The translations under genes were made by a program, and so were the position numbers. A model generated the notes under the pieces. It was not told the DNA's origin. It saw only the letters and a list, made by a program, of their open reading frames with translations, and did not search any database. From assembly GCA_041484625.1 (NCBI GenBank), contig JBGPHY010000002.1:1-40250 (forward strand): a DNA stretch of 40,250 nt, in the 5' to 3' direction. Shown piece after piece: positions 1 to 40,250 of this stretch. The DNA is from Terriglobia bacterium. GTDB lineage: Bacteria > Acidobacteriota > Terriglobia > Versatilivoradales > Versatilivoraceae. Within the stretch, counting starts at the first letter, position 1. Each line of letters begins with the position of its first letter.

Positions 1-70
1 GCAAAAATAGAATGCGGGCCTCTCGGCACAATGATCGTCTTGAGGAATTACCATTTACCACGAACTCGGC

Positions 71-697
71 ATGGCAGGCACTCTGGACTCTATTGGAGAT
101 CTCGTCATGAATCTCAAACTGACTCGGCGTCATTTCTTGGAGGCAAGTTGGAAGGGCTCTTTGTTGGCGGGCGGGTGCTTCTTTTCGGGGGTGGCGTTAC
201 CAGCTTCGTCGGCACTTGAGCTGGAAGCGAAATCCACGGACTCTCCGCTGGATCCAAAACTGACCGACTTATTGCGAGCCGCCATGGATGAAATCATCCC
301 GGCTGTTGATGGCATGCCTTCGGCCAGCGCTGTGGGCGGAGTTCACTACCTTGAAAAACTCGCGAGATCTGAGCCGCATATCAAAAAGCTGCTGGAACGA
401 AGCCTTAGAGCACTTGATGATATCAGCCGCCAGGAATTCAAGAATGGATTTCTTGAGGTCCAGACCCAAGAGCGGATTGAGGTAATTAAAAGACTCGAGA
501 AACAGGGTCCTGCGGAGATATTCGGCGATTTGAGAGATTATATCTACGAATCGTACTACACCCAACCGCAGGTCTGGAAACTGATAGGCTATGACTTTCA
601 TCCCACGAATCACGCGGGTCCAATCATGAAACCCTTCGATGAAGCAGCCCTCTCCAACGTCAAGAAGATGGGCAAACTCTATCGGGAGGTCTCCTAA
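71..697 (+). CDS. Tat-exported small subunit, gluconate 2-dehydrogenase subunit 3 family (partner of the GMC oxidoreductase)
   Basis: ORF 71..697. Twin-arginine motif TRRHFLEAS is followed by a hydrophobic stretch; an alternative ATG at 107 gives MNLKLTRRHFL. Its stop overlaps the start of the downstream GMC gene (TAATG at 695-699), the usual small-subunit/GMC arrangement. Confidence 0.7.
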   Translation: MAGTLDSIGDLVMNLKLTRRHFLEASWKGSLLAGGCFFSGVALPASSALELEAKSTDSPLDPKLTDLLRAAMDEIIPAVDGMPSASAVGGVHYLEKLARSEPHIKKLLERSLRALDDISRQEFKNGFLEVQTQERIEVIKRLEKQGPAEIFGDLRDYIYESYYTQPQVWKLIGYDFHPTNHAGPIMKPFDEAALSNVKKMGKLYREVS

Positions 698-2304
698 TGG
701 CAAGAAACAAGGCAGATGTTCTTATTATTGGTTCGGGCCCGGCGGGGGCTGCGGTTACCAAACGGCTAACCGATTTGGGCGCGAAGGTGGTGTGTCTCGA
801 ACAGGGCGACTGGGTGAAGCCTTCAGAATACCCCTCAACCCGGGAGGACTGGGAGATTCAACATCGCCGTGGTCTATTTCACTTCAGTCCGAATGTCCGC
901 AAACGCCCGGAAGACTATCCCGTCATTGGAGCAGGGGGAAATCCGCCCAATGTTTTGATGTTCAACGCTGTGGGTGGCAGCAGCATCCACTGGACAGGGC
1001 ATTTCCCACGCTTTCATCCTTCAGACTTTCGAGTCAGGACCCTGGATGGAGTCGCTGATGATTGGCCCATCGGTTATCAGGATCTCGAAGCCTACTACGA
1101 CATGAACGACCGGGAAATGGGAGTAGCCGGATTGGCCGGCGATCCAGCCAATCCCCAGCGTGCCAGGCGGCCGACACCCGCTTTGCCTCTGGGGATTCTG
1201 GGAGAAACGATTGGTCGTGGCTTCGATAAGTTGGGATGGCACTGGTGGGTCTCTGACAATGCAATCATCTCTCAGGACTATGATGGCCGGCCCGCCTGTG
1301 ACCTTCATAAAAAGTGCATGTATGGGTGTCCCATTGGATCGAAGGCCAGCACCGATGTGAATTATTGGCCCAAGGCTCTGAGAAAAGGGGCGGTTTTGAA
1401 AACCTGGGCTCGTGTCCGGGAAATTACCCTGAATGCTCAGGGAAAGGTCCGCGGCGCACTCTATTTCGATCGACAAGGGAATCTGGCTGAGCAACTAGCA
1501 AGCGTGGTGGTGCTCTGCGGCAACGGTGTGGGGACTCCTCGGATCCTTCTCAACTCGAAGTCGAAATACTTCCCCCATGGCCTGGCAAATTCAAATGGGA
1601 TGGTAGGGAAGTGCTTCATGGTTCATCCCTTCCGTTTTGTTGAGGGAATCTTCGATCAACCGATGGATGGACACGATGGACCCTTCGGAATTCCGGCCTA
1701 TAGCCAGCAATTTTACGATACTGACCTGAATCGAGGATTTGTTCGTGGCTATATGCTCATGCTGGAACGCAGTTTTGGCCCACTCCATCATGCCTTGGGA
1801 AGCTTCGTCGGGAAGCCGGCTCCCTGGGGGGCCGAACACCACAGGACGATGCGACGGCGCTTTCCTCATGTCATCCGCATTACTCCCCTGGGAGAAGATT
1901 TGCCCGATGAAAAGAACCGGGTGGAATTGGATCCAGTCGTCAAAGACTCCAATGGAATTCCTGCAGCGCGCGTCACCTACACTTACAGCGAAAACAGCAC
2001 GAAGATGCTCGAGCACAGCCTCCAGACTTCCCGACAAGCTCTGGAAGCAGCCGGGGCCATAGAGATCTTAGATAGCGGAATAATCACCCCGGCTTTCCAT
2101 CTGCTCGGAACCGCCAGGATGGGCACCGATCCGAAGAATTCCGTAGTAAATGCCTGGCATCAGGCCCACGAGGTGAAAAATCTGTTCATTGTGGATGGGA
2201 GTTCCTTCACCACCAGCGCAGCCGTAAACCCGACTTCCACCATCGGCGCTTTGGCTCTCCGCTGTGCCGAAGGGATCTGGGAAAGGCGACGGGAATGGGC
2301 ATAG
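697..2304 (+). CDS. GMC-family FAD-dependent oxidoreductase
   Basis: 535-aa ORF. N-terminal FAD Rossmann motif DVLIIGSGPAGAAV. C-terminal GMC-like region (HLLGTARMG ... NLFIVDGSSFTTS). Translationally coupled to the upstream Tat subunit. Confidence 0.9.
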   Translation: MARNKADVLIIGSGPAGAAVTKRLTDLGAKVVCLEQGDWVKPSEYPSTREDWEIQHRRGLFHFSPNVRKRPEDYPVIGAGGNPPNVLMFNAVGGSSIHWTGHFPRFHPSDFRVRTLDGVADDWPIGYQDLEAYYDMNDREMGVAGLAGDPANPQRARRPTPALPLGILGETIGRGFDKLGWHWWVSDNAIISQDYDGRPACDLHKKCMYGCPIGSKASTDVNYWPKALRKGAVLKTWARVREITLNAQGKVRGALYFDRQGNLAEQLASVVVLCGNGVGTPRILLNSKSKYFPHGLANSNGMVGKCFMVHPFRFVEGIFDQPMDGHDGPFGIPAYSQQFYDTDLNRGFVRGYMLMLERSFGPLHHALGSFVGKPAPWGAEHHRTMRRRFPHVIRITPLGEDLPDEKNRVELDPVVKDSNGIPAARVTYTYSENSTKMLEHSLQTSRQALEAAGAIEILDSGIITPAFHLLGTARMGTDPKNSVVNAWHQAHEVKNLFIVDGSSFTTSAAVNPTSTIGALALRCAEGIWERRREWA

Positions 2305-2309
2305 TCTCC

Positions 2310-3305
2310 TCAATTCCTCCCCCTTTCCCGCTTTTCGTAAACTTGACGAGTATGGTTGATCAGGCGTTCAGCGCTGTCGGGGATGGAATCATTCCAGGAT
2401 CGGACAATGCGTTTGGCCAGGAGGGTAATGGTTTCGGCAACCAGACTTTCGGGCCTCAACGAGATGAGCGCAACTCTTTTTCGGATGGACTCCCGTACAG
2501 CAGGGTCAGTAAAAATGAACCCGAAGTGCTCTATCTCCAGGGAGAGAACCTCGCGGGCCGAGCGGGTGATATTTTCCAGGATCTCCAACTCTTCGGGATG
2601 CTCTCCCATGTTGAAAACCACGCGCGGCTTGTAGGTTTGACAAATCTCCCGGATTTGTCCGGCAGCTTCTGGATCGGTTTTCTCCACCCTCTCCAGGAAG
2701 GACCGGATGGTCACATGCGCTTCCTGCATGGGCTGTACGTACAAAGCCTGGAGCAGTCCAGCCACCTCCGGGTTCCTCGCCAAGGCTCGGTCGATCTTGC
2801 GGGTGATAAAGTTCTTCAGGAATACCAGCGCGCTCATGGCCGAAGGGTACTCTGCTGTGCTGACGACCAGACCGCGGCTGACCATTCCGAAGAAGTCCAG
2901 GGTGTTAAAGGCGCAACCCGCTCCCAGATCCAGAAGAACATAACGAGCTGGGATCTGCCGGATTTTTGAAATGAGGTGAATCTTTTGCGAATGGGTGATG
3001 TTGGCCATGAATGGCATCCGTCCATCACCCGGCAGAAACTTCAACCCCGGAATCTCTGTCGATAGAAGCAATTCGTCAAGAGCAAACGCCTCCGTTCGGA
3101 GATAATCCCCGATGCCGGGAAAACGGTTGGGGAGTCCCAACAGGGAGTTGAGATTACAGTTCCCCAGGTCCAGGTCGATCACAACCGTGGGATGACCCAG
3201 TTGGGCGAGGGCAATAGCCAGATTGGCGGTGAGCAGGCTCTTGCCAACTCCACCTTTGCCGCCGGCAATCGGAATGACGATGGAGGGTTCGGACAAGACG
3301 ATCAT
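2310..3305 (-). CDS. MinD/ParA-family P-loop ATPase with a long C-terminal extension
   Basis: 331-aa ORF. Deviant Walker A AGGKGGVGKS near the N-terminus and Walker B-like VLLDLGAG. About 130 aa of extra C-terminal sequence. No minC/minE/parB partner nearby. Confidence 0.85.
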   Translation of the reverse strand: MIVLSEPSIVIPIAGGKGGVGKSLLTANLAIALAQLGHPTVVIDLDLGNCNLNSLLGLPNRFPGIGDYLRTEAFALDELLLSTEIPGLKFLPGDGRMPFMANITHSQKIHLISKIRQIPARYVLLDLGAGCAFNTLDFFGMVSRGLVVSTAEYPSAMSALVFLKNFITRKIDRALARNPEVAGLLQALYVQPMQEAHVTIRSFLERVEKTDPEAAGQIREICQTYKPRVVFNMGEHPEELEILENITRSAREVLSLEIEHFGFIFTDPAVRESIRKRVALISLRPESLVAETITLLAKRIVRSWNDSIPDSAERLINHTRQVYEKRERGRN

Positions 3306-3495
3306 CCAATCCTTTTGATAGAATTTGGAATCCAGGGAACTTATACCTCAGAAGTTCCCGGCGAATCAATCAGGAAGCCGTTAATTGTTCGGCTTGCCCT
3401 TCGGTTGACAAGCCGGCGCGGCAGTTGCTAGCATCCGCCATTAGTTCTTGTGGACTGGCACTCTGAGATGAACCGCCGAACCCCCTAAACGGAAG

Positions 3496-4564
3496 GTGAA
3501 CTTGAGTCAGAAAACAGAGATCGGAATTGACCTCTTCAGCGATACGATGACCCGCCCCACCCGAGAGATGCGCCGGTTCATGTGCGATGCCGAAGTGGGA
3601 GATGAACAGAAAGGGGAAGATCCAACTGTTAACCGCTTGCAGGAGATGGTGGCGGAATTGCTCGGCAAAGAAACGGCCCTGTTTCTGCCTTCCGGAACCA
3701 TGTGTAACCAGATTTCCATCAAAGTGCATTGCCGTCCCGGGGACGAGGTTTTGCTTGACAAGACTGCCCACCCCCTCAACTCGGAGGCAGGGGGACCAGC
3801 GGTTCTGTCCGGGGTAATGGTTCGCGGGTTGGAGGGAGTTCACGGAGTATTCACAGGCGAGCAGTTAAAGTCAGCCATTCGTCCTATTAGCCGCTATCAG
3901 CCGAAGACTCGCCTGGTGTCGGTGGAGCAGACATCCAACCTGGGTGGGGGGGACCATCTGGCCGTTGCGGACTATCCAGGAGGTCTGCGGAGTCGCCCGG
4001 AGCTATAAGCTCTCTACTCATCTGGACGGGGCAAGGCTATTCAATGCGGTTGTGGCCAGCGGAATCAGTCCTCGGGAATATGCGGCAGGCTTTGACTCGG
4101 CCTGGATCGACCTGAGCAAGGGACTGGGGGCGCCCATTGGCGCGGTTCTGGCAGGGAGCCGGGATTTCATCCTGGAAGCCTGGCAGTGGAAGCAGCGCCT
4201 GGGAGGTGCCATGCGCCAGGCGGGAATCATCGCCGCCGCTGGCGTGTATGCCCTCGAGCATCACATTCACCGCCTGGCTGAAGACCATGCCAATGCCAGA
4301 TTCCTGGCCGAGGGCCTGGCTGAAATCCCGTGTCTCGGCGTCAGACCTCTGGAAGTCGATACCAACATCGTCATCGTGGATGTCTCCCTTTCCGGCTGGT
4401 CAGCCCAGGAGGTTTTGGACCGCGTGATGCTTCATAACCTCCGCATGAGCATCGTCGATCCCACTACCCTGCGAGCCGTCACACATCTGGATGTGTCCCG
4501 GGCGAATGTCGAGCAGGCTCTCACCATCATGAGGACCGTCTTGGCCAGTTCACCCGGGAAGTAG
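3496..4564 (+). pseudogene. ltaE: Low-specificity L-threonine aldolase, reading frame interrupted at a G7 homopolymer
   Basis: ORFs 3496..4008 and 3944..4564 are the N- and C-terminal halves of one threonine aldolase (FSDTMTRPT ... LPSGTMCNQ ... EQTSNLGGG | TIWPL ... HLDGARLFNA ... SKGLGAPIG). The frames switch at GGGGGGG, 3946-3952. Removing one G gives a continuous SNLGGGTIWPL. The start is GTG 3496 or TTG 3502. Confidence 0.8.
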
Positions 4565-4691
4565 GTCAGTGCTCTGCGTTGCACGGGGGAAATCGTAGGG
4601 CTTTTCTGCGAAACGCCGCATGTTCAGGCGGATGACAAACCCGTCCTACATACAGCAACATCGCACAAGTACCTCCAGTCGAGAAATCCCC

Positions 4692-4721
4692 TTGACTCCG
4701 GCTTTTTGCCGGGAGTAATAT
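4692..4721 (+). promoter_or_regulatory. Candidate sigma70-type promoter for the riboswitch-led B12 uptake operon
   Basis: TTGACT (4692-4697), 18-nt spacer, TAATAT (4716-4721), about 25 nt upstream of the riboswitch. Motif match only. Confidence 0.4.
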
Positions 4722-4744
4722 CACTTTGATTTCCACGTACCCGG

Positions 4745-4908
4745 GGTGCATCCAGGTAATAGGGAAGTGGGTGAAATCCCCACACGATCGCGTCACTGTA
4801 TTCGGCGAGTCGCTTTCTCGTGGCAGTTCAGGCTGCCGGTCACTCTCGAGTGAGGGGAAGGCCTTGGAAGCGATGAAGACCCGTGAGTCAGGAAACCTGC
4901 CTCGGTAA
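4745..4908 (+). promoter_or_regulatory. Cobalamin (B12) riboswitch
   Basis: Conserved cores read directly from the sequence: AGGGAAGTGGGTGAAATCCCC, GCGTCACTGT, GCCGGTCACT ... GGGGAAGGC, and the B12 box GAGTCAGGAAACCTGCC (about 4884-4900). It lies in the 5' leader of a TonB receptor and BtuFCD-like genes. Boundaries are approximate. Confidence 0.85.
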
Positions 4909-5015
4909 GAAATCCAAAAAAAACCTTCGCGTCAAAGGGTAAATGACATTCTGCTTCTACTCCTCAACTGATTACCCCTCAGACGCCGCTTGGACTTTTC
5001 CAGGAGGCTTCCATT

Positions 5016-7199
5016 ATGTTTCGCATTCTCTCCCTGTTGTTATGGTCAGCCTTGGTGCCATCAGCTTTCGCCGGCAGCATTACCGGGAAGGTTGAAGACC
5101 CATCCGGTCTGCCAGTCCCTGGAGTTCGCCTGGTCCTGCTGACACCGCAAGGTTCTGCCGCGGGCAGGTCCAGTACCGACTTCCAGGGCCGTTACCGTTT
5201 TCGTAATTTGAGGCCAGGAACATACCGGATCTTCGTCAGAGAGGCCGGCTTCCAACAGCAGAACATCGAACTACAGTTGGAGAAAGAGCAAGATCTGCAG
5301 AGGGATATCCTCCTCAAGCTGGAATCGCTAGAGCAAGATGTGGTTGTCACGGCCACGCGGACCGAGGCCCCCACCAGTCTGTTGGGTGCCAGTGTCAGCG
5401 AGATATCCGGCATTGAGATCGAATCACGCCGTGCCACGAGCGTGGCGGAATTGTTGCGTGGTCTTCCCAGCGCGAATGTCAACCAGGTTGGCGGTCGCGG
5501 CAACGTGACCTCGCTGTTTGTGCGAGGCGGGGACTCCAGTTATAACAAGATCCTGGTGGACGGGATGCCTCTCAATCAGCCCGGTGGGGCAGTCGACCTC
5601 TCCAACCTTTCAGCCATAAACGTCGAGAGAATCGAGGTCGTTCGCGGCGCCCAGAGCGCGCTATACGGTTCGGATGCCATCTCCAGCGTTGTGCAGATTT
5701 TTACCAGTAAGGGAGACCGGGGAAAAACTCGCCCGGAGGGGAGTGTGTTCTTTGACGGAGGCTCCTATTCCAGCTTCCGGGGAGGGGCCGGCCTTTCCGG
5801 CGGAGTGGGGCCCCTCACATACAGTACCCAATTCCAGCATTTTGAGACCAACAACCGGGTCCCCAATGATTTCTTTCATGACGACAGTTTCAGCTCAAGG
5901 ATAGGCTTGGAGCCTTCCAGCAATTCCTCACTGGAATTTCTGGGTCGTTTCGATCGAGGCCGAACAGGCGTCCCGGGACCGACGGCCTTTGGTCCTGCAG
6001 ACCTGGATGCCTATTACCGAAAACGGGATTTCCTCGCCGGAGTTCGTTGGAACCAGCGGATTTCAGATGCCTGGAGTCAACGGGTAGCCTATTCCCAATC
6101 ATACATCAATCAATTGTCGGAGGACCCCGTTGCCTCTCCCCCCTTTATCCCTTCTTACCAGGGTCAAGTGGCGGCATTTCCTTATTACGATTTCACTTAT
6201 TCCTCCTTAAGTGCGACCCGACGGCATCTTTTGAATTATCAGAGCGACTTCGTCATCTCCACACACCTGCTCTCTGCCGGACTGGATTATGAGGAACAGC
6301 GGGGCACCCTGGGCGAAGTCCGCGCCCGCCGGACCAATCTCGGGTACTACGTGCAGGACCAGTATGTCCTCAAACAAAGGCTTTCCCTCACGGGAGGACT
6401 CCGCTTCGAGGACAATGGAAGTTACGGGTTCGCCGCGGTTCCGCGAGTCTCGGCGGCGGTAGTGTTACGGCGGGGCGATTCCAATGGCTGGTTGGGAATG
6501 ACAAGGCCCAAAGCAAACTTCGGATTGGGCATCCGGGAACCGAACTTTATTGAGTCCTTTAGCCAAAATCCCTACTTCCTGGGAAACCCACACTTGAAAC
6601 CGGAAAGGACTCGCAGCTTGGAAGTTGGCCTCGAGCAACACCTCCTGCGCGACAAGGTCCGGGCCGAGGTAAATCTCTTCTCGAGCCAATTTAATGACCT
6701 GATTTCCTACCAGATCACGGACTATTCAACCTACGAAGGTTCTTATTTCAACCTGGCCAGGAGCCGGGTCCGGGGAGTCGAGAACATCATCGAAGCCATG
6801 CCTGTCTCACAGGTGAGAGTGTCAGCAGGGTATACTTATTTGAATTCCAAAGTTCTCAAGAGCGCCAATCCGTTTGACCCTGTTTTTCAGGAGGGAGCCC
6901 GATTGCTTTTGCGCCCCTCCCATTCCGGGCATCTGGGCTTAATCTGGAGTGCCTCCCGCTGGCATTTGGGCACGACCGTGTTTCTCGTAGGGAACCGCGC
7001 AGCCAGCGATTTTGTGGGACTCGGCATGACCGAGGCCGCTGGATATGTGCGGGTCGACTGTTCGGGCAGCATCCAGATCAATTCGAGAGTCAGCTTCTAC
7101 TCCGCGTTTGAGAATCTTCTGAACCGGGAGTACGTCGAGGCACTCGGTTATCCGGCATTGAAATTCAACTTTCGTTCGGGGCTCCGGTTGAAAATTTGA
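5016..7199 (+). CDS. TonB-dependent outer-membrane receptor with N-terminal carboxypeptidase-regulatory-like domain (candidate corrinoid receptor)
   Basis: 727-aa ORF. GGAGG RBS before the ATG. Signal peptide MFRILSLLLWSALVPSAFA. Beta-sandwich region (GSITGKVEDPSGLPVPGVRLVL ... YRFRNLRPGTYRI). Plug domain (VVVTATRTEAP ... RGLPSANV), then a long barrel. Sits downstream of the B12 riboswitch. Confidence 0.9.
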   Translation: MFRILSLLLWSALVPSAFAGSITGKVEDPSGLPVPGVRLVLLTPQGSAAGRSSTDFQGRYRFRNLRPGTYRIFVREAGFQQQNIELQLEKEQDLQRDILLKLESLEQDVVVTATRTEAPTSLLGASVSEISGIEIESRRATSVAELLRGLPSANVNQVGGRGNVTSLFVRGGDSSYNKILVDGMPLNQPGGAVDLSNLSAINVERIEVVRGAQSALYGSDAISSVVQIFTSKGDRGKTRPEGSVFFDGGSYSSFRGGAGLSGGVGPLTYSTQFQHFETNNRVPNDFFHDDSFSSRIGLEPSSNSSLEFLGRFDRGRTGVPGPTAFGPADLDAYYRKRDFLAGVRWNQRISDAWSQRVAYSQSYINQLSEDPVASPPFIPSYQGQVAAFPYYDFTYSSLSATRRHLLNYQSDFVISTHLLSAGLDYEEQRGTLGEVRARRTNLGYYVQDQYVLKQRLSLTGGLRFEDNGSYGFAAVPRVSAAVVLRRGDSNGWLGMTRPKANFGLGIREPNFIESFSQNPYFLGNPHLKPERTRSLEVGLEQHLLRDKVRAEVNLFSSQFNDLISYQITDYSTYEGSYFNLARSRVRGVENIIEAMPVSQVRVSAGYTYLNSKVLKSANPFDPVFQEGARLLLRPSHSGHLGLIWSASRWHLGTTVFLVGNRAASDFVGLGMTEAAGYVRVDCSGSIQINSRVSFYSAFENLLNREYVEALGYPALKFNFRSGLRLKI

Positions 7200-8074
7200 T
7201 GAAGAAACTCCTGCTGGCCGTTGTTTTGGTTGCGGTGGGCCTGCTGATTTATCGGCAGGTCACGAGGAAAAGCCTGCCATCACTGTCTTCCAGTGAAGGG
7301 GTGCGAATTATCTCGCTGTCTCCCACACTGACTGAGGTCTTGTTCGAGTTGGGAGAGGGGGAGCGGATTGTGGGTGTTACCAATTACTGCACCTTTCCTC
7401 TTGAGGCAAGAGCAAAGGCAAAGGTGGGAGACCTGGTCAACCCGGATCTCGAGAGAATTGCCCAATTGCAACCCACCATCATCTTTGCCGAGCAATGGAG
7501 TTCCACCAAGATCGTGAGCCGCTTGAGAAACCTCGGTCTGAAAGTGACAGAAGTGCCCAGTCCGCGATCCATTGAGGAAATCTACCGGTTGATTGAATCG
7601 GTCGGCGAACAGGTGGGAAAGGCCGGGCGAGCCCGTGAGATTGTATCTGACATGAGTGCCCGCATTCTGGCCGTGAAGGAAAAGGCCGCGCGGTTCGAAC
7701 ATCATCCCACGATTTATATCGAGATTGATATTCCATCCTGGTCAGTCGGTCGCGCCAGTTACACCCATGAAGCCGTGACGCTATGCGGAGCACGCAACCT
7801 GTTGGAAGACGTCGACAAGCCGGCACTGCTGGTGTCCCAGGAAATCATCATTCAGCGCAATCCAGAAGTGATTCTGTCGTTTGAAGCCTCGGCCGAACAA
7901 ATTCGTAAACGGCCTGGATGGGGAGTGATCTCGGCAGTACAACGGGGCTGGATCATTGATCACTTCAACCGGGATCTCCTTTCCCGCGGCAACTTCAGGC
8001 TGGTGCAGGGAATGGAGGATTTCCAGTCCCGGTTGGAATCGCTGCTGAAGAAGAAGGCTCGGTCTTCACCATGA
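7199..8074 (+). CDS. Periplasmic substrate-binding protein, BtuF-like (cobalamin/siderophore class)
   Basis: ATG at 7199 overlaps the receptor stop (TGATG). N-terminal TM/signal. RIISLSPTLTEVLFELGEGERIVGVTNYC is typical of BtuF/FhuD-type binding proteins. Confidence 0.85.
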   Translation: MKKLLLAVVLVAVGLLIYRQVTRKSLPSLSSSEGVRIISLSPTLTEVLFELGEGERIVGVTNYCTFPLEARAKAKVGDLVNPDLERIAQLQPTIIFAEQWSSTKIVSRLRNLGLKVTEVPSPRSIEEIYRLIESVGEQVGKAGRAREIVSDMSARILAVKEKAARFEHHPTIYIEIDIPSWSVGRASYTHEAVTLCGARNLLEDVDKPALLVSQEIIIQRNPEVILSFEASAEQIRKRPGWGVISAVQRGWIIDHFNRDLLSRGNFRLVQGMEDFQSRLESLLKKKARSSP

Positions 8075-8125
8075 ACTGGCACATATGCAGATTCCAAGGA
8101 AATTCGTTCTCGTCGTGGGACTCTC

Positions 8126-9091
8126 ATGAAGAATAACCCGGCTTCGACTCTGAAATCAAAGCAACGTTTATTGTGGCTTTGGCTGGCGACCGTGGCCATC
8201 GCAATAATCGCTTTGTTCCTGGGCCCGGCCGGGATACCCGACCGAAACATCCTCCTGGCTGTTCGCCTTCCCCGGGTCCTGTTGGGATTGCTGGTGGGCA
8301 TGGGTCTGGCAGGGTCCGGAACAGTATTTCAGGGAGTCCTCCGGAATCCGCTGGCTGACCCCTTCATCCTGGGGACCTCCAGCGCGGCCACGGCCGGAGT
8401 CATGTTGGCCAATTTAACGGGCATCCGCAATTTCTACCTGCTGTATTTCATGGCACTCGGATTTGCTCTCCTGTCAATTACGATCGTCTACCAGATCTCT
8501 CGAATTGATGGGAAATCTCCCATTCAGACGATGGTGCTGGCCGGAGTCATTGTCAGCCTTTTCTTTAACGCACTGGTGTTCATCGTCTTTTCGATTTTAT
8601 ATCGGGAATCCTTCAACGTGCTGTTTTTTCTATTGGGGACGCTGACTGGGGGAGATCCTATGTTGATTGTCCTTTCAGCCATCCTCATCCTGCTGGGTTT
8701 TGGCGCGAGCTGGCTGCTCTCTCGAGAGCTGAACATTTTGACCCAGGGCGAAGAAACAGCCTTCCACCTGGGCGTCGACGTGGAGACCATAAAGAAAATC
8801 CTGTTTGTGGCGGCCTCGGCAATGACCAGGGCCGCTGTGGCTGTTGCCGGGATGATCGGCTTTGTAGGCTTGATTGTTCCTCACATGATGCGCATGATTG
8901 TGGGACCGGACCACCGCTACCTGATTCCCGCATCCGCCCTGGGAGGAGCGATCCTGCTGATTGTCACGGACGCCCTGGCCCGAACTCTCGCCCCTCCGCT
9001 GGAAATCCCGGTGGGGGCACTAACAGCCTTGCTGGGTGCGCCGTACTTCGTTTATTTGCTGCGCCAACGACAACGGGCTGGAGAGTTCTAA
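8126..9091 (+). CDS. FecCD-family ABC importer permease (BtuC-like)
   Basis: 321-aa polytopic membrane ORF with FecCD-type sequence (RLPRVLLGLLVG ... NPLADPFILGTSSGA-like ... GLIVPH). Its stop overlaps the next ATG (TAATG at 9089-9093). Confidence 0.9.
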   Translation: MKNNPASTLKSKQRLLWLWLATVAIAIIALFLGPAGIPDRNILLAVRLPRVLLGLLVGMGLAGSGTVFQGVLRNPLADPFILGTSSAATAGVMLANLTGIRNFYLLYFMALGFALLSITIVYQISRIDGKSPIQTMVLAGVIVSLFFNALVFIVFSILYRESFNVLFFLLGTLTGGDPMLIVLSAILILLGFGASWLLSRELNILTQGEETAFHLGVDVETIKKILFVAASAMTRAAVAVAGMIGFVGLIVPHMMRMIVGPDHRYLIPASALGGAILLIVTDALARTLAPPLEIPVGALTALLGAPYFVYLLRQRQRAGEF

Positions 9092-9867
9092 TGCTGCGGT
9101 TGGAGAACATCAGCTTTAGCTATCAAGACCAAGCGGTGATCCGGGATGTGAATGCAGAGATCCGGCAGGGGACGTTTCAGGCCCTGATCGGTCCCAACGG
9201 GTCGGGGAAAACGACCCTATTGCGGCTGATGAGCCGTGTGCTGGAACCGCAGAGAGGTAGGATCCTGCTGGATGGGGAGCCTCTCGGTCGAATGCGAGCG
9301 AGTGACATCGCCCGCAAGATTGCGGTGATTTCCTCGGAGCAATACTTCGAGTTTCCCTTCCTGGTTTCAGATGTGGTCGCCATGGGGCGTTATCCTCATC
9401 TCGCCCGGTTGCAGGCGCTTTCGCAGAAGGACCTGGAACTGGTGGAAGACGCCCTGCGAATGACCGATCTTGGCCCGTTGCGGAATCGTCCCATCTCCCA
9501 CCTCTCCAGTGGCGAACGACAGAGAGTCTTCATTGCCCGGGCCATTGCGCAGCAGCCCCGGGTCCTGATGCTGGATGAACCCAACGCCCATCTGGATGTT
9601 CACCACCAGAAGGCTGTCTTTGATCTCCTTCGGACGCTGCACCGAGATCATGGGATGACGGTTATTGCAGTCCTGCATGATTTGACCACCGCAGCGGCAT
9701 TTTGTGAGGTGGTTATGCTTTTGCACGAAGGGTGTGTTGTCAGGGTCGGCAGTCCCGCTGAGGTCATCACTCGAGACTCGATACGAGAGACGTACGGAGT
9801 CGAAGTGGAAATTTTCCCAAGTCCTGTGGGAGGATTTCCACTGGTGGTCTTTGGTCCCAGGGCCTGA
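9091..9867 (+). CDS. ABC importer ATP-binding protein (BtuD/FepC-like)
   Basis: Walker A GPNGSGKTT, signature LSSGERQRV, Walker B MLDEP, H-loop LHD. Confidence 0.92.
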   Translation: MLRLENISFSYQDQAVIRDVNAEIRQGTFQALIGPNGSGKTTLLRLMSRVLEPQRGRILLDGEPLGRMRASDIARKIAVISSEQYFEFPFLVSDVVAMGRYPHLARLQALSQKDLELVEDALRMTDLGPLRNRPISHLSSGERQRVFIARAIAQQPRVLMLDEPNAHLDVHHQKAVFDLLRTLHRDHGMTVIAVLHDLTTAAAFCEVVMLLHEGCVVRVGSPAEVITRDSIRETYGVEVEIFPSPVGGFPLVVFGPRA

Positions 9868-9933
9868 ATTCGAACCCGAGGGGAACCCAACGGCATCCGT
9901 TCCCCACTCAACGGCGATCTTCAAGAGAAAACC

Positions 9934-10773
9934 ATGAGCCTCTTACCCCGTCGGGATGGTCACACCCATACCGAATTCTGTCGGCACGGATCACACGAGG
10001 CGACCGACTTGTTCGTCAGACGTGCCATCGAATTGGGTTTTGTAGCCTACAGTCTCACTGAACATCCCCCCTTGCCTCCCGGCTTTGAGGATCCTGCGCC
10101 GGAAAAGGATTGTGGAATCCTGGCTGGACAAGTGGAACCCTATTTGGAGTTGGGTTTCCGGCAGAAGAGACAATTTGCCGGTCAAGTCGATCTGAAGGTC
10201 GGTTTTGAAGTGGACTACATCCCCGGATATGAAGTCTGGACCCGAGAATTGCTTGACCGATACGGAGGCGATTTGGACGACGCTCTGTTGTCCGTTCACT
10301 TCTTACCTGGGGCAGGGGGATGGCGTTGTGTCGACCACAGTCCCGAGGATTTCCGGCAGGGGCTCCTCGAGCCCTATGGAAGTGTGGAAGCCGTGCACCG
10401 AGCCTATTGGCAGATGGTCAGGCAGGCGATCAGCGCCGATCTTGGCCCGCACAAGCCGCGTCGGATAGGACACCTCAGCCTGGTCCACAAGTTCCAGGCA
10501 AAGTACCCTCTCTCCAGTCCCGAGCAATTCCGCCCGGAAGTGGAGGAGATTCTTGGCCTGATGAAAGCCGGCGAGATGGAAGTGGATCTGGATGCCGCCG
10601 GGCTTTACAAACCCGACTGCCGGGAAATCTATCCCGCTCCGTGGATTGTCAAAGAAGCAATCCGCTTAGGGATCCGGCTGGTCTATGGCTCGGATACCCA
10701 TTCCGTCAGAGGGGTGGGGCAGGGGTACGACGAGGCCTTGCGAATTGTGACTTCCCTGCATCCTCAATCCTGA
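9934..10773 (+). CDS. Histidinol-phosphatase, HisJ/PHP family
   Basis: PHP-type metal-ligand motifs DGHTHTEFCRHG, SLTEH, SVHF, IGHL, GSDTHS in a 279-aa ORF. Confidence 0.8.
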   Translation: MSLLPRRDGHTHTEFCRHGSHEATDLFVRRAIELGFVAYSLTEHPPLPPGFEDPAPEKDCGILAGQVEPYLELGFRQKRQFAGQVDLKVGFEVDYIPGYEVWTRELLDRYGGDLDDALLSVHFLPGAGGWRCVDHSPEDFRQGLLEPYGSVEAVHRAYWQMVRQAISADLGPHKPRRIGHLSLVHKFQAKYPLSSPEQFRPEVEEILGLMKAGEMEVDLDAAGLYKPDCREIYPAPWIVKEAIRLGIRLVYGSDTHSVRGVGQGYDEALRIVTSLHPQS

Positions 10774-10812
10774 GAGGGTGTCTCACCAGCCCAGGGCAAT
10801 CATCGCAAACGG

Positions 10813-10865
10813 AGGGCACCGCTCCGTTGAGGTCTTGGGGGTCGCGACAGAGCGCGACCCTCCAC
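10813..10865 (-). repeat. REP-like GC-rich palindromic intergenic element, copy B
   Basis: The minus strand reads GTGGAGGGTCGCGCTCTGTCGCGACCCCCAAGACCTCAACGGAGCGGTGCCCT. It matches copy A at 32747-32796 in 24 of the first 28 nt and again at ACGGAGC-N3-GCCCT. Lies between convergent genes. Confidence 0.6.
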
Positions 10866-10888
10866 TTCTTCGAATTCCTCTGAGAGAT

Positions 10889-11233
10889 TCAACTCGATTT
10901 CTCTCCTTGACAGCCCTGGCAGGGGCAGATCTCGCGGAGGAAGGCAAAGGTGTAAATGCCGGAAGAATGACCATCATTCCAATGTAACTGAATGGCATAA
11001 TTCCCTATCGGATCCGCTCCCGTGGCTTTGATGGGGCCTTTTCCGTAAATCGGCAAGGGATCGACTTCGGTCTTCACTTCGGGAGGATGGTCTCGGCAGG
11101 CGGCACAGGGGCATTTCTTCCTGAGGTAGTCATAGGGGTAGACCGACTGGTGTTCATCGCTCCAGCGGATTCCAATGCCGCCAGGTGCTGACAACTTGAT
11201 GGACTTGGGGAAAAAGACCATTGTCACGGTCAT
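10889..11233 (-). CDS. DUF971 domain protein (zinc-binding, gamma-butyrobetaine hydroxylase N-terminal-like)
   Basis: 114-aa ORF with cysteine pairs CPCAAC and CPCQGC and the HWNDGHSSGIY motif typical of DUF971. Its ATG overlaps the mrp stop (ATGA at 11230-11233). Confidence 0.8.
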   Translation of the reverse strand: MTVTMVFFPKSIKLSAPGGIGIRWSDEHQSVYPYDYLRKKCPCAACRDHPPEVKTEVDPLPIYGKGPIKATGADPIGNYAIQLHWNDGHSSGIYTFAFLREICPCQGCQGEKSS

Positions 11234-12324
11234 TCCTCGATGGAGATGGCAGGTGTAGTCTGGGCGTTGACCTTACTCACCTGGCTGGCGACTGCTTCCG
11301 CCAGCTCAGTAAATGCCCGACTGATGGGACTGTTGCCATCTTCCAAGGCGACCGGTTGCCCGTCGTCGCTGCGAGCTCGAATTGTCGTGCTCAAGGGGAT
11401 CTCGCCGAGGAAGGGGTAGCCCGCCTTCTGACTGGCCCGGCGCGCGCCTCCGTGACCGAAGATATCGTCCCTCTCTCCGCAGTGGGAACATGCGTAATAG
11501 CTCATATTTTCAGCAATCCCTAAGATGGGGGTGTTGAGCTTCTTGAACATGGCAATGGCCTTGGACGCCACCTCCAGGGCCAGGCCCTGAGGGGTTGAAA
11601 CAATCACGGCTCCGGTCAGGGGGATCGTCTGGCATAGGCTGAGTTGAATGTCGCCGGTCCCCGGCGGCAGATCAATTACCAGGTAATCGAGTTCTCCCCA
11701 ATCAACATCTCCCAGAAACTGCTGAACCATCTTGTGCAGCATCGGACCCCGCCAGATTACCGCTTCATCCTTGGGCAGGAAGTAACCCATGGACATCAGT
11801 TTGATCCCGCGGACTTCCGGCGGCTGAATCCTGCCCCTGTCCATGATGGGGGGTTCAAAAGCACCCATCAAGATTGGAACGCTAGGACCATAAACATCCG
11901 CATCCATCAAGCCGACACGGGCTCCGTACTTGCCTAGCGAGATAGCAAGATTGGCGGAAACTGTGGACTTGCCCACGCCGCCTTTCCCGCTGGCCACGGC
12001 GATCGTGTTGCGGGTCCTTGGAATCAGAGCATGGGGCTCCGAGCCGGCCCGGGTGCTGATGTTGGATCTCATCGACACCGAGACACGAGTGACCCCCGGA
12101 AGCTGCCTGACCTTGTCTTCAGCTTGATGCTGGATCTGCAACTTACCGGGAAACAGAGGGGTGTCAAATTCGATAGCCAGGCTCACATTCCCTTCGGCGA
12201 GCTTCAGGTCCTTGACCAGCCCACGGGTAACGATGTCTTCATCCCATCCGGGATCACGAATTTCCCTGAGGACCTCCAACACTTGATCCTCATCGAGCAC
12301 TGTATCCTTCTTGAAGAGTCCCAT
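11230..12324 (-). CDS. mrp: Mrp/NBP35/ApbC-family Fe-S cluster carrier ATPase with N-terminal DUF59-like domain
   Basis: Walker A SGKGGVGKST, C-terminal CSHCGERDDIFG (CxxC cluster ligands), N-terminal MIP18/DUF59-like region (EDQVLEVLREIRDPGWDEDIV). Confidence 0.92.
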   Translation of the reverse strand: MGLFKKDTVLDEDQVLEVLREIRDPGWDEDIVTRGLVKDLKLAEGNVSLAIEFDTPLFPGKLQIQHQAEDKVRQLPGVTRVSVSMRSNISTRAGSEPHALIPRTRNTIAVASGKGGVGKSTVSANLAISLGKYGARVGLMDADVYGPSVPILMGAFEPPIMDRGRIQPPEVRGIKLMSMGYFLPKDEAVIWRGPMLHKMVQQFLGDVDWGELDYLVIDLPPGTGDIQLSLCQTIPLTGAVIVSTPQGLALEVASKAIAMFKKLNTPILGIAENMSYYACSHCGERDDIFGHGGARRASQKAGYPFLGEIPLSTTIRARSDDGQPVALEDGNSPISRAFTELAEAVASQVSKVNAQTTPAISIEE

Positions 12325-12556
12325 TCACAAGCCTTTCCCAAAAAAGAGGTGAAATCCAACACAACTCATTCTAACATCAAACTTCCGTAATGGTGCAGCA
12401 TGAGCAACTTCATGTTTTCCCCTGCGGGAGAGAGGTGGAGGCTGGACCGGAGGCGCTACCCTATTCGCCCTCGCACTCGTCGTTACCCTCGACAGTGTAT
12501 CCACAAAGGCGAGAGTGGCAATGAAGGCGAGACTCAGCAATGAAAGGGAGTGGACA

Positions 12557-13372
12557 ATGACCAAGCCGAGAAAACTGGCAGTACTAGGTGCGGGGAAGAT
12601 GGGAGAGGCCCTGACTGCAGGGATACTGGACGGAGGCGCATTTCCCCCGGAGAGGGTCCTGGCAACCGACAAGAACGAAGAGCGTCTTGATTTGATGAAG
12701 GAAAAGTACAAGGTGGTCGTGACCAGCGATAACCGCAAGGCCGTGCGGGAGGCGGATCTCGTCCTGCTGGCGGTCAAACCCCAGGTGGTCCTGGAATTGC
12801 TGGAAGAGATCAGGGGAGAGGTTCGGAGCGATCAATTGGTCATCTCGATTGTGGCCTCTGTCACTACGACCTATATCGAGAGGATCCTGGGTGCGAAGAT
12901 TCCAGTGGTTCGGGCCATGCCGAACACGCCCTGTTTGATCCGGTCCGGCATGACTGCCCTCTGCAAAGGAACCTACGCTGAAGACCAGCATCTGAGGGAG
13001 GCCGAGAGGGTTTTTGCCGTGGTGGGTCGCACAGTAGTACTGGATGAACGGCACATGGATGCCGTCACGGGCTTGAGCGCCAGCGGCCCGGCTTTCATTT
13101 ACATCATCCTGGAATCGTTTGCCGAAGCTGGAGTCAAGCTGGGGCTGCCGAGATCCGTAGCTACGGAACTGGCTGCACAGATGACGCTAGGGGCCGCCAA
13201 GATGGTGCTGGACACAAAGGAACACCCGGCCCTGCTCAAAGACAACGTCACCACGCCGGCCGGGTGCACTATCGATGGGATCCTGGAACTCGAGGAAGGC
13301 AAGCTGCGGGTGACGTTAATCAAGGCAGTAGTAAAGGCAGCTCAACGGGCTGCCGAATTGCTCGAAACCTGA
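12557..13372 (+). CDS. proC: Pyrroline-5-carboxylate reductase
   Basis: KLAVLGAGKMGEAL Rossmann motif and C-terminal P5CR dimerisation region (VTTPAGCTIDGILELEEG). ATG 12557 is preferred over the track start 12515 because a GAAAGGGAG RBS lies just upstream. Confidence 0.9.
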   Translation: MTKPRKLAVLGAGKMGEALTAGILDGGAFPPERVLATDKNEERLDLMKEKYKVVVTSDNRKAVREADLVLLAVKPQVVLELLEEIRGEVRSDQLVISIVASVTTTYIERILGAKIPVVRAMPNTPCLIRSGMTALCKGTYAEDQHLREAERVFAVVGRTVVLDERHMDAVTGLSASGPAFIYIILESFAEAGVKLGLPRSVATELAAQMTLGAAKMVLDTKEHPALLKDNVTTPAGCTIDGILELEEGKLRVTLIKAVVKAAQRAAELLET

Positions 13373-13512
13373 GAGGCATTGGGACTCCACACTCCGCAGT
13401 CTTCCCAGGGCATAAGCCTGTCGAAAAATCCCCTCCTCCGACCCAATGAAACTCGAGAGAGCCAACCAGCGACTCCAGATTTTCACCATCCACCTGCTCC
13501 GCAAAGAGGCAG

Positions 13513-13788
13513 CTATCCGCCAGCAATGGCCGGGATAATGGAGACCTCATCCGATTCCTTGACCGGCGTGTCTAGATTTTGCAGGAATCGGATGTCCTCC
13601 TCGTTGACAAAGATGTTGACGAAGCGGCGGACCCGGCCATCAGCCTCGCAGATCCGGTCTCTCACTCCCGGGTGCTGTTTCTCAATGTCGTTGATGATAT
13701 CTTGGACAGACTTCCCGCTGGCCGTGACGACTTCCTGACCACTAGTCAAGGAACGCAACTGAACGGGTATTCGAACCTGAATTGACAT
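13513..13788 (-). CDS. MoaD/ThiS/CysO-type ubiquitin-like sulfur-carrier protein with C-terminal Gly-Gly
   Basis: 91 aa counted from MSIQVRIP. It ends ...EVSIIPAIAGG followed directly by the stop. The internal RFVNIFVNEEDIRF closely resembles CysO-type carriers as I recall them. Last gene of the riboswitch-led operon. Confidence 0.8.
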   Translation of the reverse strand: MSIQVRIPVQLRSLTSGQEVVTASGKSVQDIINDIEKQHPGVRDRICEADGRVRRFVNIFVNEEDIRFLQNLDTPVKESDEVSIIPAIAGG

Positions 13789-13853
13789 TCGACCTCTCCT
13801 CAATTTAAGAAGATTGCAGACTCCTTCAAGTGGGGCTGACCCGCCGGTTGCCC

Positions 13854-14936
13854 CTAGGATTTCTTCCTCAAAAGCCCTTTAGCGATCAATAATTCCGCAT
13901 TTAAAATGGCAGCCCCTGCCGCCCCGCGAATGGTGTTGTGGCCTAGTACGTTGAACTTGTAGTCAAAAATAGGACACTCGCGGATGCGGCCCACCACCGT
14001 AGCCATCCCCTTTTCAATATCCCGGTCCAGGCGTGGCTGAGGGCGATCCCTCCCCTCGACGATGACAACAGGGTGCGTCGGGGCGCTGGGGAGTTTCAGC
14101 TTCTGGGGGATCGAGCTGTATTCCCTGAAGGCCGCGATCAGTGCTTCCACGGAGGGACGGCGCTTCATGCTTACCGATACTGCCTCCAGATGACCGTCCA
14201 GGACATTGACCCGATGGCAGTGGGCACTGATCTTGAAATTGGCCAGCAGAACCTTTCCATCCTGTAACTTTCCCAGAATCTTTCGGGGCTCGATCTCAAC
14301 TTTCTCTTCTTCTACGTCAATGTAAGGAACCACGTTGTCGATAATATCCAGGCTGGCCACACCGGGGTAACCGGCTCCGGACAGTGCCTGCATTGTCACG
14401 ACGTGAACAGTCTCCAGCCCGAATTCCCGGTGCAGGGGAGCCAGTGCCAGAACCATGGCCATAGCGGTGCAATTGGGGTTGGTGACAATATACCCGTCAT
14501 GGTATCCCTGATTCTTTTTCTGAAGAGGCAGGAGATCCAGGTGCTCATGGTTGATTTCGGGAACCAACAAGGGCACATCCTCATCCATGCGATGGTTCTT
14601 GGAATTGCTTAGTGCCGGGTAGCCGGCCTTGGCAAAGGCAGTTTCAACCTTCCCGGCAATGTTGGAGGGCAGCCCCGAGAAGACAAAGTCGCAGTCCAGT
14701 GGAGGGGCGCACTCTCTCACCACCAGGTTCCGGGCATATTCAGGAATCCGTCCGGAGATTTTCCATGTGCAAGTTTGATGATAGAGCTTTCCTTCCGAAC
14801 GATCTGAGGCGGCGATGTCACCTACTTCGATCCAGGGGTGGTTCTCCAAGAGTTGGATGAACCGCTGGCCCACTGTGCCAGTGGCGCCTAGAATTCCTGC
14901 TTTGAGTTTCTGTTTCATCTTTTTAAGATACCTCAC
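13854..14936 (-). CDS. asd: Aspartate-semialdehyde dehydrogenase
   Basis: KAGILGATGTVGQRF NAD(P) motif and active-site NPNCTA. Length and sequence fit the archaeal/fungal-type Asd. The start is uncertain: GTG 14936 or ATG 14918. Confidence 0.9.
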   Translation of the reverse strand: MRYLKKMKQKLKAGILGATGTVGQRFIQLLENHPWIEVGDIAASDRSEGKLYHQTCTWKISGRIPEYARNLVVRECAPPLDCDFVFSGLPSNIAGKVETAFAKAGYPALSNSKNHRMDEDVPLLVPEINHEHLDLLPLQKKNQGYHDGYIVTNPNCTAMAMVLALAPLHREFGLETVHVVTMQALSGAGYPGVASLDIIDNVVPYIDVEEEKVEIEPRKILGKLQDGKVLLANFKISAHCHRVNVLDGHLEAVSVSMKRRPSVEALIAAFREYSSIPQKLKLPSAPTHPVVIVEGRDRPQPRLDRDIEKGMATVVGRIRECPIFDYKFNVLGHNTIRGAAGAAILNAELLIAKGLLRKKS

Positions 14937-14954
14937 ACTCCGGCTGTACTCACT

Positions 14955-16127
14955 TCATCCGGCTGCGATTTCCTTCAGAGCAACGACGCAGCGATCAATC
15001 TCCTCTTCAGTATTGAAAAAGCCTGCGCTAATACGGATCGCACCATCGGGGAATGTCCCCAGGCTCCGATGTGCGTAAGGGGCACAGTGCAGGCCCGGGC
15101 GCACGGCGATGTGAAAGGCTTCGTCCAGGATGGCCCCGGCTTCGGGTGCAGTGTATCCTGCCACCGTGAGCGTCAGGGTGGCGACCCTTCGGTTCAGATC
15201 CTGGCTGCCATAAAGTTGAAAACGGGGATCGTCTTTCAAAGCCTCAATCAGGCGCCCTAGCAAGCGGGTTTCGTGTCCTTGAATTCTGGCCAGTGTCTCC
15301 TCCACCACAAACTCTACCCCCGCCCTAAGACCGGCAATCCCAACGGTGTTCGGGGTTCCTCCCTCCAACCGGTACGGCAGTTCTCCCGGTTGCACGGGGC
15401 TTGAGGAATCACCACCGGTACCACCTTCACGCCAGGCCGACAAACTGGAACGTTCTCCGACAACCAGGACACCCACCCCGGTGGGGCCCAGCATGGCCTT
15501 ATGTCCAGGCAGTGCCAGAAGGTCGATTTGGTCCTCTTCCATCTGAATGGGAAGCACACCGGCCGTCTGCGCCGCATCCACAAGAAAAAGGAGGTCGTGC
15601 TCGCGAGCGATTTTTGCGACTTCCCGAATGGGCTGAACAGTACCCAAAACGTTGGAGGCGTGGGTCAGGACGATCAAGCGGGTACGGGGACTAATGGCTT
15701 TTTCAATGTCGCCGGGGTCGATGAACCCAGCCTGTGAAAAGGGAACTTGCGTCAACGTAATCCTTCCGTCCTGTTCCAGTTGCTTCAATGGACGGGAAAC
15801 AGAATTGTGTTCGAGGAGCGAGGTAATGACGTGGTCTCCGTCTTTCACCGTTCCTTTGATTCCAATGTTCAACGAGTCGGTGGTGTTGAGAGTGAAAATG
15901 ACTCGATGAGGGGAGGAAATCCCGAAAAACTGTGCCAGCAACACACGCGTTTCCTCAATGGACTTCTCAGCCCTTACGGCCATTCGATGTCCGGCACGCC
16001 CGGGATTGGCTCCATCGGTCCGCAGAAAATCAGCGAGTGCCGAATACACGGACTCAGGCTTGGGGTAACTGGTGGCCGCATTGTCGAGATACAGAATGTC
16101 AGACCTCAAATGTCCTCCACAAAACAC
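14955..16127 (-). CDS. Class V aminotransferase, cysteine desulfurase family
   Basis: LYLDNAATSYPKP at the N-terminus, PLP-lysine context LPGHKAMLGPTGVG, active-site cysteine context RPGLHCAPYAH. The start is GTG 16127, or TTG 16109 preceded by GGAGG. Confidence 0.85.
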   Translation of the reverse strand: MFCGGHLRSDILYLDNAATSYPKPESVYSALADFLRTDGANPGRAGHRMAVRAEKSIEETRVLLAQFFGISSPHRVIFTLNTTDSLNIGIKGTVKDGDHVITSLLEHNSVSRPLKQLEQDGRITLTQVPFSQAGFIDPGDIEKAISPRTRLIVLTHASNVLGTVQPIREVAKIAREHDLLFLVDAAQTAGVLPIQMEEDQIDLLALPGHKAMLGPTGVGVLVVGERSSLSAWREGGTGGDSSSPVQPGELPYRLEGGTPNTVGIAGLRAGVEFVVEETLARIQGHETRLLGRLIEALKDDPRFQLYGSQDLNRRVATLTLTVAGYTAPEAGAILDEAFHIAVRPGLHCAPYAHRSLGTFPDGAIRISAGFFNTEEEIDRCVVALKEIAAG

Positions 16128-16277
16128 GAAACATCAACCCTGATCCGAGACACAAGGGCCGAGCGGCTATCCACACAGGGAAGGGTAGCGGTGCCGGATC
16201 CAAAATGGGATATCGGCCCAAGGGTAAGCCAATTGATCATGGCTGCTTCTGCTTTCGCTTGGCCCTATGCCCCACTC

Positions 16278-17312
16278 TCACGCCCCCACATATTTGGCAT
16301 AAACGGAGCGCGCGACATTGGGATCCTTGGTGCCCTTCACGATGCCGCGACCGTCGGGAAACACCGCAATTTCGTAGGCATCGACCTCAAACTTCAAAAG
16401 GAACTTGTTGAAATGAACCACTCCCAGCGGTTTCAACCGGTGTGCCAAGTGTTCAAAGTCCAGTTGATGTCCTCCCGACTGGTTGATCTGCACGGAATTA
16501 CGGCCGCACAGGGTGGTGACGGTTGATCCTTCTTTCCCTTCCAGGAATTCGTACCGCCCCATTTTGCAGACTGGACACTCTCCCTGCTCCTTGGCGCTGG
16601 CAATTTCAAAGCGCTTCCAGGAGTTCTCCCACACATCGAAGTAGATCATCTTACGGTTAATCCGGTGCAGATTCCCGGTCAAGATCTTCAGGGCCTCGGC
16701 CACCTGAATAGAGGCGATAATGTTCACAATCGAGGCCAGGACACCGGCAGTGTCACAGGTGGGTGACATCCCTGGAGGAGGCATTGTCTCGAAAATACAA
16801 CGCAAACAAGGGGTCTCGTGAGGAATGACGGTCATCGAGAGTCCGTAGCTTCCCACTGAAGCCCCATAGATCCAGGGCTTCCGATGTTTGACCGCCACAT
16901 CGTTCAGAAGAAAACGGGTCTCGAAGTTGTCGGTCGCGTCCAAAATAAGGTCGACCCCCTCGACTAGGGACTCAATATTCTTGTAGTTGACATCGGCCAC
17001 CAATGCATCTACGGTTACTTGGGAGTTGATCTGTCGAAGCCGTTTCTGAGCTGCCACGGCCTTGGGCAAACCCGCCTGGACATCCTCTTCGGAAAAGAGC
17101 GTCTGCCGCTGAAGGTTGCTTTCCTCGATGAAATCCCGATCGACAATGCGAAGGAACCCGACCCCTGCCCGGCACAAGGCATCGGCTTGAACTGTCCCGA
17201 GGGCCCCGCAGCCGAGAATTGCCACTTTGCTTTGCACCAGCTTGAGTTGTCCGCTTTCCCCGATTTCAGGAAAGAGCATTTGCCGGGAGTATCTTTCAAT
17301 TTGTGAGGGCAT
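16278..17312 (-). CDS. ThiF/MoeB/HesA-family E1-like adenylyltransferase with C-terminal extension
   Basis: RYSRQMLF, GCGALG nucleotide loop, DRDFIEESNLQRQ, two CxxC pairs (CLRC, CPVC), and a ~100-aa C-terminal domain (LCGRNSVQI ... FPDGRGIVKGTKD) like Firmicute ThiF-type proteins rather than a rhodanese. ATG 17312 is preferred; the track start 17417 is a TTG that adds a low-complexity extension. Confidence 0.85.
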   Translation of the reverse strand: MPSQIERYSRQMLFPEIGESGQLKLVQSKVAILGCGALGTVQADALCRAGVGFLRIVDRDFIEESNLQRQTLFSEEDVQAGLPKAVAAQKRLRQINSQVTVDALVADVNYKNIESLVEGVDLILDATDNFETRFLLNDVAVKHRKPWIYGASVGSYGLSMTVIPHETPCLRCIFETMPPPGMSPTCDTAGVLASIVNIIASIQVAEALKILTGNLHRINRKMIYFDVWENSWKRFEIASAKEQGECPVCKMGRYEFLEGKEGSTVTTLCGRNSVQINQSGGHQLDFEHLAHRLKPLGVVHFNKFLLKFEVDAYEIAVFPDGRGIVKGTKDPNVARSVYAKYVGA

Positions 17313-17439
17313 AGCGTCCTGTTTAAACGTCCACCTGCTGTGGCTATAGGGAATCGAAGAATCGGAGATGCGGAGAATTGGGGAAATGGAAGCGCCCCCG
17401 GCAGCTTCAGAGTACAAACTTACCGTTCTTCTCTCGCAT

Positions 17440-18729
17440 TCACTCGAGTCCGGTCAATGGCGAAACGAGCCCTTCAAACTCGCTGAGTCTGGCACTGATG
17501 ACTTGCGGGCGCGCCAGGTGGTCTTGAATTGCTTCCTGGGTTTTCAATCCGTTGCCGGTAACAGAAATGACGGTCACCTCGTCGGACAGGATTCTGCCTT
17601 GCTGAACCAGCTTCTGAGTGACCGCCACAGTCACGCCTCCAGCCGTTTCCGTGAAGATTCCTTCATCTTCGGCGAGCATACGGATTCCCGCAACGATCTC
17701 CTCATCCGACACGTCTTCACCCCAACCGCCGGATTCCGTCATGGCCTTGATGGCGTAATAACCGTCTGCAGGGTTACCAATGGCAATCGATTTTGCAATG
17801 GTTTGAGGTTTGACCGGTTTGATGAAATCACGTCCGGATTTTATTGCCGTGGTGATCGGAGAACATCCTGTCGCCTGGGCCCCAAAAACTTTGCAGTGGC
17901 CTTCGGCAACTAGGCCCAGCTTTTCCAGCTCGAGAAAAGACTTTCGGATTTTGGTAATCAGTGAACCACCGGCCATAGGGGAGACCACACAATCCGGAAT
18001 TCGCCAGCCGAGTTGTTCAGCGATCTCGTATCCAAAGCTCTTGGAGCCTTCGGCATAGAATGGGCGGAGATTGATATTGACGAATCCCCACCGGTACTTC
18101 ATGGAGATTTCGCTGCAAAGCCGGTTGACATCGTCGTAATTCCCATCCACCCCGATGACATGGGTCTGGTAGACCATCGTTCCTAGAATCTTTCCAAGTT
18201 CCAGATCGGCTGGGATGAAAATGTAACTGCGCAGGCCGACACTGGCGGCGTTGGCGGCCACCGAGTTCGCCAGGTTGCCGGTAGAGGCGCAACCAACGGT
18301 GTCAAATCCAAACTCCAGGGCCTTGGAAAGGGCCACTGAAACCACACGGTCCTTAAAGGACAAGGTCGGGAAACAAACGCTGTCGTTCTTGATGTAAAGA
18401 TTTTTCACTCCAAGTCTTCGCGCGAGATTCGTCGCCTTGACCAGGGGAGTGAACCCCACTTGCCTACCCACGGTCGCCTCCCCATCCAGGGGGAGGAGTT
18501 CCCGGTACCGCCACATGTTGGGAGGTCGGCTTTCGATCAGTGCCCGGGTAAGCGTTTTTTTCAGGAAGTCGTAATCATAGATGACCTCCAAGGGGCCAAA
18601 ACAGTACTCGCAGACCGAAAGCGGGGCCTTTGGGTATTGCCTCTCGCATTCCCGACACTGGAGCCCGGAAACGCAAGAGCTTTGTATATTGCTATCCGCG
18701 TTGCGGATCTTATTCGGCGAAGTGGCCAT
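17440..18729 (-). CDS. Threonine-synthase-family fold-type-II PLP enzyme with N-terminal zinc ribbon (candidate thiocarboxylate-dependent homocysteine synthase)
   Basis: 429-aa ORF. CRECERQYPKAPLSVCEYC zinc ribbon. PLP-lysine motif PTLSFKDR. ThrC-like body. First gene after the SAM-I riboswitch. Confidence 0.85.
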   Translation of the reverse strand: MATSPNKIRNADSNIQSSCVSGLQCRECERQYPKAPLSVCEYCFGPLEVIYDYDFLKKTLTRALIESRPPNMWRYRELLPLDGEATVGRQVGFTPLVKATNLARRLGVKNLYIKNDSVCFPTLSFKDRVVSVALSKALEFGFDTVGCASTGNLANSVAANAASVGLRSYIFIPADLELGKILGTMVYQTHVIGVDGNYDDVNRLCSEISMKYRWGFVNINLRPFYAEGSKSFGYEIAEQLGWRIPDCVVSPMAGGSLITKIRKSFLELEKLGLVAEGHCKVFGAQATGCSPITTAIKSGRDFIKPVKPQTIAKSIAIGNPADGYYAIKAMTESGGWGEDVSDEEIVAGIRMLAEDEGIFTETAGGVTVAVTQKLVQQGRILSDEVTVISVTGNGLKTQEAIQDHLARPQVISARLSEFEGLVSPLTGLE

Positions 18730-18757
18730 TGGTTTTTCCCATGGGGGTTCGATGCTT

Positions 18758-18786
18758 AAAAAAAAACCTCTTCAATAAGAAGAGGT
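18758..18786 (-). terminator. Intrinsic terminator forming the SAM-I riboswitch expression platform
   Basis: The minus strand reads ACCTCTTC-TTATT-GAAGAGGT followed by nine T (A-run 18758-18766 on the plus strand). The 5' arm CCTCTTCTTAT can instead pair with the 3' P1 strand GATAAGAAAAGG, giving an antiterminator. Confidence 0.8.
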
Positions 18787-18802
18787 CTTGGATATCATCC
18801 TT

Positions 18803-18907
18803 TTCTTATCTGTCAGAAACACTCTTCTGCAGGAGTTGGCACCTTCCCGCTGCGGGGGGTTGCCGTGGTTTCAAAGGGCCGGTCCCTCAACCACTCTCGA
18901 TAAGAAG
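18803..18907 (-). promoter_or_regulatory. SAM-I (S-box) riboswitch aptamer
   Basis: The minus strand reads CTTCTTATCGAGAGTGGTTGAGGGACCGGCCCTTTGAAACCACGGCAACCCCCCGCAGCGGGAAGGTGCCAACTCCTGCAGAAGAGTGTTTCTGACAGATAAGAA. This carries P1 TTCTTATC/GATAAGAA, the GAGGGA kink-turn region, GGCCC ... GAAACC ... GGCAACC, AAGGTGCCAA-TCCTGC, and P4 CAGAA/TTCTG. Confidence 0.9.
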
Positions 18908-18930
18908 TACTATTCAATTGTCAATCGGAA

Positions 18931-18958
18931 ATTATACTGGGGTTGGCGTGAATGTCAA
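18931..18958 (-). promoter_or_regulatory. Consensus sigma70-type promoter driving the SAM-I leader
   Basis: Minus strand TTGACA (18958-18953), 16-nt spacer, TATAAT (18936-18931), about 25 nt upstream of riboswitch P1. Confidence 0.65.
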
Positions 18959-19200
18959 GGCTTAAGCGCCTAAAGGAAGGGGTGGAGCAGTTTCCAGGGG
19001 AGATAATCGTAGGACGGTAATGTCAGTCGCCTGATTTTGACGTTTCATCGGGAAAACCTGAGAAGTTATCGCCCCTGCAATAAAAGCGGCATTCCACCGG
19101 CGATACCAATCCATGCGCGCGTCAGTTCTAAAGTTTCGTTCGATTTCCGTCGAGATTAAGGAGAGTGAGTTATAATTGAAGCGCGCAGCCAAACAGGCCT

Positions 19201-20652
19201 ATGACCAACAGAAACGCGAAGCAGGGCTACTCCCTCCTGACGATCCTTTTCCTGGTTTCTTCTTTTCTTCCCGGCAGTGCTCTTTCAACCGGGGACACGC
19301 GCCAGACAGTGTTCCCTTCCAGTTCCTCGCCGGAGGAGAGTGGTTCAGGCAAGTCCGCAAGTAAATCAAGAACCAAGAAGAAACGACACAGCCGATTGCG
19401 GGTCACGAAGGTGAGGGTGCCTCGAAACCTGAAGCCCATGCCCGCCTTAGTTGAGACCCCATTTCCCTCGGAAGTAGCACTGTTGAAAGTGGTCGAGAGC
19501 GCCAAATCCCGCCTGGAAAATGAAAAGGTCACCTACTTTGCAGGCTCTAAGAAGAAACAGGCGCGGCGGGAAATCAAGCTGGCACTGGCCAACTTCAAGA
19601 CCGGGGACATCCAGGTAGCGAGCGGAGTTGAGGAGAAAAACCAGTTGATTCTGGATGACCCTCAGATTCGGTACCAGGTCGCCTGGTGGAATGGCTTTAA
19701 CTCATCCATCGACATCCTAGATCCGCCCAACTGCGGTGTAGTGGCGATGCTTTATGCTCTTGACCCCAAGCGGCAAAGCTTTTTTGGTCAGGATGCGATC
19801 ATTTATACTCCCTACTCGAGTGCCCTGCTGCAGCCGGAACTGGTTGAGGCCGGCAAAGGCTACCTGATGGGCAAAATCCGACAGGCCCGGCAGGAATTAG
19901 ACAAGGTTCAGTCGAAATCCACCCCCGGCAAGTCCCTGGCAGTCAGCTCCATCTTCACAGATGAAGATTATTTCAATCTCATTCTTGCCGAGCAGATGGA
20001 CCCCGGACGATTCCGCTCAATCGTCGGAGATGAAACGGAATTCTCCCAGGATCAGGAACTCCAGTTGGTGCGCCTGGCAGAGCGCATCCTGGTAATCGTG
20101 GGAGCCAACCAGGAAGACGCTTACTCGTTTACCGGGAACTATGCCAGTGCCCGAGGCATTACCCAGTTCACCCCGTCCGGTATGAGCGCGGTTTGGGGAA
20201 TGTATCCTGATGCGGGAATTTCTCGCAGTTTCAAGGAAGCCACCGGCAATCATGTCAGCGCCATCAAAGCGGAAATCTGTCTGCTGGATTTCTACCTGGC
20301 GGAACTGGCCGGCGAACATCCCATCTTAATAGGATCGGGATTTGAGAAATACGCTTCAGGCGCCTCTTACAATGGCGGTCCGAAGCGGGTTCATTACGGT
20401 CTGGGAAAATTCGGCGTGGAGTGGCTCAATCCCCAGTCTCGTCTCAAGGAGCTTGCTCACAAGTCGCCGCTAAACCGGGAGGAGCGCCTCGAATACCAGT
20501 GGCTCAAACGGTATAAGGCCCACGAGACTTACGTTTACCTCAACAAGATGCACGCTCTCGAGAGCCTTCAGGTCAAGTTGGAACTGCGTCACCTGACTGA
20601 GAATTCCCTCGAACCTGGCGCCAACAATACTAATACCTCCCTGCCTCGCTAG
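19201..20652 (+). CDS. Secreted hypothetical protein with a divergent SLT-like (lytic transglycosylase) region
   Basis: Signal peptide (LLTILFLVSSFLPGSALS), then a Ser/Lys/Arg-rich linker. Residues NQEDAYSF ... ASARGITQFTPSG ... ASGASYNGGPKRV parallel the SLT motifs E-S, AxGLMQ and AYNAG. Confidence 0.6.
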   Translation: MTNRNAKQGYSLLTILFLVSSFLPGSALSTGDTRQTVFPSSSSPEESGSGKSASKSRTKKKRHSRLRVTKVRVPRNLKPMPALVETPFPSEVALLKVVESAKSRLENEKVTYFAGSKKKQARREIKLALANFKTGDIQVASGVEEKNQLILDDPQIRYQVAWWNGFNSSIDILDPPNCGVVAMLYALDPKRQSFFGQDAIIYTPYSSALLQPELVEAGKGYLMGKIRQARQELDKVQSKSTPGKSLAVSSIFTDEDYFNLILAEQMDPGRFRSIVGDETEFSQDQELQLVRLAERILVIVGANQEDAYSFTGNYASARGITQFTPSGMSAVWGMYPDAGISRSFKEATGNHVSAIKAEICLLDFYLAELAGEHPILIGSGFEKYASGASYNGGPKRVHYGLGKFGVEWLNPQSRLKELAHKSPLNREERLEYQWLKRYKAHETYVYLNKMHALESLQVKLELRHLTENSLEPGANNTNTSLPR

Positions 20653-20656
20653 GCAT

Positions 20657-21958
20657 TCACTCTCCCGGGTACTTCCACGGAGATCGATATTTGCGATGAA
20701 GCAGTTTGTTCGCTTCGTCATCGCCTGGAATGGTCTCACTCTCGCCGTCCCACCGGATTTTCCTTTCCAGCTTTTGGGCCACCATTCCAAGCAGGCAAAT
20801 GGCTGTTGAGTAGTGGGCTTCCAGGATGTCGGAGGCCGGTAGTTGCCGCGATTCCAAACAGCTGAGAAAGTTGGCCATATGCTCCTTTACATTCTCGGCA
20901 TCCTTGGTGGCAAAGACCGGGTCGACGTGTTGAGGACTTTTGCCCTTCTCGTTAGGATAGAAAGTCCAGCCATCCAGCCATCCAATGTGAAGAATCCCTT
21001 TGTTGCCATAAAACAGGAGTCCCACATTGCTTTTGGCCGACGGGTCCATGTCATAGGTCCGGTGCTCCCAGACTGCCGTGAACTTGTCGAATTCATAGGT
21101 GACCAGCTGGGTATCCGGCGTGTCGAAGCTGTTCTGTTTGACGAAAATTCCACCTGATGAAGAAATAGCCCGGGGATACTTGACATCCATGGCCAAGCGC
21201 ATAAGGTCAAACCAGTGGACGCCCCAATCCCCCAGTTGTCCGTTGCCATAGTCGGCATAGTGGCGCCAGCTTCCATGGTACCGCATTCGATTGAATGGGG
21301 GCCTGGGGGCGGGTCCACACCAGAAATCATAATCGAAGCCCTCGGGGGGATCCGAGTCCTTCAAGTTGTCCCCCGGGATGTTGTAGTGGACAAAAGCTCG
21401 CACCATTCCCACGTCGCCCAGGTTGCCGGCTTTCAAGAACTCGAGGGCCGATTTATAGTGGACCCCGCTCCGGCGGTGAGTGCCTACCTGAACGATTCGC
21501 TGATGCTTGCGGGCGGCATCCACAATCGCGCGCCCCTCTTTCAGGGTGTGGGAGATCGGCTTCTCCAGATACAGGTCGCAGCCGGCTTCACAGGCTGCAA
21601 TGGCTGTCAGTGCATGCCAGTGGTCCGGTGTGGCAATGAGAACGATGTCCAGTTTCTCGCCTTCGAGCAACTTTCGAAAATCCCGAAAGCCTCTGGGCGT
21701 ATTTCCCTGGCTCTTTTCAACCTCCCGGATCGATGCTTGCAAATGTCCCTGGTCAACATCGCAAAGGACGACTACATCTGCCTTCCCTGTGGCCATCAGG
21801 TAGCACAGGTTGACCATCCCCCACCACCCACAGCCAATGAGCCCGACCCGATGCTTGGGAGAAGCTATGATGGTCTGCCTTTTCAAGGCTGCCAGTCCAA
21901 CTCCGGCTGCTGCCTTCCTCAAAAAGCTTCTGCGCTCCATCTTCCCATCCTGCTTCAT
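20657..21958 (-). CDS. Tat-signal Gfo/Idh/MocA-family NAD-dependent oxidoreductase (GH109-like architecture)
   Basis: MKQDGKMERRSFLRKAAAGVGLAAL twin-arginine signal and GLIGCGWWG Rossmann motif. I trimmed the start to ATG 21958 (or 21940) because the track start 22144 overlaps the upstream gene. Confidence 0.85.
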   Translation of the reverse strand: MKQDGKMERRSFLRKAAAGVGLAALKRQTIIASPKHRVGLIGCGWWGMVNLCYLMATGKADVVVLCDVDQGHLQASIREVEKSQGNTPRGFRDFRKLLEGEKLDIVLIATPDHWHALTAIAACEAGCDLYLEKPISHTLKEGRAIVDAARKHQRIVQVGTHRRSGVHYKSALEFLKAGNLGDVGMVRAFVHYNIPGDNLKDSDPPEGFDYDFWCGPAPRPPFNRMRYHGSWRHYADYGNGQLGDWGVHWFDLMRLAMDVKYPRAISSSGGIFVKQNSFDTPDTQLVTYEFDKFTAVWEHRTYDMDPSAKSNVGLLFYGNKGILHIGWLDGWTFYPNEKGKSPQHVDPVFATKDAENVKEHMANFLSCLESRQLPASDILEAHYSTAICLLGMVAQKLERKIRWDGESETIPGDDEANKLLHRKYRSPWKYPGE

Positions 21959-21983
21959 GGAGAATACCTCCCGAACTTTGAAT

Positions 21984-24182
21984 TCACTCCTGGCTGAAGA
22001 GCTTAGACCGGTTGACTCGCTCGCCTTTGTAAATGACCAGCGAGATTCTTTCGGTAGCGGCGATATCTCTAGTGGGGTCTCCGTCGACCAGCAACAAATC
22101 TGCATCATGGCCTTTCCGCAGCAGCCCAATCCTCTGGTCAGCACCCATCAGGCGGGCCGCGTTATAGGTGGCGGCCTGTAAAGCTGCAGGTGCCGGGACA
22201 CCAGCTTCCACCCAAAGTTGCAGTTCACGATGGACCGTCGGGCCGTGAAACACTAGCAGGTTTCCGGCGTCACTCCCTGTAACCAACCTCACGCCCGCGC
22301 GATAAGCACGACGCAGATTTTCTTTGCCTTGCCTGAGGTCGGGACGCCAGCCCCTGAACTGAGCAACTATTGGGCTGGGTTGGCCCGAACCAAGCGCCCT
22401 ACGAGTCGCCTTGATCAGCGATGCAGGACCGACTTGTTCCACCAATGAACGATTCAGAACGTCATCCTTTCCATTGTAGAGCTGGTCCACTGCCTCCGCT
22501 ACACTCAGCGTTGGATCGTAGGCGATCCCCTTCCGAGCCATGGTGACAAGAAGGTCGTCGTTAATAGGTTCCTGGAAAGTCCCGTGTTCAATGTCATCGA
22601 CTCCGATCCTCAAGGCATCGGCAATGTCTCGATTGTCTCCAGTATGCACGACCATCGGGAGATGCTGCGCCCTGGCCTCCTCAGCCACCGCCTGCAGGAT
22701 CGATACATCCATCCGGTTAAACAGCATCCCGGTCCTGCCAGTTTCCAGGATTGCCTTGACCCCGTCCACCCCCTGGGTCTTCAGATCGCGCACTTGGCGG
22801 CGGGCTTCTTCCGGGTCCTTGGGAAGACGGACCATTTGAGCCAAAGCCTGGTTCTTGGCAATTTCCGGGAGTTGTTCGAAATACTCTGTCCCATGCCCGC
22901 CTTCAGCAGTAAACACCGGTCCGCAGAGGAACAGGCTGGCTCCCAGCCTTTCACCATTGGCAATCCGGGACCGCAGCCGAAGCGCTTCATCGAGCGGATC
23001 CCCCACGCTCCTGACGCACGTGACACCGCAATAAAGATAGGCAGCCAGGGCTCTAGCCATGGCGGAGGCCACAGAATAGTTGTCCTGTTTCTCATGGATA
23101 CCGCCTGGAGCGGCTAGATGAACATGCACATCTATCAGCCCGGGGAGGAGTGTTTTGCCCGAGGCTTCAATCAAGTCCGCCTTGAGAATCTTTGGGTCCG
23201 GTATGGCCCCGGCGTAGACATCTTCAATCTTTCCGTTCTTGATCAGCACTCCGCCTGATTCTATGATCTGGCCATCGCCCACGAAGATTTTGGCGCCTCG
23301 AATGAGCAAGGTCTGGCTGCGCTGAAGATCCCGGTAAAGCAACTCTTGCTGGCGAAGGTGGTCCTGGTGGTAGGCCTGGAAGGTTCCTAGAAGCACAAAA
23401 GGAGCCAAGACTGCCAGGACCCAGCCCTTGGCACCGGCGGATATCCTCTCTCCTTTCTCCCAGCGGAAAATCTGCTTGGCGATGAAGACTGCCAGAACCA
23501 TAGTCAACAGCAGGGCAGTGAGCGCCGAACCGTTCTCCAGCAAAGTCTGACGATGGAAGAAAACGCTCTGGAATCCCGTGACCAGGTAGGAAGCGGGCAG
23601 GTATTGGGAGATGAGACGAGCCCATTTCGGCAGGAAGGCTATGGGAATAGTTGCGCCGCTCAAGAAGAGCATGGGCATGTACAACAATTGAATCAGGATC
23701 TGACTTTCCTGGGAAGAATTTGCGACAGCCGCCAGGATCAAGCCGATGGCACGAAACGTCATGACTCCCAAAGAAACCCACCCAAAGAGCGAAAGGAGAT
23801 TGTGGGGGACTGGCATCCCGTAGAGGATGTGCGCCAGAAACAGAATCAGCACCACGTTAGGAAGGAAGATCAGCCAGCCGGTCACAATCGAGGCTACCAG
23901 CAATGGCAGAGGGGAGATCGGAGTGACTTTGTAACGACGCAGGATATTGTTCTCCCTTTCCTGCACAGCCCGCATGCCAGCGCCAAACAGGCCATTGCCC
24001 AGGATTCCGACTACCAGCACCATTGACACTACATAAGTGATAGCGCCACCTTGCTCGGCACCCATCATTTCTGCGAATATAAAAAAGAAGACCAGCGGGA
24101 AAAGGTAGTTGAAAAAGAGAACCTCTCTGCTGCGAGAGGCCAGCAGGACATCGATCTTGATCAGTGCCAGGTAGCTTCTCAT
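21984..24182 (-). CDS. ABC-2-type exporter permease fused through an extra TM helix to an amidohydrolase-superfamily domain
   Basis: Residues ~1-260 counted from MRSYLALIK form six TM segments of ABC-2 type. An Arg/Lys-rich loop follows, then a 7th TM (WVLAVLAPFVLLGTF), then an amidohydrolase domain with ligand motifs LIDVHVHL, VVHTGD, IEHG, GSDAG. ATG 24182 overlaps the ATPase stop (ATGA). Confidence 0.8.
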   Translation of the reverse strand: MRSYLALIKIDVLLASRSREVLFFNYLFPLVFFFIFAEMMGAEQGGAITYVVSMVLVVGILGNGLFGAGMRAVQERENNILRRYKVTPISPLPLLVASIVTGWLIFLPNVVLILFLAHILYGMPVPHNLLSLFGWVSLGVMTFRAIGLILAAVANSSQESQILIQLLYMPMLFLSGATIPIAFLPKWARLISQYLPASYLVTGFQSVFFHRQTLLENGSALTALLLTMVLAVFIAKQIFRWEKGERISAGAKGWVLAVLAPFVLLGTFQAYHQDHLRQQELLYRDLQRSQTLLIRGAKIFVGDGQIIESGGVLIKNGKIEDVYAGAIPDPKILKADLIEASGKTLLPGLIDVHVHLAAPGGIHEKQDNYSVASAMARALAAYLYCGVTCVRSVGDPLDEALRLRSRIANGERLGASLFLCGPVFTAEGGHGTEYFEQLPEIAKNQALAQMVRLPKDPEEARRQVRDLKTQGVDGVKAILETGRTGMLFNRMDVSILQAVAEEARAQHLPMVVHTGDNRDIADALRIGVDDIEHGTFQEPINDDLLVTMARKGIAYDPTLSVAEAVDQLYNGKDDVLNRSLVEQVGPASLIKATRRALGSGQPSPIVAQFRGWRPDLRQGKENLRRAYRAGVRLVTGSDAGNLLVFHGPTVHRELQLWVEAGVPAPAALQAATYNAARLMGADQRIGLLRKGHDADLLLVDGDPTRDIAATERISLVIYKGERVNRSKLFSQE

Positions 24183-25102
24183 TCTCGCAGGCTCTTTCCG
24201 GTCAACTCGATGAAAACGTCTTCCAGGGACGGACGTTTCAAGTGCACGTCGGTCAGGTCCAACCCATTTTGATCCAACCATTTCACCAGATCCACCAGGG
24301 TCTTAGCCGGATGAGTGCTGATGACCGAGATCGTTTTGCGATCTGCGGAGAGATGCAGGTGGGTCGCGTGGTTCCATTCCGGAGTGGCAAGTTCGGGGAG
24401 AACAGAGGCACACTCGATCTCGATCATGGACTGACCCAGCGTCCGGGCCTGGATTTCCCTGGGAGATCCTAGAGCGATGATTCGGCCCTCGTCGATGATG
24501 GCCACGCGGTCGCAAAGTCTCTCCGCCTCCTCGATGTAATGAGTGGTCAACAGAATGGTGCGCTTCTCCTGCCGCAATTTCTGGACAAGCTCGTAGATTT
24601 CGTGGCGAGCCTGTGGATCTAGCCCTGCCGAAGGTTCGTCCAGGAAGACCACTTGGGGATCGTTTAACAATGCGAGAGCCAACGCCAGGCGCTGTTTCTG
24701 GCCCCCAGAGAGGGTTTCGTAGGACTGGTTTCGCTTCTCCCAGAGTTGAAGCCGTTCCAGGAGCTGACGGCTGTCCACAGTTCGGGAATAGAGGTCACCG
24801 AACAGTTCCATGGCCTCCTTCACCTTGAGTTTGGCGGAAAGGTTGGTTTCTTGGAGGCAGACGCCAATCTGGTCCTTGAGCTGTTTGCTTTGTCGCCCTG
24901 GATCCAGTCCGAGAACTGATACGTATCCACCGTCTCGCGGACGAAGCCCTTCCAGGATCTCCACTGTCGTCGTTTTTCCGGCTCCATTGGGTCCCAGGAG
25001 CCCGAAAACCTCTCCCGCGTGGATCTCAAAGTCAATCCCTTTGACGGCTCGGAAGTCTCCGTATTGTTTGGTTAACGCTCGAACCTGGATGGGAGCGTCC
25101 AA
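24179..25102 (-). CDS. ABC-2/DrrA-type exporter ATP-binding protein
   Basis: Walker A GPNGAGKTT, signature LSGGQKQRL, Walker B FLDEP, H-loop TTHY. Translationally coupled to the permease fusion. Confidence 0.92.
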   Translation of the reverse strand: MDAPIQVRALTKQYGDFRAVKGIDFEIHAGEVFGLLGPNGAGKTTTVEILEGLRPRDGGYVSVLGLDPGRQSKQLKDQIGVCLQETNLSAKLKVKEAMELFGDLYSRTVDSRQLLERLQLWEKRNQSYETLSGGQKQRLALALALLNDPQVVFLDEPSAGLDPQARHEIYELVQKLRQEKRTILLTTHYIEEAERLCDRVAIIDEGRIIALGSPREIQARTLGQSMIEIECASVLPELATPEWNHATHLHLSADRKTISVISTHPAKTLVDLVKWLDQNGLDLTDVHLKRPSLEDVFIELTGKSLRE

Positions 25103-25120
25103 AGCAGATCTTCCCCTTTT

Positions 25121-25789
25121 TCAGGAAAAATTCAGGTGTGGCAGTTCTCTCAGGTCATCGATCACGTAATCCGGTTCGGGGTCGGTGAGCTGGTCGGGAG
25201 CCAGCCCGTAAGTTACCCCGCAGGTGAGAATCCTGGCGTTGCGCCCTGTCAAAACGTCATTCCTGGAATCTCCTACCATCAAAGCACGCCGGGGAGTTGT
25301 ACCGGTGTCTTCAAGCAGCTTGAGCACTCCCACGGGGGCAGGTTTTTTCTGTTCAAAGCTGTCGCCCCCGTATACATAGAGAAACCTTTCCAGGATGCCG
25401 AGCCCCCTCAAGATGGTAAGGGAAGGCCCCACCGGTTTATTGGTGAGCACCGCGAGGGTCCGTCCTTCCAGTTGACCGAGCGCTTCTGCGACACCCGGAT
25501 AAAGAACAGTGTTGTCCAGCAGATGCTGCTTGTAGTGTCCAATGAACCGCTCCACCGCCTTTCGGATCTCCGGTTCGGAGAACTCCGGCCCAAGGGCCCT
25601 CTGCAACAAAACAAATGCCCCGTCTCCCACGTAAGTGTAGATCAGTTCATTCGGGACAGGTGCGAGCCCGAGTTGGATCCGAGTGAAATTGACGCTGTTG
25701 GCCAAGTCCAGCCGGGAATCGACCAGAGTGCCGTCCAGGTCGAAGATCAATAGATCGAATTTGTTGCGAGGTTCGGGCACAATTTCCAT
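25121..25789 (-). CDS. HAD-superfamily hydrolase, phosphoglycolate phosphatase-like
   Basis: Motif I FDLDGTLVDS, motif II LTNK, motif III/IV GDSRNDV. Lies 18 nt upstream of the ABC ATPase on the same strand. Confidence 0.8.
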   Translation of the reverse strand: MEIVPEPRNKFDLLIFDLDGTLVDSRLDLANSVNFTRIQLGLAPVPNELIYTYVGDGAFVLLQRALGPEFSEPEIRKAVERFIGHYKQHLLDNTVLYPGVAEALGQLEGRTLAVLTNKPVGPSLTILRGLGILERFLYVYGGDSFEQKKPAPVGVLKLLEDTGTTPRRALMVGDSRNDVLTGRNARILTCGVTYGLAPDQLTDPEPDYVIDDLRELPHLNFS

Positions 25790-25980
25790 ACTTCAAGCAC
25801 TCCGATATGAGTTCGGACCCCATTATAGCTCATGGAGGAGGATTCTTTGAAATCTTCCAGGAGATCCACCCTCAGCATGTGTTATATTTTCTGCTCTTTG
25901 CTGACGCGAGGAGTTCGCGGCTCAACAGATAACAATTGAAGGCTGAAAGCCTATTCAGTAAGCTACGAACAGGAGTCTCC

Positions 25981-27021
25981 ATGTTCAAAACCTTGGAGTG
26001 GACCGAAGACGGACTTCGCATGATTGATCAACGGAAATTGCCTGGAGAGGAGGTTTATCCCGTCTTTCGGACCTATCAGGAAGTGGCGCAAGCCATCAAG
26101 GACATGGTAGTGCGAGGCGCCCCAGCGATCGGAGTGGCTGCCGCGATGGGGGTTGCCTTGGGGGTCAAGCAAATTCGCGAGTCTGACCCCGAGCGCTTTG
26201 AAAAGAAGTTCTTGGAAATCTGTAACACGCTTGCCGCCACCCGTCCCACAGCCGTCAATCTCTTTTGGGCTCTGGAGCGGATGAAGAAGGTTTTCTACAA
26301 GGGGCTTGAGGGCAAACCATTAGCCGAACTCCAGGAGATCCTGAAGGCAGAAGCCCTCCAGATATACCGAGAGGATATCGAGTTAAACCGGCAGATGGGC
26401 CGCTTCGGCGCCAGCCTGATTCCGGACCGGGCCACCGTGTTGACCCACTGCAACGCAGGGGCACTGGCCACTGCGGGATATGGGACGGCACTGGGGGTGA
26501 TTCGCGCGGCTATTGAGCAAGGAAAGACGTTGCATATTTATGCGGATGAGACCCGGCCTTTCCTTCAAGGGGCTCGCCTGACAGCCTGGGAACTCCAGAA
26601 GGACAAAATCCCAGTGACGCTGATCACCGACAATATGGCTAGGCATTTCATGAAGTCTGCCAGGATCGATTGCGTACTAGTGGGTGCTGACCGCATTGCC
26701 GCCAACGGTGATGTGGCCAATAAGATCGGGACCTACACAGTGGCTGTGCTGGCCAAGGAAAATGAAGTTCCCTTCTACGTGGCAGCTCCACTTTCCACAC
26801 TGGATCTCAGCTTGTCTTCGGGAGACCAGATTCCTATCGAGCAGCGGCCGGCATCTGAAGTCACTCACATTCAACAGACCCGCATTGCCCCCGACGGAGT
26901 GGAGGTGGCAAACCCGGCCTTCGACGTGACTCCCGCCCGCTATGTGACCGCCATCATTACGGAGAAAGGAATTGCCCATCCGCCTTATTTGGAAAGCTTG
27001 AAAGCGCTCTCCCAAAGTTAA
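25981..27021 (+). CDS. mtnA: S-methyl-5-thioribose-1-phosphate isomerase (methionine salvage)
   Basis: [60 protein letters not shown] 25981 is preferred over the TTG track start 25936. Confidence 0.9.
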
Positions 27022-27161
27022 GACCGATCACTTTCCCGTCAGCCGGGTAGATAGTCCGCGGCCGAAGCGAGGGCGGGTGATCACGTGCACTTAAAGGCGG
27101 GCTCTGACATCAATCGGGACGTGGGACCTGAACCTGGACATGAATCTGGTTTCTACTGCCC

Positions 27162-27587
27162 CTAGACTCCTTCACCTTCTTGCCTTCCTGAATATGCGCT
27201 CATCCCGCCCAGCATGTTGTAGAGTTCCTTGAATCCAAGGCTATTCAGAAAGCTGCAGGCTTGAAAGCTTCGCATTCCATGCTCACAGACCACCAGTAAT
27301 GGTTTCTCCGGGTCCAACTCTCTGTAACGATCGGCCAGGGCGGGTAGAGGTAGCAGCCTGGCCCCGGGAATACGGTGCTGCCGATATTCGTGGTCAAAGC
27401 GAACATCAAGCACCTGGACTTCGCCGCTCTCGACCATTCCGGCGGCTTCATAGGCCGAGACATCGTGAACCGCCTGCAGCGGTCTATCTGTCCGCTCCGG
27501 CATAATGGGATGGCCGACGTCTGACGATTGTTGAGAAGGCTCACTTCTTCTTTCTGCAGATCGGAAAATCCTCCTGAACAAATTCAT
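27162..27587 (-). CDS. Rhodanese-domain sulfurtransferase
   Basis: VLDVRFDHEYRQHRIPGA and active-site loop CEHGMRS in a 141-aa ORF. Confidence 0.8.
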   Translation of the reverse strand: MNLFRRIFRSAERRSEPSQQSSDVGHPIMPERTDRPLQAVHDVSAYEAAGMVESGEVQVLDVRFDHEYRQHRIPGARLLPLPALADRYRELDPEKPLLVVCEHGMRSFQACSFLNSLGFKELYNMLGGMSAYSGRQEGEGV

Positions 27588-27622
27588 TCTATTTCAGCTC
27601 CTGACTCAATGTCGTTCCGATT

Positions 27623-28705
27623 TCACAAATGGACAAAAGGAATTGCAGCAACTTCACATTCCACCGAACCCTCATCCTGCATCGCTTGGAGGAGAGTCCC
27701 AGGTTCCAGTACCTCGCGGCGAAGGAAGCTCATAGCAATGGCTCGTCCCAGGGTGGGGGAAAACACACTGCTGGTCACCTGGCCAACTTCTTTTCCGTCC
27801 TTCAGAATCTTGCAGCCCTTCGGTAACGGGTCAGTTTCAGGTAAGAGTAGTCCAGATAGCTTCCAGTTCAACTGACCCCGGTAGGTGGCCCGTGCCACGA
27901 TTTCCTGCCCCATATAGCATCCCTTGGTCAGGCTGATGGCCGATTGTAGACCAGCTTCAAGGGGAAGGTGGCTCTCGTCCAAGTCCAGGCCATAAAGAGG
28001 GACCCCTGACTCTACCCGCATGGCGTTGAAGGCCTCCCAGCCAACTGGTCGGAGTCCATAGAACTCACCTGACTTCAAGAGCAGATCCCAGCTTTCCGTC
28101 AACTTCTCCTTTGATACCATGAGGTCATACCCCCCCGGCGGGATTCGGGAGCGCCGGAAGAAGCGAACCTGAGCCCCAAGAACTTCCGTGATGGCGTGAT
28201 CGAATGGGCTTTGCGGAAGCGAAGCGGAAGTGATCTGGGACAGACCATTTGAGGCCTTGGGTCCCTGGATCGAGAGGACACCCCAGAGGTCGGAAACATC
28301 CTTTACATCCACCTGGTCGGCAATGATGTACTTCTTCAATGCCTGTGGGAGTTTATCGCGAAGAACAGGACTGGAGAGCAGGATAATGGATTCTTCCTCT
28401 CTGTAGACCTGCATGTCGGCCACGATTCTTCCTTGCGGAGTCAACATGGCCGCGTAGCAGCCCTTTCCCGGCAGGAGAGCCTTGATATCGTTGGTCAACA
28501 TGCCGTGCAGGAAACGAACGTGATCCCGGCCGGAGACCTCCAGGATCGTGTCATCCGAAAAGTCCAGCAGTCCCGCTGAATCCTTCAAAACACCGTACTC
28601 CTCGGAAAAGGAGGAGAATCTCAGGGGCATCCCCCAGCCGGGGAGGTCGGTGAAAACGGCTCCGGAGGCTCGGTGCCGCCCATGCAGTTTTGTTTGCCGG
28701 GTCAT
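27623..28705 (-). CDS. ygfZ: Folate-binding YgfZ/GcvT-family protein
   Basis: Aminomethyltransferase fold carrying the YgfZ signature KGCYMGQE. Confidence 0.8.
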   Translation of the reverse strand: MTRQTKLHGRHRASGAVFTDLPGWGMPLRFSSFSEEYGVLKDSAGLLDFSDDTILEVSGRDHVRFLHGMLTNDIKALLPGKGCYAAMLTPQGRIVADMQVYREEESIILLSSPVLRDKLPQALKKYIIADQVDVKDVSDLWGVLSIQGPKASNGLSQITSASLPQSPFDHAITEVLGAQVRFFRRSRIPPGGYDLMVSKEKLTESWDLLLKSGEFYGLRPVGWEAFNAMRVESGVPLYGLDLDESHLPLEAGLQSAISLTKGCYMGQEIVARATYRGQLNWKLSGLLLPETDPLPKGCKILKDGKEVGQVTSSVFSPTLGRAIAMSFLRREVLEPGTLLQAMQDEGSVECEVAAIPFVHL

Positions 28706-28724
28706 TTCTTAGATATTCGTGGGT

Positions 28725-30164
28725 TCATGCGTCCAGGATCTGTTTCAACAGGTCATTCACCATTTTAGGATTGGCCTGACCTTGAGTGGCCTTCATTACC
28801 TGGCCGACGAAGAAGCCGAAGGAGGCCTTTTTCCCGGCGCGATAAAGTTCAAAGGTTTTCTGGTTGGCCGCGATGACATCACGGATTACGGCCTCAATCT
28901 GGGGGGCGTCAGTAATTTGTTTGAGGCCCCTGGCTTCAATGACTTCCTTTGGAGTCTTGCCCTCCCTGATCATAACCTCAAAAACTTCTTTGCCTATCTT
29001 CCCGGAGATTTCACCGCTCTCGATCCTGCGGATTAGCTCAGCCAGGCTCTGAGGCTGAATCGGGGAGGCATCTATCGATTTGTCGAATTGCTTCAGACCA
29101 TGAAGGAGATCCCCCATAATCCAATTGGATGCGGCCTTGGGACTTTGACATAGCCTTACGGTCTGCTCATAGTAGTCCGCCAAGAGACGCGAGGAGGTCA
29201 GCACTCCCGCGTCGTATTCAGGAATCTGGTACTCTCGGGTGAAGCGCCTTTTCCTGGCCTCCGGCAACTCGGGCATGGCGGCCCGCAGGGTGTTCTGCCA
29301 TTCCTGGTCTACCACCAGCGGAGGTAGGTCCGGTTCGGGGAAATAGCGATAATCGTGGGCTTCCTCCTTGGTCCGCATGGAAGTGGTTCGTTGTTCCACG
29401 GAGTTCCACAAGCGAGTCTCCTGAACCACCTTTTCGCCGCTTTCCAGGACGTCAATTTGGCGGGCGATTTCAAATTCCAGGGCTTTCTGCAGAAACCTCA
29501 GGCTGTTGAGGTTTTTCAGCTCGGCTTTGGTGCCCAGGGCCTGCTCCCCAGACAATCGGACCGACACGTTGGCATCGCAGCGCAGGCTGCCTTCCTCCAT
29601 GTTTCCGTCACAGACACCGAGGTATTCCAGAATGAGTTTGAGTCTCGACAGATATTCGTAAGCTTCCGCGGCGGTTCGAATATCGGGTTCACTGACAATC
29701 TCGATCAAGGGAGTGCCGCTTCGATTCAGATCGATGTAGCTGAATCGATCAGAGTCCGCGAACCCATCATGGATGGACTTGCCGGCGTCCTCCTCCATAT
29801 GAACTCGTTTGATTCGAATGACCCGACCCCCTCCATTGCCGGATAACGCAACCCTCCCCAATTCGGCTAGTGGCCGGTCATATTGCGAGATCTGGTATCC
29901 CTTTGGCAGGTCGGGATAGAAGTAGTTCTTGCGGGCGAAAATGGAGATATTGTTAATTTGACATTCCAGGGCCAAAGCGGCTTTCACGGCCATGACCACG
30001 GCTTCGTGGTTCAGTACCGGTAATGCCCCAGGATAACCCAAGCAGACGGGGCAGGTGTTAGAGTTGGGAGGAGCCCCGAATTCGGTGGAGCAAGCGCAGA
30101 AGATCTTGGTGCGAGTCAATAACTGGGCATGAACTTCCAGTCCTATCACTGTTTCGTATTTCAT
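28725..30164 (-). CDS. gatB: Asp-tRNA(Asn)/Glu-tRNA(Gln) amidotransferase subunit B
   Basis: MKYETVIGLEVHAQL ... CPVCLGYPGALP ... C-terminal YqeY-like tail. ATG 30164 is preferred over the extended track start 30236. Confidence 0.92.
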   Translation of the reverse strand: MKYETVIGLEVHAQLLTRTKIFCACSTEFGAPPNSNTCPVCLGYPGALPVLNHEAVVMAVKAALALECQINNISIFARKNYFYPDLPKGYQISQYDRPLAELGRVALSGNGGGRVIRIKRVHMEEDAGKSIHDGFADSDRFSYIDLNRSGTPLIEIVSEPDIRTAAEAYEYLSRLKLILEYLGVCDGNMEEGSLRCDANVSVRLSGEQALGTKAELKNLNSLRFLQKALEFEIARQIDVLESGEKVVQETRLWNSVEQRTTSMRTKEEAHDYRYFPEPDLPPLVVDQEWQNTLRAAMPELPEARKRRFTREYQIPEYDAGVLTSSRLLADYYEQTVRLCQSPKAASNWIMGDLLHGLKQFDKSIDASPIQPQSLAELIRRIESGEISGKIGKEVFEVMIREGKTPKEVIEARGLKQITDAPQIEAVIRDVIAANQKTFELYRAGKKASFGFFVGQVMKATQGQANPKMVNDLLKQILDA

Positions 30165-30180
30165 AGACTCCTTGAATCGT

Positions 30181-30885
30181 CTAGCGGAGCCATCCGGGCA
30201 TGGCTCCGGCTTTGCGGGCGTCCTCCTCCAGGTCACTGTATTCTTTCTGCAATCGCTCCTTCTCTTTCTGAAGGGCGGAACGCTGGCTTTCGAGGTTGTT
30301 GATGCCGACTACAATGTAAGGCGTGTAGGTGCCCATGCCCACCATGATCCCTTCGCCTTTTTTCTGGCGGACCTTTTCATCCAGATCGCTGATTTCCTTG
30401 TCCACGGCAGCCATCTGGTCTCTCAAAGCCTTGGCCCGCTTCCTCCAGTAAGCTTCATCCTGGCCTTTCTCGGAACCAACTGCCTTTGGATTTGCTCCGG
30501 TCTCCCCCTTAGCAGGCTTGTCCTGAGCGGCAGTAGATACCGACCTGTCTTCGGACGAAAGGGGACTGCCAATGGAGACGATATCCTCGTTCGAGTAATG
30601 CTTGGAAGGGTGTGCAGCCCTCTGGATCTGCTTGTTGGCGGCCTCGGTGGCAAGCCAATCAACTTGGCTCACCGGCACGGCATAAAACTTGCCGTCCGTT
30701 GAGGTGAACCGGTATTGACCCTCCATGGAAACCGGGCGGGTACGGGCCTCATAAACCTTGCCGTCCTTCAAAAACACCCTGTAGCTGCCCATCAGGTCAC
30801 AACGCGAACCGATCAAGAGTAGGAAAAACCCCCACCCCACTGACATCAGGGCCCGATGACGGGCGCTAGATCTTGGACTTCGCAT
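30181..30885 (-). CDS. Hypothetical membrane-anchored/secreted protein with coiled-coil C-terminus
   Basis: Hydrophobic N-terminus (WGFFLLLIGS). Two DGK-aromatic beta-like repeats (KDGKVYEA, TDGKFYAV). Charged heptad-like C-terminal half ending PGWLR. Lies 16 nt upstream of gatB. No family recognised. The start could be ATG 30846. Confidence 0.55.
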   Translation of the reverse strand: MRSPRSSARHRALMSVGWGFFLLLIGSRCDLMGSYRVFLKDGKVYEARTRPVSMEGQYRFTSTDGKFYAVPVSQVDWLATEAANKQIQRAAHPSKHYSNEDIVSIGSPLSSEDRSVSTAAQDKPAKGETGANPKAVGSEKGQDEAYWRKRAKALRDQMAAVDKEISDLDEKVRQKKGEGIMVGMGTYTPYIVVGINNLESQRSALQKEKERLQKEYSDLEEDARKAGAMPGWLR

Positions 30886-31022
30886 GGTCGTCTTCTCCGA
30901 TCAAAAAGTGTAAAACAGCCCCAGGCATAACTCAACTTAATTGATGGGACCTCCGCCTTTACTAACTCTTCGCGATTGTTTAGCATTAGTTGCGAGATCA
31001 TGAAAAGTGAGTTCGGAGGTCC

Positions 31023-32732
31023 ATGAGCAGCCAATTAGAAGATCGGGGTTTTAGCGGGTTGTCTTTAATCCTGGGTGGGGCCCTGAGAATTCAGAACAAA
31101 TCGGAGCTTGAACAGTTCCTGGAACAGCCGAAAGCCCAGGGTCTTGTCCGTTCCGCTCCCTACCAGGATGTGTTCATGGTCATCAAGACGGTAGGATTAG
31201 CTGACAGCCTCGAATTTCTGCCTCTGACTTCGAGGGATCAGCGCCGCGGGTTTATCGATTTGGACTGCTGGAGGAAAGACAACTTTCATGTCCACAGTTT
31301 CATGGAATGGCTGGCGGCCTTTATTCAGTGCGGTTCGGAAGAGACCGTGCGCTTGGCCCGATCTGTAGACCCGGAACTCCTGGCGTATTTCCTGAAGCAG
31401 AATATCCAAGTCCATGAGATTGATCCGGAGGAACCGGCCCCGGACGCCCCTCTTGCCTGGACACCGGATCGCCGCTTCGGGATCGAGATTTCGGGGGAGG
31501 AAGAGTCCGCCACCATGGCGCGCCTCTTGCTGGACGCAGTCTTCCGATTCGACCCTTCACTGGGGTACGATCTATTGGACCGTGTTCACTGGGGGAACCT
31601 GGTGGCTCTGGAGGAAGAAGCCTATCAAAACAAGAGGCGGCGCCTGGAAGAGATCGGGTTCGTCGATTACTATGAGGCACTGGAAATCTACTGCGGGTCT
31701 CCAGTCACCCCTCTGCAGGGGCCAATCAGCCCCGCATTTTCCGAAAGGGAGGACATTCCTGGCTCCAGGATGTTGCCGGCTTTGTTCGTGGCGTCGCTCT
31801 CTCATACGGATTATCTTCGCGACGGTTTGCAGCGATTGAAATCCCACGAGGCGATAGAGAGGATCACACGCAGCCTGGCGGCACTCTCCAACCGCATACT
31901 TTCGGTTTATTCCGTGACTCCTGGAGATTTGGAGAAGGTCAAACCTGCCTTGGAAGAGGTACGTGACTTCCTGAGTCTGGGAATTGAGTACATGTCGAAA
32001 GGCCAACAACTCCAAGTCTTGGAGATCCTGGATAGCTGCGATCTGCAGACGATCTTCAAGGCCGGATTCAGCCTGGTGGCGGACTTGCAAAGCAGAGCCA
32101 ATAAGATCCTCCAAGCCGGCGGCCTCCAGCTTCAAGATCGCAGTGAATTATTGCTGGATTCACCGGAACTGGAGTTCTTCTCGGGACTTCGGCGACAGCG
32201 GCCGCTCCTCTTTGAAGGAGTGCAGGATTGCCACCGCTCCTCCTACCGCAACTTCAGGACTTTGGCCGACATCCAGCAATCTGCCCTGGTTCTGGATCAG
32301 ATCGAGGTGCTCTCCGCACAGTTCTGGAGACTCTTTCCTTACCACCAGAAACTGATTCCCCGGGCTAAAGACATCGGTTCCGGATGCGGCAACCGGGAAG
32401 TGCGTTTCTGTCAATTGCTGAACACCGCCTCGATGAACTCACTCCTAAGCAGAGGCTTCAGCTACCAGGCTCTGGATGTTAGGGCAATCTTAGATCTTAC
32501 AAGAACCGCCCTGGCGTCCTCGATAGAGAAAATGGACCTGGAGAATCTGCTGATAGGCCCTGTGGAACAACAAGTGTCAAGGCAAGTAGAAACTGCAGAG
32601 GACAGAAAGGTTTTGGCGATGTACTTCACCAGGTGGATCAGCCGATGCGCTGAGGAGCTGGCCCCCTTACTCCGAGCCGGAGAGATCGACCCCCGGTTTT
32701 TGAGCACGCTTTTGGTTCGGTGCCCTTTGTGA
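31023..32732 (+). CDS. Hypothetical protein, 569 aa, no recognisable catalytic motif
   Basis: Long uninterrupted ORF with coding-like composition, probably mostly helical. Divergent from the 30181-30885 gene. I cannot assign a family from sequence alone. Confidence 0.65.
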   Translation: MSSQLEDRGFSGLSLILGGALRIQNKSELEQFLEQPKAQGLVRSAPYQDVFMVIKTVGLADSLEFLPLTSRDQRRGFIDLDCWRKDNFHVHSFMEWLAAFIQCGSEETVRLARSVDPELLAYFLKQNIQVHEIDPEEPAPDAPLAWTPDRRFGIEISGEEESATMARLLLDAVFRFDPSLGYDLLDRVHWGNLVALEEEAYQNKRRRLEEIGFVDYYEALEIYCGSPVTPLQGPISPAFSEREDIPGSRMLPALFVASLSHTDYLRDGLQRLKSHEAIERITRSLAALSNRILSVYSVTPGDLEKVKPALEEVRDFLSLGIEYMSKGQQLQVLEILDSCDLQTIFKAGFSLVADLQSRANKILQAGGLQLQDRSELLLDSPELEFFSGLRRQRPLLFEGVQDCHRSSYRNFRTLADIQQSALVLDQIEVLSAQFWRLFPYHQKLIPRAKDIGSGCGNREVRFCQLLNTASMNSLLSRGFSYQALDVRAILDLTRTALASSIEKMDLENLLIGPVEQQVSRQVETAEDRKVLAMYFTRWISRCAEELAPLLRAGEIDPRFLSTLLVRCPL

Positions 32733-32746
32733 AAATGCGGGTTTTG

Positions 32747-32796
32747 GTGGAGGGTCGCAGTCTGTAGCGACCGCGGCTCGGACGGAGCCTCGCCCT
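32747..32796 (+). repeat. REP-like GC-rich palindromic intergenic element, copy A
   Basis: GTGGAGGGTCGCAGTCTGTAGCGACCGCGGCTCGGACGGAGCCTCGCCCT begins 15 nt after the stop of the 569-aa ORF. It has a GGTCGC/GCGACC stem and a second GGCTC/GAGCC stem. See copy B at 10813-10865. Confidence 0.6.
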
Positions 32797-33013
32797 TTAG
32801 CATGCTCATCCCCGGTGGCGCCACAATATGGCGCATAGTAAACTCTCATAAATATGGAAACTCTGCTAGCCAATCTGATAGTGCCTTTTGTGGGAACCGT
32901 AGATTTTTTGAACCGGAAGTGCCCACGGCTCACAATTACCGTTCAACGGGGCCGTCAATACCACACTCAACTGCCGATGGTGCCGCCGAGAACGGTCTAG
33001 GGGCGCTTTCAAT

Positions 33014-34414
33014 ATGATCATTGAAAAATTCCTAACTGCCATCCGGGATCAGCAACTCGTGTCTCCAGGGGATCGGGTGCTGCTGGCGGTGTCGGGAGGC
33101 GCCGATTCCACCGCCATGTTACGTCTCTTTCTTGAGATCCGCGCCCACTACCACTTGGATCTGGTCGTCGCTCATCTCAACCATGGTTTACGGCAGGAGG
33201 AGTCGAACGAGGATGAAGAGCACGTCAGACAATTGGCAGCAATCTTTCATCTGGAGATAGTTGCTGAGAGGCTCTCTCCTGTGGATAGATCCTTCGGCCG
33301 GTCGGGTGGTATGGAGAATTGGGCACGTGAACAAAGATATCGATTCCTGGTACAGGCGGCCGAGTCCCTTGGAGCCCAGAAAATTGCTCTTGGTCATACC
33401 ATGAATGACCAGGCGGAGACTGTTCTGATGCGCCTGCTTCGCGGAAGCGGGACCTCCGGGCTGGCCGCCATCCCTGCGGTTCGGGAGAGACGCTTCATCC
33501 GACCCATGCTGCAGATTACGCGTGCCGAGGTCCTTTCCTACCTGGATAGTTGTCAAATAAGGTGGCGGGAAGACTCCTCTAATAGGGACCTCCGGTACTT
33601 TCGGAACCGGATTCGCCTAGAATTGATCCCTTACCTGGAAGAGCGGTATAACCACAGCATCATCAGTGGGTTGGCAAGAACTGCCAGCAATCTCAAGGAA
33701 GAAGCAGACGTTTTGGAGGTCTATACCCAAGCCGATTTCTCCCGGGAAGCCTTCATCTCGAAAGAAAAGGTTGTTTGGGACCTCACACGACTGCGTGAGT
33801 ACCCACCAGCCATTCAACGGCAGTTGCTCCGTCATTCAATGAAATCCCTGTTGCCCGCTGAATTCCTGATTGGACGCCGGATGGTGGACTCCGCTTGCGT
33901 GCTCCTGCAGCCAGGGAAGAGTGGGAAGTCAATCAGCCAGGGAGGACTTCGACTCAGTCGGGAATTCCAGTTCCTCGCCATCGAAGTCCTTGCAAAGAAT
34001 TCTCCAGCCGAACGAGGTTACGACGTACCACTCGAAGTTCCCGGGAAGGTCCGCTTGGATCGGATCGGTTCAGAGTTAGAAGCCTATCTTGGTACATCCT
34101 TGGATGATCATAATCGGATAAACCGATGGGTCCTGTTGCTGACTGCTGAGGAAATGGCTTCTGGCTTGCGTGTCAGGAATTGGAGGTTTGGCGACTGCTA
34201 CCGCCCGATAGGATTTCTTAGGGTAAGGAAGGCAAAGGAGCTGTTTCTCCTTAGAAAGATCCCCCGTCGCCTGCGAAAAATCTGGCCGGTTGTCACTTTG
34301 AGTGATAAGATTATTTTCATGAAAGACTTTCCAGTTGACGCCGATATGTTGCGCAGAGAGCATTCCGAAACAATGACCCAGGTGGTCATCGAGGAAAGGA
34401 ATATCGAACCGTGA
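33014..34414 (+). CDS. tilS: tRNA(Ile)-lysidine synthetase
   Basis: PP-loop LLAVSGGADSTAML and the conserved tilS-hpt-ftsH context. Confidence 0.9.
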   Translation: MIIEKFLTAIRDQQLVSPGDRVLLAVSGGADSTAMLRLFLEIRAHYHLDLVVAHLNHGLRQEESNEDEEHVRQLAAIFHLEIVAERLSPVDRSFGRSGGMENWAREQRYRFLVQAAESLGAQKIALGHTMNDQAETVLMRLLRGSGTSGLAAIPAVRERRFIRPMLQITRAEVLSYLDSCQIRWREDSSNRDLRYFRNRIRLELIPYLEERYNHSIISGLARTASNLKEEADVLEVYTQADFSREAFISKEKVVWDLTRLREYPPAIQRQLLRHSMKSLLPAEFLIGRRMVDSACVLLQPGKSGKSISQGGLRLSREFQFLAIEVLAKNSPAERGYDVPLEVPGKVRLDRIGSELEAYLGTSLDDHNRINRWVLLLTAEEMASGLRVRNWRFGDCYRPIGFLRVRKAKELFLLRKIPRRLRKIWPVVTLSDKIIFMKDFPVDADMLRREHSETMTQVVIEERNIEP

Positions 34415-34944
34415 AGCTAAACCGGGTAATATACAGTGAAGCCCAAATAGCACAGAGGGTTGCGGAGATTGCAGCTAGCATCAACCGAGATTTTGCCGGC
34501 CAGGACATGGCGGTCGTCGGCCTACTGGAAGATTCCTTTATCCTCATGGCGGATTTGATTCGAAAAATCGACTCAAAAGTGTTATGTTATTTCCTGAAAG
34601 CAGACATTGTGGAAGACGACCGAAGTGTATGCCGTATCAAGAAGATATTCTATTCGCCGGAATTGGATATTCATCAGAAAAATGTCCTGTTAGTGGGAGG
34701 AGTTCTGGACACCGGAATCACTCTGGATTTCCTCTCCCGGTACGTCTTGCATGGTGGGCCTAGCCTTCTCAAGATCTGCTTTTTGATTGAAAAACCAAAA
34801 GAGCGGAGAGTGGCACTTCAGTGCGACTATGTCGGGTTTTCCATTGACAACCCGAAGCCTTTTTACCTGGTGGGTTACGGACTTGCCCATAACCAGCAAT
34901 ACCGAAACCTACCATATATTGGGGTGCTGGAACCGGGAGCCTAA
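34411..34944 (+). CDS. hpt: Hypoxanthine phosphoribosyltransferase homologue with substituted PRPP-binding/catalytic motifs
   Basis: GTG start overlaps the tilS stop (GTGA). Colinear with HPRT throughout (IYSEAQIAQRVAEIA ... DYVGFSI ... LVGYGL ... YRNLPYIG). However, VLLVGGVLDTG replaces VLIVEDIIDTG, there is no SSYG loop, and GLAH replaces GxDY. Confidence 0.8.
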   Translation: MKLNRVIYSEAQIAQRVAEIAASINRDFAGQDMAVVGLLEDSFILMADLIRKIDSKVLCYFLKADIVEDDRSVCRIKKIFYSPELDIHQKNVLLVGGVLDTGITLDFLSRYVLHGGPSLLKICFLIEKPKERRVALQCDYVGFSIDNPKPFYLVGYGLAHNQQYRNLPYIGVLEPGA

Positions 34945-34968
34945 GAGTATTAGTTTGGAGGTCTTTCT

Positions 34969-36891
34969 TTGAATTCGACAGCGAAGACACTGATTTTCTG
35001 GGTGGTTTTGATCCTAGCGGCCGTATTGCTCTGGCAGGTCGTCCAGAGGACACAGTCCCGCCAGGATAAGGAACTGAACTTCTCAGAATTCATGAACGAA
35101 GTGGACAAGGGCAATGTGGCAAGTGTGGAGATCATGGGGAGTGATGTCAAGGGGCAATTGAAGAGCCAGGCCCCATTCAAGACTACCGTGCCGAATTATC
35201 CGGAATTTGTGAAGACCCTTCGGGAGAAAAATGTCTCAATCACGGTTAAAGAACCCAGCCAGAGTCCCTGGCTGGCTGCCTTAATCTCCTGGGCCCCCTT
35301 TGTCCTGCTAATCGGATTCTGGATTTTCTTTATGCGCCAGATGCAAAGTGGCGGGAACAAAGCGCTCTCTTTTGGCAAGAGTCGGGCCAAACTGCTCTCC
35401 TCACAGCAGAAGAAGGTGACTTTTCGGGATGTGGCTGGCGCAGAAGAGGCCAAGGAGGAATTGCAGGAGATCATCGAATTTCTCAAAGAGCCCCAGAAAT
35501 TTCAGAAACTCGGAGGGCGAATTCCCAAGGGTGTACTCCTGGTGGGTCCTCCGGGCACTGGAAAGACCTTGTTTGCCAGAGCCATTGCCGGGGAAGCCGC
35601 GGTACCGTTTTTCTCCATCAGCGGATCCGATTTTGTTGAAATGTTTGTAGGTGTTGGTGCCTCCCGGGTTCGCGACCTCTTTGAGCAAGGTAAGAAGAAT
35701 GCTCCCTGTATCATCTTCATCGATGAAATTGACGCCGTAGGACGCCATCGCGGGGCAGGGCTCGGCGGGGGTCACGATGAGCGCGAGCAGACACTCAACC
35801 AGTTGCTGGTTGAGATGGACGGGTTTGAATCCAATGAAGGTGTGATTCTCATTGCGGCTACCAACCGTCTCGACGTCCTCGATCCGGCCCTTTTGCGCCC
35901 GGGGCGCTTTGATCGCCGAGTCATTGTCGCCAGGCCGGATGTCAAGGGCCGCGAAGGAATCCTTCAGGTTCACACCAAGAAGGTCCCGCTTTCCGAAGAC
36001 GTGGACATCACCATCCTGGCTCGAGGTACTCCAGGCTTTTCCGGTGCCGACTTGGCCAATTTGGTGAATGAAGCGGCCCTTAACGCTGCCCGGTACAATC
36101 AAAAATCAGTGACCATGTCCGATTTTGAAATGGCCAAAGACAAGGTACTAATGGGCGTTGAACGGAAATCGCTCATTATTAGCGATGCAGAGAAAAAGAA
36201 CACTGCTTACCATGAGGCCGGTCACGCGCTGGTTGCAGCCATGATTCCTAATGCAGACCCGGTCCACAAAGTCACAATCATCCCCCGGGGGATGGCCCTG
36301 GGAGTTACCATGCAACTGCCGGTTGATGACAAACATACATACACTCGAGATTACCTCGAAGGTCAAATCTCCATCATGATGGGTGGTCGAGTGGCTGAAG
36401 AGCTTTTCCTCGATCATATGACTACCGGAGCAGGGAATGATATCGAGCAGGCGACGGAACTAGCCCGACGCATGGTTTGCGACTACGGAATGTCCTCTTT
36501 GGGACCATTAACTTTCGGGAAGCGCGAAGAACAGATCTTCTTGGGTCGGGAAATCGCCCAGCACCGCGACTACAGTGAAGATACCGCCATTAAGATCGAC
36601 CAGGAGATGAAACGGTTTGGCAATGAGGGTTATGAGAGAGCCAGGAAGATCTTGAGTGAAAACCGGGAAGTCTTGATTCGAATAGCCGAGAACCTGCTCG
36701 ACAGGGAAGTCCTGGATGCCAACGAAGTCAGGCAGTTAATCCAGAACATTCCCCTCGAAAGCAAGAGCAGCTCTCTCTCCAAATCGAAGGTAGGAAAAGA
36801 GGAAAAACCTGAACAGCAAGTGGTTCAGTCTCTTTCTCCTTCGGTCCCTCTTTTGGTCGACAAGCAGAGGGAAAAACCTGCTCCTGCCTAA
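34969..36891 (+). CDS. ftsH: ATP-dependent zinc metalloprotease FtsH
   Basis: TTG start 7 nt after GGAGG. Two TM segments, Walker A GPPGTGKT, Walker B IIFIDEID, second region of homology, zinc motif HEAGHA. Confidence 0.95.
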
Positions 36892-37096
36892 CAGGCGGCG
36901 GCCGGGGTGGGGACCTTTCGACTCAATTCTTCGAACGACCGGGCGGGGTCTGAATTGGCACTCGGTTGTGAGTTTCTCTTCGCCCATCTCCCTGAGCCAC
37001 AAGACGAAGCTGTAGGTTAATTGTCCCAGCGCCTCTTTTTCCCTTTTCAGGTCTTCTTTTCCTGTTTCCGTGTGGCCCAAAACAGCTGGGTGTTCA

Positions 37097-37963
37097 ATGG
37101 CTCCCCACAAGGTTTTTCTCTTGAAACTTCCCACCCATCAGCTGGAACTTGGGAAAAGGACGTTGATCATGGGTGTCCTTAATGTGACGCCCGACTCCTT
37201 CTACGATGGAGGACAGTACTTCTCACCCCGAAAAGCTCTGGATCGTGGGTTGGAACTGGAAGAGGAGGGAGCCGACATACTGGACATTGGAGGGGAATCT
37301 ACCCGCCCTCCCCACTGCAAAGAATTGCCTGCTGCCGAGGAGTTGCGTCGCGTTCTTCCAGTGATTGAGGGACTTCGGAAGCGGTTGAGAATTCCCGTTT
37401 CCATTGATACCTACAAGGCGGAGGTGGCCCGCAGTGCCCTTGAGGCCGGTGCCGAGATTGTCAATGACGTTGGAGGCCTGAAGTTCGATAGGAGATTGGC
37501 TCACGTTGTCGCAGCCGCTCGAGCTGGCATCGTGATCGTCCATTCTCGGGGCGGCCCCACCGGAATGCACCATGTGTCCAGATCCGGGAGCGTTCTCAGG
37601 ACAGTTGTGCAGGGTCTAGAGCAGAGTATTCGCCTAGGCCGATTGCAGGGGATCCCGCACAGCCGGATGATTCTGGATCCAGGCATCGGTTTCAGCAAAT
37701 CGGCGGCAGAGAGTGTCAGAATCCTGGGAAATCTGCCGCTTCTAAAGCGTTTTCAGTTGCCGATCTTGGTGGGCGCCTCACGGAAATCGTTTCTTGGCCA
37801 GATCCTGGATTTACCTGTGGGAGAGAGACTCCAGGCCAGCCTTGCCGCCGCTGCCGCGGCTGTTCTTAATGGAGCCCACATTGTCAGGGTCCATGACGTC
37901 AAGGAGACCCGCCAGGTCGTTAGAATCTGCGATGCTATTAGGCAGGCATCTGGATCGGGATAG
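37097..37963 (+). CDS. folP: Dihydropteroate synthase
   Basis: IMGVLNVTPDSFYDGG and DIGGESTRP motifs. ATG 37097 is preferred over the GTG track start 37070. Confidence 0.9.
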   Translation: MAPHKVFLLKLPTHQLELGKRTLIMGVLNVTPDSFYDGGQYFSPRKALDRGLELEEEGADILDIGGESTRPPHCKELPAAEELRRVLPVIEGLRKRLRIPVSIDTYKAEVARSALEAGAEIVNDVGGLKFDRRLAHVVAAARAGIVIVHSRGGPTGMHHVSRSGSVLRTVVQGLEQSIRLGRLQGIPHSRMILDPGIGFSKSAAESVRILGNLPLLKRFQLPILVGASRKSFLGQILDLPVGERLQASLAAAAAAVLNGAHIVRVHDVKETRQVVRICDAIRQASGSG

Positions 37964-37969
37964 GACGTT

Positions 37970-38791
37970 ATGTCCTTTTTTGAATTCCTGAACTCGATTC
38001 GAGACAAGTTCACCTGGATCGCTGCCATTGACATCCTAATTGTCAGTGCAATCGTTTACCAGGTGCTCTTGCTCATCCGCGGGACCCGCGCCGTGCAGAT
38101 GGGTTTCGGTGTAGGCCTCCTGGTGGTCTTCTTCTATTGGAGTCGCTGGCTTCAACTCGGGACCGTTCAGTGGATTCTCACCAACATCCTCCCGTACTTT
38201 GTTTTTGGTCTGATCGTGCTCTTTGCCGCAGAAATCCGCCGCGCGCTGGCCAGCATCGGAAAGAACCCGCTGTTCATGCGATTGTCCAGGAATCCCTTTG
38301 CGGAAGCCTATGACGAAATTGTGTTGGCCGCCACCACTCTCTCCTCCCAAAAAATTGGGGCATTAGTTGTCATTGAGAGGGAGATTGGGCTCAAACACTA
38401 TATTGAAAGCGGTGTGGCGGTCGATGCTGCGCTTTCCTATGACCTTCTGGTGAGCATCTTCTCGCCAGGAGGGCCACTCCATGACGGTGCTGTCATCATC
38501 CAGAAAGGGCGGATCAAGGCGGCCGCCTGTTTCCTGCCGCTGACGGTCAACCCGAAACTCAGCAAGGAATTGGGGACTCGTCACCGGGCCGCTATCGGCG
38601 TCACCGAAGAGTCCGACGCGGTAGTGGTGGTGGTTTCTGAGGAAACCGGCGCCATCTCCATCGTTGTCAGTGGCGAAATCCATCGCCACCTCGACGGGGA
38701 CTCCCTCCGCTTTCAACTGGAGACCACCATGGAGCTCAGACATCCCAAAGACAAGGCCTCCCGCCCGTCTTCATTCATGGAGAGCAGATGA
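37970..38791 (+). CDS. cdaA: Diadenylate cyclase CdaA (membrane-anchored DAC domain)
   Basis: Three N-terminal TM segments. DAC motifs HDGAVII and GTRHRAA, then SEETGAISI. Confidence 0.9.
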   Translation: MSFFEFLNSIRDKFTWIAAIDILIVSAIVYQVLLLIRGTRAVQMGFGVGLLVVFFYWSRWLQLGTVQWILTNILPYFVFGLIVLFAAEIRRALASIGKNPLFMRLSRNPFAEAYDEIVLAATTLSSQKIGALVVIEREIGLKHYIESGVAVDAALSYDLLVSIFSPGGPLHDGAVIIQKGRIKAAACFLPLTVNPKLSKELGTRHRAAIGVTEESDAVVVVVSEETGAISIVVSGEIHRHLDGDSLRFQLETTMELRHPKDKASRPSSFMESR

Positions 38792-39468
38792 TCTATCGAT
38801 TGCTCTGGCTCAAGAATCTCATCACTGTCAACTGGCACCTGAAGCTGACTTCGGTTTTGCTGGCTTCCTTACTCTGGGTGGCCCTGAACGGGGAACCAAA
38901 GTCAGTGGTCGTCTTTCGTGTTCCCCTCGAGTATAGGAATTACCCCAAAGGGATTGAAGTGATTGGGGACAATATCAACTTGGTTGACGTTCGGGTCGCA
39001 GCCTCTTCCGGCATCGTTAAGCGGCTAGACCCGACAGAGATCACCGCCTTCATTGATTTTTCTGATTGGAGCCTGGGAGAGCGAATCTATCCTCTGGCAT
39101 CGCAGAATGTGATTGTCCCGTACGGCGTGAAAATCATCCGCATTACACCGAATCAGCTTAAACTCAATTTCCAGCGCATCCGAAACAAGATTGTGGAGGT
39201 CAGGCCCATTATCACGGGAGATTTGCAGAAGGGGTACAAACTCGAAGGGGTGCAGGCACGCCCCCACTTGGTTCGCATCTCTGGCCCGGAAGGCCATTTG
39301 AGATCAACCGCCTACTTGTCGACCGAGAGCATCGATATCAGCGGGAAGACTGGACCTTTTCGAACCAAAGTGCATCTGACCCTCGATGACCCGCTGATCC
39401 AATTGCTTGAAGACCCGGAAATTGAGGCGGAGATCTCCATCGGCCCTATGATCATGCGGAAAAAATAG
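38788..39468 (+). CDS. cdaR: YbbR-domain protein, CdaA regulator
   Basis: ATGA overlap with cdaA. N-terminal TM segment followed by YbbR-like repeats (VDVRVAASSG ... ITAFIDFSD ... VRISGPEG). Confidence 0.75.
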   Translation: MIYRLLWLKNLITVNWHLKLTSVLLASLLWVALNGEPKSVVVFRVPLEYRNYPKGIEVIGDNINLVDVRVAASSGIVKRLDPTEITAFIDFSDWSLGERIYPLASQNVIVPYGVKIIRITPNQLKLNFQRIRNKIVEVRPIITGDLQKGYKLEGVQARPHLVRISGPEGHLRSTAYLSTESIDISGKTGPFRTKVHLTLDDPLIQLLEDPEIEAEISIGPMIMRKK

Positions 39469-39533
39469 ACGTCCGAACGGGCAGGGTGGTCTGACAAGTT
39501 AGGGACTTAGGCTGCTTTTGGGAAGCGAATACC

Positions 39534-40250
39534 ATGCGAGAGCTTTTTGGAACGGACGGAATCCGTGGCGTGGCAGGAGAATTTCCCCTGGATCCGGCGA
39601 CTATCAGCTACATTGGACTGGCCGTGGGCCGGCACCTAGCCAAAATGGGTCAGAATCCCCGCGTCATCTTGGGGCGGGACACCCGGGAATCCGGGCCATG
39701 GATCAGCCAGTGTCTGGTGGGTTCTCTTCGCTCTGCCGGGGTGGAGTCAATTCATGAAGTGGATGTGATTTCTACCCCCGGAATCGCCTACCTCACCCGA
39801 GATCTTGGATTTGATCTCGGGATTATGATCTCTGCCTCACACAATCCTTATCAGGATAACGGGATTAAACTCTTCTCTCGGAATGGTTTCAAGTTGCCCG
39901 ACGAATTGGAGAAGCTGATTGAAAAGGAGATTCATTCCCTGATCAAGACCGGAATGACCTCCGAAATCCTACAGGATGGAAAGCGTTCCCTGCCTGGCCG
40001 GGGAGCACTCGAGGACTACGTTAACTTTCTGGTCAGTCAGTTCCATGGGAGATACTCAGCCGGCAAATTGGGCCTGGATGTGTGCAACGGTTCCGCTTGC
40101 TGGATTGCACCCCAGGTTTTTCGCCGTCTCGGGGCTGATGTGGTGATAATCCACGATTCCCCCGACGGTAGGAATATCAATCGAGAGTGCGGATCGATGC
40201 ATGTTAAGTCCCTGGTGCGCCTGGTCAAGAACCAAAAGCTGGGATTTGGA
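39534..40250 (+). CDS. glmM: Phosphoglucosamine mutase, 5' partial (runs off the window)
   Basis: Not in the ORF track because it has no stop in the window. My translation from ATG 39534 gives MRELFGTDGIRGVAGEFPLDP ... GIMISASHNPYQDNGIKLF (phosphoserine loop SASHNP), open to 40250. Confidence 0.9.
   Translation, partial: MRELFGTDGIRGVAGEFPLDPATISYIGLAVGRHLAKMGQNPRVILGRDTRESGPWISQCLVGSLRSAGVESIHEVDVISTPGIAYLTRDLGFDLGIMISASHNPYQDNGIKLFSRNGFKLPDELEKLIEKEIHSLIKTGMTSEILQDGKRSLPGRGALEDYVNFLVSQFHGRYSAGKLGLDVCNGSACWIAPQVFRRLGADVVIIHDSPDGRNINRECGSMHVKSLVRLVKNQKLGFG

Follow-up and report, generated by a model that had tools for sequence, protein, structure and literature searches.

A SAM-I riboswitch-controlled operon that probably encodes a MetM/MetO-type, protein-thiocarboxylate-dependent route to homocysteine in a Terriglobia bacterium

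We propose that five genes in a 40,250-nt stretch of Terriglobia DNA (hereafter, the window) form a SAM-repressed operon for MetM/MetO-type homocysteine synthesis that depends on a protein thiocarboxylate, an assignment that we consider likely. In profile searches all five genes fall in the families expected for such synthesis and, from the promoter side, they encode a ThrC-like PLP enzyme, an E1 enzyme, a cysteine desulfurase, an aspartate-semialdehyde dehydrogenase (asd) and a sulfur carrier (Table 1). An earlier note, made from the sequence alone, had read the locus as a homocysteine synthase module, and this reading proved essentially right: its testable points, namely the clade of the ThrC-like protein, the carrier linkage, the SAM-I element and the recurrence of the five genes, all held. 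The Streptomyces route named in the note is also real, being the MetM/MetO system that Hasebe et al. (2024, Appl Environ Microbiol 90:e01247-24, as cited in PMC12172450 and bioRxiv 10.1101/2024.10.14.618325) described in Streptomyces albulus. While the core is this known pathway, the new part is an accessory set composed of an E1 that lacks a rhodanese and carries a C-terminal domain of its own, a dedicated TIGR01977 desulfurase, and asd.

The five reading frames, described previously as co-directional minus-strand genes with gaps of 18–150 nt, were found where they had been placed, separated by 127, 150, 18 and 65 nt. For comparison we used 80 homologous loci from many phyla, plus seven extra loci.

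Table 1 Positions of the leader elements and the five genes of the operon in the window
Feature	Position	Strand	Evidence
Sigma-70-type promoter, TTGACA-16 nt-TATAAT	18931..18958	(-)	12/12 consensus matches
SAM-I (S-box) riboswitch aptamer	18803..18906	(-)	RF00162, full model 1-108
Expression platform, intrinsic terminator	18755..18789	(-)	11-bp stem, U9 tail (hairpin and U9: 18789-18763)
MetM-like homocysteine synthase candidate, ThrC-fold PLP enzyme, 429 aa	17440..18729	(-)	Profiles, clade signature
ThiF/MoeB-type E1 adenylyltransferase, 344 aa	16278..17312	(-)	PF00899, 259 bits
Cysteine desulfurase, class V aminotransferase	14955..16127	(-)	TIGR01977, 450 bits vs cutoff 377
asd, archaeal-type aspartate-semialdehyde dehydrogenase (asd_EA)	13854..14936	(-)	TIGR00978, 449 bits vs cutoff 301
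MetO-like sulfur carrier, ThiS family, beta-grasp, 91 aa	13513..13788	(-)	PF02597, 64 bits

The leader has the complete anatomy of promoter, aptamer and terminator. The SAM-I element noted ahead of the operon matched RF00162 at 97.2 bits (gathering score 44.4, E 2e-22), its minimum free energy fold is a four-way junction (z = -4.2), and the promoter in Table 1 is the only promoter-like site between positions 13200 and 19300. The 5' arm of the terminator, CCUCUUCUUAU, can alternatively pair with the 3' strand of helix P1, AUAAGAAAAGG, as an antiterminator, and the same CTCTTCTTATCGAAGAGG-T8 element lies 3' of the aptamer in two related loci (L001 and L002). At high SAM the aptamer would lock P1, allowing the terminator to fold and transcription to end ahead of the first gene; at low SAM, pairing of the P1 3' strand with the terminator arm would permit read-through into the five genes, which are presumably co-transcribed. 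Methionine and SAM genes are the targets of SAM riboswitches, which are not known to control threonine genes. A SAM-I element lies directly upstream of the ThrC-like gene in 13 of the 80 loci and in all seven extra loci, representing at least five phyla (Acidobacteriota, Planctomycetota, Actinomycetota, Methylomirabilota/NC10 and Thermodesulfobacteriota).

The 429-aa ThrC-like enzyme is a paralogue separate from canonical threonine synthase. It shares with solved ThrCs (PDB 1uim, 2zsj, 6cgq, 2d1f) the fold (PALP, 214 bits), the PLP lysine motif (PTLSFKDR at residue 121, Lys126), the S-T-G-N loop and, probably, the substrate O-phosphohomoserine, but it is only 32–38% identical to them, against 57–77% to its carrier-linked homologues, and has an extra N-terminal zinc ribbon. 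The spacing of this ribbon, given earlier as CxxC-x13-CxxC, is corrected here to CxxC-x11-CxxC (C25/C28, C40/C43). The best match to a solved ThrC scored 187 bits; the canonical thrC copy of locus L016 scored 492 bits against Aquifex ThrC. In neighbor-joining trees, MetM-like and canonical ThrC clades split with 100/100 bootstraps, consistent with the claim that the enzyme is not a bona fide ThrC. About 20 signature residues are common to all carrier-linked ThrC-like proteins and absent from canonical ThrC, and also from the ThrC-like proteins of haloarchaea and Chlorohelix, whose genes are not accompanied by a carrier gene. In T. thermophilus ThrC numbering, the signature in the 429-aa protein includes L88, N155, R157, Y160, S190, K194, D248, G249 and T323; the invariant changes relative to ThrC include T88L, S155N, N157R, R160Y and W249G, with T88L, R160Y and W249G among those at positions conserved in ThrC.

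Against this background it is improbable that the protein acts as a threonine synthase, whether ordinary or bifunctional, with the carrier, E1 and desulfurase serving thiamin or molybdopterin synthesis, tRNA 2-thiolation or SAMP-like conjugation and being merely operon mates. Such an explanation would account for the conserved catalytic lysine and loop, for a score above the TIGR00260 thrC equivalog cutoff (274 vs 167 bits), for the naming of the homologues as threonine synthase by every source, and for the narrow passage of the carrier over the SAMP1 cutoff (62.3 vs 60). In addition, according to PMC12172450, threonine synthase and deaminase activities have been reported in vitro for a Microcystis homologue, making residual or dual ThrC activity possible. 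Besides the low identity to solved ThrCs and the invariant substitutions, it is opposed by the SAM control of the operon, by the presence of a canonical thrC adjoining the ThrC-like gene in 14 related loci, and by the window itself, in which no thiG/thiH, moaE or ttuA-type partner was found. It also conflicts with the carrier partnership proposed earlier, which was borne out: the carrier gene comes next after the ThrC-like gene in 78 of the 80 loci, spanning Acidobacteriota, Nitrospirota, Nitrospinota, Cyanobacteria, Armatimonadota, Chloroflexota, Planctomycetota, Aquificota and others.

S. albulus MetM/MetO is among the closest known systems. Both consist of a ThrC-homologous PLP enzyme followed by a GG-ended, CysO-like carrier, and a SAM riboswitch is reported upstream of S. 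albulus metM (PMC12172450). Likewise, annotations routinely name the enzyme threonine synthase, a frequent misannotation of MetM according to Appendix 4 of bioRxiv 10.1101/2024.10.14.618325. The fully supported MetM-like clade and its signature take in an actinomycete protein from Nonomuraea (53.7% identity to the 429-aa protein) encoded in the order SAM-I, MetM-like gene, GG-ended carrier; this downstream carrier is 46% identical to that of the window. With this actinomycete protein as a proxy, and given published identities (cyanobacterial homologues are ~52% identical to S. albulus MetM; PMC12172450), the enzyme is probably orthologous to MetM.

According to the same Appendix 4, MetM converts O-phosphohomoserine and MetO-thiocarboxylate to homocysteine. 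For the window enzyme the neighborhood evidence also leans towards O-phosphohomoserine as the carbon substrate, because hom, thrC and genes for aspartate kinase and a HomK-like phosphomutase occur in related loci and because no DUF39 gene is present in the window. Its supply is assumed, given that neither homoserine dehydrogenase nor homoserine kinase is encoded in the 40-kb window. In an alternative route resembling the DUF39/NIL-ferredoxin pathway, homocysteine would be made from aspartate semialdehyde, or from some other intermediate that derives from aspartate and is not phosphorylated. Such a route would explain why asd is in the operon, a placement conserved in Acidobacteriota, and why hom and thrB are missing from the window; furthermore, in 41 of the 80 loci the gene pair is accompanied by NIL-domain proteins, which belong to the semialdehyde route (PMC5764234). 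We nevertheless judge this route slightly less credible still than the threonine synthase explanation. The window contains no DUF39/COG1900, ferredoxin-NIL or any other NIL gene, the enzyme keeps the ThrC scaffold, the neighbors named above all produce or consume O-phosphohomoserine, and the characterized MetM uses that compound (bioRxiv 10.1101/2024.10.14.618325).

The carrier ends in AIAGG, with the GG directly before the stop codon, and its nearest solved structures are CysO chains (4n6e_B, 3e-21; 3dwg_C of Mycobacterium tuberculosis, 2e-20). In the M. tuberculosis CysO/CysM/MoeZ/Mec+ system, too, a PLP enzyme that works on an O-phospho amino acid receives its sulfide from a carrier thiocarboxylate, but there a CysM-type beta-replacement enzyme converts O-phosphoserine to cysteine without SAM control. 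That the operon is such a cysteine-forming module is the least probable of the alternatives, for although the CysO kinship and the CysK/CysM-like and JAMM genes in 14 and 10 related loci, respectively, speak for it, the PLP enzyme is built on the ThrC (gamma-elimination) fold rather than that of CysM, any CysK/M-like gene is an additional one, the operon is under SAM control, asd points to the aspartate/homoserine branch, and sulfur is supplied by a cysteine desulfurase, so that the module would futilely turn cysteine back into cysteine. In Wolinella succinogenes HcyS/HcyF/HcyD/MetY (Krishnamoorthy & Begley 2011, cited in PMC5764234), homocysteine sulfur likewise comes from a protein thiocarboxylate and a dedicated E1 lies in the same cluster. 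There, however, the PLP enzyme is MetY, which is of fold type I and uses O-acetylhomoserine, and the carrier has to be processed at its C-terminus by the JAMM protease HcyD, whereas the window carrier already ends in GG.

In an AF2 model (pLDDT 87.9) the E1 core aligns structurally with E. coli ThiF (TMt 0.92, 35% identity), and it has the P-loop (GCGALG at residue 34), two CxxC zinc pairs (CLRC at 169, CPVC at 246) and crossover-loop cysteine (in PTCDTAG) of the ThiF/ThiS and MoeB/MoaD systems. Its longest reading frame spans 16278-17417, but the gene actually begins with the ATG at 17312, matching gene call P0241 and the lengths of homologues; NF009123 scored 404 bits, under its cutoff of 510. 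Unlike those systems, it bears an extra conserved domain of ~90 residues (~255–344), in agreement with the non-rhodanese extension described before, and it is encoded alongside a candidate homocysteine synthase and a desulfurase instead of thiazole or molybdopterin synthase genes. This domain had no Pfam match and nothing significant in Foldseek, where weak TBP-like matches had E ≥ 0.05. Its Cys269, in an LCGR motif, is invariant among 65 homologues, and the domain sits where other E1s have a rhodanese; we speculate that this residue might take part in sulfur transfer. The desulfurase, nearest to SufS-type structures (E 1e-56), has its PLP lysine in GHK at 208 and its catalytic cysteine in RPGLHCAP at 343, and asd contains the active-site NPNC motif.

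In the MetM/MetO-type pathway that we favor, the E1 would adenylate the C-terminal Gly-Gly of the carrier, and the desulfurase would draw sulfur off cysteine as a persulfide that, passing to the acyl-adenylate, may travel via the E1 crossover-loop cysteine or Cys269, to form carrier-COSH. The ThrC-like enzyme would bind O-phosphohomoserine, eliminate phosphate and add the thiocarboxylate sulfur at C-gamma, after which hydrolysis of the carrier adduct would free homocysteine; no JAMM/Mec-type hydrolase for this release was found in the 40-kb window. asd would raise the supply of aspartate semialdehyde for homoserine and O-phosphohomoserine at low methionine and SAM. The predicted net outcome is the movement of cysteine sulfur into homocysteine without cystathionine.

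The accessory set distinguishes this operon from that of Streptomyces, where activation is assigned to MoeZ (an E1 with rhodanese) and Mec (JAMM), both encoded elsewhere. Neighbors in related loci include TusA, JAMM and E1 genes. In other Acidobacteriota the five genes again stand behind RF00162 in the same order (E1 identity 59%), asd holds its operon position in L001-L003 and L082/L083, and the accessory genes are partly shared with Planctomycetota; Phycisphaerae have E1 and desulfurase in another order, and Gemmataceae have E1.

The five minus-strand ORFs that an earlier note had described behind a SAM-I leader are all present in the region, and their families were assigned by Pfam and TIGR profiles (see table). 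The motifs quoted in that note were all found in the translated genes, including the zinc ribbon of the ThrC-like protein, although the spacing of the ribbon is CxxC-x11-CxxC and not the x13 reported. The start of the E1 gene is most likely the ATG listed in the table, which agrees with the contig's gene call and with the length of nearly all homologues. With corrected starts, the intergenic gaps are 127, 150, 18, and 65 nt.

Features of the operon and its leader, in order of transcription
Feature	Position	Strand	Support and remarks
Promoter TTGACA-16-TATAAT	18958-18931	-	Perfect; upstream of the aptamer
SAM-I aptamer, RF00162	18803-18906	-	97.2 bits against a gathering score of 44.4; full-length model
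Terminator	18789-18755	-	11-bp hairpin and nine U residues; downstream of the aptamer
ThrC-like PLP enzyme, 429 aa	17440-18729	-	PF00291 (PALP) 214 bits; TIGR00260 (thrC) 274 bits
ThiF-family E1, 344 aa	start most likely ATG 17312	-	PF00899 259 bits
Extra α/β domain of the E1, residues ~255-344	16278-16580	-	
Class V aminotransferase, cysteine desulfurase family		-	TIGR01977 450 bits against a cutoff of 377
Archaeal-type aspartate-semialdehyde dehydrogenase (asd)		-	TIGR00978 449 bits
ThiS-family carrier, 91 aa		-	C-terminus AIAGG-stop; same operon

The claimed SAM-I leader was recovered as a full-length aptamer with a promoter upstream and a terminator downstream. The promoter is the sole promoter-like site in 6 kb, the start codon of the ThrC-like gene lies 25 nt past the terminator element, and the leader folds into a four-way junction followed by the terminator (z = -4.2 against shuffles). 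The 5' arm of the terminator, CCUCUUCUUAU, can pair with the 3' strand of P1, AUAAGAAAAGG, with a single mismatch, giving an alternative antiterminator, and two related genomes carry an identical terminator sequence after the aptamer. The leader thus has the layout of a classical S-box, in which P1 stabilised by SAM leads to termination, and low SAM to antitermination. Given the complementarity between P1 and the terminator arm and the retention of the terminator, repression of the operon by SAM is a prediction well supported by sequence. Divergent from the promoter region is a 483-aa ORF (19201-20652, plus strand) with an N-terminal hydrophobic segment and no Pfam match.

We compared the ThrC-like enzyme with canonical threonine synthases using 80 homologous loci from species-representative genomes, whose neighbourhoods were read to ±10 kb. 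The window protein passes the TIGR00260 cutoff, its SFKDR lysine (Lys126) aligns with the catalytic Lys61 of ThrC, and the best solved ThrC matches it at 187 bits. A second ThrC paralogue, detected as a second tblastn match, lies 0.6-1 kb downstream in 14 of the 80 loci (Nitrospirota and unclassified MAGs); the L016 copy, with 492 bits against Aquifex ThrC and full-length alignments to the four solved bacterial ThrCs, is by these alignments the real thrC. Identity is at least 50% within the carrier-linked proteins and at least 54% within canonical ThrCs, but only 28-40% between the two groups. The earlier note had proposed a phylogeny against bona fide ThrC; in a neighbour-joining tree (345 columns, 100 bootstraps), the window protein, 28 sampled carrier-linked homologues, and a SAM-I-linked protein of Nonomuraea form one clade and canonical ThrCs another, each at 100/100, so that the window protein belongs to a paralogous clade separate from characterised ThrCs. 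About 31 alignment columns are at least 90% conserved in each group with residues that differ between them, including T88L, S155N, N157R, R160Y, G190S, N191L, W249G, and D323T (T. thermophilus numbering), several of which presumably line the phosphate/substrate pocket of T. thermophilus ThrC, while the PLP lysine and the S-T-G-N loop are kept in the carrier-linked proteins. Judged by these comparisons, the window protein is not a threonine synthase in the canonical sense. It may, by analogy, retain residual threonine synthase or deaminase activity, both of which have been reported for a Microcystis homologue (PMC12172450).

An N-terminal CxxC...CxxC ribbon occurs in 78 of 81 family members. 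We ruled it out as a MetM-specific marker, since distant ThrC-like proteins of haloarchaea and Chlorohelix (35-39% identity), which have neither a carrier neighbour nor the signature residues, also possess one.

Of the 80 loci, 78 have a 90-aa ThiS-family gene downstream of the ThrC-like gene, directly adjacent to it in most, with a product 37-71% identical to the window carrier. They represent Acidobacteriota, Nitrospirota, Nitrospinota, Thermodesulfobacteriota, Cyanobacteria, Armatimonadota, Chloroflexota, Planctomycetota, Methylomirabilota/NC10, Aquificota, and Elusimicrobiota. The solved structures nearest to the window carrier are those of CysO in complex with BexX and with CysM (E about 1e-20). 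Carriers of the CysO type hand sulfide to enzymes. With a covariance model built from seven aptamers, we located a SAM-I element just ahead of the ThrC-like gene in 13 of the 80 loci and in all seven loci added later; the two sets taken together span Acidobacteriota, Planctomycetota, Thermodesulfobacteriota, Methylomirabilota/NC10, and Actinomycetota. In the actinomycete Nonomuraea gerenzanensis, a SAM-I element (68.7 bits, Rfam) is followed by a protein 53.7% identical to that of the window and then by a 91-aa carrier ending in AVAGG-stop. This SAM-I/metM-like/metO-like locus is unannotated (L081, NZ_LT559118.1, 5816-7506); PLSDB lists the 11.85-Mb record as a plasmid and gives it only 10 features, but it is apparently the chromosome.

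The window makes up its entire contig, and its closest relatives are Terriglobia such as Candidatus Versatilivorator. Two locus labels look like products of mis-binning. The protein encoded by L080, a locus labelled Actinomycetota, shares 94% identity with a Kamptonema (Cyanobacteria) protein, and a homologue search from it returned cyanobacterial matches only. L001, labelled Acidimicrobiia, is 80% identical to the acidobacterial operon of the window; its E1 is split over two frames and the desulfurase is absent.

The arrangement of the window core is that of metM-metO in Streptomyces albulus, where a SAM riboswitch likewise precedes a ThrC-like enzyme and a GG-ended carrier. PMC12172450 places the SAM riboswitch upstream of S. 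albulus metM and gives 51.6% identity to S. albulus MetM for a cyanobacterial homologue encoded beside a metO-like gene; cyanobacterial homologues are ~60% identical to the window protein. Orthology of the window enzyme to the characterised MetM is strongly indicated by sequence, if indirectly, because it is drawn through the Nonomuraea proxy and these published identities. The core shows every testable defining feature of MetM/MetO (a ThrC-fold enzyme with its lysine, placement in the MetM clade, an adjoining GG carrier, and a SAM riboswitch), and its kind is thus already known. The interpretation of the operon in the earlier note as a homocysteine-forming module is supported, and its central idea had been published in 2024 (Hasebe et al.). 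By analogy, the window enzyme would convert O-phosphohomoserine and the carrier thiocarboxylate (carrier-COSH) to homocysteine.

What is new in the operon is its accessory set. Streptomyces MetM/MetO uses a MoeZ-type E1 with a rhodanese domain and a Mec-type JAMM hydrolase (GapMind 2026), both encoded elsewhere in the genome, whereas the window operon itself encodes the E1, in which a cysteine-bearing domain, so far uncharacterised, takes the place of a rhodanese, together with a dedicated TIGR01977 desulfurase and asd. The E1 of the window lacks a rhodanese domain and no JAMM gene was found in the 40 kb; since MoeZ and Mec are encoded elsewhere in Streptomyces, this is compatible with their presence in the genome.

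We surveyed the neighbourhoods of the 80 loci by clustering all surrounding ORFs. The recurrent neighbours were MoeB-type E1 (21 loci), CysK/M-like enzymes (14), Prok-JAB/JAMM proteins (10), TusA (9), a cofactor-independent phosphoglycerate-mutase-like protein (8), homoserine dehydrogenase (6), aspartate kinase (4), and asd (4), with canonical thrC at 14 loci counted outside the ORF clustering. We read the phosphoglycerate-mutase-like neighbour as the HomK-type homoserine kinase candidate of GapMind 2026. Neighbours that would produce or consume O-phosphohomoserine fit the published substrate, and asd would be a further aspartate-branch gene under SAM control. Formation of homocysteine from aspartate semialdehyde by the DUF39/NIL-ferredoxin route is unlikely in the window organism, because a Pfam scan of the ORFs and tblastn with a NIL query found no DUF39 (COG1900), NIL, or ferredoxin-NIL gene in the window.

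A stand-alone NIL-domain protein (PF09383, ~80 aa; 178 aa in Phycisphaerae) does lie beside the MetM-like/MetO-like pair in 41 of the 80 loci, with examples in the range L004-L067 (e.g., L022, 2045-2287) and in the later-added Phycisphaerae locus L086 (6561-7097); neither the window nor L001-L003 has it. Because NIL domains occur in the DUF39/NIL-ferredoxin route too, this protein may be an unrecognised component that the two homocysteine routes share.

The core of the E1 has the standard ThiF/MoeB fold (AF2 model pLDDT 87.9; TMt 0.92 and 35% identity to E. coli ThiF), and the full-length model matched known structures over this ThiF core only. The extra C-terminal domain has no Pfam match. 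Its Cys269, in an LCGR motif, is invariant among 65 E1 homologues, as are other residues of the domain. As modelled, the domain is clearly not a rhodanese; modelled alone (pLDDT 79.6), it gave TBP-like half-fold matches at E 0.05-0.3 and none at or below 0.001, and we rejected an assignment of function from fold because these matches are too weak.

Homologues of the E1 (56-89% identity, nearly all 344 aa) are found in Acidobacteriota and Planctomycetota, in clusters of differing gene order. The expectation that the five-gene set would recur behind SAM-I in relatives held for an Acidobacteriia genome with 59% E1 identity, where the order is the same as in the window (SAM-I, PALP, ThiF, Aminotran_5, Asd, ThiS). 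The order is SAM-I, PALP, a 114-aa ORF, ThiS, and ThiF in Gemmataceae, and SAM-I, PALP, ThiS, NIL, a 217-aa ORF, ThiF, and Aminotran_5 in Phycisphaerae. This co-occurrence in differing gene orders across two phyla argues that the E1, and often the desulfurase too, are dedicated partners of the MetM/MetO pair. The 114-aa ORF (L084, 7267-7611) and the 217-aa ORF (L086, 7283-7978) are both unannotated members of SAM-I-controlled clusters with no Pfam match.

The desulfurase, which is closest to SufS-type enzymes, contains the catalytic cysteine as well as the PLP lysine. By analogy with ThiF/ThiS, MoeZ/CysO, and HcyF/HcyS, sulfur would pass from cysteine to a desulfurase persulfide and possibly on to a cysteine of the E1; the carrier acyl-adenylate would then be converted to carrier-COSH, and its sulfur would end in homocysteine. 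Release of the amino acid from the carrier falls to a JAMM hydrolase in the CysO and HcyS systems, whereas the window encodes none: tblastn and Pfam searches of the window found no JAMM, NIL, or TusA gene, with JAMM present in ten related loci. We tentatively suggest, as a composite picture that we consider rather doubtful, that Acidobacteriota and in part Planctomycetota possess a self-contained MetM/MetO variant for cystathionine-free, protein-mediated transfer of sulfur from cysteine to homocysteine, in which the TIGR01977 enzyme would load persulfide onto the Cys269 domain of the E1 in place of the MoeZ rhodanese, release would be JAMM-free, and the NIL protein of the 41 loci would be shared with the DUF39 route.

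All homologues seen are named threonine synthase; PGAP-type models would label the carrier as SAMP1 or MoaD, and the E1 as ThiF or MoeB. Methionine synthesis is still logged as a gap in many genome reconstructions. The MetM/MetO pair is widespread, occurring in nine or more phyla, of which no fewer than five place it under SAM-I control; recognition of the pair would correct auxotrophy predictions in Acidobacteriota, Nitrospirota, Cyanobacteria, Aquificota, and others. Aquifex aeolicus has been listed among organisms without a known homocysteine pathway (Price et al. 2018, PMC5764234), and L056, from Hydrogenothermaceae, belongs to the same phylum. The acidobacterial operon offers a compact five-gene set for rebuilding the flow of sulfur from cysteine to homocysteine.

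The window holds further features outside the operon. A threonine-aldolase-like gene (3496-4564, plus strand) consists of two overlapping ORFs in different frames, 3496-4008 and 3944-4564, which match positions 1-146 and 141-286 of the Beta_elim_lyase profile; the two ORFs are a single gene interrupted by a frameshift, which reflects either an assembly error or a pseudogene. The segment 4727-9867 (plus strand), comprising a cobalamin riboswitch (RF00174, 75.5 bits) and genes for a TonB-dependent receptor, a periplasmic binding protein, a FecCD permease, and an ABC ATPase, is a predicted B12-regulated uptake operon ~4 kb from the methionine operon. An IF-2B-family protein resembling MtnA, the methylthioribose-1-phosphate isomerase of methionine salvage, is encoded 7 kb from the operon (25936-27021, plus strand).

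Follow-up and report, generated by a model that had tools for sequence, protein, structure and literature searches.

A SAM-I riboswitch in a Terriglobia bacterium precedes five genes that probably form a homocysteine operon of the MetM/MetO type

The window, i.e. the whole stretch of 40,250 nucleotides analysed here (Terriglobia bacterium, GCA_041484625.1, JBGPHY010000002.1:1-40250), carries on its minus strand a SAM-I leader placed in front of a string of five genes. We propose, with a probability of about 80%, that this leader is an OFF switch over a five-gene operon that makes homocysteine by a thiocarboxylate route of the MetM/MetO type. Judging from sequence and gene context, the product of the first gene, annotated as 'threonine synthase', most likely carries the wrong name and is a homocysteine synthase of this type. 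The elements of the leader and the genes behind it are as follows.

18958..18931, minus strand: sigma-70-type promoter, TTGACA-16 nt-TATAAT, 12 of 12 consensus positions
18906..18803, minus strand: SAM-I (S-box) aptamer (RF00162), a P1-P4 four-way junction with a P2-loop/J3/4 pseudoknot
18809..18775, minus strand: antiterminator helix, the P1 3' strand plus AAAGG (18809-18799) with the terminator 5' arm (18785-18775)
18789..18758, minus strand: intrinsic terminator, hairpin at 18789-18763 and U9 at 18766-18758
18729..17440, minus strand: ThrC-family PLP enzyme of 429 aa with an N-terminal Cys4 motif (PALP; TIGR00260), proposed MetM-type homocysteine synthase
17417..16278, minus strand: E1-like adenylyltransferase of the ThiF/MoeB family (PF00899, 258.7 bits)
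16127..14955, minus strand: cysteine desulfurase with the class-V aminotransferase fold (PF00266, 291.9 bits)
14936..13854, minus strand: aspartate-semialdehyde dehydrogenase, archaeal-type Asd (NF006416, 482.5 bits, and TIGR00978, 448.7 bits, both above cut-offs)
13803..13513, minus strand: ThiS/MoaD-type sulfur carrier ending in AIAGG and a stop codon (PF02597, 63.8 bits), proposed MetO equivalent

The covariance-model check set by the initial annotation was run with Rfam, and RF00162 matched over its full length (model positions 1-108) with 97.2 bits and an E-value of 2e-22, against a gathering score of 44.4 bits; this was the only SAM-I match within the window. The S-box landmarks named beforehand were each found in the sequence: the P1 strands (UUCUUAUC/GAUAAGAA), GAGGGA, GGCCC, GCAACC, GGUGCCAA and the P4 hairpin. 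A covariance model and a covariation test were built on 19 related leaders, in which standard pairs occupied 93.1% of the pair cells, compared with 36-44% in slid-partner controls, and compensatory double changes were observed at 15 of the 32 aptamer pairs. The pseudoknot helix was 93.4% paired in the same set, and two of its four pairs covaried. By its sequence, the element is a genuine, textbook member of the SAM-I class, predicted to bind SAM. It has the same four-way junction, core nucleotides and pseudoknot as the SAM-I elements of the Bacillus subtilis yitJ and metI leaders and the Thermoanaerobacter tengcongensis metF aptamer, and likewise a terminator/antiterminator platform, OFF logic and a sulfur amino-acid operon downstream. 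It differs from them in its host, which is a soil acidobacterium (Terriglobia) and not a Firmicute, and in its 4-bp pseudoknot, which has one C.U mismatch at a pair that alternates between U-A and A-U among the related leaders. In contrast to the classical SAM-I targets metA, metB and metY, the operon downstream is proposed to encode a protein-thiocarboxylate route to homocysteine.

The promoter described in the initial annotation was borne out at all 12 hexamer positions, and the distance from its -10 element to P1, previously given as about 25 nt, was measured as 24 nt. No second promoter-like site was found within the 1-kb region around it (18400-19400; shuffle mean 0.4), and both hexamers are kept in the closest relative, Candidatus Versatilivorator (Acidobacteriota/Terriglobia; L001), whose leader is collinear with that of the window from the -35 element through the U-tract. 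Transcription is predicted to start near position 18924. Exactly as had been noted, 28 nt separate the end of the U-tract from the ATG at 18729, and this ATG is the sole in-frame start available to the downstream ORF. A plus-strand ORF at 18630-18965 was rejected as a gene, since it runs across the structured leader and the terminator. Divergent from the riboswitch promoter lies another plus-strand ORF (19201-20652) of 483 aa, whose N-terminus resembles a signal peptide and which has no match in Pfam or NCBIfam; a 493-aa gene, also lacking Pfam matches, occupies its position in one of the Terriglobia relatives (L083).

The terminator hairpin was earlier described as an 8-bp stem followed by T9; the hairpin and the U9 tract were found, while the stem proved to have a G+C-rich core of 7 bp (CCUCUUC/GAAGAGG), extended to 11 pairs in all through A-U and G-U, with the loop UUAUU. 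Its computed folding energy alone is -14.7 kcal/mol, and it is conserved almost base for base in L001. The complementarity between the P1 3' strand and the terminator 5' arm, also claimed previously, is present, although it is not perfect: of the 11 positions at which AUAAGAAAAGG (18809..18799) faces CCUCUUCUUAU (18785..18775), 10 are paired and one is an A.C mismatch. For a transcript ending at 18775, the minimum free energy structure is the antiterminator fold (-42.8 kcal/mol), and enforcing P1 gives -41.7 kcal/mol; as the two states are nearly isoenergetic at this decision point, ligand binding could easily tip the balance. For the full leader, the minimum free energy structure contains P1 and the terminator (-56.2 kcal/mol), compared with -48.3 kcal/mol for the antiterminator state, a gap of about 8 kcal/mol. 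Since the OFF state is thus preferred even without ligand, regulation would have to be kinetic, which is usual for the SAM-I class, and the computed folds agree with an OFF switch that attenuates transcription under kinetic control. Of 36 related leaders, about 30 have a terminator behind the aptamer, in the same layout as in the window, and its 5' arm, CCYCUUCUYA, mirrors the P1 3' strand. The covariance model, the covariation among the 19 leaders and the computed energies of the competing folds together support the OFF mechanism suggested in the initial annotation.

The sigma-70 promoter would drive synthesis of a leader RNA bearing the riboswitch. When SAM is abundant, the aptamer would be bound and P1 locked, and with the P1 3' strand occupied the hairpin and U9 would form, so that transcription would stop 28 nt short of the first gene's ATG. 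At low SAM, the same strand would base-pair with the terminator 5' arm, allowing read-through into the five genes.

The four genes that follow the ThrC-like gene, to which the initial annotation had not drawn attention, encode an E1, a cysteine desulfurase, Asd and a ThiS-like carrier. The E1-like protein also matches NF009123 (403.9 bits), below the cut-off of 510; its true start is probably the ATG at 17315, giving a protein of about 345 aa, and gene calls for its orthologs in two Terriglobia relatives (L083 and L085) give 340-344 aa. The cysteine desulfurase scores 449.7 bits with TIGR01977, above the cut-off of 377. The carrier was recovered by two further models (NF041918, 62.3 bits; TIGR01687, 50.5 bits) and likely starts at the ATG at 13787, which is preceded by GAGGAGAGG, to yield 91 aa (13787-13513), the length at which its orthologs in the same two relatives are called. 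Its Gly-Gly is directly followed by the stop codon, so that the carrier apparently requires no maturation. The window contains neither thrB nor hom, and the supply of O-phosphohomoserine is therefore assumed.

The initial annotation had reasoned from the leader that the 'threonine synthase' belongs to sulfur amino-acid metabolism. The presence of E1, cysteine desulfurase, Asd and the ThiS-like carrier in the operon supports this view, and the proposed pathway can be outlined as follows. Asd would form aspartate semialdehyde, the precursor of homoserine and O-phosphohomoserine. E1 would adenylate the Gly-Gly C-terminus of the ThiS-like carrier, and persulfide sulfur from the cysteine desulfurase would convert it into a thiocarboxylate. 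The ThrC-like PLP enzyme would then exchange the phosphate of O-phosphohomoserine for the carrier sulfur, producing homocysteine. The sequences themselves establish what the aptamer is, the promoter, terminator and antiterminator sequences, the families of the proteins and the linkage of these elements across phyla; SAM binding, termination in vivo, co-transcription of the five genes and each of the enzymatic steps are inferred.

The reach of the leader might be narrower than the whole operon, the riboswitch governing the first gene only or acting on translation, with E1, desulfurase, asd and thiS being expressed independently; we regard this as unlikely. The intergenic gaps of about 124 nt between the ThrC-like gene and E1 and of 150 nt between E1 and the desulfurase leave room for internal promoters, which a consensus scan could have missed, and riboswitches outside Firmicutes are reported to act more often on translation. 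However, the region 18760-13300 contains no consensus promoter, compared with 2.7 expected from shuffles, and the hairpin with U9, lying 28 nt before the ATG, overlaps no ribosome-binding site. Terminator-like sites in the same region were no commoner than in shuffles, and alignments with relatives displayed no conserved elements in the two gaps. Moreover, the leader and the five-gene order are retained where flanking genes differ. Three Terriglobia relatives (L083, L084 and L085) have SAM-I and the identical order of five genes, and in L085 the flanking genes are wholly unlike those of the window, with riboswitch and operon retained as a unit; a DDE transposase, HTH regulators and a PF18165 (pP_pnuc_1) gene are found there upstream of the riboswitch operon (898-2136 and 4599-7385). 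In L001, SAM-I and the first four genes occur in the window order, and the carrier gene is located further downstream.

Control of the complete operon remains the preferred reading, and the wider distribution of its components was examined in 80 loci from species-representative genomes, encoding ThrC-like homologs at 57-77% identity. These loci belong to Acidobacteriota, Nitrospinota, Nitrospirota, Verrucomicrobiota, Planctomycetota, Thermodesulfobacteriota, Zetaproteobacteria, Binatia, one cyanobacterium and others. A ThiS-like ORF follows the ThrC-like gene immediately in 66 of the 80 and lies on the same strand in 75, and an E1 gene is found nearby in 36; in Planctomycetota loci (L041, L069, L072 and L074) a long E1 and a desulfurase accompany the ThrC-like gene, which partly matches the make-up of the window operon. 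A SAM-I element in sense orientation, directly upstream of the ThrC-like gene or of E1 followed by the ThrC-like gene, was detected in 36 of the 80 loci, and no further SAM-I match was found elsewhere in their 0.98 Mb. The other 44 loci were without SAM-I. Rfam scanning of 33 loci confirmed the element in 18; in the 15 SAM-I-negative ones (Nitrospinota, Nitrospirota and others) no other SAM riboswitch class was found by Rfam, and the homologs encoded there appear to be without riboswitch control. Outside this set, the cultured actinomycete Actinoplanes derwentensis has a homolog 53% identical to the window protein, with a SAM-I aptamer that ends 10 nt before the start codon; a homolog search seeded with an actinomycete protein gave matches confined to Micromonosporaceae, top cluster representatives comprised only unnamed or Micromonosporaceae proteins, and a tblastn search of plasmids for MetM returned only Nonomuraea and haloarchaeal thrC genes.

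Protein-thiocarboxylate routes are known to lead to cysteine in Mycobacterium tuberculosis (CysO/CysM) and to homocysteine in Wolinella succinogenes (HcyS/HcyF/MetY). In both, an E1 adenylates a ThiS-like carrier, which is converted to a thiocarboxylate and serves as the sulfide donor for a PLP enzyme. CysM is an O-phosphoserine sulfhydrylase and MetY an O-acetylhomoserine sulfhydrylase of a different PLP fold type, and neither belongs to the ThrC family.

A closer counterpart is the MetM/MetO pathway of Streptomyces albulus (Hasebe, Adachi, Maruyama, Hamano 2024, Appl Environ Microbiol 90:e01247-24). There, O-phosphohomoserine is reported to be converted to homocysteine by means of the carrier MetO, the hydrolase Mec, the ligase MoeZ and the synthase MetM (GapMind 2026, bioRxiv 10.1101/2024.10.14.618325), MetM being a MetO-thiocarboxylate-dependent homocysteine synthase that is often misannotated as ThrC (bioRxiv 10.1101/2024.10.14.618325). 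A SAM riboswitch is reported upstream of S. albulus metM (PMC12172450). The window likewise combines a ThrC-like PLP enzyme named 'threonine synthase', a ThiS/MoaD carrier gene and an upstream SAM riboswitch, and the enzyme lies at a similar distance from canonical ThrC, about one third identity, the published value for MetM and B. subtilis ThrC being 33%. This published example of a ThrC homolog with a SAM riboswitch adds to the support for placing the window gene in sulfur metabolism. The two systems differ in that carrier activation and maturation in Streptomyces are ascribed to MoeZ and Mec, whereas the window operon has its own ThiF-type E1, cysteine desulfurase and asd, and the window carrier already ends in Gly-Gly as encoded. 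By gene content and arrangement, the window locus has the context of a MetM/MetO system, and its first enzyme is a candidate MetM ortholog. The cyanobacterial homolog of Microcystis aeruginosa is given as 51.6% identical to MetM, with a metO-like neighbour and no riboswitch (PMC12172450); the cyanobacterial locus in our set (L079) matches this pattern, as its homolog, 61% identical to the window protein, has thiS next to it and SAM-I is absent. In the literature searched, no earlier comparative-genomics mention of an S-box before thrC-like genes was found.

An operon of this composition might alternatively serve another sulfur compound, such as cysteine from O-phosphoserine in the manner of CysM/CysO, a thio-cofactor or a thio-amino acid, with SAM reporting the general sulfur status. 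Phosphorylated hydroxy-amino acids are the substrates of replacement reactions in the ThrC family as well as among CysM-type PLP enzymes, the window protein has a weak match to the cysteate synthase model TIGR03844 (E = 3.6e-16), and O-phosphohomoserine and O-phosphoserine are indistinguishable as substrates by sequence alone. Still, with a cysteine desulfurase as the sulfur donor, the conversion of cysteine to cysteine would be futile, asd points to a C4 skeleton derived from aspartate, SAM-I control in more than six phyla points to methionine and SAM, and the characterised relative, MetM, is reported to make homocysteine. We therefore consider another product quite unlikely.

Homocysteine synthesis being the preferred assignment, the features of the first enzyme itself need to be reconciled with its name. 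The 429-aa protein scores 274.1 bits with TIGR00260, the NCBIfam thrC equivalog, and since this exceeds the cut-off of 167.1 it receives the automated name 'threonine synthase'; by the TIGR00260 score alone, MetM-type paralogs and true ThrC are not told apart. With the more specific model NF006050 the protein reaches 284.9, below the cut-off of 303. The solved structures that it matches best are without exception threonine synthases (187 bits with Thermus thermophilus ThrC, PDB 1UIM), and every database source gives this name to the more than 200 homologs listed. The window protein shares with the T. thermophilus enzyme the PALP fold, the PLP-lysine motif SFKDR and the STGN loop. Its identity to canonical ThrC is, however, just 34-38%, and its family departs from canonical ThrC in several invariant features: STGNT is replaced by STGNL and N-S-x-N-P-x-R by N-I-N-L-R-P-F-Y, the arginine segment being shifted. 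An N-terminus of 67 residues (residues 1-67; 18729-18529, minus strand) is added, in which C25-x2-C28...C40-x2-C43 occurs family-wide, including in Actinoplanes, and which is absent from all solved ThrC structures; the four cysteines, C25, C28, C40 and C43, and K126 (window numbering) are invariant in the family. A zinc ribbon or a docking site for the carrier are possibilities for this segment.

Ten loci of the Nitrospirota type (L014, L016, L022, L030, L034, L036, L037, L044, L048 and L049; about 1.8-3.1 kb after the match start) contain, in this order, the Cys4-type paralog, thiS and a canonical thrC. The second paralog is 61-67% identical to T. thermophilus ThrC and 34-38% identical to the window protein. 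The presence of canonical ThrC alongside the Cys4-type paralog shows that the two are distinct paralogs, which indicates different functions, and users of O-phosphohomoserine for the methionine and the threonine branch would thus be encoded side by side. As for the leader, no SAM-I was found upstream in the six of these loci that have enough upstream sequence (L034, L036 and L037 have less than 300 nt). This coexistence and the frequent adjacency of ThiS-like genes lend further support to the sulfur assignment of the initial annotation.

It is very improbable that the first gene encodes a true threonine synthase, with the SAM riboswitch balancing the threonine/methionine branch at O-phosphohomoserine: the TIGR00260 score, the solved structures and the database names would favour it, but the protein is only distantly similar to the canonical ThrC that sits beside its paralog in ten loci, its invariant STGNL and N-I-N-L-R-P-F-Y depart from ThrC, its near-constant link is to a carrier useless to threonine synthase, MetM itself is reported to be often misnamed in this way (GapMind 2026, bioRxiv 10.1101/2024.10.14.618325), and repression of ThrC at high SAM would send more O-phosphohomoserine to methionine, i.e. 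feedback in the wrong direction. A switch that is OFF at high SAM provides feedback that suits an enzyme of the methionine pathway and not a threonine synthase. Whereas a canonical thrC would show no sulfur-transfer linkage, this gene sits with E1, desulfurase and carrier under SAM-I.

The SAM-I class is already known and the class of the target gene was described in 2024, and no new regulatory principle is added here. What goes somewhat beyond the published system is a Terriglobia operon in which asd and a carrier apparently free of maturation are combined with a dedicated E1 and a cysteine desulfurase; such an operon might by itself be able to pass cysteine sulfur on to homocysteine. As a more tentative proposal, this could be a self-sufficient, SAM-gated variant of the MetM/MetO system, in which cysteine sulfur would reach homocysteine via a thiocarboxylate, without cystathionine or free sulfide, while asd might push aspartate carbon into the pathway and the Cys4 module might dock the carrier. 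The linkage to SAM-I across phyla is broader than the published case. Because the SAM-I and ThiS linkage spans Acidobacteriota, Verrucomicrobiota, Planctomycetota, Zetaproteobacteria, Binatia, Actinomycetota and others, it suggests that uncultivated bacteria of soils and sediments commonly make homocysteine by a route of the MetM/MetO type. The riboswitch offers direct sequence evidence for correcting a widespread 'threonine synthase' misannotation, which is relevant for metabolic reconstruction and the prediction of methionine auxotrophy.

Several other genes of the window were recorded in passing. Beside the operon, past a convergent proC, a gene for an ApbC/Mrp-type Fe-S carrier ATPase (11230-12324, minus strand) is located; the same neighbour occurs in L083 and L084, which may be simple synteny. 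A gene of the IF-2B family (25936-27021, plus strand), 7 kb from the riboswitch and without a SAM element of its own, probably encodes methylthioribose-1-phosphate isomerase (MtnA) of methionine salvage and is also a neighbour in L083. A second riboswitch of the window belongs to the cobalamin class (RF00174, 75.5 bits, full length; 4727-4918, plus strand) and is followed at 5016-9867 on the same strand by genes for a TonB-dependent receptor, a periplasmic binding protein resembling BtuF, a FecCD-type permease and an ABC ATPase; the region 4727-9867 looks like an ordinary B12-uptake operon. An ORF of 765 aa (21984-24281, minus strand) represents an unusual fusion of an ABC-2-type membrane permease domain (residues 37-242) and an amidohydrolase domain (residues 377-756), and an ABC ATPase gene (24179-25102) adjoins it.
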